Origin: Escherichia coli
GTDB lineage: Bacteria; Pseudomonadota; Gammaproteobacteria; Enterobacterales; Enterobacteriaceae
Assembly: GCF_003019035.1 (NCBI RefSeq)
Contig: NZ_CP027447.1
Reading direction: 5' to 3' (one strand)
Length of the DNA stretch: 64,000 nt
This document shows, piece by piece, positions 1 to 64,000 of the stretch (positions are counted from its first letter, which is position 1; every line of letters begins with the position of its first letter). Both the position numbers and the translations under genes were made by a program. The notes beneath the pieces were generated by a model. That model did no database searches, was not told where the DNA came from, and saw nothing but the letters and a program-made list of their open reading frames with translations.

Positions 1-188
1 ATGGTAGTTATGCTCGGGTTTTGACTGCTCCATGTCGTTCACTGCTACTTGATCAGCAAAGCACTCCTGACAGTAAGTACCGTTTTATTCTTAAATAGAA
101 AATAACAGCTGAATTACCATGGGAGCAGAAAAAAGACAAAGGCGATATCATGCTGCGTTCTAAAATTTTAATGTAAAAGGTGATGAAC

Positions 189-290
189 ATGGCAGGGATT
201 CAGGTTATCGCAGGAAGTTTTCCTAAAGGGTGGGCAAGCATGGGGTTCGGTACCATCGTGTTTGCCACCAATCCATGGAACGATGGGTAA
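189..290 (+). other. small ORF (33 aa, MAGIQVIAGSFPKGWASMGFGTIVFATNPWNDG) with SD AAGGTG 6 nt upstream
   Basis: My own translation; good Shine-Dalgarno spacing; followed by palindrome and terminator. No recognisable family. Confidence 0.2.
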
Positions 291-410
291 TGTCTGCATT
301 TTCATAATCTGTAAGCCTTTTACAATTATTAAAAATATGGCAGGCTAGTCTGGTCTCGCGAGACTGACTGAACCTCGGTCGGCTCACAGTGCATTCCTGT
401 GGGACGATGG

Positions 411-448
411 CCAGCCCGGCTTTCGGGTGCCGGGCTGGTCGTTCTTTC
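411..448 (+). terminator. rho-independent terminator (10-bp stem CCAGCCCGGC / GCCGGGCTGG, then T-rich TCGTTCTTTC)
   Basis: Perfect inverted repeat with 8-nt loop followed by a T-rich run on the + strand. Confidence 0.55.
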
Positions 449-494
449 ATGATGCGGCAGGGATAGTGGGATTTCTGTTAATGTGGTTTAGGGA

Positions 495-710
495 TTATCC
501 GGGGTGATTGTCTGCCTTTATCTGGTCCAGGGCATAAGTGATCCCTTCAGCAAAAACAGAAGTATCGAACTGCTTTTGTATTTCCTGAAAATGAACAGTG
601 GCACGACAGATACTCAGTTCTCCGCGATGTAACCGGATAATATCTTCCAGAACATTGTTCACTGCTTCGGCACGGCGCTGATGTTCTGTTAACGTTAATC
701 GGGGATTCAT
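495..710 (-). CDS. hypothetical protein, 71 aa
   Basis: ATG preceded by strong SD (AAGGAG, 7 nt spacing) on the - strand; downstream of the NTPase gene in the same orientation. No family recognised. Confidence 0.4.
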   Translation of the reverse strand: MNPRLTLTEHQRRAEAVNNVLEDIIRLHRGELSICRATVHFQEIQKQFDTSVFAEGITYALDQIKADNHPG

Positions 711-1113
711 GATGCACTCCTTAAATGATGATTTTTATGTACTCACCGGCAAAATATTCTGCCGATTACTGAACACGCATCCGGCACCTCAGGTTTTGAT
801 TTATTCTGGTTTTTTCGATATCCCGGACCAGGTTGATCACGACCAGAAAAAGTGCCGGTATTTTATTGATACGCTGATATGGCTTCGGGATAACAGCTAT
901 ATTCGTTACTCTCAGTTGCTGGCTGTGGGAGCGGCTGATGTCGTCCTCACGGAAAAAACGCTCTGTCTGCTCAATGCCATGCCGACCTTTCTGCAGCCCC
1001 GGCCCGTACCATTTAAAGAGTTGCTTCTGGATGCAGTAAAAACCGGCGAAAATGCAGTCATCGCTGAATGCGTATCCCGGATTATGCGTTACGTGTTTAA
1101 TGAACGTAAGTGA
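709..1113 (+). CDS. hypothetical protein, 134 aa (start overlaps the divergent 71-aa ORF start; 3' end overlaps the NTPase gene 3' end)
   Basis: ORF-track ORF; weak SD-like GGGGA before ATG. Could be spurious antisense ORF. Confidence 0.25.
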   Translation: MMHSLNDDFYVLTGKIFCRLLNTHPAPQVLIYSGFFDIPDQVDHDQKKCRYFIDTLIWLRDNSYIRYSQLLAVGAADVVLTEKTLCLLNAMPTFLQPRPVPFKELLLDAVKTGENAVIAECVSRIMRYVFNERK

Positions 1114-1832
1114 GGTTTATCTGCTGTCTGCATAATCCCGATAGCCAGTGCGAGGGGAAGTAATTCCGGGGAAACTCTTTCAAACAGCGATGCCCATTCT
1201 CCTCTCGCCATCACTCTGTCCAGCCCGCCCCCCAGCTGCATTTCAGCAATCTTCCTGATTTCCCGGAACAACGCCGCTTTGATCTCTTCATGCTCAGCTT
1301 TATTTTCCGGTGTCAGAATGTATTCGTCGAAGAACCGGGGAGGCTGGTTAACGGGGATTGTGTTTACCGGGATGTGTTCCTGTTTCCCGTACTTCGGGGA
1401 CGAACAACATTCTGTTGGCTGACCGGTGAGTTTACGTAACTCCTTCATGAGCAGCTCCTGATCGTAAACTGTCATCAGTGCCGCAATGGTGGCATGCAGT
1501 GCATCGGGCAGTATCCAGGGTTGCCGGCCCGTGGGGCATATAACATCCAGTAGCTCATTCGTCCGACAGATACGCTCCTCTCCGTATGACAACAGGCCCT
1601 GTCCCGTGTATTCCTCCAGCCTGATCACTGTGCCAGCCCGTGGCTTCTGCCAGGTCGTCAGATCATCGCCACTCATACGGCGCTCATTCTCCACGTCAGC
1701 AGCATCGACAATGACGCTGTTTCCGAGTTCCTGTTTCACCACTTCCTCTATCCGCGCCAGTACGTAACTTTTACCGCTGCCCACAGGACCGGACACGGTG
1801 ACAGTGATGACCGGATTCAGTGTATGTGTCAT
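1089..1832 (-). CDS. P-loop NTPase, 247 aa, Walker A GPVGSGKS at residues 15-22 (nucleotide/polynucleotide-kinase-like N-terminus), unassigned family
   Basis: Walker A motif read directly; transcribed antisense to the phage late operon; C-terminal 130 aa without recognisable motifs. Confidence 0.6.
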   Translation of the reverse strand: MTHTLNPVITVTVSGPVGSGKSYVLARIEEVVKQELGNSVIVDAADVENERRMSGDDLTTWQKPRAGTVIRLEEYTGQGLLSYGEERICRTNELLDVICPTGRQPWILPDALHATIAALMTVYDQELLMKELRKLTGQPTECCSSPKYGKQEHIPVNTIPVNQPPRFFDEYILTPENKAEHEEIKAALFREIRKIAEMQLGGGLDRVMARGEWASLFERVSPELLPLALAIGIMQTADKPHLRSLNT

Positions 1833-1962
1833 GTTGCATTCTCCTCTGTGAATAATTCATCGTTTATCCTGCACATCCCGTATCCCCGGCTCTCTTAACG
1901 CGCTTTAAAATCCTTCGCGCCCTGTATTTGTGATGCTGTCTCCACCAGACAAGGAGACACAC
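1833..1962. promoter_or_regulatory. divergent intergenic region; 7-bp inverted repeat TGTCTCC(1937-1943)/GGAGACA(1953-1959) whose 3' arm contains the SD of the first late gene
   Basis: Inverted repeat seen directly; position corresponds to the lys late promoter of Mu-like phages. Confidence 0.3.
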
Positions 1963-2313
1963 ATGAAAAACCTGAAAAAATTCATTCCCCCTGTTAAAAA
2001 ACCTCGCCTCAGCGGCTGGCTGCTGACCTCAGTGCTGTTGCTGGGCACCATCGCTCTGGTCTCGCCACAGCAGCTGCCTGTTGTGATCTACAAGCTGGCA
2101 CTCATCACGCTGGCAGCAGTGCTGGGTTACTGGCTTGACCGTTCACTCTTCCCCAAAGCCCGTCCCGGTCAGTACCTGAAACATGAAGACAGGCTGATGG
2201 CTGAAGGGCGTTTCCCTGTGCAGACCGGCCTTCACCTTGTATTTTCTGCTGCGTTAATCCGCCGTGCACTGATTGTTGCAGCGGTCTGTCTGGCTGTGGC
2301 AACAGGACTGTGA
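1963..2313 (+). CDS. membrane protein with 2-3 predicted TM helices, putative holin (ORF-track start 1930 is GTG; ATG 1963 has SD AAGGAG)
   Basis: Hydrophobic segments in translation; directly upstream of and overlapping the endolysin gene. Confidence 0.5.
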   Translation: MKNLKKFIPPVKKPRLSGWLLTSVLLLGTIALVSPQQLPVVIYKLALITLAAVLGYWLDRSLFPKARPGQYLKHEDRLMAEGRFPVQTGLHLVFSAALIRRALIVAAVCLAVATGL

Positions 2314-3038
2314 CCATGAACTGGCCTCAAATCACCCTCATTATTCTGTTCGCCTTTGGTCTGGGCGTAACCGCCATCAGACACGGAGAACCACGTAACG
2401 ATAAATACAGCTTCTGGTGGCAGCTTGCTGGCAACCTGGTGATTGTCTGGCTGCTCTGGTGTGGCGGCTTCTTCAGTCAGGCCCGCGCAGCGCAGCCTCC
2501 GCAGGCTGCGCTGCAGTATCGCGATGATGTGATCCGTAATGCCCGGCTTGAATGGGGACTGTCTGCGCCGGTGGCCGATTTCGCTGCGCAACTGCATCAG
2601 GAAAGCGGCTGGCGACCTGATGCGGTCTCGCCGGCTGGCGCTCAGGGACTGGCGCAGTTCATGCCCGCCACTGCTGACTGGATAAGTCAGCTGATGCCGG
2701 GGCTTAACAGCCGTGAGCCGTTTAATCCGGCATGGGCCATCCGGGCGCTGGTCAGCTATGACCGCTGGCTGTGGCAGCGCGTCAGCGCCGCCAGTGACTG
2801 CGAACGTATGGCCATGACACTGTCGGGCTATAACGGTGGTCTGGGCTGGGTACAACGGGACAGGCAGCTAGCATCACAGAAAGGCCTGGACAGTACCCGC
2901 TGGTTCGGGCATGTCGCCACGGTGAATGCCGGACGCAATGCTGCCAGCTGGCGGGAGAACCGCCATTATCCGCAGCGCATCCTGCACGAACTGGCCCCCC
3001 GTTATCTGACATGGGGGGGCGGCAGCTGTGTGGACTAA
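2310..3038 (+). CDS. endolysin: lytic transglycosylase (SLT-domain) with N-terminal hydrophobic anchor, SAR-type candidate (alternative start ATG 2316)
   Basis: SLT-like catalytic region (QLHQESGW...GAQGLAQFMPATA); N-terminal hydrophobic stretches. Confidence 0.7.
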   Translation: MTMNWPQITLIILFAFGLGVTAIRHGEPRNDKYSFWWQLAGNLVIVWLLWCGGFFSQARAAQPPQAALQYRDDVIRNARLEWGLSAPVADFAAQLHQESGWRPDAVSPAGAQGLAQFMPATADWISQLMPGLNSREPFNPAWAIRALVSYDRWLWQRVSAASDCERMAMTLSGYNGGLGWVQRDRQLASQKGLDSTRWFGHVATVNAGRNAASWRENRHYPQRILHELAPRYLTWGGGSCVD

Positions 3039-3681
3039 CCTGCTAAAAAATCTGCCGTGGCGCAGTCTGCTGCTGGCTGTGCTCATAAATGCTTTTCTGA
3101 TTGGACTTTATTACCTGGGCTACAAAAGCGGGCATGAAAACGCCACGCGCGACGGCGATAAGGCGATCAGTGAGTTGCAGTCAGCATTCGACACATACAA
3201 AACGGAGCAGGCAATGCTTGAGAACGCTGCGTTGCGAGCATGGGCAAAACGGTATCAGGAGCAGGTGGCCGCCGGGCAGCGGGCTGAAGCCGGTTATCTT
3301 GAGCAGATTGCTCAACTGGAGAGCCGGAACAAACAACTACAGGGGCAAATTAACGATGTCACACAGCGCTGGATTGATGAAAAAGGTAAGAGCCATCCCA
3401 TTGAGTGCGTGTTTACTCGCGGTTTCGTGCGCCAGTACAACGCCGCACTCGGGTATGACAACGCATCCGTCGACACCGGTCATTCAGACGCAACTGCCGC
3501 CGCTGGCACCGGCACTGGCGCAGCGACCGGGCAACCTGAAACCGCTGACGCCCGGTTACGCAATTCGGGTGTCTCCCAGCGTGACGTCCTCGCCAACATC
3601 ATCGACAACGCAGGGCAATGTCGTCGCTGGCGAAACCAGATAAACGCGCTGCTGGATGAACGGGAAGGATTACAGAAATGA
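3028..3681 (+). CDS. i-spanin (Rz-like): N-terminal TM helix plus coiled-coil periplasmic domain (GTG start in ORF track)
   Basis: N-terminal TM (LLLAVLINAFLIGLYYLGY), coiled-coil region, and position directly after endolysin. Confidence 0.5.
   Translation: MWTNLLKNLPWRSLLLAVLINAFLIGLYYLGYKSGHENATRDGDKAISELQSAFDTYKTEQAMLENAALRAWAKRYQEQVAAGQRAEAGYLEQIAQLESRNKQLQGQINDVTQRWIDEKGKSHPIECVFTRGFVRQYNAALGYDNASVDTGHSDATAAAGTGTGAATGQPETADARLRNSGVSQRDVLANIIDNAGQCRRWRNQINALLDEREGLQK
3377..3643 (+). CDS. o-spanin (Rz1-like) lipoprotein, 88 aa, entirely embedded in the +1 frame of the i-spanin gene
   Basis: MKKVRAIPLSACLLAVSC signal/lipobox-like N-terminus followed by proline-rich sequence; ORF-track ORF 3101..3643 trimmed to internal ATG 3377. 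Confidence 0.45.
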   Translation: MKKVRAIPLSACLLAVSCASTTPHSGMTTHPSTPVIQTQLPPLAPALAQRPGNLKPLTPGYAIRVSPSVTSSPTSSTTQGNVVAGETR

Positions 3682-4004
3682 CACTGCAGGTTGAATTCTG
3701 GACGGTGGTGAGTTTTCTGCTCACCTTCATGGGGTTTGTTGGAGGGCTCGCCAAATGGTTGTTCAGTAAAACAGAAGAACGCCAGGCGGCACGATTCGCC
3801 TCCCTTGAACAGGCCCTGCAACAGTCCGCCTCCAACTGGGGCGAGCTGGAAAAGGAATTTATGCGATTTAAAGCGGATTTACCGCTGAATTATGTCCGTC
3901 GCGAGGATTATATCCGTGGCCAGACAGTCATCGAGGCCAAACTGGACGCACTTTACAACAAACTGGAAGTGGTACAGCAGTACCGCAATACCGGAGGTCA
4001 ATAA
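3678..4004 (+). CDS. small membrane-anchored coiled-coil protein, 108 aa (lysis-cassette accessory)
   Basis: N-terminal TM helix; SD GAAGGA before ATG; start overlaps spanin stop. Confidence 0.4.
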   Translation: MTLQVEFWTVVSFLLTFMGFVGGLAKWLFSKTEERQAARFASLEQALQQSASNWGELEKEFMRFKADLPLNYVRREDYIRGQTVIEAKLDALYNKLEVVQQYRNTGGQ

Positions 4005-4315
4005 TGGTCGATATTACCCGGGTACGCCGCGAATCCCTGCGCTGGAGTCTGCTGGTTGCCCTGAACAAAACCCGCCCTTACACCGCCAGCGAAACGTTGC
4101 TGCTGGACGTGTCCCGTGCCATCTACCCGGACACCACGCAACTGGAGCTGCGCCGGGAGCTTGATTATCTGGCAGATCGCAAAATGGTGGAGCTGGAGAA
4201 GAGACCGTCCGGTGACTGGTTTGCCGATCTGAGTCGCCTTGGTGTGGATATTGTGGAATACACCGTGGAATGCGGCCCGGGTATTGCCCGCCCGGAAAAA
4301 TACTGGAGTGAGTGA
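4004..4315 (+). CDS. hypothetical phage protein, 103 aa
   Basis: SD GGAGG before ATG; within the late operon. Confidence 0.4.
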   Translation: MVDITRVRRESLRWSLLVALNKTRPYTASETLLLDVSRAIYPDTTQLELRRELDYLADRKMVELEKRPSGDWFADLSRLGVDIVEYTVECGPGIARPEKYWSE

Positions 4316-4317
4316 TT

Positions 4318-4866
4318 ATGGGACGTCGCAGCAGCATTGATTCTCTGCCGACGGAGGTCCGCCGCTGGCTGGAGCGGGCACTGACGGAGAATAACTTCAG
4401 TGGATATGCCCGGCTGGAAGCCCTGCTGAAGGAGAAGGGATACGTCATCACCCGCTCTTCCCTGCAGCGGTTTGGCTACAAAATGGAGCGACAACTGGCC
4501 CGCATCCGCGCCGCCACCGAGGCCGCGCGTCTGATGGCGCAGGAAGCCGGTGACGAGGCGGACGATCGTTCTGCCGGGATGATGGCACTGATTCAGACCG
4601 AGATGCTGGATGTTCTGATGCGTCTGCAGGAAATCGGGGAAAGTGATGATCCTGCAAAACGCGCAAAACTGCTGGCCACTGCTTCGGAAAGTATAGCCAC
4701 ACTGGTACGGGCTTCGGTGACCCACAAGCGATTCCGGGCCGAGGTGCTGGCAAAAATTGAGGCGCGGATGAATGCTCTGGAAAAACAGGCGAAGTCCGGC
4801 GACACCCGCCTGAGTCTGGAAACCCTGAAGATGGTGCGGGAACAGATTTACGGGGTGATCTCATGA
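4318..4866 (+). CDS. DUF3486-like protein, Mu gp27 position (putative small terminase subunit); ORF-track start 4312 is GTG
   Basis: Position immediately upstream of large terminase and resemblance to Mu-type gp27 from memory. Confidence 0.55.
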   Translation: MGRRSSIDSLPTEVRRWLERALTENNFSGYARLEALLKEKGYVITRSSLQRFGYKMERQLARIRAATEAARLMAQEAGDEADDRSAGMMALIQTEMLDVLMRLQEIGESDDPAKRAKLLATASESIATLVRASVTHKRFRAEVLAKIEARMNALEKQAKSGDTRLSLETLKMVREQIYGVIS

Positions 4867-6179
4867 CAGCGGCCATTCAGCTGTATCCCTATCAGCAGTC
4901 GTGGTTTCTGGATCGTGCCCGTTTCAAGATTGGTATGTTTGCCCGTCAGACGGGCAAGACGTTCACCACCACGCTGGAACTGGTTGATGACTGTTTTGAA
5001 ACGGAGGCCTCAGGGGGACGTACACGCTGGGTGATCCTCTCGCGCGGGGAGCGTCAGGCAAAAGAAGCCATGGTGGAGGGGGTGAAAAAACACTGCAGCG
5101 CCTACCGGATGGCGGCCCGTGAGGTGGAAAGTTATTACCGTGCTGAAAGCGGCGAACGCTACACCATGCTTGAGGTGGAGTTACCCGGCGGCTCCCGTAT
5201 CACGGCCCTGCCGGCGAATCCCGACACGGCTCGTGGGTTTGCGGCTAACGTCTTTCTGGATGAGTTCGCCTTCCATGCCGACAGTCGCAAAATCTGGACC
5301 GCTCTGTTTCCGGTCATTTCCAACGGCTACAGACTGCGTGTGACATCGACACCGAACGGCAAGGGAAACAAGTTTTATGAACTGATGACCAGCAACGCCC
5401 TTGAAAATGTCTGGTCACGTCACATCGTGGATATTTACCGTGCCGTGCGTGATGGTCTGCCGCGGGATATTGCACAGATGCGACAGGCGCTCAACGATGA
5501 TGACGCCTGGGCACAGGAGTTTGAACTGAAGTGGCTGGATGAGGCATCGGCCTGGCTGACGTTTGAACTGATTGACGGCGTGGAGCACGATGCTGCCGGG
5601 CTGCCGGTGCACTATACGGGTGGCCCCTGCTTTGTGGGGGTGGATATTGCTGTTCGTAATGACCTGTTTGTCATCTGGGTGCTTGAACAGGTGGGGGATG
5701 TCTACTGGACCCGGGAAATCATCACCCGTAAACGGGCCACCTTTGCTGAGCAGGATGCTTTGCTGGATGACGTATTTTTCCGTTACCGCGTGCTGCGCTG
5801 CTGTATGGATCAGACCGGGATGGGAGAAAAGCCGGTGGAGGATGCACAGGGTCGCCATGGCAGAAGCCGTGTGGAGGGGGTGATATTTAACAGCCCGAAC
5901 AAGCTCACCCTCGCGACCCGTGGCAGGGAGATGTTTGAGGACCGCCGCCTGCGTATTCCGGCGGGAGATGTGGTCCTGCGCAGTGATCTGCATAAACTTC
6001 GCAAGGTTACCGGGCCTACCGGAACTCCCCGCTTTGTGGCCGAAAGTGATGCAGCAGGTCACGCCGACCGCACATGGGCCTGTTTTCTGGCAATAAACGC
6101 CACTGACGGACCGTCAGGGCCGGTGATGGCCCGTTCGCGTCACCGCCGTGAGGCTGGTCATATACTGGAGGGATTCTGA
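4863..6179 (+). CDS. terminase large subunit, 438 aa
   Basis: N-terminal ATPase motif (FARQTGKT) and position before the portal gene. Confidence 0.8.
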   Translation: MTAAIQLYPYQQSWFLDRARFKIGMFARQTGKTFTTTLELVDDCFETEASGGRTRWVILSRGERQAKEAMVEGVKKHCSAYRMAAREVESYYRAESGERYTMLEVELPGGSRITALPANPDTARGFAANVFLDEFAFHADSRKIWTALFPVISNGYRLRVTSTPNGKGNKFYELMTSNALENVWSRHIVDIYRAVRDGLPRDIAQMRQALNDDDAWAQEFELKWLDEASAWLTFELIDGVEHDAAGLPVHYTGGPCFVGVDIAVRNDLFVIWVLEQVGDVYWTREIITRKRATFAEQDALLDDVFFRYRVLRCCMDQTGMGEKPVEDAQGRHGRSRVEGVIFNSPNKLTLATRGREMFEDRRLRIPAGDVVLRSDLHKLRKVTGPTGTPRFVAESDAAGHADRTWACFLAINATDGPSGPVMARSRHRREAGHILEGF

Positions 6180-7675
6180 TGGCGAGGGGTATCTGGGTTT
6201 CACCCGATGAATTTGTTGCTTTTTCTGAGCCTCAGAAATCACTGACCGCGCAGATTGCCTCCCGCAGCCGCGCGATCGACTTTTACGGACTGGGCATGTA
6301 TCTGCCCAATCCTGATCCCATTCTCAAGGCTCAGGGACGGGATATCCGTATCTACCGCGAACTGCGCACCGACCCGCTGGTCGGGGGCTGTATCCGCAGA
6401 CGTAAAGCAGCGCTCAAATCGCTGGAGCGTGGACTGGAGCGCGGTCACGCTTCTGCCCGGGTCTTCCGTTTCATCCGCGACATGCTCGACGATCTGGATC
6501 TGTCCCGCATCATCGGTGAGATGAGCGATGCCGTGCTCTACGGGTATCAGCCCTGTGAAATCATGTGGGGCCGTTCGGTCAGGGCGTGGGCGGTGACGGA
6601 TATTGTCGGCAAACCGCCTGAGTGGTTTCAGTTTGATACGGACAACTGCCTGCGCTTCCGGGCGCGTGATGCGGGTGTGGAGGGTGAGCTGCTGTCACCG
6701 TCAAAATTCGTGGTGCCGGCACAGGATGCCTCGTATGACAATCCTTACGGTTTCCCTGACCTGTCCATGTGCTTCTGGCCGGTCGCCTTCAAGAAAGGCG
6801 GGATGAAATTCTGGCTCCGCTTTGCCGAAAAGTTTGGCTCCCCATGGGTGATCGGTAAGCACCCGAGGGGTGCAAATGATGCAGAGATTGAAAAACTGCT
6901 GGACTCCATGGAGCAGATGGTGGAGGACGCGGTGGCCGCCATCCCTGATGACAGCAGCATCGAACTCAAAGCAGCGGATGGCAAGGCGGACAGCAGCGAG
7001 GTATTCCGCGAGCTGATCACACTGTCACGCAGTGAGATCTCCATTGCATTACTCGGTCAGAATCAGACCACGGAAGCGAACAGTAACAAGGCCTCTGCAC
7101 AGGCCGGGCTGGAGGTGACGGCTGATATCCGCGATGCGGATGCGGACATCATTCAGGCGGCAGTGAATCAGGTCATAAGAACGGTGGTCACCCTGAACTT
7201 CGGCGATGTGCCGTGTCCGGTCTGGGCCATGTGGGAACAGGAGGCCATTGATGACACCCGTGCCACCCGCGACGAAAAACTCACCCGGGCGGGTCTGCGT
7301 CTGACCCCGCAATACTTCAAGCGTGAGTACCAGCTGCAGGACGGCGATATTGACGAGACACCACCGTCAGAACGCGAGAAGAACATGCTGCCGCTGTCAT
7401 TTGCCGAGGCGATTGATGCCGATATTCAGGCTCAACAGCAGCTTGACGACGCGCTGGACATTCTGATGAACGGAGGTGTGTTAAATGGCACGCTGGAACC
7501 CGTCCTGGCACCTCTGTTTAAGCGGGTCGAAAACGGGGTTAACCCGTCTGAGCTGCTGGGCGAACTGGCGGAGCTCTACCCTCAGATGAACACGGACGAT
7601 CTGCAGGAACGGCTGGCCCGCATTCTCTTTGTGGCAAATATCCGGGGGCGTCTGCATGAGCGTGACAACGGCTGA
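6179..7675 (+). CDS. portal protein (Mu gp29-like, DUF935 family), 498 aa
   Basis: Size, order and family resemblance. Confidence 0.75.
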   Translation: MARGIWVSPDEFVAFSEPQKSLTAQIASRSRAIDFYGLGMYLPNPDPILKAQGRDIRIYRELRTDPLVGGCIRRRKAALKSLERGLERGHASARVFRFIRDMLDDLDLSRIIGEMSDAVLYGYQPCEIMWGRSVRAWAVTDIVGKPPEWFQFDTDNCLRFRARDAGVEGELLSPSKFVVPAQDASYDNPYGFPDLSMCFWPVAFKKGGMKFWLRFAEKFGSPWVIGKHPRGANDAEIEKLLDSMEQMVEDAVAAIPDDSSIELKAADGKADSSEVFRELITLSRSEISIALLGQNQTTEANSNKASAQAGLEVTADIRDADADIIQAAVNQVIRTVVTLNFGDVPCPVWAMWEQEAIDDTRATRDEKLTRAGLRLTPQYFKREYQLQDGDIDETPPSEREKNMLPLSFAEAIDADIQAQQQLDDALDILMNGGVLNGTLEPVLAPLFKRVENGVNPSELLGELAELYPQMNTDDLQERLARILFVANIRGRLHERDNG

Positions 7676-8477
7676 ACTGGCGTACTGCATGACGCTTCCC
7701 CCGAAGCGGGCAGTCAGTTACCTGAAGTCCAAAGGGTATCAGATTACCTGGGACTGGGAAGAAATGTGGCAGGAAGCCCATGCCCGCGCCTTTACCGTCG
7801 CTAAAGTGACCCGCCTGGATATTCTGGAAGATATTCGCGGGGCACTGCAGCAGGCTGTCGATGAAGGAAAAACCGATCGCTGGTTCCGGCAGGAGCTGGA
7901 GCCGGTGCTGAAGCGTAAGGGATGGTGGGGACCACGTGACACGACTGACCCGGTAACGGGTGAGCCGGTCACCATTCAGCAGGGCAGCCCGTGGCGGCTC
8001 GACACCATCTTTCGCACCAATATGTCCGTACTCTACAGCGCCGGTCGTTGGGCGGAGCAGATGGAAAACGTCGACGACAGGCCGTACTGGATGTATACCG
8101 GCATCAACGACAGCCATACCCGCAGGAGCCATCTGGCGCTGCATGGTCTGGTGCTGCGCTGGGATGACCCGTTCTGGCAGGCATTTTACCCGCCGAACGG
8201 CTGGCGCTGCCGCTGTAGTGTGATTGCCCTGAGTGCGGCGGATGTACGTGCCCGGGGCCTGAAGGTTATCAGCTCCGGCTCTGCCATGGGCCAGGAACTG
8301 AAACTGGTCTCAGAGAAAACCGGCGAAATGCGGAACGTGGCCACCTTTAATACCGGCACCACGAAGGTGACCACCGACGTCGGCTGGTCTTATGCACCGG
8401 GGGCAGCATACCGTCCCGACCTGGCCCGCTATCAGGGTACGCTTCAGCCACTGGCACAACAGGAACTGAGAGGATAA
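7656..8477 (+). CDS. head morphogenesis protein (Mu F-like); ORF-track start 7629 is TTG, ATG 7656 preferred
   Basis: Mu F-like sequence and position after portal. Confidence 0.65.
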   Translation: MSVTTAELAYCMTLPPKRAVSYLKSKGYQITWDWEEMWQEAHARAFTVAKVTRLDILEDIRGALQQAVDEGKTDRWFRQELEPVLKRKGWWGPRDTTDPVTGEPVTIQQGSPWRLDTIFRTNMSVLYSAGRWAEQMENVDDRPYWMYTGINDSHTRRSHLALHGLVLRWDDPFWQAFYPPNGWRCRCSVIALSAADVRARGLKVISSGSAMGQELKLVSEKTGEMRNVATFNTGTTKVTTDVGWSYAPGAAYRPDLARYQGTLQPLAQQELRG

Positions 8478-8479
8478 CA

Positions 8480-8938
8480 ATGGCTTCCGATAACCTGGTC
8501 AGTATCACCATTAACGATAAATCCCTGCGCCGGAGCCTCCGTGCGCTGGATCTTGCTGCCACAGACCTGGAGCCCGCGATGCGCAAAATCGCCGGAACCC
8601 TGCTGGCGGAAACACAGTTTAACTTTCTTGATGAGGGGCGTCCGGGGTGGATGCCCTCGCTGGCAGCGGAAGAACGTGACGGGCAGACACTGCAGGATAC
8701 CGGGCGTCTGATGGGGTCAGTATCAACCGACCATGACGCCCGGCAGGCTGTTGTGGGGACCAACGTTGTTTACGGTGCCATTCACCAGTTCGGGGGTAAA
8801 ACGGGGCGTAATGAGTCTGTTGAACTTCCGGCCCGCCCGTTCCTGCCGGTGACGGGGGATGGAGAACTACAGCCTGAAGTGGTAATCCCCATCCTCGATA
8901 CCATTGTCCGCCATCTTGAATCAGCGGCCCGTCGCTGA
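8480..8938 (+). CDS. virion morphogenesis protein (Mu G-like), 152 aa
   Basis: Family resemblance; SD GAGAGGA. Confidence 0.6.
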   Translation: MASDNLVSITINDKSLRRSLRALDLAATDLEPAMRKIAGTLLAETQFNFLDEGRPGWMPSLAAEERDGQTLQDTGRLMGSVSTDHDARQAVVGTNVVYGAIHQFGGKTGRNESVELPARPFLPVTGDGELQPEVVIPILDTIVRHLESAARR

Positions 8939-9152
8939 GTTTTCTCTCTTCAGGCGGGTGATTTATCATTGCCAGCGAATGAGGGGCTGTATTACCTTTA
9001 TAAAGGCTTTACAGCCTCTGTTTTATAACCGCTTCCGGTTCACCGCATTGCTTTCCCTGTCCTTCTCCCCTGATGTTTTCTAAAGCAGATTAAAATCGCC
9101 GGGCCTGCATTTCTCACAAACTGTCTCCGACAACATAACGCGGGACAGCAAA
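8939..9152 (+). promoter_or_regulatory. 214-bp intergenic region inside the head operon with an imperfect palindrome centred on TTTATAAA; candidate late promoter (position of Mu PI)
   Basis: Long gap in an otherwise tightly packed operon; palindrome seen at ~8985-9020. Confidence 0.3.
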
Positions 9153-10268
9153 ATGTCAGCCATTCACATTTTTAAAGCCGGTACTCATACCGATATGCAC
9201 GGCAAAAAACTGCCGTTCACGCCAGACGATCTTGCCGCCTGCGTGAAAGCCTATGACCCGTCCGTCCATGAAGCACCACTCGTGATTGGTCATCCCAGAA
9301 CGGAAGACCCGGCGTGGGGCTGGGTGAAAGCCCTGTCGCTCAGCGGCGTCGATCTGATGGCAGAGCCTGCCCAGCTGGACCCGCAGTTTGCTGAGATGGT
9401 CACCGACGGACGATTCAAAAAAGTGTCCGCCTCTTTCTACCTCCCGGATTCACCGTCCAATCCGAAGCCCGGCGTGCTCTACCTGCGCCATGTGGGCTTT
9501 CTCGGGGCACAGCCACCTTCCGTCAAGGGGCTGAAACAGGTGTCCTTCAGTGAGCAGGAAGAAGGTGTGGTGGAGTTCGCCGACTGGCAGGCCATCACGA
9601 ATGCCTCCCTGTGGGGAAAGCTGCGCGATTTTCTGATCGCCCGCTTCAGTCTGGACGAGGCAGAAAAAGTCCTGCCGGAATGGCAGCTCAACAGTCTGCG
9701 CGAAGAGGCGTACCGCGACACACTGTCGCAGGATGCAGCAGGTGCCCAATTCAGTGAGACAGGCCCGGGGCCGTCTTCCGCAAGTAACGAGGAATCATCG
9801 ATGACAAAAGAAGAGATTGAAGCCCTTCAGGAGGAGAACCGCCGCCTGAAGCAGCAGGCTGCTGATCGCGATGCGCGTGATGCACAGGTCAGACAGGAGC
9901 AACTGCATAAGGACAATGTGGCCTTTGCAGAAAAACTGGTCGCAGAGGGCCGTCTGGCTCCCCGCGCCTCCTCCGTGGTGGTTGCCCTGCTGGATGCCGT
10001 CGCCGGTGGCGACAAGCCGGTGGAGTTTGCTGAGGGGGAAAGCCGCACACCGCTGGCCACCGCCTTTCGTTCATTGCTCTCCGACGGGGAGCCGGTGATG
10101 AATTTCGCCGAACAGGCCACAAAAGAGCGTGTCGGCGACACGGTGAAGGTGGATGTGGCGGAGTTTGCGGAAGCCGATCCTGAGCGTCTGGCCCTGCATC
10201 AGAAAGCAGTGGCCCTGTCCAAAAAAGAAGGCATCAGCTATGAGGCTGCTGTCGCACGCTGCCTGTAA
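9153..10268 (+). CDS. head maturation protease (Mu I-like) with C-terminal scaffold region
   Basis: Mu I-like N-terminal region; coiled-coil C-terminal half. Confidence 0.7.
   Translation: MSAIHIFKAGTHTDMHGKKLPFTPDDLAACVKAYDPSVHEAPLVIGHPRTEDPAWGWVKALSLSGVDLMAEPAQLDPQFAEMVTDGRFKKVSASFYLPDSPSNPKPGVLYLRHVGFLGAQPPSVKGLKQVSFSEQEEGVVEFADWQAITNASLWGKLRDFLIARFSLDEAEKVLPEWQLNSLREEAYRDTLSQDAAGAQFSETGPGPSSASNEESSMTKEEIEALQEENRRLKQQAADRDARDAQVRQEQLHKDNVAFAEKLVAEGRLAPRASSVVVALLDAVAGGDKPVEFAEGESRTPLATAFRSLLSDGEPVMNFAEQATKERVGDTVKVDVAEFAEADPERLALHQKAVALSKKEGISYEAAVARCL
9801..10268 (+). CDS. nested in-frame scaffold protein (Mu Z-like), internal ATG with SD GAGGAA
   Basis: In-frame ATG at 9801 preceded by GAGGAA at 7 nt; Mu makes Z from an internal start in I. 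Confidence 0.4.
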   Translation: MTKEEIEALQEENRRLKQQAADRDARDAQVRQEQLHKDNVAFAEKLVAEGRLAPRASSVVVALLDAVAGGDKPVEFAEGESRTPLATAFRSLLSDGEPVMNFAEQATKERVGDTVKVDVAEFAEADPERLALHQKAVALSKKEGISYEAAVARCL

Positions 10269-10282
10269 TTTAAGGAGAAATC

Positions 10283-11236
10283 ATGTCTGATTACTTAAAA
10301 GGTAAACGTGTCGTTGATCCGGTACTGACCAGTATCGCCCGTGGCTATAAAAATGCCGCATTCATCGGCGAACGTATTTTCCCCGTCGTGCTGACGGACA
10401 AGGAAGGCGTGCGTGTACCGACCTTCGGGAAAACCGCCTTTGTGGAATATGACACCGAGCGCGCCGTCGGGGCGGACAGCAATGTTCTGGTCCGTGAGAA
10501 AACCGGCACGCTTGATCTGGTGCTGGGTGAACACGATCTGGCAGCGCCGGTGGATTACCGCGAACAGGCGGAGTCCATGTTTAACGAGGAGAGCAAGGCC
10601 ATCCGTCGCGCCACGAATGGCGTGAACCTGCGCCGTGAACTTATCGCTGCCCGTCTGGCTCAGGATGAAAAGGTCTACCGTACCGGACACGTCAAAAAAC
10701 TGACGTCCGGCGACCGCTGGGCCGGTGGTAAGGGTGACCCCATCGGGGTGATTGAAGCCGGTATGGAAGCGGTCCGTACGGCCACAGGGCTGCGTCCTAA
10801 CCTGATGACCATGGGTGCCGGCGTGATGGCGCTGCTGAAGTTCCATCCAGCACTTCAGGCAGCCATCGGAGCCAACGAGCGTAAGCGCATCACCACGGAG
10901 ATCCTGCAGGACCTCTTTCAGATCGAAGAGATCGTCATCGGTGCTCCTGTTTCCCTGCCATCCATGAAAGCGGCAATGGATAAAAACAGCGTGCCGGCGG
11001 ATATCTGGGGAGACAACCTGATGCTGCACTATGTCGGCAAACCGCAGCCCGGGGCGGACAGCGCGGACGAGAACGAGCCGTCCTTCGGCTACACTCTGCG
11101 TCGTAAGGGGATGCCTGTTGCTGACAAATACGACGGAGCCGGTGGCAAGGTGAAGTACTGCCGTTATACCGATATCTACAAAGTCGCCGTGGTTGGTGGC
11201 GATGCCGGGTATCTCATCACCGGTATCAGTAAATAA
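10283..11236 (+). CDS. major head subunit (Mu T-like), 317 aa
   Basis: Size, strong SD AAGGAG, position after protease/scaffold. Confidence 0.8.
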   Translation: MSDYLKGKRVVDPVLTSIARGYKNAAFIGERIFPVVLTDKEGVRVPTFGKTAFVEYDTERAVGADSNVLVREKTGTLDLVLGEHDLAAPVDYREQAESMFNEESKAIRRATNGVNLRRELIAARLAQDEKVYRTGHVKKLTSGDRWAGGKGDPIGVIEAGMEAVRTATGLRPNLMTMGAGVMALLKFHPALQAAIGANERKRITTEILQDLFQIEEIVIGAPVSLPSMKAAMDKNSVPADIWGDNLMLHYVGKPQPGADSADENEPSFGYTLRRKGMPVADKYDGAGGKVKYCRYTDIYKVAVVGGDAGYLITGISK

Positions 11237-11245
11237 GGAGGCGTT

Positions 11246-11584
11246 ATGGGAACCACTCAGCAGGTCATTCTGATTACAACCGTAACGGCAGGGGCAGAAC
11301 TGGCACAGCAGCGTTTTGTCGGGGCAGATAATACCCCCTGTAAAGCCGGTGCCGCAGCGCTCGGGGTTGCCGATGTGGATGCTGTTACCGGCGACAGCAC
11401 GCCGGTGAGCGTTCTGGGCATTATTGCTGTTGAGGCCGGTGCTGCGGTCAGCCGTGGTGTGGCTGTTCAGTCAGATGCTCAGGCCAGAGCCGTGCCGCAG
11501 TCCGGCGACGGTAAATCCTGTGGTATTGCACTTGATGAAGCCGGGGGTGAAGGCGACGTCATTCGTATCCTGCGCGGGGTGTGA
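11246..11584 (+). CDS. small Gly/Ala/Val-rich head-associated protein, 112 aa
   Basis: SD AGGAGG; position after major head gene. Confidence 0.4.
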   Translation: MGTTQQVILITTVTAGAELAQQRFVGADNTPCKAGAAALGVADVDAVTGDSTPVSVLGIIAVEAGAAVSRGVAVQSDAQARAVPQSGDGKSCGIALDEAGGEGDVIRILRGV

Positions 11585-11585
11585 C

Positions 11586-12032
11586 ATGTACTGCACCCTG
11601 GAGGATTTGCTTGCGCAGGTGCCGGAACGAACGCTGATCGAGCTCACCAGTGAAGAGATGGACTTCGACTCGCCTGCAACAGTGAATACCCGTGTGGTGG
11701 ACAGCTGTATCCGCTATGCCGACGAGCTGATTGATGCCCATCTGCGCGGACGCTATATCCTGCCACTGGCAGAGATACCGACTGTTCTGCGGGACATTGC
11801 CATCACGCTGGTCCGTTACCGGCTCTACGCCCGCCGCCCGGAAGGTGACCTCCCGGATACGGTGAAGGATGACCACAAAGAAGCGCTGCGGCAACTCAGG
11901 GAGTTACGTGATAACAGGCTCACGCTGGGGCTGCCGTCCACTCAGAAAGATGTGCCTGAGCCTGGCGAGTTTCGTGTACGCAGCCGCCTGGCCACTTTCG
12001 GCGGTCGTGACGGTTTACTGGAGAAATACTGA
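11586..12032 (+). CDS. head-tail joining protein candidate (Mu gp36-like)
   Basis: ATG 11586 directly after upstream stop; ORF-track ORF 11424..12032 trimmed. Confidence 0.45.
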   Translation: MYCTLEDLLAQVPERTLIELTSEEMDFDSPATVNTRVVDSCIRYADELIDAHLRGRYILPLAEIPTVLRDIAITLVRYRLYARRPEGDLPDTVKDDHKEALRQLRELRDNRLTLGLPSTQKDVPEPGEFRVRSRLATFGGRDGLLEKY

Positions 12033-12496
12033 TGAACGTTCTGCCCGTCCTTGATGCGGTACTGGCCCGGTTACGCGAGAAGCTGCCGCAACTGCAGGTG
12101 GAGTACTTCCCGGAGAAACCGGCTGAATATCGCCTGAACCATCCGGTTGGCGCGTTGCTGCTGAGCTATGCCGGTTCGCGCTTTGACAGGCCGGATGATA
12201 CCGGTGCGGTGATCCAGTCTCAGACTATCCAGCTCTACGTCACGGTGGTCTTCCGCCAGCTCAACGGTAAAAAAGGGGCGATTAATGTCCTGGATGCTGT
12301 CCGCCGCATTCTCGGCGGCCACACCCCGCCCGGCTGCCGCCGCCGTATCTGGCTGACCCGCGAGGTGTTCATCGGTGAAGTCAGGGGGCTGTGGCAATAC
12401 GCCCTCGACTTCGCGACTGAAAGCGTCTTTATCGAAGACAGCGATTTACCGTCCGGCCCGCTGTTAACCGAAGTGAACTATGAGGAAAGCGAGTGA
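12032..12496 (+). CDS. neck/tail completion protein candidate (Mu gp37-like)
   Basis: Order and size. Confidence 0.45.
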   Translation: MNVLPVLDAVLARLREKLPQLQVEYFPEKPAEYRLNHPVGALLLSYAGSRFDRPDDTGAVIQSQTIQLYVTVVFRQLNGKKGAINVLDAVRRILGGHTPPGCRRRIWLTREVFIGEVRGLWQYALDFATESVFIEDSDLPSGPLLTEVNYEESE

Positions 12497-12747
12497 TGAA
12501 AGAATACCGCTATTCCGGCCCGGCCAGCGGCGTCACGCTGTGGGACGGAACCGAAATCCTGCTCTGGCCGGGGAAGACGGTTTCCCTGCCGGAGGAGCAT
12601 GACTACGTGAAGGTACTGGTGGCGCTGAAGCATCTGACGCCGGTACCAGAAGATACTAAACCCGCCGTCACACCGGCAGTGCAGTCACCAAAGCGCAGAA
12701 GCAGCAGTGACAGCGAAGTGAAAACGGAGGACTCCCATGGCAGCTAA
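12496..12747 (+). CDS. small phage protein (Mu gp38-like position), 83 aa
   Basis: ATG 12496 overlapping upstream stop. Confidence 0.4.
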   Translation: MKEYRYSGPASGVTLWDGTEILLWPGKTVSLPEEHDYVKVLVALKHLTPVPEDTKPAVTPAVQSPKRRSSSDSEVKTEDSHGS

Positions 12748-14164
12748 CTATCTGCATGGCGTCGAAACCATTGAGGTGGAAAACGGAGCCCGCCCGGTTA
12801 AAACGGTGAAATCTGCCGTTATTGGCCTGATTGGTACCGCCCCGATGGGGGATGTCAATACGCTGGTACAGTGCCTGTCTGAGAAAGACGCTGCGGCATT
12901 TGGCAGCCAGTTCACCGGCTTTACCATTCCGCAGGCGCTGGATGCGATTTATGACCATGGTGCAGGCACCGTTCTGGTCATTAACGTACTCGATCCGTCT
13001 GTGCATAAAACCGCTGTGGTCAGTGAGAATGTGTCGTTCGACAAGGCGACAGGCAGAGCCCGGCTGGCTAATCCGGTGGTCGCGCAGCTGGTACTGAAAC
13101 CGGACAGCGACGGTCAGCCTTATGTTGAAGGTCAGGACTACTCGCTTGATGCACAGACCGGGGTGATTACTAACCTGGGTAAAAGCATTGCTGCAGATGC
13201 AACGGTGAAGGCCAGCTATAACTATGCTGATCCGACCAAAGTCACCCCGGCTGATATCATCGGTACCGTTAACGCTGCAGGCAACCGTACCGGCATGAAG
13301 CTGCTTAACGACAGTTTTAACCTGTTTGGCTACTTCGCCAAAATCCTGATTGCTCCGGTATTCTGCACCCAGAATAGCGTCTCGGTTGAGCTTATCGCCA
13401 TGGCTGAGAAACTGGGAGCAGTAACCTATATTGATGCGCCGGTTGGTACCACTTTTGCGCAGGCTCTGGCGGGACGTGGCCCGGAAGGCACCATTAACTT
13501 TAATACCAGCTCTGACCGTGTCCGCCTGTGCTACCCGCATGTGAAGGTATATGACCCGGTGACGAACACGGAGCGTCTGGAGCCACTGAGCCAGCGTGCG
13601 GCGGGCCTGCGTGCCAAAGTCGACCTGGACAAAGGGTACTGGTGGTCATCCTCCAATCAGGAAATTCTGGGGATCACCGGCGTGGAGCGCCAGCTGTCGG
13701 CAATGATTGACGATCCGCAGAGCGAGGTGAACCTGCTTAACGAACAGGGGATCACCACGGTATTCAGCAGTTACGGCAGCGGCCTTCGTCTGTGGGGTAA
13801 CCGGACGGCAGCATGGCCAACGGTCACCCATATGCGTAACTTTGAGAACGTTCGCCGCACCGGTGATGTGATCAACGAGTCCATTCGTTACTTCAGCCAG
13901 CAGTACATCGACATGCCGATTACTCAGGCGCTGATTGATGCACTGACGGAGTCGGTCAACGCCTACGGTCGCAAAATGACTGGTGATGGTGCGGTACTGG
14001 GCTTCCGTTGCTGGTTTGATCCGGCCCGCAATCCGGAGACGGAGCTGGCCGCCGGGCACCTGTTGCTGAGCTACAAATATACGCCACCACCGCCGCTGGA
14101 GCGACTGACGTTTGAGACTGAAATCACCTCGGAATACCTGTTAACCCTGAAAGGGGGCAACTGA
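12737..14164 (+). CDS. contractile tail sheath protein (Mu L-like), 475 aa
   Basis: Size, order, sheath-like sequence. Confidence 0.8.
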   Translation: MAANYLHGVETIEVENGARPVKTVKSAVIGLIGTAPMGDVNTLVQCLSEKDAAAFGSQFTGFTIPQALDAIYDHGAGTVLVINVLDPSVHKTAVVSENVSFDKATGRARLANPVVAQLVLKPDSDGQPYVEGQDYSLDAQTGVITNLGKSIAADATVKASYNYADPTKVTPADIIGTVNAAGNRTGMKLLNDSFNLFGYFAKILIAPVFCTQNSVSVELIAMAEKLGAVTYIDAPVGTTFAQALAGRGPEGTINFNTSSDRVRLCYPHVKVYDPVTNTERLEPLSQRAAGLRAKVDLDKGYWWSSSNQEILGITGVERQLSAMIDDPQSEVNLLNEQGITTVFSSYGSGLRLWGNRTAAWPTVTHMRNFENVRRTGDVINESIRYFSQQYIDMPITQALIDALTESVNAYGRKMTGDGAVLGFRCWFDPARNPETELAAGHLLLSYKYTPPPPLERLTFETEITSEYLLTLKGGN

Positions 14165-14685
14165 TGTCAAAGATTGAGATAAACCGAATCACGAATGCCA
14201 ACATCTATCTGGATGGTACTAACCTGCTGGGACGGGCTGAGGAAGTTAAACTCCCCGATGTCTCCATGATTATGCAGGAGCACAAGGCACTGGGGATGGT
14301 GGGTAAGGTGGAACTCCCGGCTGGTTTTGACAAACTGGAAGGCGAAATCAAATGGAACAGCTTTTACCGCGATGCGATGTTGTCTGCCGCGAACCCGTAC
14401 AGGTCGCTGGCGCTGCAGTGTCGCTCCAGCGTCCAGCGCTACAGCTCGCAGGGGCTGATCGACGAAATCCCGCTGGTCACCTTCCTGACAATTATGTTCA
14501 AGAAGAACCCGCTGGGGACGTTCAAACAGCACGAGAACGCCGAGTTCTCCAGTAGCTTCACCTGCACGTATATCAGACAGGTACTGGATGGTGAAGAGTT
14601 GCTGCAACTGGACTATCTGGCCAACATCTTCCGCGTCGGTGGCGTTGATCAACTGACTGACTATCGAATCAATATCGGGGGCTGA
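14164..14685 (+). CDS. tail tube protein (Mu M-like), 173 aa
   Basis: Size and position after sheath. Confidence 0.75.
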   Translation: MSKIEINRITNANIYLDGTNLLGRAEEVKLPDVSMIMQEHKALGMVGKVELPAGFDKLEGEIKWNSFYRDAMLSAANPYRSLALQCRSSVQRYSSQGLIDEIPLVTFLTIMFKKNPLGTFKQHENAEFSSSFTCTYIRQVLDGEELLQLDYLANIFRVGGVDQLTDYRINIGG

Positions 14686-14687
14686 CG

Positions 14688-14969
14688 GTGAGTGTTGAAC
14701 TGACTGACAAAGGAGGGCGATGTGCGTCACTGGGCATGTCAAATGGTACGTGGTTTACCCTCCTTGATATTCCGGGGGTGGAGACCCTCTTTAATACCCG
14801 TAAAACCAATGACCCGATTGACTGCACACGTTCAAAGGCCCGCAAACTGGCCGATTTGATTGAAGCATGGGAGCCGCCCGACCAGTGGTTCTCCGGCACC
14901 GGCAACTCTGAGGGAAAGGCGCTTCTCATCGCTTTCCTGCGTAACTGCAAGGGTTTTCGCACTTGCTGA
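14688..14969 (+). CDS. hypothetical protein, 93 aa, GTG start, followed by a terminator
   Basis: ORF immediately after tube stop; strong terminator directly downstream. Confidence 0.35.
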   Translation: MSVELTDKGGRCASLGMSNGTWFTLLDIPGVETLFNTRKTNDPIDCTRSKARKLADLIEAWEPPDQWFSGTGNSEGKALLIAFLRNCKGFRTC

Positions 14970-14976
14970 CATCACA

Positions 14977-14998
14977 GGGGCTCCGGCCCCTTCTTTTT
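14977..14998 (+). terminator. rho-independent terminator GGGGC-TCCG-GCCCC followed by TTCTTTTT
   Basis: GC stem plus T-tract read directly. Confidence 0.6.
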
Positions 14999-15066
14999 AA
15001 TCCCCTTTAATATCCGTCACGTCCACCGCCAGACATACTGCTCTGAATTTACAAAGGAGTATGATC

Positions 15067-15402
15067 ATGTCACAGACCCAGTCCGATACTTTTACGCTGT
15101 CTTATCCTTTCACCACTGCTGCAGGTACCAGAATTGAACAGATTGAACTGAAACGCCTGACAGTAAAAGACCTGAAGCAGGTGCGCAAAATCAACAAAGA
15201 CCCGACAGACTGGGACGAACCACTGATTGCCCGTAGCACCGGTATCCTCCCGGAAGACCTCGATAACATGGATCTTGCCGACTATATGGAGCTGCAGAAA
15301 CGATTTCAGAAAATCACTGGGCTGGGCAAGAGCGACAAAAACACTGATGCAGGCGCAGGGCCTGCTGGCGAGATGGTTCAGGTTTCAACCGGGGGAGATT
15401 GA
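15067..15402 (+). CDS. tail assembly chaperone (Mu gp41 position); SD AAGGAGT
   Basis: Position immediately upstream of tape measure. Confidence 0.55.
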   Translation: MSQTQSDTFTLSYPFTTAAGTRIEQIELKRLTVKDLKQVRKINKDPTDWDEPLIARSTGILPEDLDNMDLADYMELQKRFQKITGLGKSDKNTDAGAGPAGEMVQVSTGGD

Positions 15403-15484
15403 TGCCCTCGATACTGACGATCTGGAGATGTGGCTGGAGCAGGCTGAAGAGCAAATCAAAAGCGAGTTCGGCGACAATCAGTAA
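15227..15484 (+). CDS. overlapping +1/-2 frame ORF, probable frameshift extension of the tail assembly chaperone
   Basis: Open frame overlapping the 3' half of the chaperone gene with no SD of its own. Confidence 0.35.
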   Translation: MPVAPVSSRKTSITWILPTIWSCRNDFRKSLGWARATKTLMQAQGLLARWFRFQPGEIDALDTDDLEMWLEQAEEQIKSEFGDNQ

Positions 15485-15577
15485 CAACGTATCACTTAAC
15501 AGCCGCCAGTCGCGGCTGTTCTGCATGGGTTTCAGACACTTCCCTTCCGTTTTTTTTGCTTTCAGAGGATAGCCACC

Positions 15578-18043
15578 GTGGCCAGTGAATTTTCAGTCGG
15601 CGTCATTATTGGCGGCATTGTCGGGAGCAGCTTCCGCTCAGCCGTCAGTGGCACCCGACGCGCCCTTGATTCCCTTGGTGATACCTCCCGCCGTCTGCAG
15701 GAACGCCAGAATGCCTTAACCCGGGCAACAGAACGTTATGGTCAACTGGGTTCTTCCCGGATGCAGCATCTCAACAGCGAGTTGCTGCGGGTAAGCCGCA
15801 CCATGGAGCAAATTGAACGTCAGCAGCGCCGTCTGTCAGCAGTATCAGCCACCGGTGATGCGTTGAAGGCTAACCGCCTGGCGCTCTATGGTCAGGGTGC
15901 AGAAACCTATGCTATTGGCAGAACGCTGGGCGCACCGGTCATGGCCTCGGTTAAACAATATGCCTCGTTTGAATCACAGTTGCGGGATATCAGTGTCACA
16001 GGAGACCTGGATGCAAAACAGGAACGTGCAATTGGCCAGGCTATCAGACAGGCCTCGCTGAAGGTTAACCAACTGCAGGAGTCTCTGTTAGGGGGAGTCG
16101 GACAATTAGTTGCTGATGGTATGGCCCCCGAACGGGCAGCAACGTTTGCAGAGATGCTTGGAAAGACCGCTACAGCAACCAAAGCCGATATGACCGACCT
16201 TGCCAAAATGACTTATGCCTTCAGCGATGCACTCAGAATCACTGATGCGAAAGAACTTGAACAGGCGTTTGGTATTGCGGCAACAGGAGCCAAACTTGGG
16301 TCATTTGAGCTGAAGGATATGGCAAAAGCATTACCCGGTATGGCTAAAGCCTTCGCTGCTCGTGGTATTTATGGAAAAGATGCGATTACCCAGATTGTTG
16401 CCAGTCTGGAGGTCGGTAAAGGTAGTGGCTCTGCAGAGGAAGCGGTCACCAATATGTCCAACTGGCTGGCAGCAATGGGCCGCGGAGATACCATCCAGAA
16501 ATATGCTAAAGCCGGGGTGGATTACCAGGGGTCAATGCAGAATTACGTCGCTCAGGGTTTTTCGCAGTACGAAGCTTCACTGATGATTGCCAACCGTTTT
16601 ATCGACAGTAAAGGCAAAGCGTTCTTGCAGCAATGGAAAGCTGCAGGAGCAAGAGGCGATCAGGAAGGTCAGCAGAAACTCATGGAGTCATTTGGTCTGG
16701 CTGAGGTCTTTACCGATATTCAGACTGTCAACCATTTACTGTCAATGCGACAGGGCTGGGATAAATACCTTTCCAGTAAGCAGGAAATGAATGCTCCGGC
16801 TGCAATGTCTACCCTGGATAAGGATGCTGCAAAGCAGAATGATACGCTTGAAGGTCGCTGGCGCAGAATGCAGATCGGCTTTAATGATTCTGCTATCAGC
16901 ATCGGGCAATCCTTGCGTCCGGCTTTGCTCCAGTTGGGTGAAACATTTATTCCTTTAATGGACAGCGTCGGCAAATGGATAGCGGCAAATCCGCAGCTCG
17001 TCAGCAGCACCATAAAGGTTGTGGGCGCATTACTCGCTTTCAGGATGGCCACTATCGGTCTCAAGTTTGGGCTGAATCTCCTTATTTCCCCCTTTGTAAG
17101 CGTCTGGAAAAATGCTGTTTTACTTCGGGCCAACTGGCTTCGTCTGATGCTCGCACTGGGGGAAGGCGGTAAACTCCGCTGGCTGGTGACAGGCTTTGGT
17201 GCCGTCGCCAGAGGAGCCAGAACACTGGGGGGTGTGCTCTCAGGGGGGCTGGTTCGCGGAATTATGAGCGCCGGGCGTGCCGTTCTCTGGATTGGCCGGG
17301 CGCTGATGATGAATCCCATCGGTCTCGCTATCACCGCCGTCGCGGCAGCAGCTTACCTTATCTACCGCAACTGGGGCGCGGTCAGTAGCTGGTTTAAACA
17401 GCGCTGGGCTGACATTCAGGAAGCCTTTAACGGCGGTATCGCGGGAATTGGTAAACTGCTGGTTAACTGGTCTCCGGCAGGTCTGCTTTATAAAGCCTTT
17501 GCGGCTGCGCTGAAATATCTCGGCGTTGATTTGCCGGCGAAATTCACCGACTTCGGTGGTCATCTTATTGACGGGCTGATAAATGGCATCAGAAACAAAT
17601 GGGAGTCACTGAAAACCAGCATAACCGGAATGGGTGACAGCATCAGTGACTGGTTCAGCGAAAAGCTGGGCATCCATTCACCGAGTCGCGTGTTTATAGG
17701 CTTTGGTGACAATATCGCGCAGGGTGCCGCCATTGGCCTGCAACGGACCACTCCGCTTGCTGCACTGGCCGGGCAGCGCCTGGCCGCTGAAATGACACCG
17801 GATGTTCCCCGTATCCCGTCGCCGGAAATCATGGCTGCCGGATATTCAGGCCGTGGCGCAACGGCAACCGGCGGTGGAGCGTCTGGCGGTATCCAGGTCA
17901 GCTTTAATCCTCAGTTTTTCCTCAATGGTAAGGAAACCGCAGCGCCTGCCGGGCTGACTGGTGCCCTGAATATGAGCCTGCATGAGCTGGAAAAAATGCT
18001 GGAGCGTCTGCTGGCTCAGAAACAACGTAAGGAGTACAGCTGA
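15578..18043 (+). CDS. tail tape measure protein, 821 aa (GTG start)
   Basis: Length, Ala/Gly-rich repetitive sequence, position. Confidence 0.8.
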   Translation: MASEFSVGVIIGGIVGSSFRSAVSGTRRALDSLGDTSRRLQERQNALTRATERYGQLGSSRMQHLNSELLRVSRTMEQIERQQRRLSAVSATGDALKANRLALYGQGAETYAIGRTLGAPVMASVKQYASFESQLRDISVTGDLDAKQERAIGQAIRQASLKVNQLQESLLGGVGQLVADGMAPERAATFAEMLGKTATATKADMTDLAKMTYAFSDALRITDAKELEQAFGIAATGAKLGSFELKDMAKALPGMAKAFAARGIYGKDAITQIVASLEVGKGSGSAEEAVTNMSNWLAAMGRGDTIQKYAKAGVDYQGSMQNYVAQGFSQYEASLMIANRFIDSKGKAFLQQWKAAGARGDQEGQQKLMESFGLAEVFTDIQTVNHLLSMRQGWDKYLSSKQEMNAPAAMSTLDKDAAKQNDTLEGRWRRMQIGFNDSAISIGQSLRPALLQLGETFIPLMDSVGKWIAANPQLVSSTIKVVGALLAFRMATIGLKFGLNLLISPFVSVWKNAVLLRANWLRLMLALGEGGKLRWLVTGFGAVARGARTLGGVLSGGLVRGIMSAGRAVLWIGRALMMNPIGLAITAVAAAAYLIYRNWGAVSSWFKQRWADIQEAFNGGIAGIGKLLVNWSPAGLLYKAFAAALKYLGVDLPAKFTDFGGHLIDGLINGIRNKWESLKTSITGMGDSISDWFSEKLGIHSPSRVFIGFGDNIAQGAAIGLQRTTPLAALAGQRLAAEMTPDVPRIPSPEIMAAGYSGRGATATGGGASGGIQVSFNPQFFLNGKETAAPAGLTGALNMSLHELEKMLERLLAQKQRKEYS

Positions 18044-18927
18044 TGTTTGCCGTACTGGGTGATATTGAGTTTGAACTGATTACCTACTGGGACGGCTTCG
18101 AGGCCACGTTTGGCGTCGATTATGCGGAGCATGCCCGCATCGAGGGTAAACCCGGCCTGCAGTTCGTCGGCGACAGGCTGGACGAAATCCAGATAAGCCT
18201 GGTCTTCCATCAGCATTATTGTGTGCCCGACGTGGAGCTGGCGAGAGTGCGAACAGCCATGAAGGCCCATCAGGCACTGGCGCTGGTCTTCGGCAACGGT
18301 GACTATCGCGGCTGGTTCGTGATTACCGATGTGACCGCAACCAGCGAGCAGACAGACAGCACCGGTAACGTGCTGGCTGTCAGTGCCACCGTGTCTCTCC
18401 GGGAATACACCGGTGACCCGAAAAATCCTCTGCAACCGCCGGCAATACGCAGGCAGGTTCCCGGTGCCGGGGCCGTATCTGGTGCTGTTCCATCGCCTTC
18501 CGGGGTGGCGCAGTTCGTCCGTAACGGCGTCAACTATGCGAAACAGGCGCAGTCTGTACTCCAGACCACCATCAGTGCCGTTCGGGTGGCACAGAAAATG
18601 AAGGGTAACCCTGTTGTCGCGCTGACCCGTGTACCGGGACTGATGAGCGGACTGGGTAATATATCCGTGGCTCTGGGGAAAAGTGTTCCGGCGTTTAATG
18701 CACTCTCTGAATCCATGCCCGATGCCATCAGTCTGGCCAGAACAGCCAGTGAGGCAGCCACGTATGTACAGCAGGCGCAGTCGGCGCTGAGTGGTGTGGA
18801 CAAAAGAAATATTGCAGGTGCTCTGGATACCGTTTCCGGGCAGCTTAACGCCGCCGGCACAGCATTCAACCGCATGTCTCCGGGATTAAGTGCAATGGCC
18901 GCCAGAATACTGACGAGGAGTGTGTGA
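18043..18927 (+). CDS. tail protein (Mu N / DNA-circulation-like)
   Basis: Order after tape measure; family resemblance from memory. Confidence 0.5.
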   Translation: MFAVLGDIEFELITYWDGFEATFGVDYAEHARIEGKPGLQFVGDRLDEIQISLVFHQHYCVPDVELARVRTAMKAHQALALVFGNGDYRGWFVITDVTATSEQTDSTGNVLAVSATVSLREYTGDPKNPLQPPAIRRQVPGAGAVSGAVPSPSGVAQFVRNGVNYAKQAQSVLQTTISAVRVAQKMKGNPVVALTRVPGLMSGLGNISVALGKSVPAFNALSESMPDAISLARTASEAATYVQQAQSALSGVDKRNIAGALDTVSGQLNAAGTAFNRMSPGLSAMAARILTRSV

Positions 18928-19139
18928 TGTTTCTTGAACATATTACCCGTGACGGAGAGCGCTGGGATTCGCTGGCATGGCAGTACTACGGTGACCCGCT
19001 GGGCTATCCCCGGATTATTGCAGCCAATCCGCACGTGGCCATTACGCCGGTGCTGCCCTCCGGGTTGTTGTTACTGATCCCGGTTATTGAGGCTGAAGAT
19101 GCCCGTACAGAAGAGGATATTGCCCCATGGCTGAGATAA
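18927..19139 (+). CDS. tail protein X-like (LysM-like small tail protein)
   Basis: Small protein between N-like and D-like genes resembling P2 gpX. Confidence 0.45.
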   Translation: MFLEHITRDGERWDSLAWQYYGDPLGYPRIIAANPHVAITPVLPSGLLLLIPVIEAEDARTEEDIAPWLR

Positions 19140-20281
19140 ACAGTACTGCGCAAGCCACATCAGCGTTAACCGGCGTCAGCGATGTGCTGACGCCGGTATT
19201 CACTCTGTGGTATCTGCAGAAAAACATCACCTCTGATATCGCGCCTTATGTCACCCGTGTGGTCTGGAGCGATAACATCAAAAATGAGTCCGATACCATT
19301 GAGGTGGAGCTGGACGACACCGATGGCCGCTGGCTGGATAAGTGGTATCCGGGCAAGGGTGACACGCTGACGCTGAAAATGGGTTATCAGGGCGAGAAAC
19401 TGCTGTCCTGCGGTACATTCTCAATAGACGAGATCGAAGTGAGTTCGCCCGCGTCCGTTGTCGCTATCCGTGGGGTGGCCACCTCGGTTAACAGTGCTCT
19501 GCGGACTAAATCCAGCCGTGGTTTTGAGAACACCACGCTGGCAGCTGTTGCGGGGCGGATTGCCAGAAAGCACCGGCTGAAACTGGTGGGCAGCATTGAG
19601 TCCATCAGAATCGACCGGGTGACCCAGTATGCTGAAACCGACGTGGGTTTTCTGCGCCGGCTGGCCAGCGAGTATGGTTATGCAGTGAAAGTGGTCAGTG
19701 ACCAGTTGATTTTTTCTCATCTGGCCACACTGCGCAGTCAGGAGCCGGTCAGGCAGTTAAAACCGCAGGATGTGGCCTGCTTTTCCCTGCGTGACACCAT
19801 CAACCGGGTCTATAAATCTGCAAAGGTAAAACACCAGAAAAGCAGCAGTAAAAAACTGATCGTCTACGAAGCTGATGGTGGTACCCGTGAAAGCGACAAA
19901 AAGCTCAAAGGCGGTAAGGTTACCAGCGCTGACTCACTTAAAGTTAACAGCCGCGTCAGCGACCCGGACAGTGCCCGGATTAAAGCGGATTCAGCACTGG
20001 CCAGACATAACGAATACCAGCAGAACGGCTCCCTGACGCTGACGGGAACGCCTCAACTGACAGCAGGCAACAAAATTGAACTGGTGGGCTTTGGACAGTT
20101 ATCCGGTCCATGGCTGATAATCACTGCCCGCCATGCGTTTGAGCGTAACAGCGGCTACACCACAGAGCTGGAAGTGGCACGGGGGCCAGTCACAAGAGGG
20201 AAAAAACAAAAAACTCAGAAACTCACGGTTTATCACCCGGATGGCAGTACATCGACGGTGATTAAGGAGAAGAAAAAATGA
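19127..20281 (+). CDS. tail/baseplate hub protein (P2 gpD-like / Mu P-like), 384 aa
   Basis: Order and family resemblance. Confidence 0.65.
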   Translation: MAEINSTAQATSALTGVSDVLTPVFTLWYLQKNITSDIAPYVTRVVWSDNIKNESDTIEVELDDTDGRWLDKWYPGKGDTLTLKMGYQGEKLLSCGTFSIDEIEVSSPASVVAIRGVATSVNSALRTKSSRGFENTTLAAVAGRIARKHRLKLVGSIESIRIDRVTQYAETDVGFLRRLASEYGYAVKVVSDQLIFSHLATLRSQEPVRQLKPQDVACFSLRDTINRVYKSAKVKHQKSSSKKLIVYEADGGTRESDKKLKGGKVTSADSLKVNSRVSDPDSARIKADSALARHNEYQQNGSLTLTGTPQLTAGNKIELVGFGQLSGPWLIITARHAFERNSGYTTELEVARGPVTRGKKQKTQKLTVYHPDGSTSTVIKEKKK

Positions 20282-20805
20282 CTGGTGTCACCCGTCAGAT
20301 CGGTACGGTCAGTGCCGTTGATGCCGACAGGGTTCAGGCCCGCGTTCGTCTGCCTGAATGCGATAATCTGCGCACAAACTGGCTTAACGTGCTACAGCGC
20401 AATACCCAGGATAACAAGGATTACTGGCTCCCTGACGTGGGGGAGCAGGTTGAGGTGCTGCTCGATGCCAACGGCGAGGATGGTGTTATTCTGGGCGCGG
20501 TGTACTCAGACGTCGATAAACCGCCGTTCAGTGATAAAAACGTCCGGGGTACGAAATACGCTGATGGCGCGGAGTTCAGTTATAACCGCGCGACCCATAC
20601 GCTGACGGTCAGAGGAGGTATTGAGCGTATCGTGGTGGAGGTTGCCGCTGATATCTCTCTCAAAGGGAAAAAACTCGACCTCACGGGAGTTACCACGATC
20701 AACGGCCCCGCGACACTCAATGGTGATCTGGAAATCAACGGAAGCGCCCATGCAACGGGTAACATATTTGCTGATGGTCAGAACTCTAATCACCATTCCC
20801 ATTGA
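20278..20805 (+). CDS. baseplate assembly protein V (spike), 175 aa
   Basis: gpV-like sequence. Confidence 0.7.
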   Translation: MTGVTRQIGTVSAVDADRVQARVRLPECDNLRTNWLNVLQRNTQDNKDYWLPDVGEQVEVLLDANGEDGVILGAVYSDVDKPPFSDKNVRGTKYADGAEFSYNRATHTLTVRGGIERIVVEVAADISLKGKKLDLTGVTTINGPATLNGDLEINGSAHATGNIFADGQNSNHHSH

Positions 20806-20861
20806 ACCTTCTTAAACGCCTTTAATATCGGCGCTTACTTCCCGGGGGCAATACTGCCTCC

Positions 20862-21209
20862 ATGAAAACGACCTCAGTATTCTGGCAACCAGCTCTGCAG
20901 GCTCCCGGCGAAATCGTCCGGGGGCTGGATGATATCCGGCAGTCCATCCAGATCATCCTGCGGACTCCCCGCGGCAGCGACCCGCATCGCCCGGAGTTCG
21001 GCAGCAATCTGCACCTTTATATCGACTGGCCTGTCGACCGGGCCATTCCGCATGTGGTTCGCGAATCCGTCGATGCCATCAGGCGCTGGGAACCCCGCTG
21101 CCAGCTTATGTCGGTTAAACCCGCCGTCGACGGCGAACATCTTACGCTCCGGGTGAGCTGGAAAGGCTCAGACGGACAACCCCGTACTCAGGAACTGCTA
21201 TGGCGCTGA
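20862..21209 (+). CDS. baseplate wedge protein gpW/gp25-like, 115 aa
   Basis: GPW_gp25-like sequence. Confidence 0.7.
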   Translation: MKTTSVFWQPALQAPGEIVRGLDDIRQSIQIILRTPRGSDPHRPEFGSNLHLYIDWPVDRAIPHVVRESVDAIRRWEPRCQLMSVKPAVDGEHLTLRVSWKGSDGQPRTQELLWR

Positions 21210-22303
21210 CAGAACCCGATTTTATTGAACGCGATGCCGATAAAATCACGGCAGAAATGATTGCGAAGTATGAAGAGGATACCGGAAAAACGCTGTACCC
21301 GGCACAGGCTGAACGTCTGCTGATTGACCTGTGGGCCTATCGCGAAATGCTGGTCAGGGTGGCAGTACAGGAGGCGGCGAAGCAGAATCTGGTCGCTTTT
21401 TCCCGTGAGCCGATGATTGATTACCTCGGTGAACTGGTCGGTGTATACCGCCTTGCCGCGCAGCCTGCCACCACCACACTTCAGTTCTCTGTGGATGAGG
21501 CACTGGCCATTGATGTGCTGATCCCGGCAGGCACCCGCGTCAGCGCTTCCGACAGTATTATTTTTGCCACCGATACAGACGTGGTGCTGAAGGCCGGATT
21601 GCTGCTGGTCAATGTCACGGCCACCTGTACCGAGCCGGGTACCGCTGGCAACGGCTGGCAACCGGCGCAGGTCAGTCAGTTACTCGATGAGATTGATAAC
21701 ATTGACCTGCTGGTGACCAATCTGACGGCCAGCTCTGGCGGTTCAGAGCAGGAAGACGATGACCGGCTCCGGGAGCGTATCAGGCTGGCCCCGGAGTCAT
21801 TCACCAATGCCGGAAGCCGTGGTGCATACCGTTTTCATGCTATGGGGGCGCATCCCGGCATTGTCGACGTTGCTGTTCTTTCTCCCGCTCCCGGCACTGT
21901 CGAGCTGTATCCGCTGCTCAGCACTGGTCTGCCGGACAGCAGTATCCTCACTCTGGTAGAGAGTTTCTGTTCTGACGAAAAAGTCAGACCACTCACTGAT
22001 ACCGTGCGGGCTAAAACACCTGTTCAGGTGGATTACACCATTGAAGCCAGGATTACGATCTATCGTGATCAGGATGCAAGGTTGGTAAAGGACAACGCTA
22101 ACAGCGCCATACAGAACTGGGTGGCATCCCGTACCGCCACGCTGGGGCGCGATATTGTTCCCAGCCAGATTATCAGCGTGTTGTCCGTTTCCGGGGTGTA
22201 CCAGGTCGAACTGGTGACACCGGCACTGAGGGTGGTGGCAGAAAACGAATGGGCAAACTGTACGGCGATCACTCTTAACATGACCGGGGTGTCCGATGGC
22301 TAA
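21200..22303 (+). CDS. baseplate protein J-like, 367 aa
   Basis: Baseplate_J-like sequence and order. Confidence 0.8.
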   Translation: MALTEPDFIERDADKITAEMIAKYEEDTGKTLYPAQAERLLIDLWAYREMLVRVAVQEAAKQNLVAFSREPMIDYLGELVGVYRLAAQPATTTLQFSVDEALAIDVLIPAGTRVSASDSIIFATDTDVVLKAGLLLVNVTATCTEPGTAGNGWQPAQVSQLLDEIDNIDLLVTNLTASSGGSEQEDDDRLRERIRLAPESFTNAGSRGAYRFHAMGAHPGIVDVAVLSPAPGTVELYPLLSTGLPDSSILTLVESFCSDEKVRPLTDTVRAKTPVQVDYTIEARITIYRDQDARLVKDNANSAIQNWVASRTATLGRDIVPSQIISVLSVSGVYQVELVTPALRVVAENEWANCTAITLNMTGVSDG

Positions 22304-22874
22304 GGTGCTACAACTCCCGCCACCGCTTGAGGGTGATATCAGTCTCAGAACGCTGGGAAGACTGGCCGGACGGCTGGATAACATCGACCTGAGCGTACTG
22401 ATGGTCGGTCTCGTCGATATTGTCGACAGTTCCGCGCTGCCATGGCTTGGCGAGCAGTTCTCGCTGTTCGGCGATGGCTGGGAACTGGCGGAATCGGACG
22501 ATGTACGCCGCATGCTTATCAAATCCGCTATCGAGCTACACCGCTATAAAGGAACACCGTGGTCAATCCGGGAAATTATCCGCCGTTTTGGCTTCGGCGA
22601 AGTGGATCTGATTGAAGGTACGGGGCAGATTGGCTATGACGGCAGACACACGTACAACGGGCTTTTCGTCCATGGTGATGCACAAGCCTGGGCAGTCTAT
22701 CGCGTCATCTTTCAACAACCCATCACTAACGATCAGGCGGCGCTGTTACGTCAGACGCTTGCTGCCTTTGCTCCGGCTCGCTGTCATCTGGCAAGTCTGG
22801 AATATCAGTCTGTCGCCATTCGATACAACAGTACTACCTGTTATGACGGTAGTTACAACCACGGGAGCAGTTAA
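22296..22874 (+). CDS. tail protein I-like (P2 gpI / Mu gp48-like), 192 aa
   Basis: Family resemblance and order. Confidence 0.7.
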   Translation: MAKVLQLPPPLEGDISLRTLGRLAGRLDNIDLSVLMVGLVDIVDSSALPWLGEQFSLFGDGWELAESDDVRRMLIKSAIELHRYKGTPWSIREIIRRFGFGEVDLIEGTGQIGYDGRHTYNGLFVHGDAQAWAVYRVIFQQPITNDQAALLRQTLAAFAPARCHLASLEYQSVAIRYNSTTCYDGSYNHGSS

Positions 22875-22876
22875 TT

Positions 22877-23845
22877 ATGGCAAATCTACCCGAAACCCCG
22901 CAGTGGGAAAGCGGCATCTACCAGATTGAGGTCTCTGACCCCGTTCTGGGCGGACCTGACGGAATTTCTAACCGCCAGGCTAAACAACTGGCCAGCCGAA
23001 CGTCATACCTCAAACAGAAGGTCGAAAAAAGCGGAACAGACCTGGCTGCACATATCGCGGCAGTTGACCCGCATACCCAGTACGCGACGAAAGCCAGTCC
23101 GACATTCACCGGCACACCAACAGCACCTACACCTGCAAATGGTGATAACAGCAAAAAGCTGGCGACGACGGAGTTTGTGGCCAAAGCACTTGCGGCACTT
23201 GCAGGCAGCGCCCCTGAGACACTGGATACGCTTAAAGAGCTGGCTGACGCTCTCGGTAATGATCCAAACTTTGCGACTACGGTACTGAACAAGCTGGCGG
23301 AAAAGCTGGCTAAAGACCAGAACGGCGCAGATATTCCTGAGCCTGCGCTGTTTGTCAAAAACCTTGGTTTGGGGGAAGGCTCTGCACTGCCCGTTGGTGT
23401 GCCCGTTCCGTGGCCCTTAGCAACACCACCAACGGGCTGGCTGAAATGTAACGGTGCAGCATTTTCTTCTGAAATGTACCCCAAACTGGCAAAAGCCTAC
23501 CCCGCGAATAAATTACCGGATTTACGCGGAGAATTTATCCGTGGCTGGGATGATGGGCGAGGAATTGATGCGGCACGCGCTTTATTGAGCATTCAAAACG
23601 GGATGTTGGAAAAACACCGCCATATTGTTGTAGCTAACGATGGATATGACACAAAAGATGAATGGGAGTTGGCTACGATTTTCAAAAAAACATATACACA
23701 AGGCAGGGGGCTTGATGCCACAAATACAGGAGGGAGTTTGACTCCATCACCAACGCTTCATTCACGAGGAAGTATTGGTAACACAGGTGGTAGTGAAACC
23801 CGCCCCCGCAATATTGCATTTAACTATATCGTGAGGGCGGCTTAG
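22877..23845 (+). CDS. tail fibre protein: constant N-terminal part fused to the variable C-terminal part currently in the + orientation
   Basis: Tail-fibre-like N-terminus; C-terminal ~155 aa lie inside the invertible segment. Confidence 0.75.
   Translation: MANLPETPQWESGIYQIEVSDPVLGGPDGISNRQAKQLASRTSYLKQKVEKSGTDLAAHIAAVDPHTQYATKASPTFTGTPTAPTPANGDNSKKLATTEFVAKALAALAGSAPETLDTLKELADALGNDPNFATTVLNKLAEKLAKDQNGADIPEPALFVKNLGLGEGSALPVGVPVPWPLATPPTGWLKCNGAAFSSEMYPKLAKAYPANKLPDLRGEFIRGWDDGRGIDAARALLSIQNGMLEKHRHIVVANDGYDTKDEWELATIFKKTYTQGRGLDATNTGGSLTPSPTLHSRGSIGNTGGSETRPRNIAFNYIVRAA
23361..23386 (+). other. gix/hix-like recombination site, left (TTGTCAAAAACCTTGGTTTGGGGGAA)
   Basis: Matches the AAACC-NN-GGTTT core of Gin/Hin sites; sits at the outer edge of the long inverted repeat. 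Confidence 0.55.
23371..23569 (+). repeat. inverted repeat, left copy (~200 bp, high identity to reverse complement of 24772..24978)
   Basis: Direct comparison of the two stretches; both encode GEGSALPVGVPVPWP...GRGID. Confidence 0.8.
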
Positions 23846-23851
23846 TTATAT

Positions 23852-24469
23852 TCAACTGGCTGCTGCCAGAGGCATTTCCGGCCAGTTGATATCCGGTGCA
23901 GTGCTGATGTCAGTCGCATTAAGCACATCTATGAAATCAAGCACGGCGTTTAGTTTTTCCGTCTCCTGGGGCGTCAATCGGCGTCCGGCTCGTAGTTTGA
24001 GATTTATAAGCTCAACAGATGCCATTGCCTGTTCCTCAAGTTGCTGACGATGCACTCCGGCAGCTTCCAGTTCTGCTGCGTGCTGTCGTCCCGCATCTGT
24101 CACCCAGGTCTCACCATCCCAGACATCATAGATAGTAGCTGGCTGTTTCACCGTCGTATCAGGAGGGTAATCTCCCGGTTGTGTGATTTGCACAGCGTTA
24201 CCATTCTCTGTGCTGTAAACCGTTTCGCCTCTGTGGTCTGGAACATATTTCCAGATGTTCTGGTCGGTATCACGACAGACAGCGAAGCCGGGGCGTTTTT
24301 CTGGTGGCGCGTCAATGCATGAGTGAGCCGGAATTCCAACACCATAAGCGAGATACTCAACAGTGGCAGAGAGATATTCACGGTTTTCAGCATCGTAGTT
24401 ATAAACGGTAATATCGCCTGCAGTTATAGCGATACCATTCTGATCAAGTACTGCAGCAGCATTATTCAT
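23852..24469 (-). CDS. tail fibre assembly protein (Tfa/U-like), 205 aa
   Basis: Tfa-like sequence; start overlaps stop of the inverted alternative fibre segment. Confidence 0.7.
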   Translation of the reverse strand: MNNAAAVLDQNGIAITAGDITVYNYDAENREYLSATVEYLAYGVGIPAHSCIDAPPEKRPGFAVCRDTDQNIWKYVPDHRGETVYSTENGNAVQITQPGDYPPDTTVKQPATIYDVWDGETWVTDAGRQHAAELEAAGVHRQQLEEQAMASVELINLKLRAGRRLTPQETEKLNAVLDFIDVLNATDISTAPDINWPEMPLAAAS

Positions 24470-24972
24470 TAAGTAGCCCTTACAATATAGTTAAACGCAA
24501 TATTACGGGGGCGGTTTTCCGTTCCTGTATTCCCTCCGTTGGCACCTAATCTATAAACACCACGAGTGCCAATAGCACGTAGTGAAGATGGAACTTTTAC
24601 ACCTGACTCATCTGTTTTAACAATCCCGCCATCACCGTATGTAGCCAGTATACCAGGGTTTGTTCCTGCACGGGTGCTATTTGCGGCAAGCCCTTCACCA
24701 GTCCATAACTCCATATAGTGAATATGATCTATAACCGAATGTGATTGTGCATTAAGCAAGGAACGCCCTGAATCAATTCCCCGCCCGTCATCCCAGCCGC
24801 GAATAAACTCACCCCGTAAATCCGGTAATTTATTCGCGGGGTAGGCTTTTGCCAGTTTGGGGTACATTTCAGAAGAAAATGCTGCACCGTTACATTTCAG
24901 CCACCCTGCTGGCGGTGTGGCTGAGGGCCACGGAACGGGCACACCAACGGGCAGTGCAGAGCCTTCCCCCAA
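24469..24972 (-). CDS. alternative tail fibre C-terminal segment (silent in this orientation; no own start expected)
   Basis: First 65 aa near-identical to internal part of the + strand fibre; different C-terminal ~100 aa ending in the same RPRNIAFNYIVRA motif. Confidence 0.65.
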   Translation of the reverse strand: MGEGSALPVGVPVPWPSATPPAGWLKCNGAAFSSEMYPKLAKAYPANKLPDLRGEFIRGWDDGRGIDSGRSLLNAQSHSVIDHIHYMELWTGEGLAANSTRAGTNPGILATYGDGGIVKTDESGVKVPSSLRAIGTRGVYRLGANGGNTGTENRPRNIAFNYIVRAT

Positions 24973-24978
24973 ACCAAC
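24772..24978 (-). repeat. inverted repeat, right copy
   Basis: Reverse complement matches 23371..23569. Confidence 0.8.
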
Positions 24979-24988
24979 GTTTTCGTCT
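24963..24988 (-). other. gix/hix-like recombination site, right (reads GACGAAAACGTTGGTTTGGGGGAA on the - strand)
   Basis: Same AAAC-NN-GGTTT core in inverted orientation. Confidence 0.5.
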
Positions 24989-25043
24989 TAACTCCCACCT
25001 ATACCAGCTATGTATTTTTAACAAAACAAAGAGGATATTTTTC

Positions 25044-25616
25044 ATGCAAATTGGCTACATTCGTGTGTCAACAAATGACCAGAATACAGATTTACAACGA
25101 AACGCACTGAACTGCGCAGGATGTGAACTGATTTTTGAGGATAAAATCAGCGGAACAAAGTCAGCCCGACCGGGATTGAAAAAGCTGCTCAGAACGTTAT
25201 CAGAAGGAGATACGCTCGTTGTCTGGAAGCTGGACAGGCTGGGCAGAAGCATGAAACACCTCATCACTCTTATTGAGGAACTGCGGGAAAAAGGGGTTAA
25301 CTTCCGTAGTCTTACAGACAGCATTGATACGTCAACACCCATGGGACGTTTCTTTTTTCACGTCATGGGGGCTTTAGCGGAAATGGAGCGTGAATTAATA
25401 GTTGAACGAACACTGGCCGGACTTGAAGCAGCACGTGCACAGGGGCGTATTGGTGGACGTCGTCCGAAACTGACAAAAGAGCAACATGAACAAATAGCAA
25501 GGCTGATCAAAAATGGCTATAGCAGGAAACAGTTGGCAATTATTTACGATATCGGTATATCGACGATTTATCGTTATCACCCTGTAGAGGAACTTCAAAC
25601 TCAAGCTGAGTTGTAA
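25044..25616 (+). CDS. Gin/Pin/Hin-family serine DNA invertase, 190 aa
   Basis: N-terminal MQIGYIRVSTNDQ catalytic-serine motif and near-identity of long blocks to Gin/Pin as I remember them; SD AAGAGGA. Confidence 0.85.
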   Translation: MQIGYIRVSTNDQNTDLQRNALNCAGCELIFEDKISGTKSARPGLKKLLRTLSEGDTLVVWKLDRLGRSMKHLITLIEELREKGVNFRSLTDSIDTSTPMGRFFFHVMGALAEMERELIVERTLAGLEAARAQGRIGGRRPKLTKEQHEQIARLIKNGYSRKQLAIIYDIGISTIYRYHPVEELQTQAEL

Positions 25617-25691
25617 TTCTTTTTCTGATATTGAAATGCCGCGGCGATGTAATTTATCTCACGGAAATAGGTACGTTTATCGCGCGGCGCA

Positions 25692-26204
25692 TCAATTCCT
25701 TTGTAAATCCAGCAAATCATCAATGCCAGTTTCACTTGCGGTATAAAAACTATCGGACTGAAAAACACACGGGCGACCTTGCTGATTAAAGGTCATCAGA
25801 ATCAAAAACGCGTTAGGTGCCAGACCATTTCCTGAAATACCCCGCCAGATAACCAGATCCTGAATGCCGTTACGATCAAGATCGGCACGGTAAAGTTGCG
25901 CATTACCCGCCATATTTTGCAGCACCCCCACAGGCACAGACCAGGATTTACCGGCGCGATCTTTACCGTTCAATTGCCATTCACTATCATCATTTGGCAT
26001 CTTTTCAAGCGTCACGCCAGCAACGCCGACTTTTCTAAAATGCCAGGTTTGCTCGGCATCATAAGGCATGGTCAGGAGAGGTTTCAGCGCCCGCTTTTGC
26101 GCGTATTCGCTGTCACTCATCGGCAGATATTCGGTAAAGCTGGTGGCCTGTGCAGGCAGCACTAAGCTCAATAAAAAAGCGCACATCCCTGTTCTGATGT
26201 TCAA
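25692..26204 (-). CDS. secreted hypothetical protein, 170 aa (signal peptide ...LSLVLPAQA), between invertase and hycI
   Basis: Signal-peptide-like N-terminus; TTG at 26204 or ATG at 26186 as start. No family recognised. Confidence 0.5.
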   Translation of the reverse strand: MNIRTGMCAFLLSLVLPAQATSFTEYLPMSDSEYAQKRALKPLLTMPYDAEQTWHFRKVGVAGVTLEKMPNDDSEWQLNGKDRAGKSWSVPVGVLQNMAGNAQLYRADLDRNGIQDLVIWRGISGNGLAPNAFLILMTFNQQGRPCVFQSDSFYTASETGIDDLLDLQRN

Positions 26205-26228
26205 TTCCCTGAATTCCTTACTGAAAAA

Positions 26229-26699
26229 CTACTCTTCTTCCACCGCTAACTGCGCGAAGCCGCCGTTCCCTTCCCAGCCTTCCAGACGTTGATAAACGGT
26301 TTCCACCGCATCTTTAATCGGCTGGGTCATCGGGTAGTAAAAGCCGACGATATCCGGCTGGATGCCGAGGAAAATCACTTCGCCAATGTCTTCTTTCAAC
26401 TGGTCGATAAGGTAGTTCAGCGGCATGTTATGGGTAGTCATCATAAACATCTCGGCGATGTCATCCGGGTCGATGATGCGGATCTCGCCGGGGTTTAGCC
26501 CCATATCCGTGGCGTCGACAATCAGCAGTCGTGTCGGGCGCAGTTCACGGATGGCGACGATATCGTTTTCCGGTGCGCTACCGCCGTCAATCACCACCCA
26601 GTTACCTTTCGGCGCGGCGGCGCACTTTTCCGCCAGCAGCGGGCCTGCGCCATCATCGCCCATCATGCTATTGCCAACACAGAGTAAAACGTCAGTCAC
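26229..26699 (-). CDS. hycI: hydrogenase 3 maturation protease
   Basis: Recognised E. coli protein sequence; operon context. Confidence 0.9.
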   Translation of the reverse strand: MTDVLLCVGNSMMGDDGAGPLLAEKCAAAPKGNWVVIDGGSAPENDIVAIRELRPTRLLIVDATDMGLNPGEIRIIDPDDIAEMFMMTTHNMPLNYLIDQLKEDIGEVIFLGIQPDIVGFYYPMTQPIKDAVETVYQRLEGWEGNGGFAQLAVEEE

Positions 26700-27102
26700 G
26701 CAATCTCCTCACCATCAAATAGATGGCATTTTCCTGATAAATATCATGCAGCATACTTAACAGCATGGTACTCCATTCTTTCTGCTGCGAAGTTTGCGCT
26801 GCCCGGGCTTTATCGAATGCGTTAGCCAGCATCGGCACATGGTTAATGTCGATGACGATCTCACCGTACTTCGGCACGCCTTCCATTTTACGGCGGGCTT
26901 CACTGCCCGCCTCCAGAGTGGCAATCCATGCCAGATATTCATCCCACGGGCAGGTGAGCGCGGCTTCCAGGCAATCGATAACCCCAAGGTGGTGACCAAT
27001 CGCCAGGCTGTAATAGACCACCTGCTGCGCCTCGGCGGGCGTGGCATCGTTCTCATCAATAAATTTACGGCTCAGTTGACTGAACACCACCTTTTCACTC
27101 AT
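26692..27102 (-). CDS. hycH: formate hydrogenlyase maturation protein HycH
   Basis: Sequence and gene order. Confidence 0.9.
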
Positions 27103-27866
27103 CGGATACGCGCCTCTTCAACAACATGATTCAGATGGCTGACAATCTCGTTCAGACGCGGATCGTTTTCCGCTTCCAGCCAGCGTGCAACCTGTTCTTC
27201 ACCCTGCCCTAACTGTGTCAGGAAGTCATCGGCAATCTGACGACCGTAACGATAACCCGCCAGGCGGCGTGCTTCGCGATCCACTTTCACACGCAGCGGC
27301 TGCACCATATCGCCATGAAGGATTTCCGCCGGTTGTTCATCCTGCTCACCCGGGCCACGGGCGTGAATTTTCTGCTCCAGCAGGCCGAGCGCCATTGCAA
27401 AGCCGTACAGCGTGGCGGCTGGCGTTGGCGGGCACCCCGGAATGTAGACATCCACCGGGACGATTTTATCCGTACCGCCCCACACGCAGTAGAGATCGTG
27501 GAAAATGCCGCCGCTGTTACCGCAGGCACCGTAGGAGATACAGATTTTCGGGTCCGGCGCGGACTGCCACGCACGCAGCGCAGGGGATCGCATTGCACGG
27601 GTGACCGCGCCGGTAAACAGTAAAATATCCGCATGACGCGGTGACGGGACGACTTTAATGCCGAAGCGTTCTGCATCGAACAGCGGCGAAAGCGTGGCGA
27701 AAATTTCGATTTCACAGCCGTTGCAGCCGCCGCAGTCCACGCGGTAAACGTAGGCAGAACGTTTGATTTTTTTCAGTAACGACGCCTTCATGCTGGCGAT
27801 GGATTCATCCACCGTCATCGGGACCGGAATGCCGTTGGCGTCACGGGGGCCTAATAAATTGCTCAT
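27099..27866 (-). CDS. hycG: hydrogenase 3 small subunit
   Basis: Sequence and gene order. Confidence 0.9.
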
Positions 27867-28408
27867 CAGATGGCCTCTTTCATATGGCGAGTCAGTTCAA
27901 TACGGTCGGACGGCACCAGGCATTTCTGGCGCTTACATTCCGGGCAAGTCTCAAAGCTTTCGCGGTGGTTTTCCGCGCGGCTGTCACCATTGTGCTTAAG
28001 CAGCGCAATGGCGTAGTCGATCTCTTTCTGGACGGCGAAAGGACGATTGCAGACGCGGCAGTTGCACAGCGCGAAGCGGGACTGTTGCAGGAAGTCTTCT
28101 TTCTTCCACACCGCCAGTTCGTACTCTTGCGACAGTTTGATCGCCGCCGTCGGGCAAACTTCTTCGCAGCGTCCACAGAAGATGCAGCGCCCGAGATTAA
28201 ACTCCCAGGCAAGCTCTCCTGTGGCGAGGTCGGTTTCAACCGTTAAGGCGTTTGACGGGCAGGCATTGACGCAGGCCGCGCAGCCGATGCACTGCTGCGG
28301 GTTCTGCTCTGGCTTACCACGGAAGTTTTTATCAACCGCAATCGGCTCCAGCGGATAAGACGAGGTCGCCGTGCCGGTTTTGATGACTTTTTTGATAAAG
28401 GTAAACAT
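27866..28408 (-). CDS. hycF: formate hydrogenlyase iron-sulfur subunit (4Fe-4S ferredoxin-type)
   Basis: CxxCxxCxxxCP motifs; gene order. Confidence 0.9.
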
Positions 28409-28417
28409 GGCGATTCC

Positions 28418-30127
28418 TTATTTCAGCGGCGAGTTTTTACGCTCAATGCTGTAGCGCTCGAGTTCTTTGTACGGCACCACTTTGCTCTTCTTCTTACGTA
28501 CATCGACCACGGTCATGCGGTCGGTACAGGAGTAGCAAGGGTCCAGGCTACCGATAATCAGCGGCGCATCGGAAACGGTGTTGCCGCGCAGCATGTAGCG
28601 CAGGGTCGGCCAGTTCGCGTAGGTCGCCGCACGGCAGCGCCAGCGGTACAGCTTCTGGTTGTCGCCGGTCATGCTCCAGTGGATATCGTCGCCGCGCGGC
28701 GCTTCGGCAAAGCCCAGCGCGAAACGGTGCGGAATATAGGTAAAGCCTTCCACCATCAGCGGACCGCCCGGCAGGTTATCCAGACCGTAGTCGATCATGT
28801 TCAGCGCGGTATAGACCTCGTTGATTCGCACTTTCAGACGGGAAATAACGTCGCAGCCCTGCTCGCTGTGGACTTCCATTGGCAGCAGGCCATAACCGAC
28901 AAACGGGTGATCGGCGCGAGTATCGCGGGCGTGACCGCTGGCGCGAACCATCGGGCCAACGTTACTGAAGTCGCGAGCGATTTCCGGGTCCAGACGACCA
29001 ATACCGACGGTGCGTTGTTCCATGTTCGGTGTGCTCAGCAGCACATCCACCAGCTCCTGCACTTCACGACGCATCTGTTGTGCCAGCTGGCGGGTCTGGA
29101 TCATGTCGTCTTTCAGCAGATCGCGACGAATCCCGCCGATCAGGTTCAGGCCGTAGGTTTTACGTGCACCGGTAAGGATCTCTGCCATTTTCATGGAGGT
29201 TTCACGCACGCGGAAGAACTGCATAAAGCCGGAGTCGAAGCCGGTAAAGTGACAGGCCAGGCCGAGATTGAGCAGATGCGAGTGCAGGCGTTCTACCTCC
29301 AGCAGAATGGCGCGGATCATCTGCGCGCGTTCTGGCACCTGAATACCCATCGCGTTTTCCACCGACGTGGTATAGGCGGTGCTGTGAGCAAAGCCGCAGA
29401 TCCCGCACACACGGTCAGAGAGGAAGGTCACTTCGTTGTAACCCATACGGGTTTCCGCCAGTTTTTCCATGCCGCGATGGACGTAGAACAGGCGGTAGTC
29501 GGCGTCGATAATGTTTTCACCATCGACGAACAGACGGAAGTGACCCGGTTCGTCAGAAGTGACGTGCAGTGGACCAATCGGCACGACATTGTTTTTCTTG
29601 TCGCCCAGTTCGTTGATGAACTCGTAGGTTTCAGCATCAGTAGTCGGTGCCGGACGCTGACGATAATCCATGCTGTCTTTACGCAGCGGATAAAGTTCAT
29701 CCGGCCAGTCATCCGGCAGCACCAGACGACGTTCATCCGGCAGACCAACCGGAATCAAACCGTACATATCGCGCACTTCGCGCTCGCCCCACACCGCCGC
29801 CGGAACGCGCGGCGTTACGGACGGATATTCCGGTTTGTTGGCGTCAACTTCGACGCGCACCGTTACCCAGCACTTAGTCCCCTTCTCCATCGACAGCACG
29901 TAGTAAACGGCGTAATGACCATTAAGTTTGCGTTCGTCGTTACCAAACAGCACCGACAGCCAGCCCCCCTGCTTGTAATAGAGAAACTCCACCACTTCCG
30001 GCAGGTAGTTCACCTTCACGGTCACGGTCAGCTGATCTTTGGTCTGCCAGGCGTGGTCCAGCACGACGCCCGGAAATGCCTCATTCAGCGCGGCGAGATA
30101 ATGTTGACCTAATTTTTCTTCAGACAT
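28418..30127 (-). CDS. hycE: hydrogenase 3 large subunit (start MSEEKLGQ; ORF track extends 7 codons upstream)
   Basis: Recognised sequence; NiFe large-subunit motifs. Confidence 0.9.
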   Translation of the reverse strand: MSEEKLGQHYLAALNEAFPGVVLDHAWQTKDQLTVTVKVNYLPEVVEFLYYKQGGWLSVLFGNDERKLNGHYAVYYVLSMEKGTKCWVTVRVEVDANKPEYPSVTPRVPAAVWGEREVRDMYGLIPVGLPDERRLVLPDDWPDELYPLRKDSMDYRQRPAPTTDAETYEFINELGDKKNNVVPIGPLHVTSDEPGHFRLFVDGENIIDADYRLFYVHRGMEKLAETRMGYNEVTFLSDRVCGICGFAHSTAYTTSVENAMGIQVPERAQMIRAILLEVERLHSHLLNLGLACHFTGFDSGFMQFFRVRETSMKMAEILTGARKTYGLNLIGGIRRDLLKDDMIQTRQLAQQMRREVQELVDVLLSTPNMEQRTVGIGRLDPEIARDFSNVGPMVRASGHARDTRADHPFVGYGLLPMEVHSEQGCDVISRLKVRINEVYTALNMIDYGLDNLPGGPLMVEGFTYIPHRFALGFAEAPRGDDIHWSMTGDNQKLYRWRCRAATYANWPTLRYMLRGNTVSDAPLIIGSLDPCYSCTDRMTVVDVRKKKSKVVPYKELERYSIERKNSPLK

Positions 30128-30144
30128 GCTCAAACTCTCTTTAA

Positions 30145-31068
30145 TCACGCCGCCAGCAAGGAGACGAACGCTAAAAATGCAAAGCCAAACCCGGCCCAGG
30201 TAATGCGTGGTGTAATATCAAGACGCAGACGGGCCATGCTGTTTTCGAACAGCGCGATAACCAGGACGCCAACCACCAGTTTGACGATGGCAATCACCAG
30301 CGCCAGCAGCAGCCCACCGACGGTGAAGGTTTCCATTTGTCCCCACGGAATAAACACCCCGACGAACATCTGCAACACCACCAACTGTTTCAGGCTGATG
30401 CCCCATTTCATGACGCCAAAACCGCTGCCGCTATACTCAGAGAGCGGACCTTCCTGCAACTCCTGCTCGGCTTCCGCCAGGTCGAACGGCAGTTTGCCCA
30501 TTTCGATAAAAGTGGCGAACGCACAGGCACAAAGCGCCAGCACCAGCGGGATGCTCTGGCTCAGTGGCCAGTGATAAACGGTGTCGGTGATGTTGCTGAT
30601 GTTGGTGGAACCGGCAACCTGTGCGGCAACCCACAGACCAAGCAGCAGCATCGGTTCAACCAACACGCCAAGCATCGCTTCACGGCTCGCGCCGATAGCG
30701 GTAAACGGGCTACCGGTATCCAGACCAGAAATGGCAAAGAAGAAACGCGCGATGGCGAAGAGATACAGTAAGGTGATCAAATCGCCCAGTTGCGGCAGCG
30801 GAGAACCGACGGTCACCACCGGCAGCGCAGTGGCGATAGTCAGCATGACGCCCACCATCACATACGGCGTCAGGCGGAACACCCAGCCGGAGGCATCCGG
30901 GCCAACGCTCTGACGCCCCAGCAGTTTGATAATGTCGCGATACTCCTGCAACACACCCGGCCCACGACGGTTATGCAGACGGGCGCGCGCTACGCGGGTA
31001 ATACCGGAGAGCAGCGGCGCAACGGCAAATAGCACCAGCGCCTGAATTAACGGATATAAAACACTCAT
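30145..31068 (-). CDS. hycD: formate hydrogenlyase membrane subunit
   Basis: Sequence and gene order. Confidence 0.9.
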   Translation of the reverse strand: MSVLYPLIQALVLFAVAPLLSGITRVARARLHNRRGPGVLQEYRDIIKLLGRQSVGPDASGWVFRLTPYVMVGVMLTIATALPVVTVGSPLPQLGDLITLLYLFAIARFFFAISGLDTGSPFTAIGASREAMLGVLVEPMLLLGLWVAAQVAGSTNISNITDTVYHWPLSQSIPLVLALCACAFATFIEMGKLPFDLAEAEQELQEGPLSEYSGSGFGVMKWGISLKQLVVLQMFVGVFIPWGQMETFTVGGLLLALVIAIVKLVVGVLVIALFENSMARLRLDITPRITWAGFGFAFLAFVSLLAA

Positions 31069-31070
31069 TC

Positions 31071-32897
31071 TCAGGCTCCTCGTGAAACAATAATCACCAC
31101 CAGCACCGCCAGTTCAACCAGCGCCATCCGGCGGAACAGCAACGCACTCCCCTCGCACTGCCAGCCCGGTACCAGCGACACCGGATTCAGCCATTTGCGC
31201 AGTTTCAGCACCGGCGCAAACGCCTGTTTCACCGGCATGGCAAAACCGTGAGCGGTAATCACCATTGATTTTTCATGGTCGTAGCCGCACACCCAGGCCG
31301 CGCCGCGGGAACGCGACGGCAAACGATCGCCTTTGCAAATCGCCATAATGATGAATGGCAGCAGCGGGCAGGCAATCAGCAGCAACGTGATCATTGGTTG
31401 AGAAACGGTGGTGTTAGCAGGCTCCAGCGGCAGAGGTACAGCAGCAGAGAGCATCGGCAGTAGCCACGGCGCAGCAACACCGCCAATTACGCAGCAAATC
31501 GCCAGTGCCACTACGCTTACGCTCATCAGGAGCGGCGCACAGGTGGCGTTTTCGGCTTCTTTGGTACGCGGCGCGCCGAGGAAAGTAACACCATAGACTT
31601 TCGCCATACACATCACCGCCAGCGCACCGGTAATTGCCAGCCCCACGGCGAGCAGCGGCCCGAGAAGACGGGCAACAAACGCGCCACTATTGCTCAGTTT
31701 GAAGAAGGATTGATAGATAACCCATTCCCCGGCAAACCCGTTCAGTGGCGGCAGCGCAGCCATTGCCATCAGCCCGACTAACATGGCGATGGAGATAACC
31801 GGCATTTTCTTGCCAATACCACCGAGTTTTTCGATATCGCGATGACCGGTACGGAACCAGACGCTCCCCGCCCCGAGGAAAAGCACGCTTTTGAACAGGC
31901 TATGGTTAAGCAGATGGTACAGACCACCGACCAGGCCAAGGGCAATCAGCGCCGGTTGTTCGAGCGCGATACCCGTTACGCCAGCGCCCAGCCCCAGCAG
32001 GATAATGCCGATATTTTCCAGGGTGTGGTAAGCCAGCAGGCGCTGGATGTTGTGTTCCATCAACGCATACAGACCACCGACGAACGCGGTGATCATACCG
32101 AGCACCAGCAGCGCGATCCCCCACCACAGCGGTGCGTTACCGCCCAGCAGTGACAGGGTTAAAATGCCCAGCAGGCCAATTTTCATGACTACCGTAGAAA
32201 ACAACGCGGCAGCTGGCGCAGAGGCGTTAGCATGTGCCTGCGGCACCCAGCCGTGCAGCGGAATAATCCCTGCCAGCAGACCAAAGCCAATCACACCGAG
32301 CAGCCAGATATCGGAACCGAGCGGCAGCTGTTGCATACGCATATCCAGCAGGCGCAGATCCAGCGTGCCGTAACGCTGCCACAGCAGCCAGCAAGCAATC
32401 GCCAGCAGCAGAGTGCCAAGACGCCCCAGCGCAAACCACAGTTTGCCCTCTTTGCTGTTGCTGGTGAGGAACACCGCACACAGGGCCATGATTTCGGCCA
32501 TTACCACGAACATGCCGAGGTTGCTGGCGATGACGGCACAGACGGCGGCAGCCATCAACATATTGATCTGCAAGCCGTTGCACTTCACCTGCGCGTGGCG
32601 ATGCCAGTCAATGTTGTAGAGGCTGACAAACAGACCGCACATACCGAGCGTAATCAGCCAAATCGCGTTAAGCGGAGAGATTTGCACATCGTAGCTTACC
32701 AGCGACAGCGCACCGCTCACGCCAACCGCGCCAGTCAGCACAGTAAAGCCCGCGGCTGCCGTATACAGGCTACCCACCGCGCCGCCAATTCCGGCTATCC
32801 AGCCACTTAGCGCTTTTTGAAAAGAAAAGAGAAATGCCAGAACAGCGGCGGCGACAAACCACGCCACGCCGCTATTGATCAGGGAAATTGCGCTCAT
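31071..32897 (-). CDS. hycC: formate hydrogenlyase membrane subunit (antiporter-like)
   Basis: Sequence and gene order. Confidence 0.9.
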   Translation of the reverse strand: MSAISLINSGVAWFVAAAVLAFLFSFQKALSGWIAGIGGAVGSLYTAAAGFTVLTGAVGVSGALSLVSYDVQISPLNAIWLITLGMCGLFVSLYNIDWHRHAQVKCNGLQINMLMAAAVCAVIASNLGMFVVMAEIMALCAVFLTSNSKEGKLWFALGRLGTLLLAIACWLLWQRYGTLDLRLLDMRMQQLPLGSDIWLLGVIGFGLLAGIIPLHGWVPQAHANASAPAAALFSTVVMKIGLLGILTLSLLGGNAPLWWGIALLVLGMITAFVGGLYALMEHNIQRLLAYHTLENIGIILLGLGAGVTGIALEQPALIALGLVGGLYHLLNHSLFKSVLFLGAGSVWFRTGHRDIEKLGGIGKKMPVISIAMLVGLMAMAALPPLNGFAGEWVIYQSFFKLSNSGAFVARLLGPLLAVGLAITGALAVMCMAKVYGVTFLGAPRTKEAENATCAPLLMSVSVVALAICCVIGGVAAPWLLPMLSAAVPLPLEPANTTVSQPMITLLLIACPLLPFIIMAICKGDRLPSRSRGAAWVCGYDHEKSMVITAHGFAMPVKQAFAPVLKLRKWLNPVSLVPGWQCEGSALLFRRMALVELAVLVVIIVSRGA

Positions 32898-33505
32898 TTA
32901 GCCTCTCCACTTTGAGCCTGCTGAAACAAGGTGAGATCGCCAAAGTCCGTGTTAAAGGTCAGCTCACGCTTACGTTTGCTGACGCGGGCGATATCGGTGT
33001 TATCCACCAGATGCAGGGCTTTAGTCGGGCACATCCGCACGCAGGCCGGACCTTGTTCATCAAAACTGCAAAGGTCACATTTGACGGCGATCGCGCGAAT
33101 ACCTGGCACCCAGTCAAGCAATGTGCTGACACGCGCCGGAGCAGGCGGTGCCGGTGGCGCTTTCGGGGTATTGGCGTTTGCCGGAATATCCAGCGGACGG
33201 CTGCCGGAAAATTCAATTGCGCCAAACGGGCAGGCGATGCCGCACAGTTTGCAGCTTACGCACAGACTTTCATTCAACTGCACGGCCCCATCAACGCGGG
33301 TGATGGCGTTAACCGGGCAAACCACCGCACAGGGCGCATCTTCACAGTGGTGACAGAGCTGCGGCGCAGATTCTTTTTCATTGAGCATCACTCGCAGGCG
33401 CGGCATTGATTGCAGGCCGTGCTGGCGATGCGTCTCTGAACAGGCAGCCTCACAAGTGTGGCAGCCGATACAGAGCGTGGAGTCAGCAATTACAAAACGA
33501 TTCAC
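32894..33505 (-). CDS. hycB: formate hydrogenlyase iron-sulfur subunit
   Basis: Multiple ferredoxin Cys motifs; gene order. Confidence 0.9.
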   Translation of the reverse strand: MNRFVIADSTLCIGCHTCEAACSETHRQHGLQSMPRLRVMLNEKESAPQLCHHCEDAPCAVVCPVNAITRVDGAVQLNESLCVSCKLCGIACPFGAIEFSGSRPLDIPANANTPKAPPAPPAPARVSTLLDWVPGIRAIAVKCDLCSFDEQGPACVRMCPTKALHLVDNTDIARVSKRKRELTFNTDFGDLTLFQQAQSGEAK

Positions 33506-33629
33506 CAGGCATTCCTCAGGTGATTGTCATTTTTGACGAAAACATGCCGATGAAATGTCATTTTCGACACTCATCGACACGCCCATCCCCAAACAGGCGT
33601 AACGCCTGCAAAACGGGCAAAGCCTCAGC

Positions 33630-34091
33630 TCATGCTGCCGGGCTTTGTCCCTTTACCAGTTGGCTTAAATTCACCGGCACATTGTTTTCAATGGCGGTAT
33701 ATAAGCTGTCGTAAACGCCAGCGATTTTTTCGAGATAGTGTTCCAGAACCTGTTCGCGATCGCGGATGTTGACCTTGCCATCAATCATGCCGTCAATGCT
33801 CAGTTGCGCCTGCGCAATCCGCTGTTTGTCTTCACCCTCTTTCGTTTCGACGTAATACTCGATGGTGTGGCTGTTAAAGCCATCCGCCAGGGTGACGTAA
33901 ATACGAAAATGTTCAAAAAGGACGAAACAGAGTTCTTTGTCCGGCGCGCAGCTCATGGCGTGATGCAGGCGCGCTTTCGATAACGTGATCCCCTGAACCA
34001 GCGAATTACAGTAGATGTGCCACTGGTCCTGTAGGCGACGATGCCGCTGTGCGATGTAATCGGCTTTCTCGCTTATTTCCCAAATAGTCAT
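33630..34091 (-). CDS. hycA: formate hydrogenlyase regulatory protein
   Basis: Recognised sequence; first gene of hyc operon. Confidence 0.9.
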   Translation of the reverse strand: MTIWEISEKADYIAQRHRRLQDQWHIYCNSLVQGITLSKARLHHAMSCAPDKELCFVLFEHFRIYVTLADGFNSHTIEYYVETKEGEDKQRIAQAQLSIDGMIDGKVNIRDREQVLEHYLEKIAGVYDSLYTAIENNVPVNLSQLVKGQSPAA

Positions 34092-34125
34092 TGTCAGGTT
34101 ACCCGTTTAACAGAGATGCCAGCTT

Positions 34126-34143
34126 TAAGCATTTTTTATGCCA
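34126..34143 (-). promoter_or_regulatory. sigma-54 promoter of hyc operon (- strand reads TGGCAT-N8-TGC)
   Basis: GG and GC elements spaced as in -24/-12 consensus, upstream of hycA. Confidence 0.6.
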
Positions 34144-34186
34144 ACTTTTAATTCATTGTTATTAAAACGATTTTTAAGCTAAAGAT

Positions 34187-34230
34187 GAATTTCGTCGCCG
34201 TGTCGACGTGTCATTTCGACATCATCGACA
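34187..34230. promoter_or_regulatory. FhlA upstream activating region (repeated TTTCGTCG / TGTCGACG / TTTCGACA / CATCGACA motifs)
   Basis: Repeated motifs in the hycA-hypA intergenic region; FhlA is known to bind here. Confidence 0.5.
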
Positions 34231-34256
34231 TTATTTACCGCAGGGATAATCAATGC

Positions 34257-34272
34257 TGGCACAATTATTGCT
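34257..34272 (+). promoter_or_regulatory. sigma-54 promoter of hyp operon (TGGCAC-N5-TTGCT)
   Basis: Near-consensus -24/-12 element ~30 bp upstream of hypA. Confidence 0.65.
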
Positions 34273-34302
34273 TGTAGCTGGCAATAGTTAATGGGAGGCG
34301 AT

Positions 34303-34653
34303 ATGCACGAAATAACCCTCTGCCAACGGGCACTGGAATTGATCGAACAGCAGGCCGCAAAACACGGCGCAAAACGCGTAACTGGGGTCTGGCTCAAAAT
34401 TGGCGCATTTTCTTGTGTCGAAACCAGCTCTCTTGCCTTTTGTTTTGATCTGGTTTGCCGCGGCAGCGTGGCGGAAGGTTGTAAACTGCACCTCGAAGAA
34501 CAAGAGGCCGAATGCTGGTGTGAAACATGCCAACAGTATGTGACGCTACTGACCCAGCGCGTCCGCCGCTGTCCACAGTGTCATGGTGACATGCTACAGA
34601 TTGTGGCAGACGACGGTTTACAGATTCGGCGGATAGAAATAGACCAGGAGTGA
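34303..34653 (+). CDS. hypA: hydrogenase nickel incorporation protein
   Basis: Recognised sequence (MHEITLCQ...); ORF track extends 4 codons upstream. Confidence 0.9.
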   Translation: MHEITLCQRALELIEQQAAKHGAKRVTGVWLKIGAFSCVETSSLAFCFDLVCRGSVAEGCKLHLEEQEAECWCETCQQYVTLLTQRVRRCPQCHGDMLQIVADDGLQIRRIEIDQE

Positions 34654-34656
34654 GCG

Positions 34657-35529
34657 ATGTGTACAACATGCGGTTGCGGTGAAGGCAACCTGTATATCGA
34701 GGGTGATGAACATAACCCTCATTCCGCGTTTCGTAGCGCGCCATTTGCCCCGGCGGCACGCCCGAAGATGAAAATCACCGGCATTAAAACGTCTGAATTT
34801 ACCCCCAGCCAGACTGAAGAAGGCGACCTGCATTACGGTCATGGCGAAGCGGGCACTCACGCGCCGGGCATGAGCCAGCGTCGGATGCTGGAAGTCGAAA
34901 TTGACGTGCTGGACAAAAATAACCGTCTGGCTGAACGCAACCGCGCGCGCTTTGCTGCCCGCAAGCAACTGGTGCTCAACCTGGTTTCCAGCCCTGGTTC
35001 CGGTAAAACCACCCTGCTGACGGAAACCTTAATGCGCCTGAAAGACAGCGTTCCGTGTGCAGTTATTGAAGGCGACCAGCAAACCGTGAACGATGCCGCG
35101 CGCATTCGCGCTACCGGCACACCAGCGATTCAGGTGAACACCGGTAAAGGCTGCCATCTCGACGCTCAGATGATCGCCGACGCCGCACCGCGCCTGCCAC
35201 TGGCCGATAACGGTATTCTGTTTATCGAAAACGTTGGCAACCTCGTATGTCCGGCGAGCTTCGATCTCGGTGAAAAACACAAAGTGGCGGTGCTTTCCGT
35301 TACCGAAGGTGAAGACAAACCGCTGAAATATCCACATATGTTTGCCGCCGCCTCACTGATGCTGCTCAACAAAGTTGACCTGCTACCGTATCTCAATTTC
35401 GACGTTGAGAAGTGCATCGCCTGCGCCCGTGAAGTCAATCCAGAAATTGAAATCATCCTTATTTCCGCCACCAGCGGCGAAGGGATGGACCAGTGGCTGA
35501 ACTGGCTGGAGACACAGCGATGTGCATAG
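34657..35529 (+). CDS. hypB: hydrogenase maturation GTPase/nickel-binding protein
   Basis: Recognised sequence; GSGKTT P-loop. Confidence 0.9.
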
Positions 35530-35792
35530 GCGTTCCCGGCCAGATCCGCACCATTGACGGCAACCAGGCGAAAGTCGACGTCTGCGGTATTCAGCGCGAC
35601 GTCGACCTAACGTTAGTCGGCAGCTGCGATGAAAACGGTCAGCCACGTGTGGGCCAGTGGGTACTGGTTCACGTTGGCTTTGCCATGAGCATAATTAATG
35701 AAGCCGAAGCGCGCGACACTCTCGACGCCTTACAAAATATGTTTGACGTTGAGCCGGATGTCGGCGCGCTGTTGTATGGCGAGGAAAAATAA
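35520..35792 (+). CDS. hypC: hydrogenase maturation chaperone (starts MCIGVPGQ)
   Basis: Recognised sequence; ATG overlaps hypB stop. Confidence 0.9.
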
Positions 35793-36913
35793 TGCGTTTT
35801 GTTGATGAATATCGCGCGCCGGAACAGGTGATGCAGTTAATTGAGCATCTACGCGAACGTGCTTCACATCTCTCTTACACCGCTGAACGCCCTCTGCGAA
35901 TTATGGAAGTGTGCGGCGGCCATACCCACGCCATTTTTAAATTCGGCCTCGACCAGTTACTGCCGGAGAACGTTGAGTTTATCCACGGTCCGGGTTGCCC
36001 GGTATGTGTACTGCCGATGGGAAGAATCGACACCTGCGTGGAGATTGCCAGCCATCCGGAAGTCATCTTCTGTACCTTTGGCGACGCCATGCGCGTACCA
36101 GGGAAACAGGGGTCGTTGTTACAGGCAAAAGCGCGCGGTGCCGATGTGCGCATCGTTTACTCGCCAATGGATGCGTTAAAACTGGCGCAGGAGAATCCAA
36201 CCCGCAAAGTGGTGTTCTTCGGCTTAGGTTTTGAAACCACCATGCCGACCACCGCCATCACTCTGCAACAGGCAAAAGCCCGCGATGTGCAGAATTTTTA
36301 CTTCTTCTGCCAGCACATTACGCTCATCCCAACACTGCGCAGTTTGCTGGAACAGCCGGATAACGGTATCGACGCGTTCCTCGCGCCCGGCCACGTCAGT
36401 ATGGTTATCGGCACCGACGCCTATAATTTTATCGCCAGCGATTTTCATCGTCCGCTGGTGGTGGCTGGTTTCGAACCGCTTGATCTACTGCAAGGCGTGG
36501 TCATGCTGGTGGAGCAGAAAATAGCAGCCCACAGCAAGGTAGAGAATCAGTATCGTCGGGTGGTGCCGGATGCCGGTAACCTGCTGGCGCAACAGGCGAT
36601 TGCCGATGTGTTCTGTGTCAACGGCGACAGCGAATGGCGCGGCTTAGGCGTGATTGAATCTTCTGGTGTACACCTGACGCCGGATTATCAACGATTCGAT
36701 GCCGAAGCGCATTTCCGCCCGGCACCGCAGCAGGTCTGCGATGACCCGCGCGCACGTTGTGGCGAAGTATTAACGGGCAAATGTAAGCCGCATCAATGCC
36801 CGCTGTTTGGTAACACCTGTAATCCTCAAACCGCGTTTGGTGCGCTGATGGTTTCCTCCGAAGGAGCGTGCGCCGCGTGGTATCAGTATCGTCAGCAGGA
36901 GAGTGAAGCGTGA
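35792..36913 (+). CDS. hypD: hydrogenase maturation protein
   Basis: Recognised sequence and order. Confidence 0.9.
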   Translation: MRFVDEYRAPEQVMQLIEHLRERASHLSYTAERPLRIMEVCGGHTHAIFKFGLDQLLPENVEFIHGPGCPVCVLPMGRIDTCVEIASHPEVIFCTFGDAMRVPGKQGSLLQAKARGADVRIVYSPMDALKLAQENPTRKVVFFGLGFETTMPTTAITLQQAKARDVQNFYFFCQHITLIPTLRSLLEQPDNGIDAFLAPGHVSMVIGTDAYNFIASDFHRPLVVAGFEPLDLLQGVVMLVEQKIAAHSKVENQYRRVVPDAGNLLAQQAIADVFCVNGDSEWRGLGVIESSGVHLTPDYQRFDAEAHFRPAPQQVCDDPRARCGEVLTGKCKPHQCPLFGNTCNPQTAFGALMVSSEGACAAWYQYRQQESEA

Positions 36914-37920
36914 ATAATATCCAACTCGCCCACGGTAGCGGCGGCCAGGCGATGCAGCAATTAATCAACAGCCTGTTTATGGAAGCCTTTGCCAACCCGT
37001 GGCTGGCAGAACAGGAAGACCAGGCGCGCCTTGATCTGGCGCAACTGGTGGCGGAAGGCGACCGTCTGGCGTTCTCCACCGACAGTTACGTTATTGACCC
37101 GCTGTTCTTCCCTGGCGGTAATATCGGCAAGCTGGCGATTTGCGGCACCGCGAATGACGTTGCGGTCAGTGGCGCTATTCCGCGCTATCTCTCCTGTGGC
37201 TTTATCCTCGAAGAAGGATTGCCGATGGAGACACTGAAAGCCGTAGTGACCAGCATGGCAGAAACCGCCCGCGCGGCAGGCATTGCCATCGTTACTGGCG
37301 ATACTAAAGTGGTGCAGCGCGGCGCGGCAGATAAACTGTTTATCAACACCGCTGGCATGGGCGCAATTCCGGCGAATATTCACTGGGGCGCACAAACGCT
37401 AACCGCAGGCGATGTTCTGCTGGTGAGTGGAACTCTCGGCGACCACGGGGCGACTATCCTTAACCTGCGTGAGCAGCTGGGGCTGGATGGCGAACTGGTC
37501 AGCGACTGTGCGGTACTAACGCCGGTTATTCAGACGCTGCGTGACATTCCCGGCGTGAAAGCGCTGCGTGATGCCACCCGTGGTGGAGTGAACGCGGTAG
37601 TTCATGAGTTCGCGGCAGCCTGCGGTTGTGGTATTGAAATTTCAGAAGCGGCACTGCCGGTTAAACCTGCTGTACGCGGCGTTTGCGAACTGCTGGGACT
37701 GGACGCCCTTAATTTTGCCAACGAAGGCAAACTGGTGATCGCCGTTGAACGCAACGCAGCAGAGCAAGTGCTGGCGGCGTTACATTCCCATCCATTGGGA
37801 AAAGACGCGGCGCTGATTGGTGAAGTGGTGGAACGTAAAGGTGTTCGTCTTGCCGGTCTGTATGGCGTGAAACGAACCCTCGATTTACCACACGCCGAAC
37901 CGCTTCCGCGTATATGCTAA
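36910..37920 (+). CDS. hypE: hydrogenase maturation carbamoyl dehydratase
   Basis: Recognised sequence and order. Confidence 0.9.
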   Translation: MNNIQLAHGSGGQAMQQLINSLFMEAFANPWLAEQEDQARLDLAQLVAEGDRLAFSTDSYVIDPLFFPGGNIGKLAICGTANDVAVSGAIPRYLSCGFILEEGLPMETLKAVVTSMAETARAAGIAIVTGDTKVVQRGAADKLFINTAGMGAIPANIHWGAQTLTAGDVLLVSGTLGDHGATILNLREQLGLDGELVSDCAVLTPVIQTLRDIPGVKALRDATRGGVNAVVHEFAAACGCGIEISEAALPVKPAVRGVCELLGLDALNFANEGKLVIAVERNAAEQVLAALHSHPLGKDAALIGEVVERKGVRLAGLYGVKRTLDLPHAEPLPRIC

Positions 37921-37993
37921 TAAAATTCTAAATCTCCTATAGTTAGTCAATGACCTTTTGCACCGCTTTGCGGTGCTTTCCTGGAAGAACAAA

Positions 37994-40072
37994 ATGTCAT
38001 ATACACCGATGAGTGATCTCGGACAACAAGGGTTGTTCGACATCACTCGGACACTATTGCAGCAGCCCGATCTGGCCTCGCTGTGTGAGGCTCTTTCGCA
38101 ACTGGTAAAGCGTTCTGCGCTCGCCGACAACGCGGCTATTGTGTTGTGGCAAGCGCAGACTCAACGTGCGTCTTATTACGCGTCGCGTGAAAAAGACACC
38201 CCCATTAAATATGAAGACGAAACTGTTCTGGCACACGGTCCGGTACGCAGCATTTTGTCGCGCCCTGATACGCTGCATTGCAGTTACGAAGAATTTTGTG
38301 AAACCTGGCCGCAGCTGGCCGCAGGTGGACTATACCCCAAATTTGGTCACTATTGCCTGATGCCACTGGCGGCGGAAGGGCATATTTTTGGTGGCTGTGA
38401 ATTTATTCGTTATGACGATCGCCCCTGGAGCGAAAAAGAGTTCAATCGTCTGCAAACATTTACGCAGATCGTTTCGGTCGTCACCGAACAAATCCAGAGC
38501 CGCGTCGTTAACAATGTCGACTATGAGTTGTTATGCCGGGAGCGCGATAACTTCCGCATCCTGGTTGCCATTACCAACGCGGTGCTTTCCCGCCTGGATA
38601 TGGACGAACTGGTCAGCGAAGTCGCCAAAGAAATCCATTACTACTTCGACATTGACGATATCAGCATCGTCTTACGCAGCCACCGTAAAAACAAACTCAA
38701 CATCTACTCCACTCACTATCTTGATAAACAGCATCCCGCCCACGAACAGAGCGAAGTCGATGAAGCCGGAACCCTCACCGAACGCGTCTTCAAAAGTAAA
38801 GAGATGCTGTTGATTAATCTCCACGAGCGGGACGATTTAGCCCCCTATGAACGCATGTTGTTCGACACCTGGGGCAACCAGATTCAAACCTTGTGCCTGT
38901 TACCGCTGATGTCTGGCGACACCATGCTGGGCGTGCTGAAACTGGCGCAATGCGAAGAGAAAGTATTTACCACTACCAATCTGAGCTTACTGCGCCAGAT
39001 TGCCGAACGTGTGGCAATCGCTGTCGATAACGCCCTCGCCTATCAGGAAATTCATCGTCTGAAAGAACGGCTGGTTGATGAAAACCTCGCCCTGACCGAG
39101 CAGCTCAACAATGTTGATAGTGAATTTGGCGAGATTATTGGCCGCAGCGAAGCCATGTACAGCGTACTTAAACAAGTTGAAATGGTGGCGCAAAGTGACA
39201 GTACCGTTCTGATCCTCGGTGAAACTGGTACAGGTAAAGAGCTGATTGCCCGCGCGATCCATAATCTCAGTGGGCGTAATAATCGCCGCATGGTCAAAAT
39301 GAACTGCGCGGCGATGCCTGCCGGATTGCTGGAGAGCGATCTATTTGGTCATGAGCGTGGGGCTTTTACCGGTGCCAGCGCTCAGCGCATTGGTCGTTTT
39401 GAACTGGCGGATAAAAGCTCACTATTCCTCGATGAAGTGGGCGATATGCCGCTGGAGTTACAGCCGAAGTTGCTGCGTGTATTACAGGAACAGGAGTTTG
39501 AACGTCTTGGCAGCAACAAAATCATTCAGACGGACGTACGTTTAATTGCCGCGACTAACCGCGATCTGAAAAAAATGGTCGCAGACCGAGAGTTCCGTAG
39601 CGATCTCTATTACCGCCTGAACGTATTCCCGATCCACCTGCCGCCACTACGCGAGCGTCCGGAAGATATTCCGCTGCTGGCGAAAGCCTTTACCTTCAAA
39701 ATTGCCCGTCGTCTGGGGCGCAATATCGACAGCATTCCTGCCGAGACGCTGCGCATCCTGAGCAACATGGAATGGCCGGGCAACGTGCGTGAGCTGGAAA
39801 ACGTCATCGAGCGCGCGGTATTGCTGACACGTGGCAACGTGCTGCAGCTGTCATTGCCTGATATTGCTTTACCAGAACCTGAAACGCCGCCTGCCGCAAC
39901 GGTTGTCGCTCAGGAGGGCGAAGATGAATATCAGTTGATTGTTCGCGTGCTGAAAGAAACTAACGGCGTGGTTGCCGGACCTAAAGGCGCTGCGCAACGT
40001 CTGGGGCTGAAACGCACGACCCTGCTGTCACGGATGAAGCGACTGGGAATTGATAAATCGGCATTGATTTAA
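37994..40072 (+). CDS. fhlA: formate hydrogenlyase transcriptional activator (sigma-54 enhancer-binding protein)
   Basis: Recognised sequence starting MSYTPMSD; AAA+ GETGTGKE motif; ORF track extends 12 codons upstream. Confidence 0.9.
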   Translation: MSYTPMSDLGQQGLFDITRTLLQQPDLASLCEALSQLVKRSALADNAAIVLWQAQTQRASYYASREKDTPIKYEDETVLAHGPVRSILSRPDTLHCSYEEFCETWPQLAAGGLYPKFGHYCLMPLAAEGHIFGGCEFIRYDDRPWSEKEFNRLQTFTQIVSVVTEQIQSRVVNNVDYELLCRERDNFRILVAITNAVLSRLDMDELVSEVAKEIHYYFDIDDISIVLRSHRKNKLNIYSTHYLDKQHPAHEQSEVDEAGTLTERVFKSKEMLLINLHERDDLAPYERMLFDTWGNQIQTLCLLPLMSGDTMLGVLKLAQCEEKVFTTTNLSLLRQIAERVAIAVDNALAYQEIHRLKERLVDENLALTEQLNNVDSEFGEIIGRSEAMYSVLKQVEMVAQSDSTVLILGETGTGKELIARAIHNLSGRNNRRMVKMNCAAMPAGLLESDLFGHERGAFTGASAQRIGRFELADKSSLFLDEVGDMPLELQPKLLRVLQEQEFERLGSNKIIQTDVRLIAATNRDLKKMVADREFRSDLYYRLNVFPIHLPPLRERPEDIPLLAKAFTFKIARRLGRNIDSIPAETLRILSNMEWPGNVRELENVIERAVLLTRGNVLQLSLPDIALPEPETPPAATVVAQEGEDEYQLIVRVLKETNGVVAGPKGAAQRLGLKRTTLLSRMKRLGIDKSALI

Positions 40073-40116
40073 CAGATGTGGTTATACTCGATCAACATTC
40101 AATGAAAGGAGGCAGT

Positions 40117-40545
40117 ATGGCAGTTTCAGCAAGAAATCAATTAACCGGAACAGTTAGCGCAGTAGCAATGGGCGCTGTGAATGACGAAGTAGAACTGACG
40201 CTGGCAGGTGGTGCAAAGCTGGTGGCAATTGTGACTCACAGCAGCCAGCAAGCGCTGGGTCTGGCGAAAGGGAAAGAAGCGATTGCCCTGATTAAAGCCC
40301 CGTGGGTAACGCTGGCAACGGAAGACTGTGGACTGAAATTCTCTGCTCGCAACCAGTTTGCTGGCAGCGTGTCGACAATCACCGAAGGCGCAGTGAACGC
40401 CACTGTCCATATCAAAACGGATGCGGGTTTTGAAATTGTGGCAGTGGTAACAAATGAAAGTCAGGATGAAATGAAACTCACCACTGGCTCGCGCGTTATT
40501 GCATTGATCAAAGCATCAGCCATCCTGATTGCCACCAAAGCGTAA
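40117..40545 (+). CDS. tandem Mop/TOBE-domain molybdate-binding-type protein, 142 aa
   Basis: Two internal repeats each starting SARNQ; strong SD AAGGAGG before ATG 40117. Confidence 0.75.
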   Translation: MAVSARNQLTGTVSAVAMGAVNDEVELTLAGGAKLVAIVTHSSQQALGLAKGKEAIALIKAPWVTLATEDCGLKFSARNQFAGSVSTITEGAVNATVHIKTDAGFEIVAVVTNESQDEMKLTTGSRVIALIKASAILIATKA

Positions 40546-40556
40546 GCGCCTTATTT

Positions 40557-40593
40557 GCCGGAGAGTATGGCTCTCCGGCAGATTTATTTCTTT
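40557..40593 (+). terminator. terminator hairpin GCCGGAGAG-TATGG-CTCTCCGGC followed by T-rich tract; overlaps ygbA 3' end
   Basis: Perfect 9-bp stem and T-tract. Confidence 0.6.
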
Positions 40594-40928
40594 GGACGAT
40601 ATTTTTCTGGCAACTCCGGCACCGGACGCTTGTCATCGATGAGATGACGCACGGTTAAGATCGGATGACGCCACAGCATTCTCGGCCCGGCCCAACGCAT
40701 AATCTGTTTCATCTCTTCACGCTTTGCAGGCTGGTAACAGTGCACCGGACACTGCTTACAGGCTGGTTTCTCTTCGCCGAACACACATTTATCCAGCCGC
40801 TTTTGCGCGTAGGCAAACAGCGCGTCGTAATGCTCCGGCTCCGCTGACGCCTGCGGGCATTTCGCTTGATAAAGATCGATCATTTTTTTAATCGTCAGTT
40901 TTTCACGAGAGATACGCTTGCCGGACAT
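40584..40928 (-). CDS. ygbA: conserved protein YgbA
   Basis: Recognised sequence; position between fhlA and mutS. Confidence 0.85.
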   Translation of the reverse strand: MSGKRISREKLTIKKMIDLYQAKCPQASAEPEHYDALFAYAQKRLDKCVFGEEKPACKQCPVHCYQPAKREEMKQIMRWAGPRMLWRHPILTVRHLIDDKRPVPELPEKYRPKK

Positions 40929-41214
40929 GCTGCCTCCATACTCTTAAGGTGTATTTATATTACAACTTAATTTGAAAGGGGACTATGGCTCTGAAGGAGG
41001 AGGTTTATTCAACCGACGCAATTTTGCGTACTTGCTTCATAAGCATCACGCAAAAGCTGCAAAACAGCATCTTTCCCGGAATCACCATCAAGAACTCGCC
41101 GTTCGCTTCTTCCCCTGAAATGATTAACTCCGGTATCATGTGCGCCTTATGTGATTACAACGAAAATAAAAACCATCACACCCCATTTAATATCAGGGAA
41201 CCGGACATAACCCC

Positions 41215-43776
41215 ATGAGTGCAATAGAAAATTTTGATGCCCATACGCCCATGATGCAGCAGTATCTCAAGCTGAAAGCCCAGCATCCCGAGATCCTGCT
41301 GTTCTATCGGATGGGTGACTTTTACGAACTGTTTTATGACGACGCGAAACGCGCCTCGCAGCTGCTGGATATTTCACTGACCAAACGCGGTGCTTCCGCG
41401 GGAGAGCCGATCCCGATGGCGGGGATCCCCTACCATGCGGTGGAAAACTATCTCGCCAAACTGGTGAATCAGGGCGAGTCCGTTGCCATCTGCGAACAAA
41501 TTGGCGATCCGGCGACCAGCAAAGGTCCGGTTGAGCGCAAAGTTGTGCGTATCGTTACGCCGGGCACCATCAGCGATGAAGCGCTGTTGCAGGAGCGTCA
41601 GGATAACCTGCTGGCAGCTATCTGGCAGGACAGCAAAGGGTTCGGCTACGCGACGCTGGATATCAGTTCCGGGCGTTTTCGCCTGAGCGAACCGGCTGAC
41701 CGGGAAACGATGGCGGCAGAACTGCAACGCACTAATCCGGCGGAACTGCTGTATGCAGAAGATTTTGCTGAAATGTCGTTAATTGAAGGTCGTCGCGGTC
41801 TGCGCCGTCGTCCGCTGTGGGAGTTTGAAATCGACACCGCGCGCCAGCAGTTGAATCTGCAATTTGGCACCCGCGATCTGGTCGGTTTTGGCGTCGAGAA
41901 CGCGCCGCGCGGACTTTGTGCTGCCGGTTGTCTGTTGCAGTATGCGAAAGATACCCAACGTACGACTCTGCCGCATATTCGTTCCATCACCATGGAACGT
42001 GAGCAGGACAGCATCATTATGGATGCCGCGACGCGTCGTAATCTGGAAATCACCCAGAACCTGGCGGGCGGTGCGGAAAACACGCTGGCTTCAGTGCTCG
42101 ACTGCACCGTCACGCCGATGGGCAGCCGTATGCTGAAACGCTGGCTGCATATGCCAGTGCGCGATACCCGCGTGTTGCTTGAGCGCCAGCAAACTATTGG
42201 CGCATTGCAGGATTTCACCGCCGAGCTGCAGCCGGTACTGCGTCAGGTCGGCGACCTGGAACGTATTCTGGCGCGTCTGGCTTTACGAACTGCTCGCCCA
42301 CGCGATCTGGCCCGTATGCGTCACGCTTTCCAGCAACTGCCGGAGCTGCGTGCGCTATTAGAAAATGTCGATAGCGCTCCGGTACAGGCGTTGCGTGAAA
42401 AAATGGGCGAGTTTGCCGAGCTGCGCGATCTGCTGGAGCGAGCAATCATCGACACACCGCCAGTGCTGGTACGCGACGGTGGTGTTATCGCACCGGGCTA
42501 TAACGAAGAGCTGGATGAGTGGCGCGCGCTGGCTGACGGCGCGACCGATTATCTGGAGCGTCTGGAAGTCCGCGAGCGTGAACGTACTGGCCTGGACACG
42601 CTGAAAGTCGGCTTTAACGCGGTTCATGGTTATTACATTCAGATCAGCCGTGGACAAAGCCATCTGGCACCCATCAATTACATGCGTCGCCAGACGCTGA
42701 AAAACGCCGAGCGCTACATTATTCCAGAGCTAAAAGAGTACGAAGATAAAGTTCTCACCTCAAAAGGCAAAGCACTGGCACTGGAAAAACAGCTTTATGA
42801 AGAGCTGTTCGACCTGCTGTTGCCGCATCTGGAAGCGTTGCAACAGAGCGCAAGCGCACTGGCAGAACTTGATGTGCTGGTTAACCTGGCGGAGCGGGCC
42901 TATACCCTGAACTACACCTGCCCGACCTTTATTGATAAACCGGGTATTCGCATCACCGAAGGCCGCCATCCGGTGGTTGAACAGGTACTGAACGAGCCAT
43001 TTATCGCCAACCCGCTGAACCTGTCGCCGCAGCGCCGCATGTTGATCATCACCGGTCCGAACATGGGCGGTAAAAGTACCTATATGCGCCAGACCGCGTT
43101 GATTGCGCTGATGGCCTATATCGGCAGCTACGTACCGGCGCAAAAAGTCGAGATTGGGCCGATCGACCGTATCTTCACGCGCGTAGGAGCAGCGGACGAT
43201 CTGGCATCCGGGCGTTCAACCTTTATGGTGGAAATGACCGAAACCGCCAATATTTTACATAACGCCACCGAGTACAGTCTGGTGCTGATGGATGAGATTG
43301 GGCGCGGAACCTCCACTTACGATGGTCTGTCGCTGGCGTGGGCGTGCGCGGAAAATCTGGCGAATAAGATTAAAGCGTTGACGTTGTTTGCCACCCACTA
43401 TTTCGAGCTAACCCAGTTACCGGAGAAAATGGAAGGCGTCGCCAACGTGCATCTTGATGCACTGGAGCACGGCGACACCATTGCCTTTATGCACAGCGTG
43501 CAGGATGGCGCGGCGAGCAAAAGCTACGGCCTGGCGGTTGCTGCTCTGGCGGGCGTGCCAAAAGAGGTTATTAAGCGCGCACGGCAAAAACTGCGTGAGC
43601 TGGAAAGCATTTCGCCGAACGCCGCCGCTACGCAAGTGGATGGTACGCAAATGTCTTTGCTGTCAGTGCCAGAAGAAACGTCGCCTGCGGTCGAGGCACT
43701 GGAAAACCTGGACCCGGATTCACTCACCCCGCGTCAGGCGCTGGAATGGATTTATCGCTTGAAGAGTCTGGTGTAA
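41215..43776 (+). CDS. mutS: DNA mismatch repair protein MutS
   Basis: Recognised sequence; Walker [10 protein letters not shown]. Confidence 0.95.
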
Positions 43777-43782
43777 TAACAA

Positions 43783-43815
43783 TTCCCGATAGTCTTTTGC
43801 TATCGGGAATATTAA
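43783..43815 (+). terminator. hairpin TTCCCGATAG-TCTTTTG-CTATCGGGAA after mutS
   Basis: 10-bp stem seen; weak T-tract. Confidence 0.45.
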
Positions 43816-43881
43816 CGACAACTGACGAATCAAATAAAAATACCCTGTATAATAGGAAAGCTTATTTTACAGGGTAAAACC

Positions 43882-44538
43882 ATGCCATCTACACGCTATC
43901 AAAAAATCAATGCCCATCACTATCGCCATATATGGGCCGTTGGTGATATTCATGGTGACTATCAATTATTACAATCCCGCTTACATCAACTCTCTTTTTG
44001 CCCTGAAACCGACTTACTTATTTCTGTCGGCGATAATATTGATCGTGGGCCGGAGAGTCTTAACGTACTACGCCTGTTAAACCAGCCCTGGTTTACATCG
44101 GTTAAAGGCAACCATGAAGCGATGGCGCTTGATGCATTCGAAACTGGCGATGGAAATATGTGGCTTGCCAGCGGTGGTGACTGGTTTTTCGATTTAAATG
44201 ATTCAGAGCAACAAGAGGCAATAAATCTGTTGCTGAAATTTCATCGCCTTCCACATATTATTGAAATCACTAACGACATAATAAAATATGTCATCGCACA
44301 TGCAGATTATCCGGAGAATGAATATCTCTTTGGCAAAGAAATAGCGGAGAGCGAATTACTCTGGCCTGTTGATCGTGTGCAGAAATCACTTAATAGCGAA
44401 TTACAAAAAATAAACGGTGCCGACTTCTTTATATTTGGTCATATGATGTTTGATAACACTCAGACGTTCGCTAACCAGATTTATATTGATACCGGATCGC
44501 CGAAAAGCGGGCGGCTGTCATTTTATAAAATAAAGTAG
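43882..44538 (+). CDS. pphB: serine/threonine protein phosphatase 2
   Basis: Recognised sequence (GDIHG, GNHE motifs). Confidence 0.9.
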   Translation: MPSTRYQKINAHHYRHIWAVGDIHGDYQLLQSRLHQLSFCPETDLLISVGDNIDRGPESLNVLRLLNQPWFTSVKGNHEAMALDAFETGDGNMWLASGGDWFFDLNDSEQQEAINLLLKFHRLPHIIEITNDIIKYVIAHADYPENEYLFGKEIAESELLWPVDRVQKSLNSELQKINGADFFIFGHMMFDNTQTFANQIYIDTGSPKSGRLSFYKIK

Positions 44539-44539
44539 T

Positions 44540-44566
44540 CTCATGCTTCTTCTGTGAAGCATGAGT
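44540..44566. terminator. hairpin CTCATGCTTC-TTCTGTG-GAAGCATGAG between convergent pphB and ygbI
   Basis: 10-bp stem; T-rich on the - strand side. Confidence 0.45.
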
Positions 44567-44588
44567 AACCCGGTGTTATTGCAGGCCA

Positions 44589-45356
44589 TTATTCATTTTT
44601 CGCTACCAGCAAAGAGAGATCCTGCTTCGCCAGCGCGCGACTGGCACTCTCCGGCAAACCGTCGTCTGTAATAATCTGATCAAACTCGCTTAATGGTAAC
44701 GCCAGCCATGTCGCCACCTGACCATATTTCGTCGCATCACAGACCAAAACTCGCTGGCGGCTGGCACTGGCAATCGCCCGTTTCACCGTGACTTTATCTT
44801 CCGCTGGCGTAGAAATCCCCCGCACACTCCATGACGATGCAGAAATAAAAGCCTGATCAATCATCAGGCTGCGCAGCATGGTCGCAGCGGCTTCCCCGAC
44901 ACAGGAACGGTTTTCCCGACACACTGCACCGCCAGTGTGAATAATTGTGCAATTACTGTTGTCGAGCAAGTAGTCCGCAATAACGAAATCGTTTGTGACC
45001 ACAGTCAGTGACTCCATGTGAATCAGATGCTGTGCTATCGCTAGCGTGGTCGTTCCCGCATCCAGATAGATACAACTTCCCGGCTGAACAAGACTTGCCG
45101 CCAGCTTGCCAATAGCCGCTTTTTGCGTCATTGCCAGCGCAGTTTTTACCTGATGAGAAGGTTCATGCGCCACGCGTCCCGGAGACTGGACGCCTCCGGA
45201 CACCAGCACAACGGCTCCCTGCTGCTCCAGTTTTTGTAAATCCCGACGAATGGTCATATGTGACACATTCATTCTGTCCGTTAGTTCAGCAATACTGACA
45301 ATGCCTTTTTCAGCTACCATCTCAAGGATGATTTGGCGACGCTCTACGGGTATCAA
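44589..45356 (-). CDS. ygbI: DeoR-family transcriptional regulator; TTG start with SD AAGGAG
   Basis: Recognised sequence; ORF track extends 10 codons upstream to an ATG without SD. Confidence 0.85.
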   Translation of the reverse strand: MIPVERRQIILEMVAEKGIVSIAELTDRMNVSHMTIRRDLQKLEQQGAVVLVSGGVQSPGRVAHEPSHQVKTALAMTQKAAIGKLAASLVQPGSCIYLDAGTTTLAIAQHLIHMESLTVVTNDFVIADYLLDNSNCTIIHTGGAVCRENRSCVGEAAATMLRSLMIDQAFISASSWSVRGISTPAEDKVTVKRAIASASRQRVLVCDATKYGQVATWLALPLSEFDQIITDDGLPESASRALAKQDLSLLVAKNE

Positions 45357-45551
45357 CTTTTGCTCCTTCCTTTGTCCTGCTGACATTCTACGCTATTTGC
45401 CTGCGAAACGTGCGCGGCGCAACTAACGCTTAGTTCACATAAAATAACACACAATGTTAATTTTTGTGAATCAGCTCACCATATCGTTATCTTCCAGCGC
45501 TTATATTCACAATATCAAACAAAATATCACTTAAATTAACAAGGAGAACAG

Positions 45552-46460
45552 ATGAAAACGGGATCTGAGTTTCATGTCGGTATCGTTGGCTTAGGGTCAA
45601 TGGGAATGGGAGCAGCACTGTCATGTGTCCGCGCAGGTCTTTCTACCTGGGGCGCAGACCTGAACAGCAATGCCTGCGCTACGTTGAAAGAGGCAGGTGC
45701 TTGCGGGGTTTCTGATAACGCCGCGACGTTTGCCGAAAAACTGGACGCTCTGCTGGTGCTGGTGGTCAATGCGGCCCAGGTTAAACAGGTGCTGTTTGGT
45801 GAAACAGGCGTTACACAACATCTGAAACCCGGTACGGCAGTAATGGTTTCTTCCACTATCGCTAGTGCTGATGCGCAAGAAATTGCTACCGCTCTGGCTG
45901 GATTCGATCTGGAAATGCTGGATGCGCCAGTTTCTGGTGGTGCAGTAAAAGCCGCTAACGGTGAAATGACTGTCATGGCCTCCGGTAGCGATATTGCCTT
46001 TGAACGACTGGCACCCGTGCTGGAAGCCGTTGCCGGAAAAGTTTATCGCATAGGTGCAGAACCGGGACCAGGTTCGACCGTAAAAATTATTCACCAGTTG
46101 TTAGCGGGCGTACATATTGCTGCCGGAGCCGAAGCGATGGCACTTGCAGCCCGTGCGGGGATCCCGCTGGATGTGATGTATGACGTCGTGACCAATGCCG
46201 CCGGAAATTCCTGGATGTTCGAAAACCGGATGCGTCATGTGGTGGATGGCGATTACACCCCGCATTCAGCCGTCGATATTTTTGTTAAGGATCTTGGTCT
46301 GGTTGCCGATACAGCCAAAGCCCTGCACTTCCCGCTGCCATTGGCCTCAACAGCATTGAATATGTTCACCAGCGCCAGTAACGCGGGTTACGGGAAAGAA
46401 GACGATAGCGCAGTTATCAAGATTTTCTCTGGCATCACTCTACCGGGAGCGAAATCATGA
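45552..46460 (+). CDS. ygbJ: L-threonate dehydrogenase (3-hydroxyisobutyrate dehydrogenase family)
   Basis: Recognised sequence; NAD-binding GLGSMG. Confidence 0.9.
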   Translation: MKTGSEFHVGIVGLGSMGMGAALSCVRAGLSTWGADLNSNACATLKEAGACGVSDNAATFAEKLDALLVLVVNAAQVKQVLFGETGVTQHLKPGTAVMVSSTIASADAQEIATALAGFDLEMLDAPVSGGAVKAANGEMTVMASGSDIAFERLAPVLEAVAGKVYRIGAEPGPGSTVKIIHQLLAGVHIAAGAEAMALAARAGIPLDVMYDVVTNAAGNSWMFENRMRHVVDGDYTPHSAVDIFVKDLGLVADTAKALHFPLPLASTALNMFTSASNAGYGKEDDSAVIKIFSGITLPGAKS

Positions 46461-47719
46461 TCAAGATTGGCGTTATCGCCGATGATTTTACCGGCGCGAC
46501 GGATATCGCCAGTTTTCTGGTGGAAAACGGTCTACCAACGGTACAAATTAACGGTGTTCCAACAGGTAAAATGCCGGAAGCAATCGACGCACTGGTGATC
46601 AGCCTGAAAACGCGTTCCTGTCCGGTGGTTGAAGCCACACAGCAATCGCTGGCGGCTCTGAGCTGGTTGCAACAGCAAGGTTGCAAACAGATCTATTTCA
46701 AATACTGCTCTACTTTCGACAGTACGGCGAAAGGTAATATCGGCCCGGTTACCGATGCATTAATGGATGCTCTCGACACGCCGTTTACGGTCTTCTCTCC
46801 GGCCCTGCCGGTCAACGGACGTACGGTTTATCAGGGGTATTTGTTCGTAATGAATCAACTGCTGGCCGAATCCGGGATGCGCCATCACCCGGTAAATCCC
46901 ATGACCGACAGCTATCTTCCTCGTCTGGTTGAAGCGCAATCCACAGGGCGCTGCGGCGTCGTTTCGGCACATGTTTTCGAACAAGGTGTGGATGCCGTTC
47001 GTCAAGAGCTGGCTCGCTTACAGCAAGAGGGCTACCGCTACGCGGTGCTTGATGCGCTGACCGAATACCATCTGGAAATTCAGGGAGAAGCCTTGCGCGA
47101 TGCCCCACTGGTAACGGGCGGTTCTGGTCTGGCGATTGGCCTTGCCCGGCAGTGGGCGCAAGAAAACGGTAACCAGGCTCGCAAAGCAGGGCATCCGCTC
47201 GCTGGGCGCGGCGTAGTGCTCTCCGGTTCATGCTCTCAAATGACCAACCGCCAGGTAGCACATTACCGTCAAATTGCACCAGCCCGTGAAGTTGATGTGG
47301 CACGCTGCCTCTCAATTGAAACTCTGGCCGCTTATGCACACGAACTGGCAGAGTGGGTTCTGGGCCAGGAAAGTGTACTTGCTCCACTGGTTTTTGCCAC
47401 CGCAAGCACTGACGCATTGGCAGCAATTCAACAGCAATACGGTGCACAAAAAGCCAGTCAGGCAGTAGAAACACTGTTTTCTCAACTAGCGGCGCGGTTA
47501 GCAGCGGAAGGCGTGACACGCTTTATTGTCGCAGGCGGTGAGACCTCCGGCGTAGTCACACAGAGCCTGGGAATAAAAGGGTTTCATATTGGCCCAACCA
47601 TTTCCCCTGGCGTGCCGTGGGTAAACGCACTGGATAAGCCTGTCTCACTCGCCCTTAAATCTGGCAACTTCGGTGATGAAGCCTTTTTTTCACGAGCCCA
47701 AAGAGAGTTTTTATCATGA
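46457..47719 (+). CDS. ygbK: 3-oxo-tetronate kinase
   Basis: Sequence and operon order. Confidence 0.85.
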   Translation: MIKIGVIADDFTGATDIASFLVENGLPTVQINGVPTGKMPEAIDALVISLKTRSCPVVEATQQSLAALSWLQQQGCKQIYFKYCSTFDSTAKGNIGPVTDALMDALDTPFTVFSPALPVNGRTVYQGYLFVMNQLLAESGMRHHPVNPMTDSYLPRLVEAQSTGRCGVVSAHVFEQGVDAVRQELARLQQEGYRYAVLDALTEYHLEIQGEALRDAPLVTGGSGLAIGLARQWAQENGNQARKAGHPLAGRGVVLSGSCSQMTNRQVAHYRQIAPAREVDVARCLSIETLAAYAHELAEWVLGQESVLAPLVFATASTDALAAIQQQYGAQKASQAVETLFSQLAARLAAEGVTRFIVAGGETSGVVTQSLGIKGFHIGPTISPGVPWVNALDKPVSLALKSGNFGDEAFFSRAQREFLS

Positions 47720-48354
47720 GCGATTTCGCAAAAGTAGAGCAGTCTTTGCGAGAGGAGATGACGCGGATTGCCAGTTCATTCTTTCAGCGCGGCTATGCAA
47801 CCGGTTCGGCTGGCAATCTGTCGCTGCTTTTACCTGACGGGAATTTACTGGCGACACCGACAGGTTCATGCCTGGGCAATCTCGATCCGCAGCGGCTTTC
47901 CAAAGTCGCCGCGGATGGCGAATGGTTAAGTGGTGACAAACCCTCGAAAGAGGTGCTCTTTCATCTGGCGCTGTATCGCAACAATCCGCGCTGTAAAGCG
48001 GTGGTGCATTTGCACAGCACATGGTCGACGGCGCTTTCCTGCCTGCAAGGGCTGGACAGCAGCAACGTTATTCGTCCGTTCACACCATACGTGGTGATGC
48101 GGATGGGAAATATCCCGCTGGTGCCTTATTACCGACCGGGCGATAAACGCATCGCACAGGATCTGGCGGAACTGGCAGCAGACAATCAGGCTTTTTTACT
48201 GGCAAATCATGGCCCAGTGGTTTGCGGTGAAAGCCTGCAAGAAGCCGCCAACAATATGGAAGAGCTGGAGGAAACGGCAAAGCTGATTTTTATTCTCGGT
48301 GACCGCCCGATCCGTTATCTGACCGCAGGTGAAATTGCGGAATTAAGGAGTTAA
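47716..48354 (+). CDS. ygbL: class II aldolase family 3-oxo-tetronate 4-phosphate decarboxylase
   Basis: Sequence and operon order. Confidence 0.85.
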
Positions 48355-48358
48355 TGCA

Positions 48359-49135
48359 ATGCCTCGTTTTGCAGCTAATTTATCCATGATGTTCACCGAA
48401 GTGCCTTTTATTGAACGCTTCGCCGCAGCGCGAAAAGCCGGGTTCGATGCTGTGGAATTTCTGTTTCCCTATAACTACTCCACCCTGCAAATCCAAAAGC
48501 AACTGGAGCAAAACCATCTGACACTGGCGCTGTTCAATACCGCTCCCGGAGATATTAATGCGGGGGAATGGGGATTATCCGCCCTTCCCGGACGTGAGCA
48601 CGAAGCACACGCAGACATCGACCTGGCACTGGAATATGCATTGGCGCTCAATTGTGAACAAGTCCATGTGATGGCAGGCGTCGTGCCCGCTGGCGAAGAT
48701 GCTGAACGGTACAGGGCAGTATTTATCGATAATCTCCGCTACGCTGCCGACCGCTTTGCGCCACACGGCAAGCGAATATTAGTTGAAGCACTCAGCCCCG
48801 GCGTTAAGCCTCATTATCTCTTCTCCAGCCAGTATCAGGCACTGGCTATTGTTGAAGAAGTTGCGCGAGATAACGTGTTTATTCAACTAGATACTTTTCA
48901 TGCGCAAAAAGTAGATGGCAACCTGACGCATTTAATCCGCGACTACGCCGGGAAATATGCGCACGTACAAATTGCCGGACTACCTGATCGACATGAACCG
49001 GACGATGGAGAAATCAACTATCCGTGGCTGTTCCGCCTGTTCGATGAGGTGGGATATCAGGGCTGGATCGGTTGTGAATATAAACCTCGTGGCCTCACCG
49101 AAGAAGGGCTTGGCTGGTTTGACGCCTGGCGCTAA
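48359..49135 (+). CDS. ygbM: 2-oxo-tetronate isomerase (hydroxypyruvate isomerase family)
   Basis: Sequence and operon order. Confidence 0.85.
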
Positions 49136-49223
49136 TTCGTTAAATCCCTAATTACAACGTACCCATACATCCCCCCATCTACGGATGGGGTAGGTTAACT
49201 ATAACTTTCAGACAGGGTTTCCC

Positions 49224-50588
49224 ATGTCCACAATTACATTGTTATGCATTGCGTTAACTGGCGTAATCATGCTGTTGCTGCTGGTCATCAAGGCAAAGGT
49301 ACAACCATTCGTTGCTCTGCTCCTCGTCAGCCTGTTAGTCGCACTTGCGGCGGGTATACCGGCGGGCGAAGTGGGTAAAGTGATGATCGCCGGGATGGGC
49401 GGTGTGCTTGGTTCCGTCACTATTATTATTGGTCTGGGCGCTATGCTGGGGCGTATGATCGAACACTCTGGTGGTGCAGAGTCACTGGCTAATTATTTCA
49501 GTCGCAAGTTAGGTGACAAACGAACTATCGCTGCACTGACTCTGGCAGCGTTCTTCCTCGGTATCCCCGTCTTCTTTGATGTCGGCTTTATTATTCTTGC
49601 GCCAATCATTTACGGTTTTGCCAAGGTTGCCAAAATATCGCCACTCAAATTTGGCCTGCCTGTCGCTGGGATCATGCTCACTGTTCATGTGGCGGTACCG
49701 CCGCATCCAGGCCCTGTCGCCGCAGCGGGGTTACTCCACGCAGACATCGGCTGGCTAACCATCATCGGTATTGCGATTTCTATTCCCGTAGGGATTGTTG
49801 GCTACTTTGCAGCGAAAATAATCAATAAGCGCCAATATGCAATGTCGGTGGAAGTACTGGAACAGATGCAACTGGCTCCGACCAGTGAGGAAGGCGCGAC
49901 AAAATTAAGCGATAAAATAAATCCACCGGGCGTCGCGCTGGTCACCTCGCTAATTGTTATTCCTATCGCGATTATCATGGCGGGTACGGTTTCCGCAACA
50001 CTGATGCCGCCTTCGCATCCCCTGCTTGGTACGCTACAGCTGATCGGCTCACCAATGGTAGCTCTAATGATTGCGCTGGTGCTGGCATTCTGGTTATTGG
50101 CTTTACGTCGCGGCTGGAGCTTACAACACACCAGCGACATTATGGGCTCAGCCCTTCCCACCGCGGCGGTAGTGATTTTGGTTACTGGTGCTGGAGGGGT
50201 ATTTGGCAAAGTGCTGGTGGAATCGGGCGTCGGCAAAGCCCTTGCCAACATGCTACAAATGATTGACCTGCCTCTGTTACCAGCCGCATTTATTATTTCA
50301 CTGGCGCTGCGTGCATCGCAGGGGTCAGCAACCGTAGCAATCCTGACAACCGGCGGGTTACTCTCAGAAGCGGTGATGGGATTGAATCCGATTCAGTGCG
50401 TATTGGTGACGCTGGCAGCCTGCTTTGGTGGGCTTGGCGCGTCACATATTAATGACTCAGGGTTCTGGATTGTGACCAAATATCTGGGGTTGTCGGTAGC
50501 AGACGGTCTGAAAACCTGGACAGTGTTAACGACCATTCTCGGTTTTACCGGATTCTTAATTACCTGGTGCGTATGGGCGGTAATTTGA
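49224..50588 (+). CDS. ygbN: GntP-family transporter
   Basis: Polytopic membrane protein; operon order. Confidence 0.85.
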   Translation: MSTITLLCIALTGVIMLLLLVIKAKVQPFVALLLVSLLVALAAGIPAGEVGKVMIAGMGGVLGSVTIIIGLGAMLGRMIEHSGGAESLANYFSRKLGDKRTIAALTLAAFFLGIPVFFDVGFIILAPIIYGFAKVAKISPLKFGLPVAGIMLTVHVAVPPHPGPVAAAGLLHADIGWLTIIGIAISIPVGIVGYFAAKIINKRQYAMSVEVLEQMQLAPTSEEGATKLSDKINPPGVALVTSLIVIPIAIIMAGTVSATLMPPSHPLLGTLQLIGSPMVALMIALVLAFWLLALRRGWSLQHTSDIMGSALPTAAVVILVTGAGGVFGKVLVESGVGKALANMLQMIDLPLLPAAFIISLALRASQGSATVAILTTGGLLSEAVMGLNPIQCVLVTLAACFGGLGASHINDSGFWIVTKYLGLSVADGLKTWTVLTTILGFTGFLITWCVWAVI

Positions 50589-50594
50589 CCTTAA

Positions 50595-50627
50595 TAAAAA
50601 GGTCCGATGGGCATCGGACCTTTTATT
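50595..50627. terminator. bidirectional terminator AAAAA-GGTCCGATG-GGC-CATCGGACC-TTTTATT
   Basis: A-tract, 8-9-bp stem, T-tract between convergent ygbN and ecdD-like gene. Confidence 0.7.
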
Positions 50628-50863
50628 TAGCGCTTACCTTCCGCCAGCAGCGGCGGGATGCTCGGCACCATCGGCGCGTCATCAATATCTTTCTGCGTCA
50701 TGCGGAACGCTTCGGGATAATGTTCGCGGCTGGTGCGGCGCAGCGGTTCGGTATCGCGCCAGGTATAGAGGCAATGCTGGCACTGGTAGACCGTCCAGAC
50801 ATCTTTTACCGGCGATTTCGCCATCACTTCAATCTGTTCATCAGCACAACGTGGACAAATCAT
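50627..50863 (-). CDS. small subunit of UbiD/UbiX-type aromatic acid decarboxylase (EcdD/YclD-like), 78 aa, CxxC...CxxC
   Basis: Two Cys pairs (CPRC, CQHC); position downstream of UbiD-like gene. Confidence 0.7.
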   Translation of the reverse strand: MICPRCADEQIEVMAKSPVKDVWTVYQCQHCLYTWRDTEPLRRTSREHYPEAFRMTQKDIDDAPMVPSIPPLLAEGKR

Positions 50864-50873
50864 CTTGTTCTCC

Positions 50874-52325
50874 TTATTGACGTGCGGCCAGCATAGCGGT
50901 CAGTTTTTCAGCCCAGGCTTTGGTTTCCGGTAAATCCACCACCGGCTGACTGTAGTGACCGCGGTTGTCCGGGGCGACAGGCGTGGTGGCGTCGATAATC
51001 AGCTTGTCGGTGATCCCCGCCGGGCTTGAGCCTGGGTCGAGTTCCAGCACGGACATATTCGGCAACTGCACCAAATCCCCTGCCGGGTTCACTTTCGAGG
51101 AGAGCGCCCACATCACCTGCGGCAGGTTGAACGGATCAACGTCTTCATCGACCATAATCACCATCTTCACATAGCCCAGACCGTGCGGCGTGGTCATCGC
51201 ACGGAGGCCCACCGCGCGGGCAAAGCCACCGTAGCGTTTTTTGGTGGAGATAATCGCCAGCAGGCCGTGGGTGTACATGGCGTTTACCGCCTGCACTTCC
51301 GGGAACTCGGCTTTCAGTTGCTGATACAGCGGCACGCAGGTGGCTGGCCCCATCAGGTAGTCGATTTCCGTCCACGGCATCCCGAGATAGAGCGATTCAA
51401 AAATGGGTTTGCTGCGATAAGAGACGTTATCGATGCGCACCACGGTCATGTTGCGCCCGCCGGAGTAGTGCCCGGTAAACTCACCGAACGGCCCTTCGAT
51501 TTCACGTTTACGGCTTTCGATGACACCTTCGAGGATCACTTCTGAACCCCACGGCACATCAAAACCAGTCAGCGGGGCGGTGGCGATCGGGTACGGGCTT
51601 TCACGCAGCGCGCCTGCCATTTCGTACTCGGACTGATCATATTTCAGCGGCGTGGCCCCCATCAGCGTGATGATCGGATCGTTACCGAGGGTGATCGCAA
51701 TCGGCAGATCTTCACCGCGCTCTTCCGCTTTATGCAGATGCAGGGCGATATCGTGCATCGGCACCGGTTGCAGGCCGAGCTTACGTTTGCCCTTCACTTC
51801 CATGCGGTAGATACCGACGTTCTGCTTGCCGAAGTTATCCGGATCAAGCGGATCGCGGGAAACCACGCACGCTTTGTCGAGATAGAAACCGCCATCGCCA
51901 TCGTTTAAACGAAACAGCGGCAGGATATCGAACAGGTTGATCTCGTCTCCATCGACGGTGTTCTGCGCCCAGGCTGGATTGGCTCGGCGTTCCGGGGCAA
52001 TCGGGAAGTTGTCCCAGCGGCGGATAAACTCATCGATCTGTTTTTTAACCGGGGTATTTGGCGGCAGGCCGAGGGAAATCGCGTGGTTCTGCCAGGAACC
52101 GATGGTGTTCATCGCCACGCGGGCATCGGTAAAGCCGCGAATATTATCAAACCACAGCGCTGGCGCGCCGTCGCCGATACGCCCGGTGGCGTTGGCTGCG
52201 GCTGCCAGATCCGGTTCTGCGTTCACCTCTTCGCTGATTTTCAGCAATTGCCCATGGTCGTCGAGCGCCCTACCAGGCCATCGGCGTAACCGGCACGGAT
52301 ACCGGCGAGCGTTTTCATACTGCAC
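50874..52325 (-). CDS. UbiD-family decarboxylase (EcdC/YclC-like); homology begins ~ALDDHGQ, N-terminal ~20 codons of the ORF derive from out-of-frame upstream sequence
   Basis: UbiD-like sequence through most of the ORF; N-terminus disrupted by the junction near 52270. Confidence 0.7.
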   Translation of the reverse strand: MQYENARRYPCRLRRWPGRALDDHGQLLKISEEVNAEPDLAAAANATGRIGDGAPALWFDNIRGFTDARVAMNTIGSWQNHAISLGLPPNTPVKKQIDEFIRRWDNFPIAPERRANPAWAQNTVDGDEINLFDILPLFRLNDGDGGFYLDKACVVSRDPLDPDNFGKQNVGIYRMEVKGKRKLGLQPVPMHDIALHLHKAEERGEDLPIAITLGNDPIITLMGATPLKYDQSEYEMAGALRESPYPIATAPLTGFDVPWGSEVILEGVIESRKREIEGPFGEFTGHYSGGRNMTVVRIDNVSYRSKPIFESLYLGMPWTEIDYLMGPATCVPLYQQLKAEFPEVQAVNAMYTHGLLAIISTKKRYGGFARAVGLRAMTTPHGLGYVKMVIMVDEDVDPFNLPQVMWALSSKVNPAGDLVQLPNMSVLELDPGSSPAGITDKLIIDATTPVAPDNRGHYSQPVVDLPETKAWAEKLTAMLAARQ

Positions 52326-52579
52326 GGAATAACGATCATGCCGTCGGTACGAAAGGAACCTGAGGAGATGGTCGCCGCCTGATCCGCCGAGTTATGGCTG
52401 AAGTCTGCGAGGGCAGCAACATCGCGAGCGCTGTAAGGCGTTTCCAGTTCAATGGTGGTTTTCGCCCACGTCGACATCACCAGATGAGTCTCGACATTCG
52501 GCATCTCCCGCAGCGCTTGCAGTAATGCCACACCAAGAGGCGCACCGGTAGCCCCTGTCATCCCGACGATCAGTTTCAT
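52241..52579 (-). pseudogene. truncated UbiX-like flavin prenyltransferase (EcdB/Pad1-like): 105 aa of ~190 retained, C-terminal half missing
   Basis: N-terminal UbiX homology up to GYADGLVGR then STTMGNC-stop; no UbiX C-terminal coding sequence in any frame downstream. Confidence 0.65.
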
Positions 52580-52725
52580 TGCTTACTCTCTTAATTGTTC
52601 GTATACGAACGTTATTATTAACATACTCCTTCATTTCCACAGCGGCAAGGATTGAAAAGTAACAACATCTTCTTCGTCACTGAAAAACCGCTATGATAGC
52701 GACAGAGAATTAGCCCGGAGTTTAC

Positions 52726-53133
52726 ATGGCGTTACGAAATAAAGCGTTCCATCAGTTACGACAGCTTTTTCAGCAGCATACGGCCCGCTGGCAGCACGAG
52801 TTACCTGACCTGACCAAACCACAGTACGCGGTGATGCGCGCCATTGCTGATAAGCCTGGTATCGAACAGGTGGCACTGATAGAAGCAGCAGTCAGCACCA
52901 AAGCAACGCTGGCAGAAATGTTGGCAAGAATGGAAAATCGTGGCTTAGTCAGACGTGAACATGACGCCGCTGATAAGCGGCGACGCTTTGTCTGGCTGAC
53001 TGCCGAAGGAGAAAAGGTACTTGCTGCGGCGATACCGATTGGCGACAGTGTGGATGAGGAATTTTTGGGGCGTTTGAGTGGAGAAGAGCAGGAGCTGTTT
53101 ATGCAGCTGGTGCGCAAGATGATGAGCAAATAG
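52726..53133 (+). CDS. MarR/SlyA-family transcriptional regulator, 135 aa
   Basis: MarR-like winged-helix region; divergent from the ecd-like cluster. Confidence 0.7.
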   Translation: MALRNKAFHQLRQLFQQHTARWQHELPDLTKPQYAVMRAIADKPGIEQVALIEAAVSTKATLAEMLARMENRGLVRREHDAADKRRRFVWLTAEGEKVLAAAIPIGDSVDEEFLGRLSGEEQELFMQLVRKMMSK

Positions 53134-53252
53134 GATGTTGATTGCCGGATGGGACGCTGACGTGTCTTATCCAGGCGACAAAACACACCGACTCCCAAAT
53201 AAAAGAAAAAGGCCAGCCTCGCTTGAGACTGGCCTTTCTGACAGATGCTTAC

Positions 53253-54245
53253 TTATTCGCGGAACAGCGCTTCGATATTCAGCCCCTGCGTTTGCAGGAT
53301 TTCGCGCAAACGGCGCAGGCCTTCAACCTGAATCTGGCGAACACGTTCACGGGTGAGGCCAATTTCACGACCTACATCTTCCAGTGTTGCCGCTTCGTAC
53401 CCCAGCAAACCGAATCGACGTGCCAGTACTTCACGCTGTTTGGCGTTCAGCTCGAACAGCCATTTGACGATGCTCTGCTTCATATCGTCATCTTGCGTGG
53501 TATCTTCCGGACCGTTCTCTTTTTCATCGGCCAGGATGTCCAGCAACGCTTTTTCGGAATCACCACCCAGCGGGGTGTCTACCGAGGTAATGCGCTCGTT
53601 AAGACGAAGCATACGGCTGACGTCATCAACTGGCTTATCCAGTTGCTCTGCGATCTCTTCCGCACTTGGTTCATGGTCCAGTTTATGGGACAACTCGCGT
53701 GCGGTTCGCAGGTAAACGTTCAGCTCCTTTACGATGTGAATCGGCAAACGAATAGTACGGGTTTGGTTCATAATCGCCCGTTCGATCGTCTGGCGAATCC
53801 ACCAGGTTGCGTATGTTGAGAAGCGGAAACCACGTTCCGGGTCAAACTTCTCTACCGCGCGGATCAGCCCCAGGTTGCCCTCTTCGATAAGATCCAGCAA
53901 AGCCAGACCACGATTGCCATAACGGCGGGCAATTTTTACCACCAGGCGCAAGTTACTCTCGATCATCCGGCGGCGAGAGGCAACATCTCCACGCAGTGCG
54001 CGACGCGCAAAATAAACTTCTTCTTCGGCCGTTAACAGTGGTGAATAACCAATCTCACCAAGGTAAAGCTGAGTCGCGTCCAGCACACGCTGTGTGGCTC
54101 CCTGCGATAACAGTTCCTCTTCGGCCAAATCGTTATCACTGGGTTCCTCTTCTACTAAGGCCTTTTCGTCAAAAACCTCAACTCCGTTCTCATCAAATTC
54201 CGCATCTTCATTTAAATCATGAACTTTCAGCGTATTCTGACTCAT
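53253..54245 (-). CDS. rpoS: RNA polymerase sigma factor RpoS (sigma-38), full length, Glu at codon 33
   Basis: Recognised sequence starting MSQNTLKV; ORF track extends 12 codons upstream. Confidence 0.95.
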
Positions 54246-54307
54246 AAGGTGGCTCCTACCCGTGATCCCTTGACGGAACATTCAAGCAAAAGCCTGGTTC
54301 CGCCGAT

Positions 54308-55447
54308 TTATCGCTGCGGCAAATAACGCAGCGGGTTTACGGATTTCCCCTTGTAACGAATTTCAAAATGCAAGCGTGTTGAACTGGTTCCGGTGCTACC
54401 CATGGTTGCTATTTTTTGCCCCGCCTTCACTTCTTGTTGTTCCCGGACCAGCATTGTGTCGTTATGGGCGTAGGCACTCAGGTAATCATCATTATGTTTG
54501 ATGATAATCAGATTACCGTAGCCGCGCAGCGCGTTACCGGCATAAACAACGCGGCCATCTGCAGTCGCGATAATTGCCTGTCCTTTGCTGCCTGCGATAT
54601 CAATCCCCTTGTTGCCCCCCTCAGAAGCGCCAAAGGTTTCGATCACTTTGCCCTCAGTCGGCCAGCGCCAGGTGGAGATAGGCGTACTGGTTGATGTACT
54701 GCTGACAGTCGGCTCGGTTGTGCTTGCTGTTGGTACCGTTACAGGCGCTGTGACCGTGGTCGCAGTTGGCTTGTTGTTCGGCAACATTTTGTTAGCACTC
54801 TGTTCACCCGAAGACTCAGAATACGTAATTGTCGGTTGCGACGCAACAGCAACGGTGGAATTTTGTGCAGGCTTGATCACAACTCCTTGCTCTGCTGCGT
54901 CGGCCTGGGTAATGGCATTTCCGCCAGTGATTGGCGTACCGGAAGCATTCCCCACCTGTAAGGTCTGACCGACGTTCAGCGCGTATGGTGCCTGAATATT
55001 GTTGCGCTGAGCAAGGTCACGGAAATCGTTGCCAGTAATCCAGGCGATATAGAAAAGTGTGTCGCCTTTTTTCACTGTATAGGTACTGCCGCTATAACTG
55101 CCTTTCGGAATGTTCCCATACTGACGGTTATAGACGATGCGTCCGTTTTCCATCTGTACCGGCTGCTGAGCTACTGGCTGCACCGGCTGGATTTGCGGTT
55201 GTTGAGTGGCCTGAATTTGTGGCTGCTGTACCGGCTGAATTTGCGGTTGCTGCGCTGTAGACGTCGTCCCCATTTTCGGCGGCGGCGTAATCAACATACC
55301 AGAATTGGTATTTGCAGGCGCATTGCCATTAACGGAGCTGACCGGGGCCGGTGGATTTGAAGTGTCAGAACAGCCTGCCAGCCATAGCGAAACCAGTGAC
55401 AAAGCCGCAATGCGGCGAACGGTGAATTTTGGGCTTCCCGCGCTCAT
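54308..55447 (-). CDS. nlpD: murein hydrolase activator lipoprotein NlpD (LysM + M23 domain)
   Basis: Lipobox LAGC, Gln/Pro-rich repeats, recognised sequence. Confidence 0.9.
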
Positions 55448-55586
55448 TTATCCCCCAGGAAAAATTGGTTAATAACCAGTGACATAATTACCGTGCAAGG
55501 CACCATACTGAACACTGGAAAAGATGTTCACGATACGCTGACCTGCGGCAAAATAACCAGGAAAAATCCAGGTATTTCCTCACGTT

Positions 55587-56948
<1,362 letters not shown>

Positions 56949-56968
<20 letters not shown>

Positions 56969-57998
56969 AATCACCTGTTGTGTTGATAAGTTCCCTGACA
57001 ACGCTGGTTGCAAAACTACCCGCCGGAAGCCAGAAACGGATTTCTACGGTGACGTCATCCCACCAGTTCCAGCTTAATTGTTGCGGATACAGCAGCATCG
57101 CTCTGCGCGCGGCTTCAACTTTTTCGCGCACCAGTAAGGCTTGTAATTCAGTTTCTGCGGCGACAGCTGCTTGTTCGAATGCCAGCGCTTCACGCTGAGT
57201 TCCCCATTCGCCACTGCCCGGCAATGCGGCGGTTATCATTAGCTCTTTATCGTTGACGCGACACTGTAATTCCGCCAGTTCTTCGGTGGTTGCGACAAAC
57301 CAGCTACCACGTCCGGCTAATTGTAGCGCATCGCCGTCAACAACTTGATTAACGTCTGCTTTTTTGAGGCGCTCAGCAACAATCTGATTAAACAACGCAC
57401 TGCGGGCTGCCGACAACCAAAAACTCCGTTTATTGCGATCGCGCACCGGAGTATTGGTTTGCGCCCAGCGCAGCGCGCCCTGCAAGTTGCTACCGCCAAT
57501 CCCAAAACGTTGGGCACCGAAGTAGTTCGGTACACCTTTTACGCAAATATCGATCAGACGTTGTTCAACGTCATCGCGATTGCTCACTTCGCGTAGTACC
57601 AGGGTAAAGGCGTTACCTTTCAGCGCCCCTAAACGCAGCTTGCGCTTGTGCCGCGCATACTCCAGCACCTGGCAGCCTTCCAGTTGAAAGGCGCTCAGAT
57701 CGGGCATCTCTTTGCCCGGCACGCGAGCGCATAACCACTGTTCCGTAACAGCATGTTTGTCTTTTTGCCCAGCGAAGCTGACTTCACGGGAATGAATTTT
57801 CAGGAATTTCGCCAGTGCATCCGCCACAAAACGGGTATTGCAGCCGTTTTTGAGGATTCTAACCAGAATATGCTCACCTTCACCATCAGGCTCAAAGCCC
57901 AAATCTTCCACCACCACAAAGTCTTCCGGATTGGCTTTCAGCAGCCCGGTGCCTTGCGGTTTACCGTGGAGGTAAGTGAGATTATCAAACTCAATCAT
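56949..57998 (-). CDS. truD: tRNA pseudouridine(13) synthase
   Basis: Recognised sequence and order. Confidence 0.9.
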
Positions 57999-58474
57999 TT
58001 TGTTGCCTTAATGAGTAGCGCCACCGCTTCACAGGCAATCCCTTCCCCACGTCCGGTAAATCCAAGTTTTTCCGTAGTAGTGGCTTTCACGTTAACATCA
58101 TCCATATGGCAGCCGAGATCTTCGGCAATAAACACGCGCATTTGTGGAATGTGCGGCAACATCTTCGGTGCCTGAGCGATGATAGTGACATCGACGTTGC
58201 CAAGGGTATAACCCTTCGCCTGAATACGACGCCAGGCTTCGCGTAGCAGCTCGCGGCTGTCGGCACCTTTAAATGCCGGATCGGTATCCGGGAACAGCTT
58301 GCCGATATCTCCCAGCGCCGCCGCGCCAAGCAATGCATCGGTCAACGCATGGAGCGCCACATCGCCATCAGAATGCGCCAGCAATCCTTTTTCGTAAGGA
58401 ATGCGTACGCCACCAATGATAATTGGGCCTTCACCGCCAAAGGCGTGTACGTCAAAACCGTGTCCAATTCGCAT
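57995..58474 (-). CDS. ispF: 2-C-methyl-D-erythritol 2,4-cyclodiphosphate synthase
   Basis: Recognised sequence. Confidence 0.9.
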
Positions 58475-59184
58475 TATGTATTCTCCTGATGGATGGTTCG
58501 GGTGAGGTAAAACTCGGCCAGTGCCAAATCTTCCGGGCGCGTGACTTTAATGTTATCCGCGCGGCCTTCGACCAACTGCGGATGAAATCCGCAATATTCC
58601 AGCGCCGAGGCTTCGTCGGTAATGGTAGCGCCTTCATTTAGAGCGCGCGTCAGGCAGTCATGTAACAGCTCACGAGGGAAAAATTGCGGCGTCAGCGCGT
58701 GCCATAAGCCGTTGCGATCAACGGTATGAGCAATGGCATTTTTGCCCGGTTCGGCACGTTTCATCGTATCGCGCACTGGTGCGGCGAGGATCCCCCCCGT
58801 GCGGCTGGTTTCGCTCAACGCCAACAGGCGCGCGAGGTCATCCTGATGCAGACAAGGACGAGCGGCGTCATGCACCAATACCCACTGCGCGTCGCCAGCG
58901 GCTTTCAGACCTGCCAGCACGGAATCGGCACGCTCTTCACCACCATCAACAACCGTGATTTGTGGATGATTCGCCAGAGGAAGTTGTGCAAAACGGCTAT
59001 CGCCAGGACTTATGGCAATGACGACATGTTTCACCCGGGGATGCGCCAGCAGCGCATGCACCGAGTGTTCAAGAATGGTTTGATTACCGATTGAGAGATA
59101 TTGCTTAGGACATTCCGTTTGCATTCGACGGCCAAATCCGGCCGCCGGAACCACGGCGCAAACATCCAAATGAGTGGTTGCCAT
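58474..59184 (-). CDS. ispD: 2-C-methyl-D-erythritol 4-phosphate cytidylyltransferase
   Basis: Recognised sequence. Confidence 0.9.
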
Positions 59185-59202
59185 GTTAATTCCTGGGCTG
59201 AT

Positions 59203-59514
59203 TTATCGATTGTTTTGCCCCGCAGACTGTGCGCGCTTCGACGCGTCAGGCACCAGACGATAAAAAGTTTCGCCCGGCCTGGTCATGCTGAGTTCATTAC
59301 GCGCACGCTCTTCGAGCGCCTCCTGGCCGCCATTGAGATCGTCAATTTCGGCAAAAAGTTGATCGTTTCGCGCTTTAAGTTTCGCGTTTGTAGCTTGCTG
59401 TGCCGCCACATCATCATTGACGCGGGTATAGTCATGTATACCGTTCTTACCGAACCACAGCGAATACTGTAGCCAGACCAGAATAGCCAGCAACAGCAGC
59501 GTTAGTTTACCCAT
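59203..59514 (-). CDS. ftsB: cell division protein FtsB
   Basis: Recognised sequence; TM plus coiled coil. Confidence 0.9.
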
Positions 59515-59707
59515 CCTGCCCCCTGAAAAACGGCATCATCATCCCATGCATCCGAAGACGACTCTACATCCTCTGTTGGGGATACCGCGACAACGCGGGC
59601 AAATGTACCACATTTGTCCATTGTTACGTATACCCAGGGCGTGCAGAACATAATCTCATTATTAGTTACGGTTTGAATTATGAACAGAGGAGACAAGAAA
59701 GTACAAA

Positions 59708-60031
59708 TTAGCCCAGTAGCCACATAAACAGTGCGCCAAACATAATGCCTACTGTCACCAGGGTGAAAACAATACTGTAGCGTAGCTTTCCGTCCATCAA
59801 TGAATGCAGCGCAATCCCCACCACTACCGCGACAGGCATCAGTGCCAGAAAGAAAGGCCAGGTGTAGATAAAGAAGAACAGCGTGTTAGAGCCATAAATC
59901 AACATCGGCATCGCCAGCGCAAATAACCATGAGATAAAACCGACCACGGCACCAGGCAGTGACCATGTGGTTTCTTCATCCTCAGTAAGGCTGTCGTTAT
60001 TTGTTAGTGTAATGTTATGGCTATTACGCAT
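59708..60031 (-). CDS. ygbE: inner membrane protein YgbE
   Basis: Hydrophobic small protein; position. Confidence 0.8.
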   Translation of the reverse strand: MRNSHNITLTNNDSLTEDEETTWSLPGAVVGFISWLFALAMPMLIYGSNTLFFFIYTWPFFLALMPVAVVVGIALHSLMDGKLRYSIVFTLVTVGIMFGALFMWLLG

Positions 60032-60080
60032 ATTTGATCCTGTTACTTTGACGAACCGGGCATGGAAACCCGGTGGTGTC

Positions 60081-60686
60081 TCAGGATCTGATAATATCGT
60101 TCTGTCTCAACAGATCTAATAATTGCTGTACCAAATTTGTTACTAATTGTTCACCATTGAGATGAATTTCTGCCGATTCAGGCGCTTCGTAAACGGAATC
60201 TATTCCCGTAAAGTTGCGCAGTTCACCGGCACGCGCTTTCTTATATAAGCCTTTTGGATCGCGGGCTTCGCAAATCGCCAGCGGTGTATCGACAAACACT
60301 TCGATAAAGCGCCCTTCTCCTACGCGTTCGCGAACCATCTGGCGTTCGGCGCGGTGTGGCGAGATAAATGCGGTCAGCACCACCAGTCCGGCTTCAACCA
60401 TCAAATTCGCCACTTCACCGACGCGACGGATATTTTCTTTACGATCGGCATCGCTAAAACCGAGATCGCTGCATAATCCGTGGCGAACATTGTCGCCATC
60501 CAGCAGATACGTACTGACGCCAAGTTTATGTAACGCCTCCTCCAGCGCCCCCGCGACGGTTGATTTACCGGAACCAGAGAGGCCGGTAAACCACAGCACA
60601 ACACCACGATGACCGTGGTGCTGTTCGCGTTGTTGCGGAGTTACTGGGTGGCTATGCCAGACGACGTTTTCGTCATGCAGCGCCAT
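60081..60686 (-). CDS. cysC: adenylylsulfate kinase
   Basis: Recognised sequence; Walker [10 protein letters not shown]. Confidence 0.9.
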
Positions 60687-62113
60687 TATTTATCTCCCAG
60701 TAAATCGCGCGCACCCCAATGCGGGAAATGGCGGCGAACCAGGGCATTCAATTCCAGTTCGAATGCACTGAATTGAGATGGCGCAGCAGTTGCCTGGCTA
60801 ACTGGCTCGTGCACCATACCGGCACCTACGGTCACATTGCTCAGGCGATCGATAAAAATCAGCCCACCGGTCACCGGATTTTGCTGATAACGATCTAACA
60901 CCAGTGGCTCGTCAAAAGTGAGATCCACCAGGCCGATGCCGTTCAGCGGCAGGTTTTCAACTTCGCGTTGGGTAAGGTTATTGATATCAACCTGATAACG
61001 AATGCCATCAACACGAGCACGCGTCTTCTTACCGGCAATTTTGATGTCGTAACTCTGGCCCGGGGAAAGCGGCTGTTCCGCCATCCATACCACATCCACC
61101 GACGCGCTCTGCACAGCCGGTAACGCTTCGTCTGCCGCCAGCAGCAGATCGCCACGGCTGATGTCGATTTCATCCGTCAGCACCAGGGTGATCGCTTCTC
61201 CGGCAAAGGCTTCTTCGCGATCACCATCAAAAGTCACGATCCGCGCGACGTTTGATTCCACACCAGAGGGCAGCACTTTTACACGTTGCCCGACTTCCAC
61301 GCGACCGGATGCCAGCGTTCCGGCGTAGCCACGAAAATCGAGATTCGGACGGTTAACGTACTGCACCGGGAAGCGCATTGGCTGAGCATCCACCACTCGC
61401 TGGATCTCCACGGTTTCCAGCACTTCGAGCAGTGTCGGACCGCTGTACCACGGCATACTTTCACTTTGCGAAGCCACGTTGTCGCCTTCCAGTGCGGAGA
61501 GCGGCACAAAGCGGATATCCAGATTACCCGGCAGCTGCCCGGCAAAAGTCAGATAATCTTCACGAATACGGGTGAACGTCTCTTCACTGTAATCCACCAG
61601 ATCCATTTTGTTGATCGCCACGACCAGATGTTTGATCCCCAACAGTGTGGAGATAAAACTGTGACGACGGGTTTGATCGAGCACGCCTTTACGGGCATCG
61701 ATCAGTAAGATCGCCAGTTCACATGTCGATGCGCCAGTCGCCATATTGCGGGTGTACTGCTCGTGCCCCGGGGTGTCGGCGATAATAAATTTACGCTTCT
61801 CGGTAGAGAAATAGCGGTAGGCCACATCAATAGTGATGCCCTGTTCGCGCTCAGCTTGCAGGCCGTCCACCAGCAGTGCCAGATCCAGCTTTTCGCCCTG
61901 GGTGCCGTGACGCTTACTGTCGTTATGCAGCGATGAGAGCTGATCTTCGTAGATTTGGCGGGTATCGTGTAGCAGGCGACCAATCAGGGTACTTTTGCCG
62001 TCATCGACGCTACCACAGGTCAGAAAACGCAGCAGGCTTTTATGTTGTTGCGCAATCATCCAGGCTTCGACGCCGCCTTCATTGGCGATTTGTTGTGCAA
62101 GTGCGGTGTTCAT
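60686..62113 (-). CDS. cysN: sulfate adenylyltransferase subunit 1 (GTPase)
   Basis: Recognised sequence; GTPase motifs. Confidence 0.9.
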
Positions 62114-62114
62114 C

Positions 62115-63023
62115 TTAAAAATACCCCTGACGTTTTTTCAGCTCCATAGACCCCGCCTGGTCGCGGTCAATCACGCGGCCCTGACGTTCACTGGTGGTGG
62201 AAACCAGCATCTCTTCGATGATCTCCGGCAGTGTTTGTGCATTTGACTCCACCGCACCGGTCAGCGGCCAGCAGCCCAGCGTACGGAAACGCACCATCCG
62301 TTTTTTAATCACTTCGCCCGGTTGCAGGTCGATACGGTTGTCATCAATCATCATCAACATACCGTCGCGTTCCAGAACCGGACGTTCCGCAGCGAGATAC
62401 AGCGGCACAATGTCGATATTTTCCAGCCAGATGTATTGCCAGATATCCTGCTCGGTCCAGTTAGAGAGCGGGAAGACGCGGATGCTTTCGCCTTTGTTAA
62501 TTTGCCCGTTGTAGTTGTGCCACAGCTCCGGGCGCTGATTTTTCGGATCCCAGCGATGGAAGCGGTCACGGAAAGAGTAGATTCGCTCTTTAGCGCGGGA
62601 TTTCTCTTCGTCACGACGTGCGCCACCGAAGGCGGCATCAAAACCGTATTTGTTCAGCGCCTGTTTCAGGCCTTCAGTTTTCATAATATCGGTATGTTTC
62701 GCGCTGCCGTGTACGAATGGATTAATCCCCATCGCCACGCCTTCCGGGTTTTTATGCACCAGCAGCTCGCAGCCGTAGGCTTTCGCCGTACGATCGCGGA
62801 ACTCATACATCTCGCGGAATTTCCAGCCGGTATCGACATGCAGCAACGGGAAAGGCAGCGTACCTGGATAAAACGCCTTGCGCGCCAGATGCAGCATGAC
62901 GCTGGAATCTTTACCGATAGAGTAGAGCATCACCGGATTTGAGAATTCTGCAGCCACCTCGCGAATAATGTGGATGCTTTCCGCCTCCAGTTGCCGCAGG
63001 TGAGTAAGTCGTTTTTGATCCAT
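62115..63023 (-). CDS. cysD: sulfate adenylyltransferase subunit 2
   Basis: Recognised sequence. Confidence 0.9.
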
Positions 63024-63275
63024 AACCGTTCCTTTGCAATACCGCTATTTTCTTGCCATCAGATGTTTCGACTATAGGGAGCGCAGGAGAACGAATGAAA
63101 TTACCAATTAGAATGAGTAGTTCCTTAACGGAATAACGATTTGGCAAAGCTAATATCAAAAAGTGCTTAAGGCACCGGATTTCGGGCGTTTAGGAAGATT
63201 TGAAATTGTTTTAGCGCATCGGCAGTTTCATACTATGGCGGTAAAAAAAATTTGCATGGTATTTAAGGACTCACT

Positions 63276-64000
63276 ATGTTTTCCGCATTGCGCCACCGTA
63301 CCGCTGCCCTGGCGCTCGGCGTATGCTTTATTCTCCCCGTACACGCCTCGTCACCTAAACCTGGCGATTTTGCTAATACCCAGGCACGACATATTGCTAC
63401 TTTCTTTCCGGGACGCATGACCGGAACTCCAGCAGAAATGTTATCTGCCGATTATATTCGCCAACAGTTTCAGCAAATGGGTTATCGCAGTGATATTCGG
63501 ACATTTAATAGTCGGTATATTTATACCGCCCGCGATAATCGCAAGAGCTGGCATAACGTGACGGGAAGTACGGTGATTGCCGCTCATGAAGGCAAAGCGC
63601 CGCAGCAGATCATCATTATGGCGCATCTGGATACTTACGCCCCGCTGAGCGATGCTGACGCCGATGCCAATCTCGGCGGGCTGACGTTACAAGGAATGGA
63701 TGATAACGCCGCAGGTTTAGGTGTCATGCTGGAATTGGCAGAACGCCTGAAAAATACGCCTACCGAGTATGGTATTCGATTTGTGGCGACCAGCGGCGAA
63801 GAGGAAGGGAAATTAGGCGCTGAGAATTTACTCAAGCGGATGAGTGACTCCGAAAAGAAAAATACACTGCTGGTGATTAATCTCGATAACTTAATTGTTG
63901 GCGATAAATTGTATTTCAACAGCGGTGTAAAAACCCCTGAAGCAGTAAGGAAATTAACGCGCGACAGGGCGCTGGCAATTGCGCGTAGTCATGGAATTGC
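63276..64000 (+). CDS. iap: alkaline phosphatase isozyme conversion aminopeptidase, 5' part (runs off window end)
   Basis: ATG 63276 then signal peptide; open to end of window; recognised sequence and position divergent from cysD. Confidence 0.8.
   Translation, partial: MFSALRHRTAALALGVCFILPVHASSPKPGDFANTQARHIATFFPGRMTGTPAEMLSADYIRQQFQQMGYRSDIRTFNSRYIYTARDNRKSWHNVTGSTVIAAHEGKAPQQIIIMAHLDTYAPLSDADADANLGGLTLQGMDDNAAGLGVMLELAERLKNTPTEYGIRFVATSGEEEGKLGAENLLKRMSDSEKKNTLLVINLDNLIVGDKLYFNSGVKTPEAVRKLTRDRALAIARSHGI

Follow-up and report, generated by a model that had tools for sequence, protein, structure and literature searches.

Positions 1963-4004 of the Escherichia coli DNA analysed here, a window of 64,000 nucleotides from contig NZ_CP027447.1 (assembly GCF_003019035.1), carry five abutting genes, all on the + strand. 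They raise the question of whether this is a full phage lysis system with an outer-membrane spanin subunit hidden inside another gene, and of how its endolysin would reach the cell wall. The genes are as follows:

1963..2313, + strand: holin, 116 aa (PF13272, phrog_1528)
2316..3038, + strand: SLT-family lytic transglycosylase endolysin, 240 aa (PF01464, phrog_669)
3028..3681, + strand: i-spanin (Rz-like), 217 aa, GTG start (phrog_1403)
3377..3643, + strand: predicted o-spanin (Rz1-like) nested within the i-spanin gene (+1 frame), 88 aa (lipobox, homology to BcepMu gp24)
3678..4004, + strand: BcepMu gp25-like membrane-tethered protein, 108 aa (phrog_462)

A first-pass annotation, made from the letters alone, had proposed this order and these identities, and ORF calls together with Pfam and PHROG searches recovered all five reading frames as it gave them. 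The gene content and the homology of the products, both directly observed, suggest that the region is very probably a lysis cassette from the late operon of a transposable prophage of BcepMu type (Bcepmuvirus-like) carried by the E. coli chromosome; judged by gene content, the cassette is an ordinary and intact Mu-like prophage lysis gene set. It is followed downstream by a gp26-like gene, a Mu gp27 TerS (PF11985, E 6e-44), TerL and the portal gene. In a scan of positions 1-5000, the count of sigma-70-like promoters and terminators was not above that in shuffled sequence and none was usefully placed, which is consistent with a single late transcript. The window's first position already lies inside the prophage. 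PADLOC gave no match for the four ORFs that precede the holin gene, and a scan across the window found no tRNA.

The first gene runs from an ATG at 1963, with AAGGAG 7 nt upstream, to a stop at 2313, and its product matches the Holin_2-3 family (PF13272; E 1.1e-40, 138.6 bits, cut-off 27) and the phrog_1528 holins (E 7e-54), with 51% identity to BcepMu gp21. Its N-terminus is basic, and three hydrophobic stretches lie at aa 16-34, 40-58 and 92-110. The Pfam score above threshold, the small size, the presence of more than one transmembrane segment and the placement directly 5' of the endolysin gene together point to a holin. An NCBIfam search returned no family for this protein, the o-spanin or the gp25-like protein.

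The second product, encoded from an ATG at 2316 to position 3038, is on its sequence a member of the SLT/GH23 lytic transglycosylase family, as it passes the PF01464 threshold (E 1.4e-14, 54.1 bits, cut-off 21.3) and carries the E-S motif. It also matches phrog_669 (E 1e-69), and is 59% identical to both BcepMu gp22 and B3 ORF25. The predicted catalytic residue, Glu96 in an HQES motif (nt 2601-2603), aligns to Glu478 of Slt70, and no variation is seen at E96, S97, the GxQGxxQFMP region and YNGG in 16 homologues.

Sharing 11 nt with the 3' end of the endolysin gene, the third gene encodes a protein strongly related to phrog_1403, 'Rz-like spanin' (E 2.7e-88), with 28-32% identity to BcepMu gp23 (Rz) and B3 ORF27. 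Its single N-terminal transmembrane segment (aa 13-31, nt 3064-3120) precedes a large, largely helical domain predicted to be periplasmic, as expected of an i-spanin. At least one periplasmic cysteine is found in 507 of 528 two-component spanins (PMC6139136), and this protein has two, Cys127 and Cys198.

The fourth gene is the one most easily overlooked. The first-pass annotation had described an 88-aa proline-rich lipoprotein wholly within the spanin gene in the +1 frame, and such a frame is indeed present, running from an ATG at 3377 to a stop at 3643, inside 3028-3681 and ending 38 nt short of the i-spanin stop. That annotation had also held that ORF calling hides this gene behind a spurious N-terminal extension; in agreement, automatic calling reports the frame as a 180-aa ORF with a TTG start (3101-3643), and the extension is not conserved, being interrupted by a stop in two of the related loci (L002 and L003). 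The signal features of the shorter product can be read directly: the N-terminus MKKVRAIPLSACLLAVS is followed by Cys18 (codon nt 3428-3430), with a signal peptide spanning aa 1-17. The lipobox, for which a check had been proposed, satisfies the PROSITE PS51257-type rule; its sequence, AVSC, departs from the strict [LVI][ASTVI][GAS]C consensus at the -3 position, and the +2 residue is Ala rather than Asp, which points to outer-membrane sorting. The mature protein of 71 aa contains 11 Pro (15%) and 21 Ser+Thr, and no Cys apart from that of the lipobox. It shares 36% identity with BcepMu gp24 and 41% with the +1 ORF of B3. The mature o-spanin of phage lambda is likewise Pro-rich, and its i-spanin partner has periplasmic Cys (PMC6139136).

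It might be asked whether this frame is a chance opening in a GC-rich gene that is never expressed, with the phage using the Rz-like protein only, or no spanin at all. A +1 ORF of at least 88 aa, of any kind, indeed arises in 22% of synonymous-codon resamplings of the i-spanin gene, the Shine-Dalgarno sequence ahead of the 3377 start is weak (GGA), and the protein has no match in Pfam, PHROG or NCBIfam, with Pfam at E up to 10 giving noise only for it and for the gp25-like protein. An exact look-up of three o-spanin sequences also found none of them in a collection of 15 billion proteins. However, a lipoprotein-like +1 ORF appears in just 53 of 5,000 resamplings (1.1%), and its conservation in related prophages and phages, which the first-pass annotation had made a point on which its claim should stand or fall, was observed directly. 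Across 60 loci spanning Enterobacterales, Pseudomonas and Burkholderia and scored by a strict lipoprotein pattern, the ORF is found in the +1 frame of 55, against none of the 60 in the +2 frame, and persists down to about 30% i-spanin identity. The five loci that lack it are L020 and L038, which have partial i-spanin matches only, and L049, L050 and L052. Signal peptide, lipobox Cys and Pro-rich region are all retained, the alignment showing a conserved Cys and the motifs TTPPS and PPLPPAL..RP...LTPGY. Over i-spanin codons 151-170, the wobble position (position 2 of the o-spanin codons) is the least variable, at 0.5-0.6 bits, and position 1 (position 3 of the o-spanin codons) is the most variable, at 1.1 bits. 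This inversion of codon-position variability over the conserved o-spanin motif indicates, at the level of sequence evolution, that selection maintains the embedded frame in relatives. Taken together with the annotation of the BcepMu orthologue as Rz1, these observations make a chance frame highly improbable. The two proteins thus very likely constitute a two-component spanin of the embedded Rz/Rz1 type.

The same cassette, at about 92-95% identity, occurs in 637 of 5,426 complete E. coli genomes, as well as in the phages KP12 and PhiKM; the match to PhiKM is at 93.7% nucleotide identity, and its record classes the phage as Bcepmuvirus. Neither the three RefSeq E. coli records that were inspected nor the KP12 and PhiKM records annotate the o-spanin. 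The arrangement of the hidden lipoprotein gene is already described for phage BcepMu, and it is routine annotation that misses the gene. The biology is that of textbook phage lysis by holin, endolysin and two-component spanin, and the practical value of the locus lies in the annotation gap that it exposes.

From this gene set we infer a course of lysis that extends to the control of timing, the export route, spanin function and the role of the gp25-like protein. The PF13272 holin would build up in the inner membrane and permeabilise or depolarise it at a set time. The SLT transglycosylase would reach the periplasmic face by means of its own N-terminal hydrophobic region rather than through the holin hole, and would there cut glycan strands with Glu96. 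The o-spanin, translated from the ATG at 3377 in the +1 frame within the i-spanin gene, would as an outer-membrane lipoprotein join the periplasmic helical domain of the inner-membrane i-spanin in a complex spanning the periplasm, which, once the wall is gone, would disrupt or fuse the outer membrane. The gp25-like membrane-tethered protein may be an accessory that modulates endolysin release, by analogy with Mu gp25.

The export step may take one of three forms, namely SAR release, a cleaved signal or a stable anchor. The first-pass annotation had assigned the endolysin an N-terminal hydrophobic anchor; a hydrophobic region is present, but it comprises two segments rather than one, at aa 3-21 (nt 2322-2378) and aa 35-53 (nt 2418-2474), and no basic residue stands ahead of the first. 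An AlphaFold2 model built on a 16-sequence alignment places helices at 3-22 and 31-56 with low confidence, and its mean pLDDT of 63.8 would not support a fold search. Residues 1-54 also match phrog_5479, a family of 53-aa stand-alone proteins, and a conserved Ala-x-Ala site, here Ala-Arg-Ala at aa 56-58 (nt 2481-2489), lies before the catalytic domain. Two marginal helices and an Ala-x-Ala site fit signal-peptidase cleavage equally well, and the SAR label is thus only that of a candidate.

One possibility is that this is a true SAR endolysin, with helix 2 lodged uncleaved in the membrane until pinholin-type depolarisation lets it exit, and with the gp25-like protein acting as releasin, as in Mu. 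The helices are suitably marginal in hydrophobicity (Hessa sums of +2.6 and +3.4; the proven SAR of Mu gp22 has +7.5), Chamblee et al. 2022 classed homologous SLT endolysins of Pseudomonas Mu-like phages, including JBD25, as SAR type (PMC9239132), and the slot of Mu gp25 is occupied by the gp25-like protein, in which a coiled coil accompanies the single transmembrane segment. Yet the Ala-x-Ala immediately before the catalytic domain is retained in most N-terminal variants, suggesting signal-peptidase cleavage, and Gly, Ala, Ser and Thr make up only 6/19 and 4/19 of the helix residues, against 10/19 in Mu gp22. Moreover, the gp25-like protein is not a DUF2730 protein, and the cassette has a holin whereas Mu has none. 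We regard this form of export as a possibility on the unlikely side. The same retained Ala-x-Ala site favours a different route, in which Sec export and cleavage after Ala58 would yield a free periplasmic enzyme, comparable to the secreted endolysin Lys44, and leave a 58-aa two-helix membrane peptide that regulates lysis. A signal peptide has been predicted for the KS10 homologue, with Lys44 cited as precedent (PMC2628397), and 48 JBD25-like Pseudomonas phages encode the two-helix piece on its own, as a 52-aa gene (phrog_5479), while their SLT domain has its own lipoprotein-type signal, LLSAC. These 48 phages are, however, at least 92% identical, so that the persistence of the 52-aa ORF among them does not count as independent evidence. 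Helix 1 is, furthermore, evolutionarily dispensable, being degenerate in the common E. coli variant and absent in Photorhabdus and BcepMu. This second route is likewise a doubtful prospect that we hold tentatively. The endolysin family provides a small natural set of export signals, ranging from two helices through a single helix to a split gene and a signal of lipoprotein type, which could serve for studying how exported SLT endolysins are restrained.

The last gene, which the first-pass annotation had called a further TM/coiled-coil protein, does encode one transmembrane segment (about aa 7-25, nt 3696-3752) near its N-terminus, followed by K/R-rich residues and a helical tail that is predicted to be cytoplasmic and bears the invariant motif P..YVRRED..R.Q..EAK.D. 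It matches phrog_462 (E 1.6e-36), and is 50% identical to BcepMu gp25 and 42% to B3 ORF28. Membership of the DUF2730 (PF10805) releasins was considered and rejected: PF10805 gave no match to this protein even at E up to 10, although it does match Mu gp25 (2.5e-13), JBD25 gp29 (4.6e-9) and a protein of the related locus L021 (1.1e-6). A profile-profile comparison by hhalign of the BcepMu-gp25 family with DUF2730 likewise gave a probability of 0.2%, showing no similarity. The position directly 3' of the spanins and the Mu gp25-like architecture are a matter of resemblance only, and not of membership.

The genomic context of this family bears on its function. Locus L021 has a holin, endolysin and spanins of the window's type, but the next three genes, encoding the DUF2730 protein, a Mu-type gp26 and a different TerS, have been replaced together, which suggests a recombination breakpoint directly after the spanins. 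In locus L040, a gp25-like protein stands beside an endolysin without an export signal. Because of this neighbour, and because the gp25 slot moves with the head module in L021, a lysis role for the gp25-like protein is uncertain. Both observations are also what would be expected if the gene at 3678-4004 were part of a head and packaging module, moving together with gp26 and gp27 but taking no part in lysis. Against this, the Mu protein of the same slot and architecture is needed for endolysin release (PMC9239132), and a membrane anchor would be unexpected in a packaging protein; we consider an assignment to the head module conceivable, though somewhat less probable than otherwise. A further proposal, that the endolysin gene gives two products through a signal-peptidase cut at Ala-x-Ala, with the N-terminal module serving as a membrane regulator of lysis, and that the gp25 family is a second lineage of releasins, is quite improbable as a whole. 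If true, the BcepMu gp25 family would represent releasin-type regulators unrelated in sequence to DUF2730, in phages that have holins.

Among known systems, Mu had been suggested by the first-pass annotation as the comparator, through gp22, gp23, gp23.1 and gp25. These genes occupy the same genome position, upstream of gp26-gp29, and include the same endolysin and spanin roles, and Mu gp25, like the last gene here, combines one transmembrane segment with a coiled coil after the spanins. The Mu endolysin, in contrast, is a SAR muramidase rather than an SLT enzyme, no holin is present, and gp25 is a DUF2730 releasin. Homology to Mu did not survive a blastp comparison with its gp19, gp20, gp22, gp23, gp24, gp25 and gp26, which gave nothing better than E 0.28; Mu is an analogue, and the proper homologues are BcepMu gp21-gp25 and B3 ORF24-28. 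The Rz/Rz1 pair of lambda, likened here by architecture, similarly has a lipoprotein gene nested in the +1 frame, entirely within the gene of a type II inner-membrane protein, but Cys29 of lambda Rz1 has no counterpart in the o-spanin of the window, which is longer (71 aa mature).

The JBD25-like phages and B3 have a homologous holin, SLT endolysin and i-spanin/o-spanin pair. In JBD25 the two-helix piece is split off as a gene of its own, and a DUF2730 protein is present. B3 retains the same gene order in ORF24-ORF28, and its endolysin similarly has a fused two-helix N-terminus, ending in GGFFS.A.A. It differs in an additional 70-aa ORF between endolysin and spanin, and in an o-spanin that extends 7 nt beyond the i-spanin stop and is thus overlapped rather than embedded. 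The closest correspondence is with BcepMu, despite its different host, Burkholderia, and an endolysin, gp22, with one short N-terminal signal (MRVLIAFVVALLGAAAPVAA, followed by Gln) in place of two helices. Its gp21-gp25 (holin, SLT endolysin, Rz, embedded Rz1 and inner-membrane protein) have the same order, with every gene homologous at 28-59% identity, and gp24 is annotated in its record as 'Rz1, out of frame, embedded proline-rich protein', the o-spanin being embedded in the +1 frame in both. As in the window, the BcepMu cassette then continues into gp26, TerS, TerL and the portal gene, so that synteny over gp21-gp29 is one-to-one, the embedded Rz1 included, with pairwise identities of 51/59/28/36/50/57%.

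The lysis cassette at 1963-4004 of the window comprises five genes on the same strand, the neighbouring ends of which abut or overlap, and the ORFs with their Pfam and PHROG matches bear out the five-gene arrangement proposed in the first-pass annotation.

Genes of the lysis cassette (window positions)
1963-2313, +, holin of 116 aa, N-terminus basic, hydrophobic segments three; PF13272 "putative 2/3 TMD holin" (E 1e-40), phrog_1528 holin
2316-3038, +, SLT endolysin of 240 aa; SLT domain PF01464, phrog_669
3028-3681, +, i-spanin of 217 aa with a single N-terminal transmembrane segment; phrog_1403 "Rz-like spanin" (2.7e-88)
3377-3643, +, o-spanin ORF of 88 aa in the +1 frame of the i-spanin gene
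3678-4004, +, gp25-like gene, 108 aa; transmembrane segment at the N-terminus, then a helical tail; phrog_462

Downstream lie a gp26-like gene and then a Mu gp27-type TerS (PF11985), TerL and portal; given these packaging genes, the cassette stands at the start of a Mu-like prophage's late region, with E. coli host genes resuming roughly 25 kb downstream. The cassette belongs to a well-described kind of phage lysis system. On the whole, the initial observation is confirmed and its interpretation supported, with three corrections concerning the comparator, the endolysin N-terminus and the last gene.

The product of the embedded ORF starts MKKVRAIPLSACLLAVS-C18-A, with a basic n-region and an uncharged h-region, and the lipobox on which the case for the ORF at 3377 had been staked beforehand is present and satisfies the PROSITE-type rule. 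The Ala at position +2 implies that the lipoprotein would be sorted to the outer membrane, and the mature peptide of 71 aa contains 11 Pro and 21 Ser/Thr. Synonymous resampling of the i-spanin gene (5,000 replicates) often produced a long +1 ORF (22%) but seldom one that was lipoprotein-like (1.1%). The 180-aa ORF returned by mechanical ORF calling (3101-3643) can be set aside as a spurious extension, since in two related loci (L002 and L003) a stop breaks the frame upstream of the ATG; the suggestion that such an N-terminal extension hides the o-spanin is thus upheld.

Comparative evidence is the decisive part of the sequence-based case that the embedded gene is real. Fifty loci were gathered from species-representative genomes with an i-spanin alignment as query, and phage and E. 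coli loci were added to give 60, covering Enterobacterales, Pseudomonas, Burkholderia and one faecal phage contig, the most divergent at ~30% i-spanin identity. A +1 lipoprotein ORF terminating near the i-spanin stop is found in 55 of these, as against none of the 60 with such an ORF in the +2 frame or inside the i-spanin frame itself, so that the expected conservation of the embedded frame holds. In the o-spanin alignment the lipobox Cys hardly varies, and the motifs TTPPS and LPPLPPAL..RP...LTPGY are shared. When 27 distinct enterobacterial i-spanin genes are aligned by codon, variability upstream of the overlap follows the usual pattern with position 3 most variable (0.91/0.76/1.29 bits at positions 1/2/3), and the pattern is inverted at codons 151-170 (1.1/0.7/0.5-0.6 bits), a stretch which encodes the conserved o-spanin motif and in which the third base of each i-spanin codon is the second base of an o-spanin codon.

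The architecture is mixed inside this one i-spanin/o-spanin family: the o-spanin is embedded in 39 loci and barely overlapped in 16, where it extends 7-16 nt beyond the i-spanin stop (including L006, with the o-spanin at 2829-3107 and the i-spanin stop at 3100, L039, L041, L044-L048, L053 and L056). No spanin family mixing embedded with other architectures was reported by Kongari et al. 2018 (PMC6139136). The embedded gene is unannotated in all three RefSeq E. coli records inspected and in the records of the phages KP12 and PhiKM, and an exact look-up of three o-spanin sequences in a 15-billion-protein collection found none of them. The value of the cassette lies in this annotation gap and in a natural series of endolysin export signals.

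In the endolysin, Glu96 of HQESGW aligns to the catalytic Glu478 of E. coli Slt70, and 16 homologues show little or no variation at Glu96, Ser97, YNGG and the GAQGLAQFMP region. The first-pass annotation had described a hydrophobic N-terminal anchor of candidate SAR type; the hydrophobic N-terminus stands, and SAR remains a candidate label, but there are two helices rather than one (aa 3-21, KD 1.82, Hessa sum +2.6; aa 35-53, KD 1.43, Hessa sum +3.4). AlphaFold2 places helices at 3-22 and 31-56 with low overall confidence. The helices are separated by the basic loop RHGEPRNDKYS, and GGFFSQARA|AQPP follows the second. As no basic residue precedes helix 1 and the basic loop comes after it, the positive-inside rule suggests that the N-terminus and catalytic domain are both periplasmic. 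Most variants retain a hydrophobic segment followed by small-x-small directly before the catalytic domain, and export by the endolysin's own signal is therefore predicted. Its sequence is compatible with a SAR endolysin, with a secreted enzyme freed by cleavage and with a stable anchor. Chamblee et al. class the Pseudomonas SLT endolysins, including that of JBD25, as SAR type (PMC9239132), and a cleavable signal was predicted for another homologue in the KS10 paper (PMC2628397).

The export region of this family is highly plastic across relatives (window 2316-2489; L011 1203-1361; from 1562 in L006, 2917 in L002 and 2918 in L023). The Pseudomonas phage B3 shares the two-helix form; in the commonest E. 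coli variant the first helix is charged and degenerate; Photorhabdus and Xenorhabdus have one segment resembling an in-frame deletion (MNWRQIIGIVLLWCGG...ALA|DE); and Lonsdalea, Pectobacterium, Ralstonia and the Burkholderia phage BcepMu have unrelated single signals. In 48 JBD25-like Pseudomonas phages the two-helix piece is a separate 52-aa ORF, which explains the phrog_5479 match to aa 1-54 of the window endolysin, and the SLT domain carries a lipoprotein-type signal of its own, LLSAC.

Three further loci depart from this layout. In a human faecal phage contig (MT835710; L008 ~1840-2600) the holin frame continues into the SLT catalytic domain (…LGLTLGLQAEWGLDAPVSTF…) through a deletion that takes out the export region; either a defective phage or an error of assembly could account for it. 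Salmonella Infantis SARB27 (STM4217 region; L007 3013-3585) has a remnant with holin, signal-less SLT gene and gp25-like gene, lacking spanin genes and followed directly by tail genes, and is probably a decayed element. In Stutzerimonas stutzeri (L040 2615-3094) homologous spanins and a gp25-like gene stand beside a different endolysin of 159 aa (…RNYNPGNLE…), which shows that the endolysin module has been swapped within the cassette.

In the lysis pathway that we propose, late transcription would yield all five proteins, the endolysin would reach the periplasmic face via its own signal, the holin would act as the timer by making the membrane permeable or depolarising it, and the SLT enzyme would then degrade the murein.

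Cassette DNA is matched by Klebsiella phage KP12 (92.7%), Escherichia phage PhiKM, classified as Bcepmuvirus (93.7%), Phi06_2974 B, and 637 of 5,426 complete E. coli genomes at ~90-95% identity. The top match in the latter collection is 95.2%, and mutS in the host flank (41215-43776) has its best match in E. coli SCU-301 (100% identity), the next-best genomes listed reaching only 97.6%; the exact prophage variant thus appears to be absent from the complete-genome set. Immediately upstream of the holin lie a 134-aa protein (709-1113, +; phrog_2266) and a divergently oriented 247-aa P-loop protein (1089-1832, -; GPVGSGKS; phrog_3787, of unknown function). Both are kept in E. coli relatives, neither was matched by PADLOC, and both are possible cargo or moron genes.

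Comparison with Mu gp25 among other lysis proteins had been suggested earlier: a transmembrane protein with a helical tail does follow the spanins, but it falls outside the Mu gp25 family. The window protein gave no PF10805 (DUF2730) match at E up to 10, and hhalign of the BcepMu gp25 family, with its invariant core P..YVRRED..R.Q..EAK.D, against DUF2730 gave 0.2% probability, which rules out membership; PF10805 is matched by Mu gp25, JBD25 gp29 and a protein of the Citrobacter braakii ATCC 51113 locus (L021 4139-4441). There the DUF2730 protein directly follows window-type holin, endolysin and spanins, and it has been swapped in together with a Mu-type gp26 and another TerS as one block, the mosaic breakpoint lying exactly where the spanin genes end; the gp25 slot thus moves as part of the head module. 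The Stutzerimonas gp25-like protein is paired with an endolysin without an export signal. As the window protein resembles the Mu releasin gp25 in architecture and in its place in the gene order, a lysis role may be proposed by analogy.

The Mu lysis proteins, suggested earlier as comparator, prove unsuitable, Mu gp19-gp26 having no similarity to any window protein; BcepMu or B3 should be used instead, and B3 ORF24-29 are matched as well. Gene order in the annotated BcepMu genome is identical to that seen here (gp21 holin, gp22 SLT endolysin, gp23 Rz, gp24, gp25 putative inner-membrane protein, gp26, TerS, TerL, portal), each window protein is homologous to its counterpart among gp21-gp26 (51, 59, 28, 36, 50 and 57% identity, in order), and gp24 is already annotated there as "Rz1, out of frame, embedded proline-rich protein".

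Follow-up and report, generated by a model that had tools for sequence, protein, structure and literature searches.

A predicted Mu-like late promoter and a separate conserved palindrome in the G-I gap of a BcepMu-type prophage of Escherichia coli

In this study, we found that the gap between the G-like gene and the protease gene of an Escherichia coli transposable prophage probably holds two separable elements, an activator-dependent late promoter and a distinct palindrome, a reading to which sequence comparison gives a probability of about 0.6. The window, which is the whole stretch of 64,000 nucleotides that was analysed, carries at positions 1-25694 the right-hand ~70% of a BcepMu-type transposable prophage, and the prophage-host junction at 25694/25695 adjoins the host hyc operon. 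Escherichia phage PhiKM (Bcepmuvirus) shares 99.7% identity with the prophage, and Klebsiella phage KP12 shares ~87%. Of 5426 complete E. coli genomes, 636 (~12%) carry a tested segment of the prophage. The left flank of the gap is a Mu G-like virion morphogenesis/Neck1 gene (8480-8938, + strand; PF05069, E = 4.9e-23; phrog_26), whose product is 44% identical to BcepMu gp31. The right flank is a protease/scaffold gene, the Mu I equivalent for the head maturation protease (9153-10268, + strand; phrog_976, E = 2.3e-163), whose product is 49-50% identical to the BcepMu gp32 and phiE255 proteins.

The sequence-only reading had described a long non-coding gap of 214 bp inside an otherwise tight operon, and its extent and character were both upheld. 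TGA at 8936-8938 closes the G-like ORF, and the ORF after it opens with ATG at 9153, leaving 8939-9152 between them. The protease gene cannot start earlier, because its frame is closed upstream by TAA at 9081-9083 and no ATG, GTG or TTG is present in 9084-9152. Most genes of the late region overlap or abut, and 214 bp is the maximum there, the other gaps being 91, 175 and 56 bp. The gap is the positional homologue of Mu 17860-18055, and in the reading preferred here it would be a boundary between operons. The homologous gap measures 202 bp in BcepMu, 214 in phiE255, 250 in Pasteurella AFS-2018a, 234 in Pseudomonas Komp_PAO1_1, 284 in YPCBV-1, 214 in Bhz63, 267 in RcapMu, 190 in B3 and 196 in Mu. 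Relatives were scanned with one genome per species, which gave 80 loci; in the 61 where both G and I could be placed, the median gap was 215 bp, and 46 gaps were 170-290 bp long. An alignment of 21 Enterobacterales gaps revealed four conserved blocks, and the spacers between them diverge freely.

The gap does contain ORFs of 59 and 41 codons, one of which is annotated as KP12_270 in KP12, and a TATCAT hexamer lies upstream of the hairpin described below, as might be expected if the gap encoded a small protein or a small RNA. However, the ORFs are interrupted in relatives by -1/+1, 9-bp and 10-bp indels that break the frames, and the gap has neither a conserved -35 nor a conserved hairpin. The best match in a search of the gap against Rfam 15 scored 16.9 bits compared with a gathering score of 60, which is at chance level. 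Coding potential was rejected on the frame-breaking indels, and a small protein or RNA product is extremely improbable.

The promoter lies in the right half of the gap. The third conserved block of the alignment, TTTTCTAAAGCAGATTAAAA(T/G) at 9076-9096, is followed by exactly 20 nt and then by an nAnnnT hexamer and a G. In the window, this block is the imperfect dyad TTTTCTAAAGCAGATTAAAAT (+ strand), a predicted site for a late activator of the Mor/C family. It is nearly invariant in the Enterobacterales and is the best match in the prophage to an activator-site matrix that was built mostly from diverged relatives, with 29.2 bits on one strand and 7.2 bits on the other. The hexamer is CAAACT (9117-9122, + strand) with G next to it, a weak but recognisable -10 that matches TATAAT at 3 of 6 positions, and there is no -35 hexamer. 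The A at position 2 and the T at position 6 are the two most critical positions of a -10 element. By our own reading, these two bases are kept in 35 of 36 distinct relatives, which range from Pantoea to Burkholderia, Ralstonia and Pseudomonas, and the dyad-to-hexamer spacing is 20 nt in the 36, with one better at 21. The transcription start is predicted at 9129-9130 (+ strand), 7-8 nt after the -10, and this places the dyad centre (9086.5) at -42.5 or -43.5, over the -35 region. Among beta-proteobacterial relatives, the protease gene has its ATG exactly at the predicted +1, 6 nt past the hexamer. This implies a leaderless mRNA and supports the -10 assignment independently. A sigma-70 scan of 8000-10000 found no + strand promoter. 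A sigma-70 promoter with TATAAA as its -10, in either direction, was also rejected, as it has no conserved -35.

A Mor-family protein is encoded in complete prophage copies (L009 and L099) by a gene that lies outside the window. This protein, which is assigned to phrog_532, shares 37% identity with the DNA-binding region of Mu C (E = 5e-15) and 54% identity with BcepMu gp1. The C sites of Mu are 16-bp imperfect dyads centred at -43.5, accompanied by a recognisable -10 and no -35 (PMC2582627). The Mu sequence AF083977 places a late promoter at 17977-18043, between G and I, and the sequence-only reading was thus right that the gap lies where Mu has PI. The likeness to Mu late promoters that it expected was found in architecture and position. 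In a direct comparison of the gap with Mu's own promoter elements, rather than with a C-site consensus, no sequence similarity was seen beyond the -10 (CAAACTG). We assign 9076-9130 with fairly high confidence as the PI equivalent, and the predicted promoter belongs with the late promoters of Mu but has an activator-site sequence of its own. From these comparisons we infer that the activator binds the dyad, that transcription depends on it, and where and when transcription begins. A Mor/C-family protein would bind the dyad at 9076-9096, which overlaps the missing -35, and would recruit host sigma-70 RNA polymerase to the weak -10 at 9117-9122. Transcription would then start near 9129-9130 and continue into the protease/scaffold and capsid genes, with the protease/scaffold gene presumably the first to be served.

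Three further late operons of the prophage are preceded by the same module. A strict pattern, TAA..[CG]...TTAA.A[TG], 20 nt and.A..CTG, which was partly derived from the sites that it then finds, had 3 matches in the window (1896, 9081 and 14998), all on the + strand, intergenic and upstream of late operons. No match was obtained in 200 shuffles of the 64-kb window. A looser pattern added a fourth match at 20813, upstream of the baseplate genes, and all four lie within the 25.7-kb prophage part. The predicted sister promoters belong to the holin/lysis operon (1896-1938, + strand; TAACGCGCTTTAAAAT, 20 nt, GATGCTG; strict match, 16.0 bits), the tail assembly and tape-measure genes (14998-15040, + strand; strict match, 15.7 bits) and the baseplate genes (20813-20856, + strand; loose match, 12.7 bits). 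The predicted +1 of the baseplate promoter coincides with the ATG at 20862, giving a leaderless arrangement. At the tail junction (14969-15061), a clean terminator hairpin is followed by the late promoter. The activator-site matrix returned the same four sites as its top + strand matches (12.7-29 bits). Since each of the four also scores on the opposite strand, the predicted activator site is an imperfect dyad. Evidence that is independent of the derivation of the pattern comes from the baseplate site, the 36 relatives and BcepMu, where module sites are located at 11486 and 18813 and an exact 16-mer, TAAAGCCGATTAAAAG, stands upstream of both the holin gene and the protease gene.

Because a predicted Mu-type promoter in the gap is accompanied by the same module before three late operons, the multi-promoter late scheme that had been proposed from the letters is very likely to operate in this prophage. 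The module would drive the lysis, tail and baseplate operons as well, in a four-promoter scheme like that of Mu Plys, PI, PP and Pmom. These results provide a testable map of late transcription, in which four predicted promoters share a single activator-site motif at a constant distance of 20 bp from the -10, and the map covers the prophage of ~12% of complete E. coli genomes and many relatives. An open-literature search returned nothing on BcepMu late promoters or on a BcepMu central site, the primary BcepMu and B3 genome papers being outside its scope.

A further dyad overlaps the -10 and the ribosome-binding site of the protease gene. Its arms, CTGTCTCCG (9121-9129) and CGGGACAG (9141-9148), delimit 9121-9148 (+ strand) and bring the last bases of the -10 region into pairing with GGGA (9142-9145), a Shine-Dalgarno-like sequence. 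The pairing is present in the minimum-free-energy fold. The arms covary in an anchored pairing count (7.7 of 9 within a sequence, 5.5 of 9 across clades): Enterobacterales and Pseudomonas arms differ in sequence and keep their complementarity. RNAalifold gave no signal for this dyad, with the arms misaligned by MAFFT. The lysis promoter has an analogous dyad. The predicted start lies where the 5' arm ends, so that the hairpin would form in read-through transcripts alone, and we speculate that it might silence translation from read-through RNA.

The imperfect palindrome pointed out in the sequence-only reading was confirmed at 8982-9019. Its arms (8982-9000 and 9001-9019) have zero spacer and form 15 of 19 Watson-Crick pairs; 1 of 5000 shuffles of the gap equalled it, and the 64-kb window holds only 3 centres with 15 of 19 pairs. 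The centre, between 9000 and 9001, lies inside TTTATAAA. The core CTTTATAAAG (8996-9005), which is followed by TTTACAG (9008-9014), is invariant in all 21 of the aligned Enterobacterales sequences. Of 49 distinct homologous gaps, 37 contain one and only one copy of TTTATAAA, compared with 0.2 expected by chance. It is present in B3 too and is unique in the 36.7-kb BcepMu genome. As RNA, the palindrome has a folding energy of -20.7 kcal/mol (z = -4.2), and none of 200 shuffles was as stable. The z-scores of the hairpin across relatives run from -4.4 to +2.7, and a conserved RNA hairpin was rejected, as no stable stem is formed in Photorhabdus, Xenorhabdus, Ralstonia and many Pseudomonas relatives. 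Since the sequence is kept while the stability of the hairpin is not, TTTATAAA is conserved at the DNA level.

The palindrome could itself be taken for the binding site of a late activator of the C/Mor type, as it carries TAAAG units like those of the dyad and ranks 23rd of 51,346 positions with the activator-site matrix. Its score, however, is 0.7 bits, compared with 12.7-29 bits for the four promoter sites, and the other three late promoters have no such palindrome. Its distance from the promoter is also not fixed: it lies 85 bp upstream of the activator-site dyad in the window and 64-105 bp upstream in relatives, so that the distance to the -10 varies with it. Ten related loci have more than 300 bp in the gap, and TTTATAAA is kept in 7 of them. 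In 5 of these 7 it is located 71-74 bp after G with the inserted genes downstream of it, at 0.4-1.4 kb from the promoter. The promoter dyad of these 5 loci, where recognisable, stays 57-75 bp upstream of the protease gene. An activator site at the palindrome is thus largely refuted and very improbable, and this implication of the sequence-only reading falls away. These comparisons indicate that the palindrome is a separate element and goes with the end of the G operon.

A conserved island, GCGGGTGATTTATCATTG (8954-8971), lies left of the palindrome and starts 16 bp after the G stop. It is invariant in the Pantoea, Mixta, Trabulsiella, Limnobaculum, Photorhabdus and Xenorhabdus relatives while its flanks diverge, and its distance to the G stop is always the same. 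The island differs between clades, with GCGGGTGATTTATCATTG in the window group and in Photorhabdus/Xenorhabdus, GGTTCATC in Pseudomonas and AACG(A/G)TAG in beta-proteobacteria. Measured from centre to centre, island and palindrome lie 38-39 bp apart in the majority of lineages; the distance rises to 48 bp in a Pseudomonas subgroup and falls to 29-30 bp in Photorhabdus/Xenorhabdus and in two lineages of Enterobacteriaceae. These distances of 29, 39 and 48 bp are steps of about one helical turn. This phasing argues for one nucleoprotein complex that would span at least 50 bp and include both the island and the palindrome. The AT core, phase-locked at 39 bp from the island, would then most likely also act at the level of DNA, as an architectural site close to the centre of the prophage.

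Termination was considered as another role of the palindrome. In the window, the stable stem-loop is followed by GUUUUAUAA, giving an interrupted U run. The inner hairpin at 9004-9017 together with the T run was flagged as terminator-like, and the T-rich run GTTTTATAA (9020-9028, + strand) forms with the palindrome a terminator-like signal in the window lineage. The hairpin and U run of this lineage probably terminate, or attenuate, late transcription that arrives from upstream. Whether it is nothing other than the only intrinsic terminator of the lysis-to-G late transcript is a different matter. This would agree with a terminator predicted by TransTermHP at the equivalent place in Mu, with the recurrence of the terminator-then-promoter layout at 14969-15061 and with the fact that the palindrome stays with G when genes are inserted. 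However, the AT core is conserved whereas stem stability and the U run are not; the structure is not conserved among relatives, and the T run is not kept in KP12-type relatives. A terminator needs neither an invariant TTTATAAA nor a phase-locked upstream island. Termination cannot explain the conservation of TTTATAAA, because a stable stem or a U run is lacking in many relatives, and a terminator as the sole function is unlikely. A DNA-binding protein may instead recognise the core. The perfect 10-12-bp palindrome (C/G)CTTTATAAAG(G/C) could be the operator of a dimeric protein, either of the phage or of the host nucleoid, with the island as a second phased site of the same complex and a role that is regulatory or architectural and does not involve gyrase. 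Dimer operators are typically short, perfect palindromes that are conserved exactly, the core is unique in the genome (BcepMu), and its spacing to a second conserved block is phased. The D3112-like Pseudomonas phage Ab30 also has a different long palindrome after its G homologue, beside small inserted genes. Against this, no candidate protein is at hand, and no gene in the window is obviously regulated from the core. No similar sequence was found in the divergent early control region, and the IHF and Fis consensus sequences, compared by eye, did not fit. An operator at the core is therefore doubtful. Phage transposase has been considered as a ligand of the island, which could be an internal, enhancer-like third site that helps to join the prophage ends. 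The reverse complement of the island contains GATAAATCAC, which was compared with the terminal repeats of the prophage. The pattern GATAAATnAC occurs in the ~35.7-kb prophage only in the left-end repeat, the right-end repeat and the island, that is, 3 times compared with ~0.27 expected by chance. The pattern was defined post hoc, however, and the island matches the terminal repeat consensus at only 10 of 13 positions; the likeness was drawn for the island of the window rather than for the Pseudomonas and beta-proteobacterial islands and their own ends. A transposase site is hence quite improbable.

Mu has a strong gyrase site (SGS; Pato, Howe and Higgins 1990; Oram et al. 2006). In AF083977, the Mu G-I region has the SGS gyrase cut at 17879/80, a predicted terminator at 17908-17953 and PI at 17977-18043. 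The island and the palindrome may be a central strong gyrase site of this kind, with cleavage in or near GGGT/GATT (8956-8963) and wrapping of the AT-rich, bendable right-hand arm, and processive supercoiling from the prophage centre would help the ends to synapse for replicative transposition. The element lies between G and I near the prophage centre, as the SGS does. The left-to-right layout of cut site, hairpin and PI is also the same, and the Mu cut site is 20 bp past the G stop while the island begins 16 bp past it. The relative position of the element is 0.51 of the genome length in BcepMu and B3 and ~0.53 in a composite prophage (left arm of L099 and right arm of the window), and it is 0.487 in Mu. 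The putative cleavage centre is 39 bp away from TTTATAAA, and Mu has TTTTTAAA at +39; the Topo-Seq consensus has an AT peak near +37.5, and the AT patches of the gap fall near the AT peaks of that consensus. The spacing of island and palindrome in helical-turn steps, a clade-specific island beside a universal bendable core, and the restriction of a core-like island to Enterobacterales and Pasteurellaceae would all be consistent with a gyrase site. The reverse complement of the island contains AAATCACCCGC, which was compared with AAATCAGCCGC at the Mu cleavage site; the reverse strand reads TA/AATC/ACCCGC and Mu reads TAA/AATC/AGCCGC. The Mu SGS fragment of 133 bp that served for Topo-Seq is matched exactly, at 11 of 11 positions. 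However, the core matches wild-type Mu at 10 of 11 positions, which is not significant, as 324 of 2000 shuffles (16%) equalled it; the invertase gene contains, at 25137, a match that is better still and due to chance, and the core is inverted relative to Mu. The similarity to the Mu SGS core was for this reason dropped as stand-alone evidence. Mu SGS itself has no TTTATAAA, and the strict conservation of the octamer from E. coli to Burkholderia hosts is odd for wrapping by indirect readout. Agreement with the Topo-Seq gyrase consensus, as S/W, was 0.60 for the gap and 0.59 for Mu SGS, with a scorer that fails to single out SGS in Mu. Substitute gyrase scorers (the 133-bp consensus, as S/W or exact, and 10-11-bp AT periodicity) were discarded, since none ranked Mu SGS top. 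We consider a central gyrase site possible and hold it tentatively; it is the leading, still unproven, candidate for the DNA-level role of the conserved element. More speculatively, the island and TTTATAAA would be the general form that a central gyrase site takes in transposable phages other than those of the Mu genus; the core would be tuned to the host gyrase, and the bendable wrap signal would be common to BcepMu-like and B3-like phages. If this is true, cleavage at the central site would explain why morons and anti-CRISPR genes accumulate there. If the element is not a gyrase site, it would be a conserved DNA signal common to phages of E. coli to Burkholderia hosts. It is short, unique, deeply conserved and helically phased, and it lies at the position of Mu SGS and at the genome centre.

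The preferred reading of the gap, a predicted late promoter and a separate palindrome, can be compared with four known systems. In the Pseudomonas D3112-like phage Ab30, which has an insertion site of anti-CRISPR and moron genes, extra genes follow the G homologue and a palindrome is located there, as in the window. The palindrome of Ab30 differs in sequence (GGCACATTGTGCCTA / TAGGCACAATGTGCC), and the window has no inserted gene.

The late promoter PI of Mu is reportedly C-dependent (Margolin et al. 1989). The predicted promoter resembles it in its position between G and the protease gene I, in its weak -10 without a -35 and an imperfect dyad near -43 for an activator of the Mor/C family, and in being one of about four late promoters. 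The Mu G-I gap contains CAAACTG, as does the -10 of the window, and the region upstream of Mu lys has TAGACTG. PI lies in the right third of the Mu gap and the window promoter in the right half of its own. The activator-site sequence of the prophage, TAAAGCnGATTAAAAG, is in contrast the BcepMu family's own. Mu uses a Mor-then-C cascade whereas the prophage has a single Mor/C homologue, and leaderless mRNA is predicted in beta-proteobacterial relatives and at the baseplate promoter of the window, unlike at PI.

The conserved element shares with Mu SGS its location directly after G, about midway along a transposable prophage of ~36 kb. Both have a short core that is followed by an AT-rich, hairpin-forming arm on the I-proximal side, and an AT element 39 bp from the cleavage centre, which is putative in the window. 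The cores are similar (AAATCA(C/G)CCGC), but this similarity alone is not significant and the core of the window is inverted. The arm of the window has one invariant octamer whereas Mu has several TTTAAA-type repeats, and the relative position is 0.53 in the window prophage and 0.49 in Mu.

The G-I gap of BcepMu (18648-18849, 202 bp) is the direct homologue of the gap studied here. The two differ in the left part of the gap, where the island is AACGATAG in BcepMu and GCGGGTGATTTATC in the window, and BcepMu has a protease mRNA that is predicted to be leaderless and a host genome that is GC-rich. They are alike in size, in the TTTATAAAGGCTTTAC core and in the promoter element, and their neighbouring proteins are 44-54% identical.

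The late-promoter module of the G-I gap (8939-9152), the non-coding interval between the Mu G-like gene and the protease/scaffold gene, recurred three more times in the window, each time ahead of a late operon. The predicted late promoters at 1896-1938 (lysis operon), 14998-15040 (tail operon), and 20813-20862 (baseplate operon) each contained a dyad, a spacer of 20-21 nt, and nAnnCTG. From its sequence, the baseplate gene, whose ATG is at 20862, is predicted to have a leaderless mRNA. The lysis and protease promoters each contain an inverted repeat (1932-1965, TGTCTCC...GGAGACA, and 9121-9148, CTGTCTCCG...CGGGACAG, respectively), one arm of which covers the end of the -10 region and the other the Shine-Dalgarno sequence. 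Such pairing could prevent read-through transcripts from being translated, whereas mRNA initiated at the promoter would remain free.

The second-best match in the prophage to the activator-site matrix (19.3 bits) was found on the minus strand at 473-494, TCCCTAAACCACATTAACAGAA. CATCAT is located 20 nt downstream of this match and overlaps the ATG of a minus-strand ORF (223-450). The site at 473-494 may be a leftward late promoter serving an accessory gene. The region before the lysis promoter varied between prophage copies (window 1-1895 vs 10935-12829 in L099, another copy of the E. coli prophage). The accessory region of the window carries a plus-strand ORF at 709-1113 and a minus-strand ORF at 1089-1832, the latter with a weak AAA-domain match, and in other prophage copies a DUF2441 gene occupied the place of these two ORFs.

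We found that the tape-measure gene contains TTTATAAAGCCTTTGC (17487-17502), which shares 14 of 16 positions with TTTATAAAGGCTTTAC, the core of the palindrome. Besides the palindrome itself (8982-9019), the prophage-derived sequence of the window has TTTATAAA only at 17487-17502.

The prophage ends on the right at 25694, and host DNA begins at 25695. Read inward, the right end (25560-25694) starts with TGATGCGCCGCGCGATAAACG...GTGAGATAAATTAC, and the left end in L099 (1217-1290) carries TGATTAGACTTGAGATAAATGAC...GTGAGATATTTATG. The repeats at both ends are terminal transposase-type repeats, G(A/C)GATA(A/T)(A/T)(T/C). Since a serine recombinase (invertase) gene at 24849-25616 adjoins tail-fibre and assembly genes of the opposite orientation (23852-24972, minus strand), 23852-25616 is suggested to be an invertible host-range region resembling the Mu G segment. 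The best chance match to the core of the Mu strong gyrase site (SGS), at 25137-25156, fell inside the invertase motif EDKISGTK.

In Pseudomonas phage Ab30 (L100 437-500), an insertion-free segment has been proposed as an SGS (PMC5977238). A palindrome with 15-bp arms, GGCACATTGTGCCTA / TAGGCACAATGTGCC, adjoins this segment, with two small ORFs downstream. Rather than a gyrase site, this Ab30 region looks like an operator belonging to a gene cassette that was inserted there.

The G-I gap was enlarged by 0.39-2.3 kb of extra DNA in 10 of the 61 related prophages (L031, L038, L040, L047, L050, L054, L057, L065, L067, and L090), and is therefore a moron hot spot. In half of these ten loci, the insertion separated TTTATAAA from the promoter dyad; an inserted ORF begins about 35-55 nt past TTTATAAA in L054 and L050. 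The anti-CRISPR locus of D3112-like phages is likewise a moron hot spot, as is the G-I gap of the related prophages.

Follow-up and report, generated by a model that had tools for sequence, protein, structure and literature searches.

The gene at 9153-10268 of an Escherichia coli prophage very probably encodes two proteins with a common C-terminus, a protease-linker-scaffold polypeptide and the scaffold alone, both of which would co-assemble with the major head protein. It was analysed within a 64,000-nucleotide stretch of DNA, referred to throughout as the window. The gene and its two starts are laid out as follows.

9153..10268, plus strand: full-length protease-scaffold open reading frame (ORF), 371 aa, 40.5 kDa; ATG start with a weak Shine-Dalgarno sequence (SD, −4.0 kcal/mol), stop codon TAA
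9789..9794, plus strand: SD of the internal start, GAGGAA; 6-nt spacer (tcatcg), duplex energy −5.9 kcal/mol
9801..9803, plus strand: internal in-frame ATG, Met217 ((9801−9153)/3 = 216), the proposed scaffold start codon
9801..10268, plus strand: nested ORF of the proposed scaffold, 155 aa, 16.9 kDa, pI 5.0; C-terminus common with the protease

The full-length ORF matches PHROG 976, ‘head maturation protease’, over residues 1-370 (E 2e-163). In a tblastn comparison it shares 48.8% identity with BcepMu gp32 over residues 4-366, or 98% of its length (E 5e-101). An earlier note on this DNA had singled out an in-frame ATG with an SD of its own inside the protease ORF, and both elements were read directly at the positions given above. 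In the window sequence alone, this combination is not beyond chance. The gene contains 24 in-frame ATG, GTG or TTG codons, eight of them with an anti-SD duplex of −5 kcal/mol or better, and the SD energy at 9801 is equalled or bettered at 16% of the gene’s in-frame positions. It is only the comparison with relatives that places the internal start far beyond chance. Other internal starts with SD-like sequences, at 9540, 9567/9570, 9918, 10020 and 10095/10098, were dropped because no matching column keeps both a start codon and an SD in over 12 of the 62 relatives. Scanning the entire window against Rfam gave no match, and thus no known RNA element is indicated at the internal start. In herpesviruses, the short product of the UL26/UL26.5 pair comes from a separate transcript and not from internal translation initiation. 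A sigma-70 promoter scan, to which activator-dependent late promoters are invisible, found no plus-strand promoter within the gene and therefore lends no support to a separate transcript of the UL26.5 kind.

For the comparison, 80 related loci from IMG/VR and cultured phages were reduced to 62 sequences less than 90% identical to one another (23 groups at less than 60%). Every in-frame codon of these relatives was scored for a start codon plus SD, an SD counting from −5 kcal/mol downwards. Opposite Met217, the alignment column holds GTG in 42 and ATG in 16 of the 62 sequences (58/62 together). Three of the exceptions (L049, L071 and L078) carry TTG or ATG exactly one codon upstream of this column, with a strong SD, and in the fourth, B3, an insertion specific to its lineage throws the alignment off, the annotated nested ATG of ORF36Z lying after the insertion and near the column. 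Met217 also aligns with the annotated nested GTG starts of BcepMu gp33 (residue 221) and RcapMu gene 40 (residue 220). The start codon is kept in effectively all 62 relatives and is accompanied by an SD at or below −5 kcal/mol in 55 of them, the runner-up column in the gene reaching 12/62; this supports the interpretation, made in the earlier note, that a scaffold is translated from the internal start. Checked against the refuting condition named in that note, loss of the internal start or of its SD in related phages, the interpretation held.

The codon and nucleotide patterns at this site are informative beyond the simple presence of a start. Where the column encodes Val, the codon is GTG in 42 of 42 sequences, compared with 41% GTG among the 1576 other Val codons of the same genes. 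The naive probability of an all-GTG Val column is 7e-17, and although naive probabilities overstate independence because the sequences are phylogenetically related, the GTG signal is still clear. The residues encoded by the SD vary among relatives (EE, QE, KE, KG and PG), and its GGA core occurs in two codon registers, 46 sequences against 10, coding for E/D or G, respectively. Together, the two registers and the varying residues point to selection on the nucleotides more than on the protein. A strong SD is not universal, since a clade of three IMG/VR sequences (L013, L016 and L018, 73-76% identical; compare Klebsiella phage KP12) keeps the ATG with a poor SD (caagagaa, −2.9 kcal/mol). In this clade, internal initiation may be weaker, or may rely on the unstructured, A-rich surroundings.

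Two further properties point to the internal site as a working one. Among the relatives, the internal SD has a median energy of −7.9 kcal/mol, compared with −2.4 kcal/mol for the best candidate full-length start, and it beats the SD of the full-length start in 52 of 61 cases (Wilcoxon p 7e-10). If scaffold is produced in quantity and protease sparingly, an internal SD stronger than the upstream one is what one would expect. No RNA of the gene is less structured than the 30 nt around 9801, which lie in the top 0.3% of in-frame positions when these are ranked by how unpaired they are, with a local minimum free energy of −6.9 kcal/mol against a gene median of −18.0 kcal/mol. In 48 of the 62 relatives, the internal site belongs to the least structured 10% of positions in the respective gene. 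This low structure could in part be a by-product of the A/C-rich codons in a P/T/Q/E-rich linker.

The placement of Met217 within the protein was examined in an AlphaFold2 model (mean pLDDT 82) computed from the alignment of the 62 sequences; the model divides the polypeptide as follows.

9153..9743, plus strand: protease domain, residues 1-197; beta-rich core at 1-125 and helices at 146-198 (AlphaFold2)
9744..9794, plus strand: linker, residues 198-214, disordered and poorly conserved (pLDDT <50); variable, P/T/Q/E-rich, ending just before the internal start
9807..9944, plus strand: long charged alpha-helix, residues 219-264 (46 residues; AlphaFold2 pLDDT ~95)

Met217 sits at a domain boundary: the disordered linker runs out here, and the 46-residue helix begins two residues further on. 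Downstream of residue 264 the model shows shorter helices and closes with a confident helix-turn-helix at 343-370. The N-terminal domain is predicted to have the prohead-protease fold of the T4 gp21/herpes assemblin type. His47, Ser92 and His113, candidate active-site residues, are invariant in the 62 sequences, in the order His-Ser-His, and the structural neighbours in BFVD include entries named ‘Prohead scaffold and peptidase’. The earlier note had described the C-terminal segment as rich in coiled coil. The long helix at 219-264 bears out its helical part and is a candidate self-association region of the scaffold. The coiled-coil part fared less well: the best heptad register of the helix places strongly hydrophobic residues at just 5 of 13 a/d positions, a weak pattern, and the lone coiled-coil-type Pfam match, to ZapB, is sub-threshold (E 0.16). 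The C-terminal part is thus predicted to be helical and scaffold-like, with a true coiled coil as a candidate reading.

The host element is a BcepMu-type, Mu-like transposable prophage, and its proteins in the window are 100% identical to those of Escherichia phage PhiKM, which is classified in Bcepmuvirus. The head module runs from the portal through Mu F- and Mu G-like genes and the protease/scaffold gene to the major head gene, the same order as in BcepMu.

6179-7675: portal gene; Pfam match to Portal_Mu
7656-8477: Mu F-like gene; Pfam match to Phage_Mu_F
8480-8938: Mu G-like gene, virion morphogenesis family; Pfam match
8939..9152, plus strand: 214-bp non-coding gap from the Mu G-like gene to the protease gene; terminator-like hairpins at 8921-8938 and 9004-9017
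10283..11236, plus strand: major head protein gene; PHROG 1005 ‘major head protein’ (E 4e-129), with a weak PF03864 match just below the Pfam cutoff
11246-11584: cement/decoration protein gene

The major head protein (10283-11236) is the presumed assembly partner of the scaffold. Gaps of ~200-270 bp are found at the equivalent place in BcepMu, B3 and RcapMu, and in phage Mu the late promoter P_I sits at the position equivalent to 8939-9152. A late transcription unit, with a putative promoter, probably begins in the gap. The boundary between the first two genes of the module also deserves a comment. In the program-made ORF list, the Mu F-like gene begins at TTG 7629 (SD −3.5), while ATG 7656, the start annotated in PhiKM and EC958, has a far better SD (−8.6); with this ATG, the gene overlaps the end of the portal gene by 20 nt.

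The closest precedent, rather than Mu I/Z, is BcepMu gp32/gp33, which combines full-length homology of ~49% with an internal start in the matching column and the same Mu G-like and major head neighbours. The nested products are similar in size, 156 aa for BcepMu gp33, 151 aa for RcapMu40 and 154 aa for B3 36Z, against 155 aa here. BcepMu has a Burkholderia host and a nested GTG start, whereas the host here is E. coli and the nested start is ATG. The BcepMu record describes gp33 with the words ‘nested conserved protein supported by IST data; Mu Z equivalent’. RcapMu 39/40 and B3 ORF36/36Z are likewise annotated as nested pairs, and phiE255 has equivalents. KS10 gp28/gp29 is annotated as a nested protease/scaffold pair (PMC2628397), and a similar internal Val start has been proposed for Pseudomonas Mu-like phages (PMC4378225). 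The gene is a member of the BcepMu gp32/gp33 family and would work like Mu I/Z.

The earlier note had held that the arrangement mirrors Mu I/Z, and the layout is indeed the same: an internal in-frame start with its own SD, a common C-terminus and the gene order G, I/Z, T. Mu I/Z is annotated with an internal ribosome-binding site and start, and in six further Mu I relatives there is likewise an internal start with an SD, leaving 146-192 aa. The likeness to Mu is one of layout rather than of sequence family. Mu I matches PF10123 (Mu-like_Pro) at E 2e-98, whereas the window protein, BcepMu gp32 and B3 ORF36 match no Pfam or NCBIfam model, and the window protein falls outside the Mu I sequence family because it has no PF10123 match. 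Likeness in fold is suggested by a BFVD entry named ‘COG4388 Mu-like prophage I protein’, matched at E 1e-5. The alignment with Mu I that the earlier note had proposed was carried out with hhalign at the profile level. The family profile gave nothing against Mu I alone (probability 0.2%) and a weak match against a seven-member Mu I alignment (probability 37%, E 3.5e-4, 122 columns), which covers the protease core only; in this match Ser92 pairs with Ser129, invariant in the Mu I family, and His47 comes within one residue of His73. The same profile comparison gave no match over the scaffold part. The BcepMu-type and Mu I families are therefore distant relatives in the protease domain at most.

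Searches for known families around the two products were otherwise empty. Neither the full nor the nested protein was assigned to a family by Pfam or NCBIfam (noise only in Pfam to E 10), and a profile search of PDB sequences returned only a noise match to sorting nexin-5. In Pfam, NCBIfam and PDB sequences, neither sequence nor profile comparison linked the C-terminal domain to a scaffold characterised by experiment. A stand-alone homologue of the 155-aa part was sought in cultured phages, where the part lay inside protease genes in 20 of 20 records and was never separate.

Protease and scaffold in one frame with a common C-terminus are also found in lambda C/Nu3 and herpesvirus UL26/UL26.5, in which the abundant scaffold carries a few proteases into the procapsid. 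The predicted assemblin/T4 gp21 fold is common to the herpesvirus protease and the window protein, whereas lambda C is generally assigned to another protease family, the S49/ClpP-like one. In P2 gpO, an N-terminal protease and a C-terminal scaffold domain are fused in one polypeptide, and P2 is not known to rely on an internal start. In contrast to P2 gpO, the internal start in the window family is conserved at the nucleotide level.

These comparisons suggest how the gene may act. Initiation at ATG 9153, with its weak SD, would yield a small amount of the 371-aa protein, comprising a serine protease of the assemblin/T4 gp21 fold, a flexible linker and a helical scaffold. Independent initiation at ATG 9801, with a stronger SD and unstructured RNA, would yield more of the 155-aa scaffold domain alone. 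Both products would then co-assemble with the major head protein around the portal, the common scaffold domain bringing a few protease copies into the procapsid. There the protease would break down both itself and the scaffold, which would empty the shell for packaging of the DNA, and would probably also trim the C-terminus of the portal. To the two starts, their conservation and relative SD strength, the RNA accessibility, the domain layout and the fold, this mechanism adds that the short product is made, that it outnumbers the protease and that co-assembly and cleavage follow, all of which we infer from Mu I/Z, lambda C/Nu3 and herpesvirus UL26/UL26.5. A scaffold function for the C-terminal domain is suggested by its position, its helical character and the annotation of its relatives.

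The main rival to internal initiation is a single polypeptide of the P2 gpO kind, in which only the 371-aa protein is made as scaffold and protease in one, autoproteolysis frees or destroys the scaffold part, and the internal ATG and SD go unused. Fused protease-scaffold proteins do exist, as the names of the BFVD neighbours recall, in cultured phages the C-terminal domain never occurs as a gene of its own, and the window’s own SD is unremarkable. Yet a single product leaves unexplained why the Val column is GTG only and why the start is shifted by one codon in L049, L071 and L078. It also offers no account of an SD kept in two codon registers, of an internal SD stronger than the upstream one or of the peak in RNA accessibility, and we regard it as improbable. 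Less probable again is that internal initiation is real and the 155-aa product is something other than a scaffold, for instance a minor part of the head or a factor that regulates or inhibits the protease. The lack of a match between the C-terminal domain and a characterised scaffold family, together with the weak heptad pattern, would fit such a role. However, from the portal to the major head gene there is no other scaffold candidate, the F and G genes being Mu F- and Mu G-like. The size, acidity and helices of the product, its place just upstream of the major head gene and its C-terminus common with the protease fit scaffolds such as Mu Z, and relatives are annotated as scaffolds (RcapMu, B3; KS10, PMC2628397). 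Least probable is chance, with Met or Val kept for protein reasons beside Glu-rich codons that resemble an SD, for although the gene is rich in GAG and GAA and matches at least as SD-like occur at 16% of in-frame positions, the linker around the start is otherwise unconserved and disordered, Val is always GTG and no other column comes near 55/62.

The protein sequences also contain a recurrent motif that may bear on the cleavage step.

Starts at 9387, 9546, 9750, 9924, 10026, 10104 and 10164, plus strand: seven F-[AS]-E motifs, at residues 79, 132, 200, 258, 292, 318 and 338, one of them at 10026..10034

Seven copies were reached by 0 of 20000 shuffles of the residues of the protease-scaffold protein, and those at residues 79, 258, 292 and 318 are kept in 43-56 of the 62 relatives. 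In the BcepMu, B3 and RcapMu homologues, F-[ASG]-E recurs 4-7 times. One copy of the motif lies in the C-terminal tail of the portal, at residue 408 of 498 in the window, 409 of 491 in BcepMu and 398 of 488 in B3; the motif sites of the window portal (6179-7675) are residues 15, 215 and 408. The F, G and major head proteins lack the motif. Mu I/Z (3057-4142 of the phage Mu locus used for comparison, in which the portal gene ends at 1093) shows a comparable pattern with a different motif, A-[AV]-L-[ST], which occurs six times (0 of 20000 shuffles) and once in the C-terminal third of the Mu portal. Virions are reported to lack this part, a loss that a structural study ascribes to cleavage by protease I (PMC11915804). 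We put forward, with more doubt than confidence, that F-[AS]-E may be a cleavage or recognition code of the BcepMu-type prohead-protease family and that the Mu I family may use A-[AV]-L-[ST] as an analogous code. If true, the substrates and cleavage sites of Mu-like head proteases would be predictable from sequence alone.

In public annotation, the arrangement is already known in this phage family and is missing only from the E. coli prophage. The nested gene is unannotated in RefSeq E. coli genomes and in PhiKM. RefSeq names both the full gene and the major head gene ‘hypothetical protein’ (the two lie at 20154-22237 of the EC958 locus used for comparison), and the full-length sequence is also named ‘peptidase’ in the protein collection. 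No Pfam model at gathering level and no NCBIfam model covers the protease-scaffold or major head protein. The exact 155-aa protein (9801-10265) is on record from 577 contigs, for example as MDW7113470.1 and VEW04492.1, under the names ‘conserved hypothetical protein’ or ‘peptidase’. We treat these records as automatic gene callers sometimes choosing the internal start and not as biological evidence. Of 5426 complete E. coli genomes, 636 contain the matching region, and if the BcepMu gp32/gp33 annotation were transferred, two head-assembly proteins would gain names across hundreds of genomes. The transfer would establish no new biological principle, and would offer another clean case in which the ratio of scaffold to protease is set by two unequal in-frame translation starts.

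The ST131 strain EC958 is among the genomes with the matching region. Its prophage lies between ycaL and aroA and encodes Mor, Gam, a DDE transposase and an invertase. At the right-hand end of this prophage, 34611-37909 of the EC958 locus (~23600-26900 of the window) holds tail-fibre gene fragments on both strands beside a ‘recombinase family protein’, and this layout looks like an invertible tail-fibre region of the Mu G-segment type.

Follow-up and report, generated by a model that had tools for sequence, protein, structure and literature searches.

A small open reading frame stands between the tail tube and tail assembly chaperone genes of a Mu-like prophage in the Escherichia coli DNA analysed here, a stretch of 64 kb that we refer to as the window. 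Its position raises the question of whether it is part of the tail, a moron or an accessory gene of another kind, and of whether the terminator behind it is its own. The contractile-tail module lies on the + strand at 12.7-18 kb of the window and includes the sheath gene (12737-14164; PF04984/PF17482), the tail tube gene of P2 FII type (14164-14685; PF04985, E 2.9e-53), the small frame, termed ORF93 (14688-14969), the tail assembly chaperone gene of gpE / Mu gp41 type (15061/15067-15402; PF10109, E 4.6e-22) and the tape measure gene (15578-18043). The sequence-only reading had described a GTG-initiated frame of 93 aa after the tube gene, closed by a terminator, and both were confirmed, the latter as a hairpin and T-run at 14976-14998.

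The region was 88-93% identical to Escherichia phage PhiKM, Klebsiella phage KP12 and Phi06_2974 B, all of which carry the same ORF in the same place. PhiKM is classified as a Bcepmuvirus, and the prophage is BcepMu-like and transposable. The synteny comparison with Mu-like phages that had been proposed showed that ORF93 is extra with respect to both Mu and BcepMu and is shared by PhiKM and KP12. The order tube-ORF93-chaperone was also kept in Photorhabdus, where the ORF is 67% identical, in Klebsiella and in metagenomic relatives. Of 5426 complete E. coli genomes, 640 contained segment 14100-15500, O25b:H4-ST131 among them, and in 631 of the 640 at least 80% of it was covered, ORF93 being retained in these. 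The prophage thus occurs in ~12% of the complete genomes of this species, including those of ST131, and because it is so common ORF93 is among the commoner uncharacterised phage proteins of clinical E. coli.

Taken alone, ORF93 was not beyond chance, as the window holds 152 ORFs of at least 100 aa, and the hairpin had a z-score of -1.98, with 17 terminator-like sites observed in 10 kb against 9.1 expected in a simple scan. Since neither is statistically remarkable, the case rests on comparison with relatives. The HMM search suggested for the 93-aa product gave a full-length match to phrog_1239, a family of 'unknown function' (E 2.8e-47, residues 1-93 on 1-96 of 96). Against Pfam DUF7739 (PF24881) ORF93 scored 25.8 bits (E 1.7e-5), the gathering cut-off being 27 bits; a precomputed PF24881.2 match is present on proteins 95% identical to it, and DUF7739 was matched by 18 of 57 aligned family members, with a best E of 4e-19, whereas no other model was. 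The dN/dS of ORF93 against five relatives was 0.12-0.18, and the sheath and chaperone genes fell in the same range. The motifs NGTW, TNDP, WxPPxxW and FxxxCxGF are conserved in the family, in which the conserved positions are mainly aromatic, together with N19, D42, K77 and C87. By comparison with its relatives, ORF93 was thereby shown to be a true accessory gene coding for a protein of the DUF7739 / phrog_1239 family. We also noted a 97-aa GTG-initiated ORF on the − strand (14669-14962) that is wholly antisense to ORF93; since both homology and the balance of synonymous and non-synonymous changes suit the + frame, we regarded it as a shadow ORF.

The family is small. A profile search over 1.84 billion representatives returned just 89 proteins with E <1e-3, nearly all of them stand-alone and 90-100 aa long; the long multi-stretch matches to CARD-repeat and PA14-repeat proteins in the same search were discarded as repeat artefacts. 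In their source records the homologues are all named 'hypothetical', with no annotated or experimental function, and a PDB sequence search with the family profile gave no match even at E 10. PADLOC and NCBIfam scans of the 57 family members yielded isolated chance-level matches only, and a literature search on DUF7739, DUF2737, phrog_1239 and hkaH found nothing relevant.

We then compared the tube-to-chaperone slot across 80 IMG/VR loci whose tube proteins are 79-100% identical to that of the window. ORF93 was intact in 44 of them, in 4 cases with a Phage_gp49_66 gene (PF13876) upstream, and decayed by frameshifts, a 5' deletion or an in-frame internal deletion in 10. The slot was empty, at 81-146 nt, in 12 loci; it held a 66-aa acidic protein (phrog_9518, pI 4.2) in 8 and a 100-110-aa Fer2-like protein that has lost its cluster cysteines (PF00111, E ~1e-6; phrog_844) in 3, and in the remaining 3 it was ~400 nt long and contained no convincing ORF. 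The absence of a Mu counterpart, as previously suggested, was borne out, the tube-chaperone gap being 9 nt in Mu and 121 nt, without a gene, in BcepMu. Slots without a gene were also found in Burkholderia vB_CB2b, in a Salmonella prophage (tube 74% identical) and in Pseudomonas phage Bise.

Three sub-lineages contained both cargo-bearing and cargo-less members (pairs L006/L077, L092/L095 and L079/L078), and in each pair the alignment was near-perfect up to and including the tube stop and resumed shortly before the hairpin, the two parts being separated by a clean indel. Furthermore, two loci with equally similar tails differed in the slot: L063 (tube 94.8%, chaperone 75%) has ORF93, whereas L062 (tube 94.8%, chaperone 76%) is empty. 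Together these clean indels and this contrast indicate that the slot is a recurrent insertion/deletion point and ORF93 its dispensable cargo. Absence or a frameshift in close relatives with matching flanks had been named as the observation that would speak against the gene, and it was indeed made in part of the relatives: among those with 90-95% identical tube proteins, ORF93 was found missing, replaced or decayed. This pattern points to a dispensable accessory gene rather than to an unreal one. With 10 of 54 ORF93 copies in the IMG/VR sample decayed, any benefit that the gene confers must be conditional.

The other cargos deserve a brief description. Tandem cargo, consisting of a Phage_gp49_66 gene and then an ORF93 homologue, was seen in L052, L053, L058, L064 and L085, where the slot is ~660 nt long; Phage_gp49_66 (PF13876) is related to Sf6 gene 66 and N4 gp49. 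The Fer2-like genes are located at L092:3573-3875, L097:3537-3869 and L100:3537-3869, with the cluster-binding cysteines replaced (LPYSGRAGSDSSSAARL). In L092 the gene has a hairpin of its own and a TATAAAT ahead of it, just past the tube stop, and on that account may be a true moron. In L093, L094 and L096 the slot is ~400-410 nt and GC-rich, with only arginine-rich, implausible ORFs. The 66-aa phrog_9518 cargo (L073:3523-3723, L079-L086) has homologues in the lambdoid phage mEp390 and in N15 (gp56), from which it appears that the slot is drawing on a pool of small mobile accessory genes shared by temperate enterobacterial phages.

The hairpin behind ORF93 consists of a 6-bp stem with 5 GC pairs and a UCCG loop (AGGGGC-TCCG-GCCCCT, 14976-14991, + strand; -12.8 kcal/mol), begins seven bases past the ORF93 stop codon and is completed as a terminator by the T-rich tract TCTTTTT (14992-14998). 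An explicit stem search over the 62 distinct slot sequences revealed a GC-rich hairpin no more than 120 nt ahead of the chaperone gene in 60, empty slots included, and in 50 of the 62 the hairpin was followed by at least 5 T in the next 9 nt. The distance from hairpin end to chaperone start was 70 nt in the median (range 47-84), and cargo was always located upstream of the conserved hairpin. In Burkholderia vB_CB2b, which has no cargo, GGCCCGC-TTCG-GCGGGCC and then TTTTTT come directly after the tube gene; in the cargo-less Salmonella prophage the slot contains the hairpin TTCGGGGC-TGCG-GCCCCGAA; and at the tube-chaperone junction of a P2-type phage a hairpin is present but no T-run. The terminator had been read as ORF93's own, which these data contradict: because a hairpin is present whatever the cargo, and in empty slots too, the comparison showed that the predicted terminator belongs to the phage backbone and not to ORF93.

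Across relatives we counted 20 different hairpin sequences at the equivalent position, all with pairing kept; examples of the stems are GGGGC/GCCCC, GGAGGG/CCCTCC, CGGAGC/GCTCCG and GGCCCGC/GCGGGCC. The window contains the exact dyad in a single copy. Stems that vary while pairing is kept, and a dyad in single copy, point to a role at the RNA level, in termination or attenuation and possibly in 3'-end protection, rather than to a protein-binding site. We had considered the dyad as an activator-binding site repeated at late promoters, and rejected this for its single copy and lineage-variable sequence. An Rfam search of 14500-15200 gave no match.

At its upstream end ORF93 is tightly joined to the tube gene. 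The tube stop TGA occupies 14683-85 and the GTG of ORF93 is at 14688, 2 nt further; the final tube codons, ATC GGG GGC TGA, provide a G-rich Shine-Dalgarno-like run (14676-14680) that ORF93 could use, and in relatives L007-L009 the last base of the tube gene is the start of the ORF93 homologue. Given the 2-nt spacing, translation of ORF93 is probably coupled to that of the tube gene. The N-terminal MSVEL.DK is kept in the family alignment as far as Sf6 gp22, and we therefore preferred GTG 14688 over the internal ATG 14736 as the start. In the 240 nt before ORF93 (14450-14700), a scan found no sigma-70-like site that agreed with the consensus at 8 or more of 12 positions; the scan used the consensus only, which a weak or activator-dependent promoter within the tube gene could escape. 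The lack of a visible promoter and the close spacing suggest that ORF93 is not an independent transcription unit. The GC content was 0.539 for ORF93, 0.529 for the tube gene and 0.506 for the chaperone gene.

These features bear on the reading of ORF93 as a classical moron, which would be active in the repressed prophage and help the lysogen, for example through superinfection exclusion or anti-phage defence. Morons are independent transcription units with their own promoter, usually their own terminator and often a deviant composition (HK97/HK022; PMC3594210). ORF93 resembles them in being an extra gene between genes adjacent in related phages and in being horizontally gained and lost, and to this extent the suggestion of a small moron held; it differs in that no promoter was detectable, the terminator is that of the backbone and the composition equals that of the flanks. 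A lysogenic benefit would suit the high frequency of the prophage among complete E. coli genomes, and Tab, a small defence protein encoded in a late operon, provides a precedent (PMC10884400). On the other hand, the lambdoid homologues described below are located in a lytic early-left operon rather than in lysogen-expressed positions. Weighing both sides, we regard a classical moron as unlikely, although it is among the better of the alternatives.

Between the hairpin and the chaperone gene is a leader of ~70 nt that contains the blocks CTTTAATATC and, ~20 nt on, CATACTG, and is conserved across all slot states. In the window it provides a bipartite motif, TTAATATC-N20-ATACTG (15007-15040, + strand), a candidate late promoter or leader. 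Apart from this site, the strict pattern matched the 64-kb window once, at 20822-20856, immediately ahead of a baseplate gene, against 0.01 matches expected by chance. A relaxed pattern, TTAAWATC-N20-21-AWRCTG, gave 4 sites in the window and 0 in 100 shuffles, statistics that are generous in that the pattern was composed after seeing the sites. All four (1905-1938, 9090-9123, 15007-15040 and 20822-20856) are on the + strand, intergenic and ahead of late gene blocks, the one at 9090 standing before a head protease/scaffold-like gene. The motif was present in 67 of the 100 loci compared, and PhiKM has three sites, all that its partial record can contain. TAAWAT within the motif is a fair -10 hexamer and there is no -35; the four motifs are, by this analysis, candidate activator-dependent late promoters. 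We also observed terminator-like hairpins with T-rich tails at 8921-8938 and 9004-9017 (+), in the 215-nt gap before the 9090 motif, so that this region repeats the terminator-then-motif layout of 14976-15040.

If the motifs are late promoters, the tail genes would fall into two units, and the split would belong to the phage rather than to ORF93. The proposal that a terminator divides the tail operon was accordingly right in placing a terminator between the tube and chaperone genes, but the division would be due to the phage and not to the small gene. The terminator-plus-motif layout provides a concrete, testable model for the partition of the late region into transcription units in BcepMu-type phages. 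The chaperone gene itself probably starts at ATG 15067 rather than at ATG 15061, the first in frame, since AAGGAG (15054-15059) is well spaced from the former; chaperones of relatives begin MSQ.... A GpE-like extension (..LARWFRFQPGEIDALDTDD..) lies in the +1 frame relative to the chaperone, in an ORF at 15227..15484, and the -1 frame looks non-coding, from which the chaperone may have a programmed frameshift other than the usual -1 type.

We extended the analysis to homologues outside this prophage. With tblastn, they were found in 18 other phage records, 38-54% identical and nearly all full length. Sf6 gene 22 has a DUF2737 gene on one side and ead/Ea22 on the other within the early-left operon, and lies beside an annotated mosaic boundary sequence. 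Homologues are also present in CUS-3, HK75 and Edwardsiella phage EPP-1, where the gene lies between Ead/Ea22 and the integrase side. DUF2737 is the HkaI-like neighbour in Sf6, and the two Sf6 genes overlap by 4 nt; in the 153-aa P0036, DUF2737 is joined to DUF7739 in one ORF, which is either a real fusion or the result of a lost stop codon. The surroundings of four distant members were arrays of unannotated small genes, with Erf, MT-A70, Bro-N, ADDT or LPD1 genes close by. Among the neighbours of the homologues in phage-plasmids and EPP-1, Pfam searches were informative only for Ead/Ea22 and HNH.

Further homologues lie in phage genomes of ~92-100 kb, and the two examined, ECML-606-1 and fHe-Yen8-01, look from their sequences like SSU5/pHCM2-type phage-plasmids. 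Homologues were likewise found in SSU5/P1-like phage-plasmids. In a plasmid collection, 102 of 105 matches were on non-mobilizable records and nearly all matches listed were on records of 91-119 kb; being non-mobilizable and of phage-plasmid size, these records led us to reject the idea that the homologues belong to the leading regions of conjugative plasmids. In Yersinia phage fHe-Yen8-01 (L005, 1-8303) the homologue, gp123, is annotated as a 'particle associated protein'. Its block also encodes a DNA methyltransferase and an ADP-ribosyltransferase toxin of 2147 aa, both described as particle-associated, and the arrangement recalls the anti-restriction proteins that P1 packages in its capsid.

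The annotation of gp123, which stands among other particle-associated proteins, raises the possibility that ORF93 is associated with the virion, packaged with the DNA and active at the onset of the next infection, which would be equivalent to early expression in lambdoid phages. A position in the late operon upstream of the terminator would fit such a role. However, the argument from gp123 derives from a single GenBank annotation, for which no paper was found, the Sf6-type homologues are early genes whose products are normally not packaged, and close relatives have an empty or differently filled slot. We consider packaging improbable, and more so than a classical moron.

The same comparisons showed that the product of ORF93 is not a tail component, because the slot is empty or swapped beside tube proteins that are 90-95% identical and because homologues occur in the early accessory regions of podoviruses that lack a tail tube. 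A related idea, that ORF93 is a tail-assembly accessory factor for this particular tube/chaperone pair, would explain why it lies between the two genes and is coupled to the tube gene. The podoviral homologues and the decayed copies tell against this too, and its presence and absence are interleaved among equally similar tails, as L063 and L062 illustrate; we give this idea very little credence. That ORF93 is a chance or decaying ORF without function, as its frameshifted or internally deleted copies might suggest, is scarcely credible in view of the dN/dS values, the full-length conservation of the family across unrelated phage types and a confident predicted fold.

The fold was predicted with AlphaFold, which modelled ORF93 as a compact alpha/beta protein (pLDDT 87.3, pTM 0.77). 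In the model it may resemble small binding proteins of the DMP12, YfbM and CdiI type, and Foldseek searches with the model against PDB and BFVD returned nothing below E 1e-3. The computed pI of ORF93 is 7.64, with 11 acidic and 12 basic residues; we therefore rejected a DNA mimic, as the protein is near neutral and not strongly acidic. By inspection, ORF93 has no signal peptide or hydrophobic segment.

Overall, we consider it the best explanation, with a probability of about 60%, that ORF93 is a real accessory gene occupying a variable slot terminated by the phage backbone, and that it is co-expressed late without being part of the tail. Judging from its position, ORF93 would be the last cistron of a late head-sheath-tube transcript, upstream of the terminator, and its synthesis would be late and abundant, matching that of the major tail proteins. 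Read-through, the candidate late promoter at 15007-15040, or both would then serve to express the chaperone and tape-measure genes. As to function, we suggest tentatively, at well below even odds, that ORF93 may be a small cytoplasmic alpha/beta binding protein that targets a host factor or a component of host defence, in counter-defence or host modulation, and not the virion. Usefulness in some hosts only would account for the pattern of gain, loss and decay.

A further proposal is that the slot is a dedicated counter-defence island in which the DUF7739, gp49/66-like, phrog_9518 and cysteine-less ferredoxin-like cargos are interchangeable. Here cargo production would keep pace with that of the most abundant tail proteins, and the cargos would either dampen the host immune sensors that respond to late structural proteins or be packaged into the particle and injected. 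We rate this proposal as doubtful, about on a par with the moron. If it were true, DUF7739 would be a new anti-defence family common to lambdoid early operons and phage-plasmids. Slots of this kind have proved good sources of genes for defence and anti-defence, and four or five small candidate proteins are available in this one.

On the preferred reading of an accessory gene in a backbone-terminated slot, the kind of object is ordinary, a horizontally mobile accessory gene; the slot is well defined and previously unremarked, in a very common E. coli prophage. ORF93 has moved from an odd small ORF to a defined, testable object, and together with the other cargos provides candidates for anti-defence and host-modulation screens.

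Several known systems can be set beside this locus. The closest in sequence are the Sf6 gene 22 protein and HK620 HkaH-like proteins, which belong to the same family as ORF93 (DUF7739, PHROG 1239); the homologues concerned are 41-53% identical along their full length. Genes of the Sf6/HK620 type are located in the early-left accessory region, by DUF2737 and Ead/Ea22, or in phage-plasmids, whereas ORF93 is in a late tail operon. Among possible structural counterparts, the Neisseria DNA mimic DMP12 (3w1o), YfbM (1ryl) and CdiI-E479 (5j4a) are 6-14% identical to ORF93, with no match at the sequence level, and unlike CdiI-type immunity proteins ORF93 has no cognate toxin adjoining it.

In organization, the locus can be compared with variable loci of other transposable phages. 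In JBD30-type phages, anti-CRISPR loci lie between the G and protease/scaffold genes. Tab, of 83 aa, is encoded by the Pseudomonas Mu-like phage JBD26 within the late operon, between the terminase genes (PMC10884400). Like ORF93, these are small, variable, non-structural genes at fixed intergenic points of the late region; they differ in having no sequence similarity to ORF93, in occupying other slots and in being expressed in the prophage or early from their own promoters.

Finally, Mu itself offers a comparison for the late region. Margolin, Rao and Howe are said to have reported in 1989 that the Mu late units Plys, PI, PP and Pmom are activated by C. The Mu late region is likewise arranged in several units, each after a shared -10-like motif without a -35, and four motifs were found here. 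In Mu, the tube, chaperone and tape measure genes are in one unit with the 9-nt gap, whereas in this prophage a terminator and a candidate-promoter motif lie between the tube and chaperone genes.

Follow-up and report, generated by a model that had tools for sequence, protein, structure and literature searches.

The tail assembly chaperone gene at 15067..15402 of the 64,000-nt stretch of Escherichia coli DNA analysed here (the window) very probably gives, besides a short protein, a longer form made by programmed ribosomal frameshifting. The ribosome most likely slips by +1, on a conserved UUU_C that lies about 95 bases ahead of the stop codon, and not in the Mu manner by -2 on a G-run. We consider it probable, from the comparison of sequences, that the gene encodes a chaperone pair of the E/E+E' type, in which the short form would be made by default and a minority of ribosomes would slip +1 at UUU_C to make the fusion.

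The element that carries the chaperone gene is a Mu-like prophage with a P2-type contractile tail, in which the genes run in the order sheath, tube, small ORF, PF10109 chaperone, tape measure, gpU, and gpX. The tail tube gene, of the P2 FII type, lies upstream of the chaperone gene at 14164..14685 (PF04985, E 2.9e-53) and the small ORF between the two is at 14688-14969. The tape measure gene, coding for 821 aa, is at 15578..18043 (PF10145, E 8e-16; also annotated so in RefSeq in a relative). The tube, chaperone, and tape measure genes, like all the elements described below, are on the + strand. A place between the tube and tape measure genes is that of the lambda G/GT-type frameshifting chaperones. 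The chaperone ORF, which we call frame 0, codes for 111 aa, the short product equivalent to P2 gpE, and RefSeq WP_000084230.1 covers the same span. Its Shine-Dalgarno (SD) sequence, AAGGAG, is at 15054..15059, 7 nt before the ATG at 15067; an alternative ATG at 15061 is only 1 nt 3' of this SD sequence, and the RefSeq relatives begin at the ATG equivalent to 15067. PF10109 (Phage_TAC_7) matches the chaperone with an E of 4.6e-22 over residues 10-84, numbered from 15061, and this bears out the earlier note, which had called the gene a tail assembly chaperone. Neither NCBIfam nor a PDB sequence search gave a match.

The earlier note had proposed a programmed -2/+1 frameshift into a second ORF, and the arrangement that it described is correct in its ORF coordinates and in its position directly upstream of the tape measure gene. 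This frame-2 ORF (+1, equivalently -2, relative to the chaperone) is open from 15227 to the TAA at 15482-15484, overlaps the chaperone ORF by 176 nt and extends 82 nt past its stop codon. A gap of 93 nt separates its end from the start of the tape measure gene, with no overlap. Openness by itself says little, because an open frame of 85 codons is only mildly improbable by chance, (61/64)^85 or about 0.017, and the comparative evidence is much stronger. The relatives compared are 137 unique sequences from phages and prophages of Escherichia, Klebsiella, Salmonella, Ralstonia, and Pseudomonas and in IMG/VR contigs. A second frame that is not conserved had been named in the earlier note as what would speak against a frameshift; the +1 frame is conserved as a protein in the 137 relatives and is under purifying selection. 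The peptide that it encodes is matched by phrog_8286 (E 1.4e-30) and by phrog_10636, which also matches the E' part of P2 gpE+E'. PF06528 matches it with 16.4 bits (E 0.0065), which is under the 23-bit cut-off, and matches 19 of 33 family members at an E of up to 0.01, the best being 4.6e-6. Judged by these profiles, the product of the +1 frame is probably homologous to the E' part of P2 gpE+E' (PF06528), and its coding segment, 58 codons plus TAA, would be 15308..15484.

This overlapping 3' ORF is conserved and has neither a start codon nor a ribosome binding site of its own; among the relatives compared, no +1-frame start codon is conserved anywhere in 15305-15400. Since the gene is a chaperone gene in this position and is overlapped by a conserved ORF in the +1/-2 frame that has no conserved start codon, a programmed shift into the +1 frame is very likely. 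If instead E' were a separate small protein made from its own +1-frame start, ATG 15347 or TTG 15227, no frameshift would be needed. Gene callers have reported E' ORFs of this kind from phage genomes, the 54-position profile phrog_8286 is built on them, and ATG 15347 does exist in this sequence. It is present, however, in only 9 of 28 representatives, of which only 2 have an SD-like motif, and selection on the +1 frame as well as an invariant Trp are found upstream of it. TTG 15227 lies where frame 0 and not the +1 frame is selected, and in many relatives the +1 frame is interrupted by stops further downstream. In P2, moreover, the homologous E' is produced as part of a fusion protein (GenBank annotation; PMC3091744). 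The +1 frame holds E' in 136 of the 137 relatives, and the sole exception is an in-frame fusion: L134, a metagenomic relative, carries the chaperone and E' parts cleanly joined in a single frame, although this could also be an error. We therefore regard a separately started E' as highly improbable.

The synonymous share of single-base codon differences was measured, per frame, in 28 non-redundant relatives. Upstream of 15304 the synonymous fraction is 0.72 in frame 0 and 0.13 in the other two frames. In the four codons after the proposed site, 15310-15321, it is 0.52 in frame 0 against 0.17 in the +1 frame. From there on the +1 frame takes over, with 0.56 at 15320-15346 and 0.61 at 15347-15372, while frame 0 has 0.22 at 15322-15372; at 15373-15402 the values are 0.96 for the +1 frame and 0.02 for frame 0, and at 15403-15481, past the frame-0 stop, 0.61 and 0.11. 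The -1 frame showed no selection in any interval tested in the 28 representatives, and the frame-0 fractions over 15322-15402 are no better than those of this unused frame. Comparative analysis thus establishes a fusion architecture in which frame 0 is selected to about 15309 and the +1 frame from about 15320 to 15481, with the switch between 15309 and 15320. The selected part of frame 0, 15088..15312 by the Pfam envelope and the synonymous fractions, is the PF10109 chaperone domain, which ends in LQKRFQK. The frame-0 tail that follows (15322..15402), the last ~27 residues of the annotated chaperone, is without sign of frame-0 selection and appears to be a by-product of coding in the +1 frame, that is, of overprinting. 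In the relatives frame 0 stops at positions equivalent to 15379, 15394, or 15400, or already 6 codons after the TTT of the proposed site.

The place of the shift can be narrowed further by stop codons and by the conserved +1-frame Trp at 15323-15325, which all 28 representatives have and whose conservation over 33 diverse E' peptides is 90% or higher. The +1-frame stops end 8 nt before a TTT codon in L005, L007, L111, and L128, in L187 and L190 frame 0 already stops 18 nt past it, and the Trp follows it by 4-6 codons. The permitted interval is about -8 to +12 nt around this one Phe codon, and UUU_C is the only slippery element shared within it. The proposed cassette, CGA_UUU_CAG, is at 15301..15309, with the slippery tetramer UUU_C at 15304-15307. 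It is nearly invariant, third positions included: the entropies of the three codon positions are 0, 0, and 0.22 for CGA, 0, 0, and 0 for UUU, and 0, 0, and 0.44 for CAG. TTT_C is at the site in all 137 unique relatives (137/137), a count that exceeds the number of independent observations because the sequences share phylogeny, and the Phe codon of the site is never TTC. Other Phe codons in these genes are about equally TTT and TTC (288 vs 238). The tetramer as such is not unique to the site, there being 169 other TTT_C in these genes. CGA cannot be taken as a universal E-site codon: it is kept only in the enteric and Ralstonia-like clades (98/137), and elsewhere the codon is GTG, GCC, TCC, or others.

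UUU_C in frame 0 allows tRNA-Phe to re-pair after a +1 slip, and no -2 re-pairing is possible on it. Sites of the form UUU_Ynn have been described as especially prone to +1 shifting in bacteria (PMC5009743), and the site has the features of that class, since a pyrimidine comes after UUU in frame 0 and the +1 frame is open there. In an E. coli cell-free system TTT_C also ranks with the most efficient +1 tetramers (bioRxiv 10.1101/2025.10.02.679949). Stimulators were looked for around the site. No RNA structure conserved around the site emerged from RNAalifold on the 28 representatives (energy ~0) or from single-sequence folds compared with shuffled ones, whose z-scores were not significant. No SD-like element was found at RF2-like spacing in this clade, the sole GGAG being 12 nt upstream and not conserved, and the A-site codon, CAG, is not rare. 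Since no stimulator was found in the clade, the efficiency of the shift would rest on the tetramer itself. Among the relatives, 23 of 137 have an SD-like 4-mer 2-4 nt upstream of UUU, as in RF2, and some have UCC_UUU_CGC at the site.

Because 15310-15321 still favours frame 0, the slip could, judged within this clade alone, lie a few codons downstream. A +1 slip might then occur at another, phage-specific tetramer, AAA_A at 15310-15313, GGG_C at 15319-15322, or GGG_C at 15358-15361. AAA_A would re-pair perfectly in the +1 frame and is listed among the efficient +1 tetramers (bioRxiv 10.1101/2025.10.02.679949), and both it and the first GGG_C are inside the interval permitted for this clade. 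None of the three tetramers is conserved, however: among 59 enteric-clade sequences AAA_A is present only in the CAGAAA variants, and L004 and L030 have AGC and AAG in place of the GGG at 15319. The tetramer at 15358-61 is downstream of the conserved Trp and, in L030 and L049, also of the frame-0 stop. The A5 run at 15337-41 and the GGG_C/GGG_G at 15358-61 were rejected as shift sites because frame 0 ends before reaching them in these two relatives and neither is conserved. A slip at one of these other tetramers is in our view unlikely, and UUU_C is the preferred site.

It is also conceivable that RNA polymerase and not the ribosome slips, shifting a minority of the mRNAs into the E' frame. 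This would yield the same protein architecture, and transcriptional slippage serves some analogous systems (PMC5009743). The conserved element, on the other hand, is a run of only three T. RNA polymerase slippage generally needs much longer homopolymers, and the only longer runs nearby, A5 at 15337-41 and G5 at 15391-95, are not conserved. Transcriptional slippage is hence very unlikely here, and a slip at UUU_C would probably be ribosomal.

The earlier note had suggested, from the case of Mu, that the shift would be a -2 shift and that a Mu-like slippery motif should be sought in the overlap. A look-alike is indeed there, C_GGG_GGA_GA at 15390-15398, with a G5 run at 15391..15395 (ACC_GGG_GGA_GAT_TGA), and it resembles the verified Mu site, CGG_GGG_CGA (GenBank note; sequence). 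In a Mu-type shift tRNA-Gly would slip -2 from GGA 15394-96 to GGG 15392-94, or else +1 with GGG 15391-93 as its starting codon, giving ...VSTG(G)-EIDALDT... with only ~28 residues of the +1 frame. Either slip would re-pair well, the Mu 10-mer alone gave 14% shifting in vitro (bioRxiv 10.1101/2025.10.02.679949), and the run is 2 codons before the frame-0 stop, a position in which a shift site is usually expected. Several database proteins are fused exactly at the run (P0003-P0005, P0007-P0009). The comparison of relatives speaks otherwise. The G-run is missing in the Salmonella-, Ralstonia-, and Pseudomonas-type relatives, which have CCN_AGT_GAG instead, and in this sequence it encodes Pro-Gly-Glu of E' in the +1 frame. 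Frame 0 stops at 15379, upstream of the run, in 11 of 28 representatives and earlier in others, and the +1 ORF is intact in them. Selection on the +1 frame and the conserved E' peptide begin ~23 codons (~70 nt) upstream of the run, and within this part WFRFQP aligns with FHWPPS of P2 E', to which it is homologous. The pattern of the run is not enriched in the window, with 4 occurrences observed against 2.25 expected.

About 10 database proteins of ~138 aa, which span the whole fusion, were considered as 'Rosetta stone' evidence and rejected. Their junctions are at varied homopolymers (A5, G3, G4, G5), as indel sequencing errors would place them, and some have two shifts; we read them as sequencing indels. 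Taken together, a Mu-type shift as the source of the long form is improbable and the Mu-like G-run beside the stop is, judged by the relatives, a decoy, although an incidental minor shift may occur there in this particular phage. The fit to Mu drawn in the earlier note is not upheld, and what is conserved in the overlap is UUU_C.

The likeness to Mu gp41/gp41-42 is nevertheless real in some respects, as in both the second frame is +1/-2, the chaperone gene is upstream of the tape measure gene in a Mu-like genome, and a CGGGGG run is present. Mu gp41, however, belongs mainly to another family, PF23746 (E 9e-35), and scores 24.7 bits with PF10109, under the 25-bit cut-off, whereas the chaperone here matched only PF10109. 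The Mu gp41 extension has no match to PF06528. In Mu the shift is on CGG_GGG_C, 7 codons ahead of the stop; the G-run here has another codon phase and is past the onset of +1 selection.

Another close known system is P2 gpE/gpE+E', of the FETUD tail operon. The gene is in the same place, between the tube (FII) and tape measure (T) genes, and has the same N-terminal domain, PF10109 (P2 gpE, E 1.5e-12). The extension is related to P2 E' through phrog_10636 and PF06528, though the PF06528 score here is under the cut-off, and in both its ORF has no start of its own. In both, the shift site is at the C-terminal edge of the PF10109 domain and no hairpin follows it (for P2, PMC3091744; here, by the fold analysis). 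The two differ in the slip itself: P2 shifts -1 on TTTTTTG (U_UUU_UUG), whereas here the slip would be +1 on UUU_C, without a T6 run and without selection on the -1 frame. The P2 site aligns ~3 codons downstream of the Phe codon here and not with the same codon (MAFFT, Pfam coordinates). After the site frame 0 continues for 31 more unselected codons here against 8 in P2. Unlike in P2, E' here ends before the tape measure gene starts.

As for the slip, known +1-prone UUU_Y sites are UUU_Ynn in E. coli, that of Yersinia YopN-TyeA, and UCC_UUU_CGU in influenza A PA-X (PMC5009743). As in those, UUU would be in the P site before a pyrimidine, tRNA-Phe can re-pair with UUC, and there is no adjacent stop codon. 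Those are unrelated genes, and here the A-site codon, usually CAG, is not rare, and the site would be a conserved device for setting the ratio of structural gene products in a phage tail operon. A +1 slip of the P-site tRNA would be shared with prfB (RF2), but the site here is without an in-frame A-site stop, without an SD-like element at RF2 spacing, and without the autoregulatory logic. In lambda, gpG and gpGT have a common N-terminus and are made in a ratio of ~30:1, and G binds the tape measure protein while the T part binds the major tail subunit (PMC5009743). The likeness to lambda G/GT is in gene position and in the logic of two products and does not rest on sequence similarity; lambda shifts -1 on the heptamer G_GGA_AAG and has a non-contractile tail.

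The mechanism that we propose is as follows. Most ribosomes would stay in frame 0 from 15067 onward and yield the short chaperone, the functional part of which would reach to about LQKRFQKITG. A minority would slip +1 while peptidyl-tRNA-Phe is on UUU 15304-15306; the anticodon would re-pair with UUC 15305-15307, and reading in the +1 frame would resume at AGA 15308 and run to TAA 15482. The predicted fusion, 15067-15306 joined to the +1 segment from 15308, is of 138 aa and reads M...LQKRF-RKSLGW...LLARWFRFQPGEIDAL...GDNQ. By analogy with lambda gpG/gpGT and P2 gpE/gpE+E', binding of the tape measure protein would be the task of the common N-terminal domain and recruitment of tube subunits that of the rare C-terminal extension, and the frequency of the slip would fix the ratio of the short and long forms.

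Frameshifting in tail chaperones is textbook recoding, and nearly all characterised cases are -1 on heptamers, Mu being the -2 exception. We found no description of a +1 UUU_C chaperone shift for the P2 gpE/E'-type family in the searchable literature. On a wider proposal we hold the scales about level: that a minimal +1 shift on UUU_C, in this clade without stop codon, rare codon, SD-like element, or RNA structure, serves P2 gpE/E'-type chaperones that form a large clade, carried by Mu-like and related phages and prophages in Enterobacteriaceae, Pseudomonas, Ralstonia, and others, and that its sister lineages within the family arrive at the homologous extension through -1 shifts (U_UUU_UUG, A_AAU_UUU, G_GGA_AAG) a few codons from the same domain boundary. 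A bare UUU_C unchanged over deep divergence would be a clean natural case of programmed +1 shifting in bacteria with few stimulators. An RF2-like SD element is present in addition in some relatives, and others have gone over to -1 heptamers at this boundary of the domain; if the proposal is true, the family is a natural series for how the direction of frameshifting changes in evolution. The locus is also a warning that choosing the site by motif alone, the Mu-like G-run by the stop, would give the wrong junction. For annotation, the related public records that we examined carry only 'phage tail assembly protein'; the frameshift and the presumably essential long form are absent in each, and it is the apparently overprinted last residues of the short form that are annotated. 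Relatives of the locus are present in 641 of 5,426 complete E. coli genomes.

The contractile-tail module occupies 12.7-19.2 kb of the window and carries genes for the sheath (12737-14164; PF04984/PF17482) and the tube (14164-14685; PF04985, E 2.9e-53), a 93-aa ORF (14688-14969), a 111-aa ORF (15067-15402; Pfam PF10109, 'Phage tail assembly chaperone proteins, E, or 41 or 14', E 4.6e-22), and the tape measure gene (15578-18043; PF10145), after which come gpU-like and gpX-like genes. The earlier note had placed the chaperone in frame 1 and an overlapping second ORF in the +1 (equivalently -2) frame, and this was confirmed: that frame, frame 2, is open from 15227 to the TAA at 15482-15484, with an overlap of 176 nt and an extension of 82 nt exactly as reported. 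The -1 frame relative to the chaperone is unused. The nearest phage records are Escherichia phage PhiKM, which was placed under Bcepmuvirus by its depositor, and Klebsiella phage KP12, each at about 90% identity. The chromosome of E. coli A31 carries a stretch that is 99.7% identical, within a prophage with Mu-type head genes, and relatives are present in 641 of 5,426 complete E. coli genomes.

The peptide encoded by the +1-frame extension, called E' here after gpE+E' of P2, matches phrog_8286 (E 1.4e-30) and has phrog_10636 in common with E' of P2. Its match to PF06528, the Pfam model that the E' portion of P2 gpE+E' matches, is weak and below the cut-off (16.4 bits, E 0.0065); this model matches 19 of 33 diverse E' peptides of the family, at best with an E of 4.6e-6. 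In Salmonella, Ralstonia, and Pseudomonas relatives with chaperone identities of 26-48%, the translated region has the conserved ...LLARWFRFQP(G/S)EID..L...W....QIK..., always in the +1 frame; P2 and a Mu-like Pasteurella phage encode the homologous peptide in the -1 frame. Three IMG/VR scans and GenBank matches gave 137 unique sequences, 136 of which carry E' in the +1 frame, although these sequences are kin and the counts are therefore not independent events. The sole exception is an in-frame fusion in a metagenomic contig, L134, whose nearest relatives, L153 and L178, have a linker longer by 1 nt. In this contig (IMGVR_UViG_3300002920_000058) the chaperone domain and E' lie in a single frame at 601-975 (...AFRAMLDTGDDLWRAAGLLARWFRFQPSEID...), which is either a natural fusion-only variant or a sequencing error.

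Selection was followed frame by frame in a gap-free alignment of 28 representatives, less than 96% identical to one another, as the synonymous fraction of single-base codon differences between sequence pairs. For frames 0 (the chaperone frame), +1, and -1, respectively, this fraction was 0.72, 0.13, and 0.13 at 15187-15303; 0.52, 0.17, and 0.00 at 15310-15321; 0.17, 0.56, and 0.30 at 15320-15346; 0.18, 0.61, and 0.04 at 15347-15372; 0.02, 0.96, and 0.16 at 15373-15402; and 0.11, 0.61, and 0.15 at 15403-15481. Therefore, selection passes from frame 0 to the +1 frame between about 15309 and 15320, and frame 0 shows no selection over approximately the last 27 codons of the annotated chaperone. 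In agreement with this, the frame-0 stop varies among relatives, being at 15379, 15394, or 15400, and in more distant clades it lies just 6-8 codons past the proposed shift site.

This site is the UUU_C at 15304-15307. Several clades (L005, L007, L111, and L128) have +1-frame stops that end 8 nt before one Phe codon, and on the downstream side frame-0 stops occur from 18 nt after this codon at the earliest (L187 and L190). The third bound is a +1-frame Trp, at least 90% conserved, 4-6 codons past the Phe codon (TGG at 15323-15325 in the window). Within the permitted stretch of about 20 nt, TTT_C is the only element common to all lineages. The Phe codon is TTT followed by C in all 137 sequences, whereas at the remaining Phe codons of these genes both TTT (288 cases) and TTC (238) occur; the next codon is CAG in 75, CGG in 22, CGC in 16, CTG in 11, CAA in 9, and others in 4. 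Third positions of the cassette, which reads CGA_UUU_CAG at 15301-15309, are near-invariant, as against entropies of 0.7-1.9 bits at neighbouring third positions. After a +1 slip tRNA-Phe re-pairs perfectly on UUU_C. UUU_Y has support in the literature as a +1-prone motif, with YopN-TyeA and the influenza PA-X cassette UCC_UUU_CGU as examples (PMC5009743); in a 2025 preprint on an E. coli cell-free system, TTT_C is listed with the tetramers that shift +1 most efficiently. AAA_A (15310-15313) and GGG_C (15319-15322), at most 18 nt downstream, are further +1-compatible tetramers in the window that lack conservation among relatives; a slip there would produce the slightly altered junctions FQK-SLGW or ITG-W.

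The earlier note had suggested a Mu-style -2 shift. The verified -2 site of Mu, CGG_GGG_CGA, lies seven codons upstream of the stop of gp41, and the natural first guess in the window is the G5 run at 15391-15395 near the chaperone stop (ACC_GGG_GGA_GAT_TGA). However, many relatives have CCN_AGT_GAG in its place, and frame 0 ends at 15379 in 11 of the 28 representatives and earlier in others, while the conserved E' peptide, including the residues aligned with P2 E', begins about 23 codons upstream. The pattern is also unenriched in the window (4 observed, 2.25 expected). UUU_C itself allows no -2 re-pairing (the -2 codons at the cassette are GAU from UUU and UUC from CAG). A -2 shift at the G-run is therefore unlikely, though an incidental extra shift there may occur in this particular phage. 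Moreover, Mu gp41 matches mainly PF23746 and its extension has no PF06528 match. Some database proteins resemble in-frame fusions with junctions at the G-run, and these could mislead searches for the junction. Because their junctions are spread over A5, G3, G4, and G5 runs, they are best read as homopolymer indel sequencing errors. The 'fused' entries P0001-P0012, P0015, and P0020 come from public assemblies, mostly Logan, and sometimes have two successive shifts. Separate initiation of E' is also unlikely. There is no conserved +1-frame start codon in 15305-15400; the ATG at 15347 is found in 9 of 28 representatives, only 2 of which have an SD-like motif, and both the +1-frame selection and the conserved Trp lie upstream of it.

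The whole case for a +1 shift at UUU_C is a comparative one. The predicted short form is 15067-15402 (111 aa) and the predicted long form is 15067-15306 joined to 15308-15481 (138 aa; junction ...LQKRF-RKSLGW...). On the model of lambda gpG/gpGT, the domain common to both forms would coat the tape measure protein, and tube subunits would be recruited by the rare extension. Lambda has the two forms at a ratio of about 30:1, with G binding the tape measure and T the tail tube subunit (PMC5009743). In P2, gpE and gpE+E' are each annotated as an essential tail protein.

The locus is homologous to P2 E/E+E' in both domains, but P2 reaches E' by -1, on U_UUU_UUG. In alignment, the P2 site falls about 3 codons past the Phe codon in the window and is therefore a different codon. 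Among PF10109 chaperones, the frameshift at the C-terminal end of the domain takes several forms. A homologous E'-like extension is reached by -1 on A_AAU_UUU in HeidiAbel_Bas97 (L209), Burkholderia phage Mica (L211), and Serratia MQ-4 (L212) and on G_GGA_AAG in Pasteurella phage AFS-2018a (L006); of these four records, that of Mica alone annotates the frameshift product. The proposed +1 shift on UUU_C belongs to the clade of the window and to Pseudomonas phages Bise and Komp_PAO1_1, and Mu gp41, with only a borderline PF10109 match, uses -2 on a G-run. Every +1-clade record examined lacks an annotation of the long product. Tail chaperone frameshifting is established, occasional +1 cases included (PMC5009743), and so is UUU_Y as a +1-prone motif. 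What appears to be new is the combination of a +1-prone UUU_Y motif with a chaperone frameshift that is deeply conserved and unannotated in a large family, and also the Mu-like motif as a decoy; either may have been mentioned earlier.

As for stimulators, no conserved RNA structure was found within about 100 nt of the site (RNAalifold energy near zero), and single-sequence folding z-scores around it were -1.3 to +0.8. An SD-like motif at RF2-like spacing is absent in the clade of the window. In 23 of 137 relatives, from Pseudomonas-like and 'GAG_UCC_UUU_CGC' clades, an SD-like 4-mer is present 2-4 nt upstream of UUU, at the spacing of the +1 stimulator in RF2, and the UCC_UUU_CGC of some of these is nearly the same as the PA-X cassette. 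The motif, GAGG or AGGAG, precedes UUU_CGG/CGC in L111-L127, L142, L155, L159, L189, L192, L198, and L201. Conservation of the E-site codon, CGA, holds for enteric and Ralstonia-like clades but not for every clade.

Two hairpins lie in this region. That at 14976-15001, between the 93-aa ORF and the chaperone gene, is terminator-like (AGGGGCTCCGGCCCCT then TCTTTTTAAT) and may terminate transcription partially, so that the chaperone and tape measure genes would be expressed less than those of sheath and tube; in Cluster O mycobacteriophages a terminator follows the major tail gene (PMC4351075). The second, a perfect 9-bp hairpin at 15498-15520 (AACAGCCGC-CAGUC-GCGGCUGUU), is directly 3' of the E' stop in the 93-nt gap preceding the tape measure start. 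It has no U tract immediately after it, a T8 run (15550-15557) follows only after about 30 nt, and a similar palindrome seems to occur in the relative L001. Elsewhere in the window, the gene at the major capsid position (10283-11236) is intact and codes for 317 aa, whereas its counterpart in the A31 prophage (L208, 10281-11236) is flagged 'frameshifted', as a pseudogene. In an ungapped comparison the window and A31 do not match position for position past about 23 kb. At 24324-27014 of L208, tail-fibre and assembly genes stand in opposite orientations beside a 'recombinase family protein', which suggests an invertible host-range cassette like the Mu G segment, and the analogous area of the window (about 23800-27000) has minus-strand ORFs. 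The A31 prophage adjoins a truncated gene for a SAM-dependent methyltransferase, after which comes yccX-tusE-yccA.
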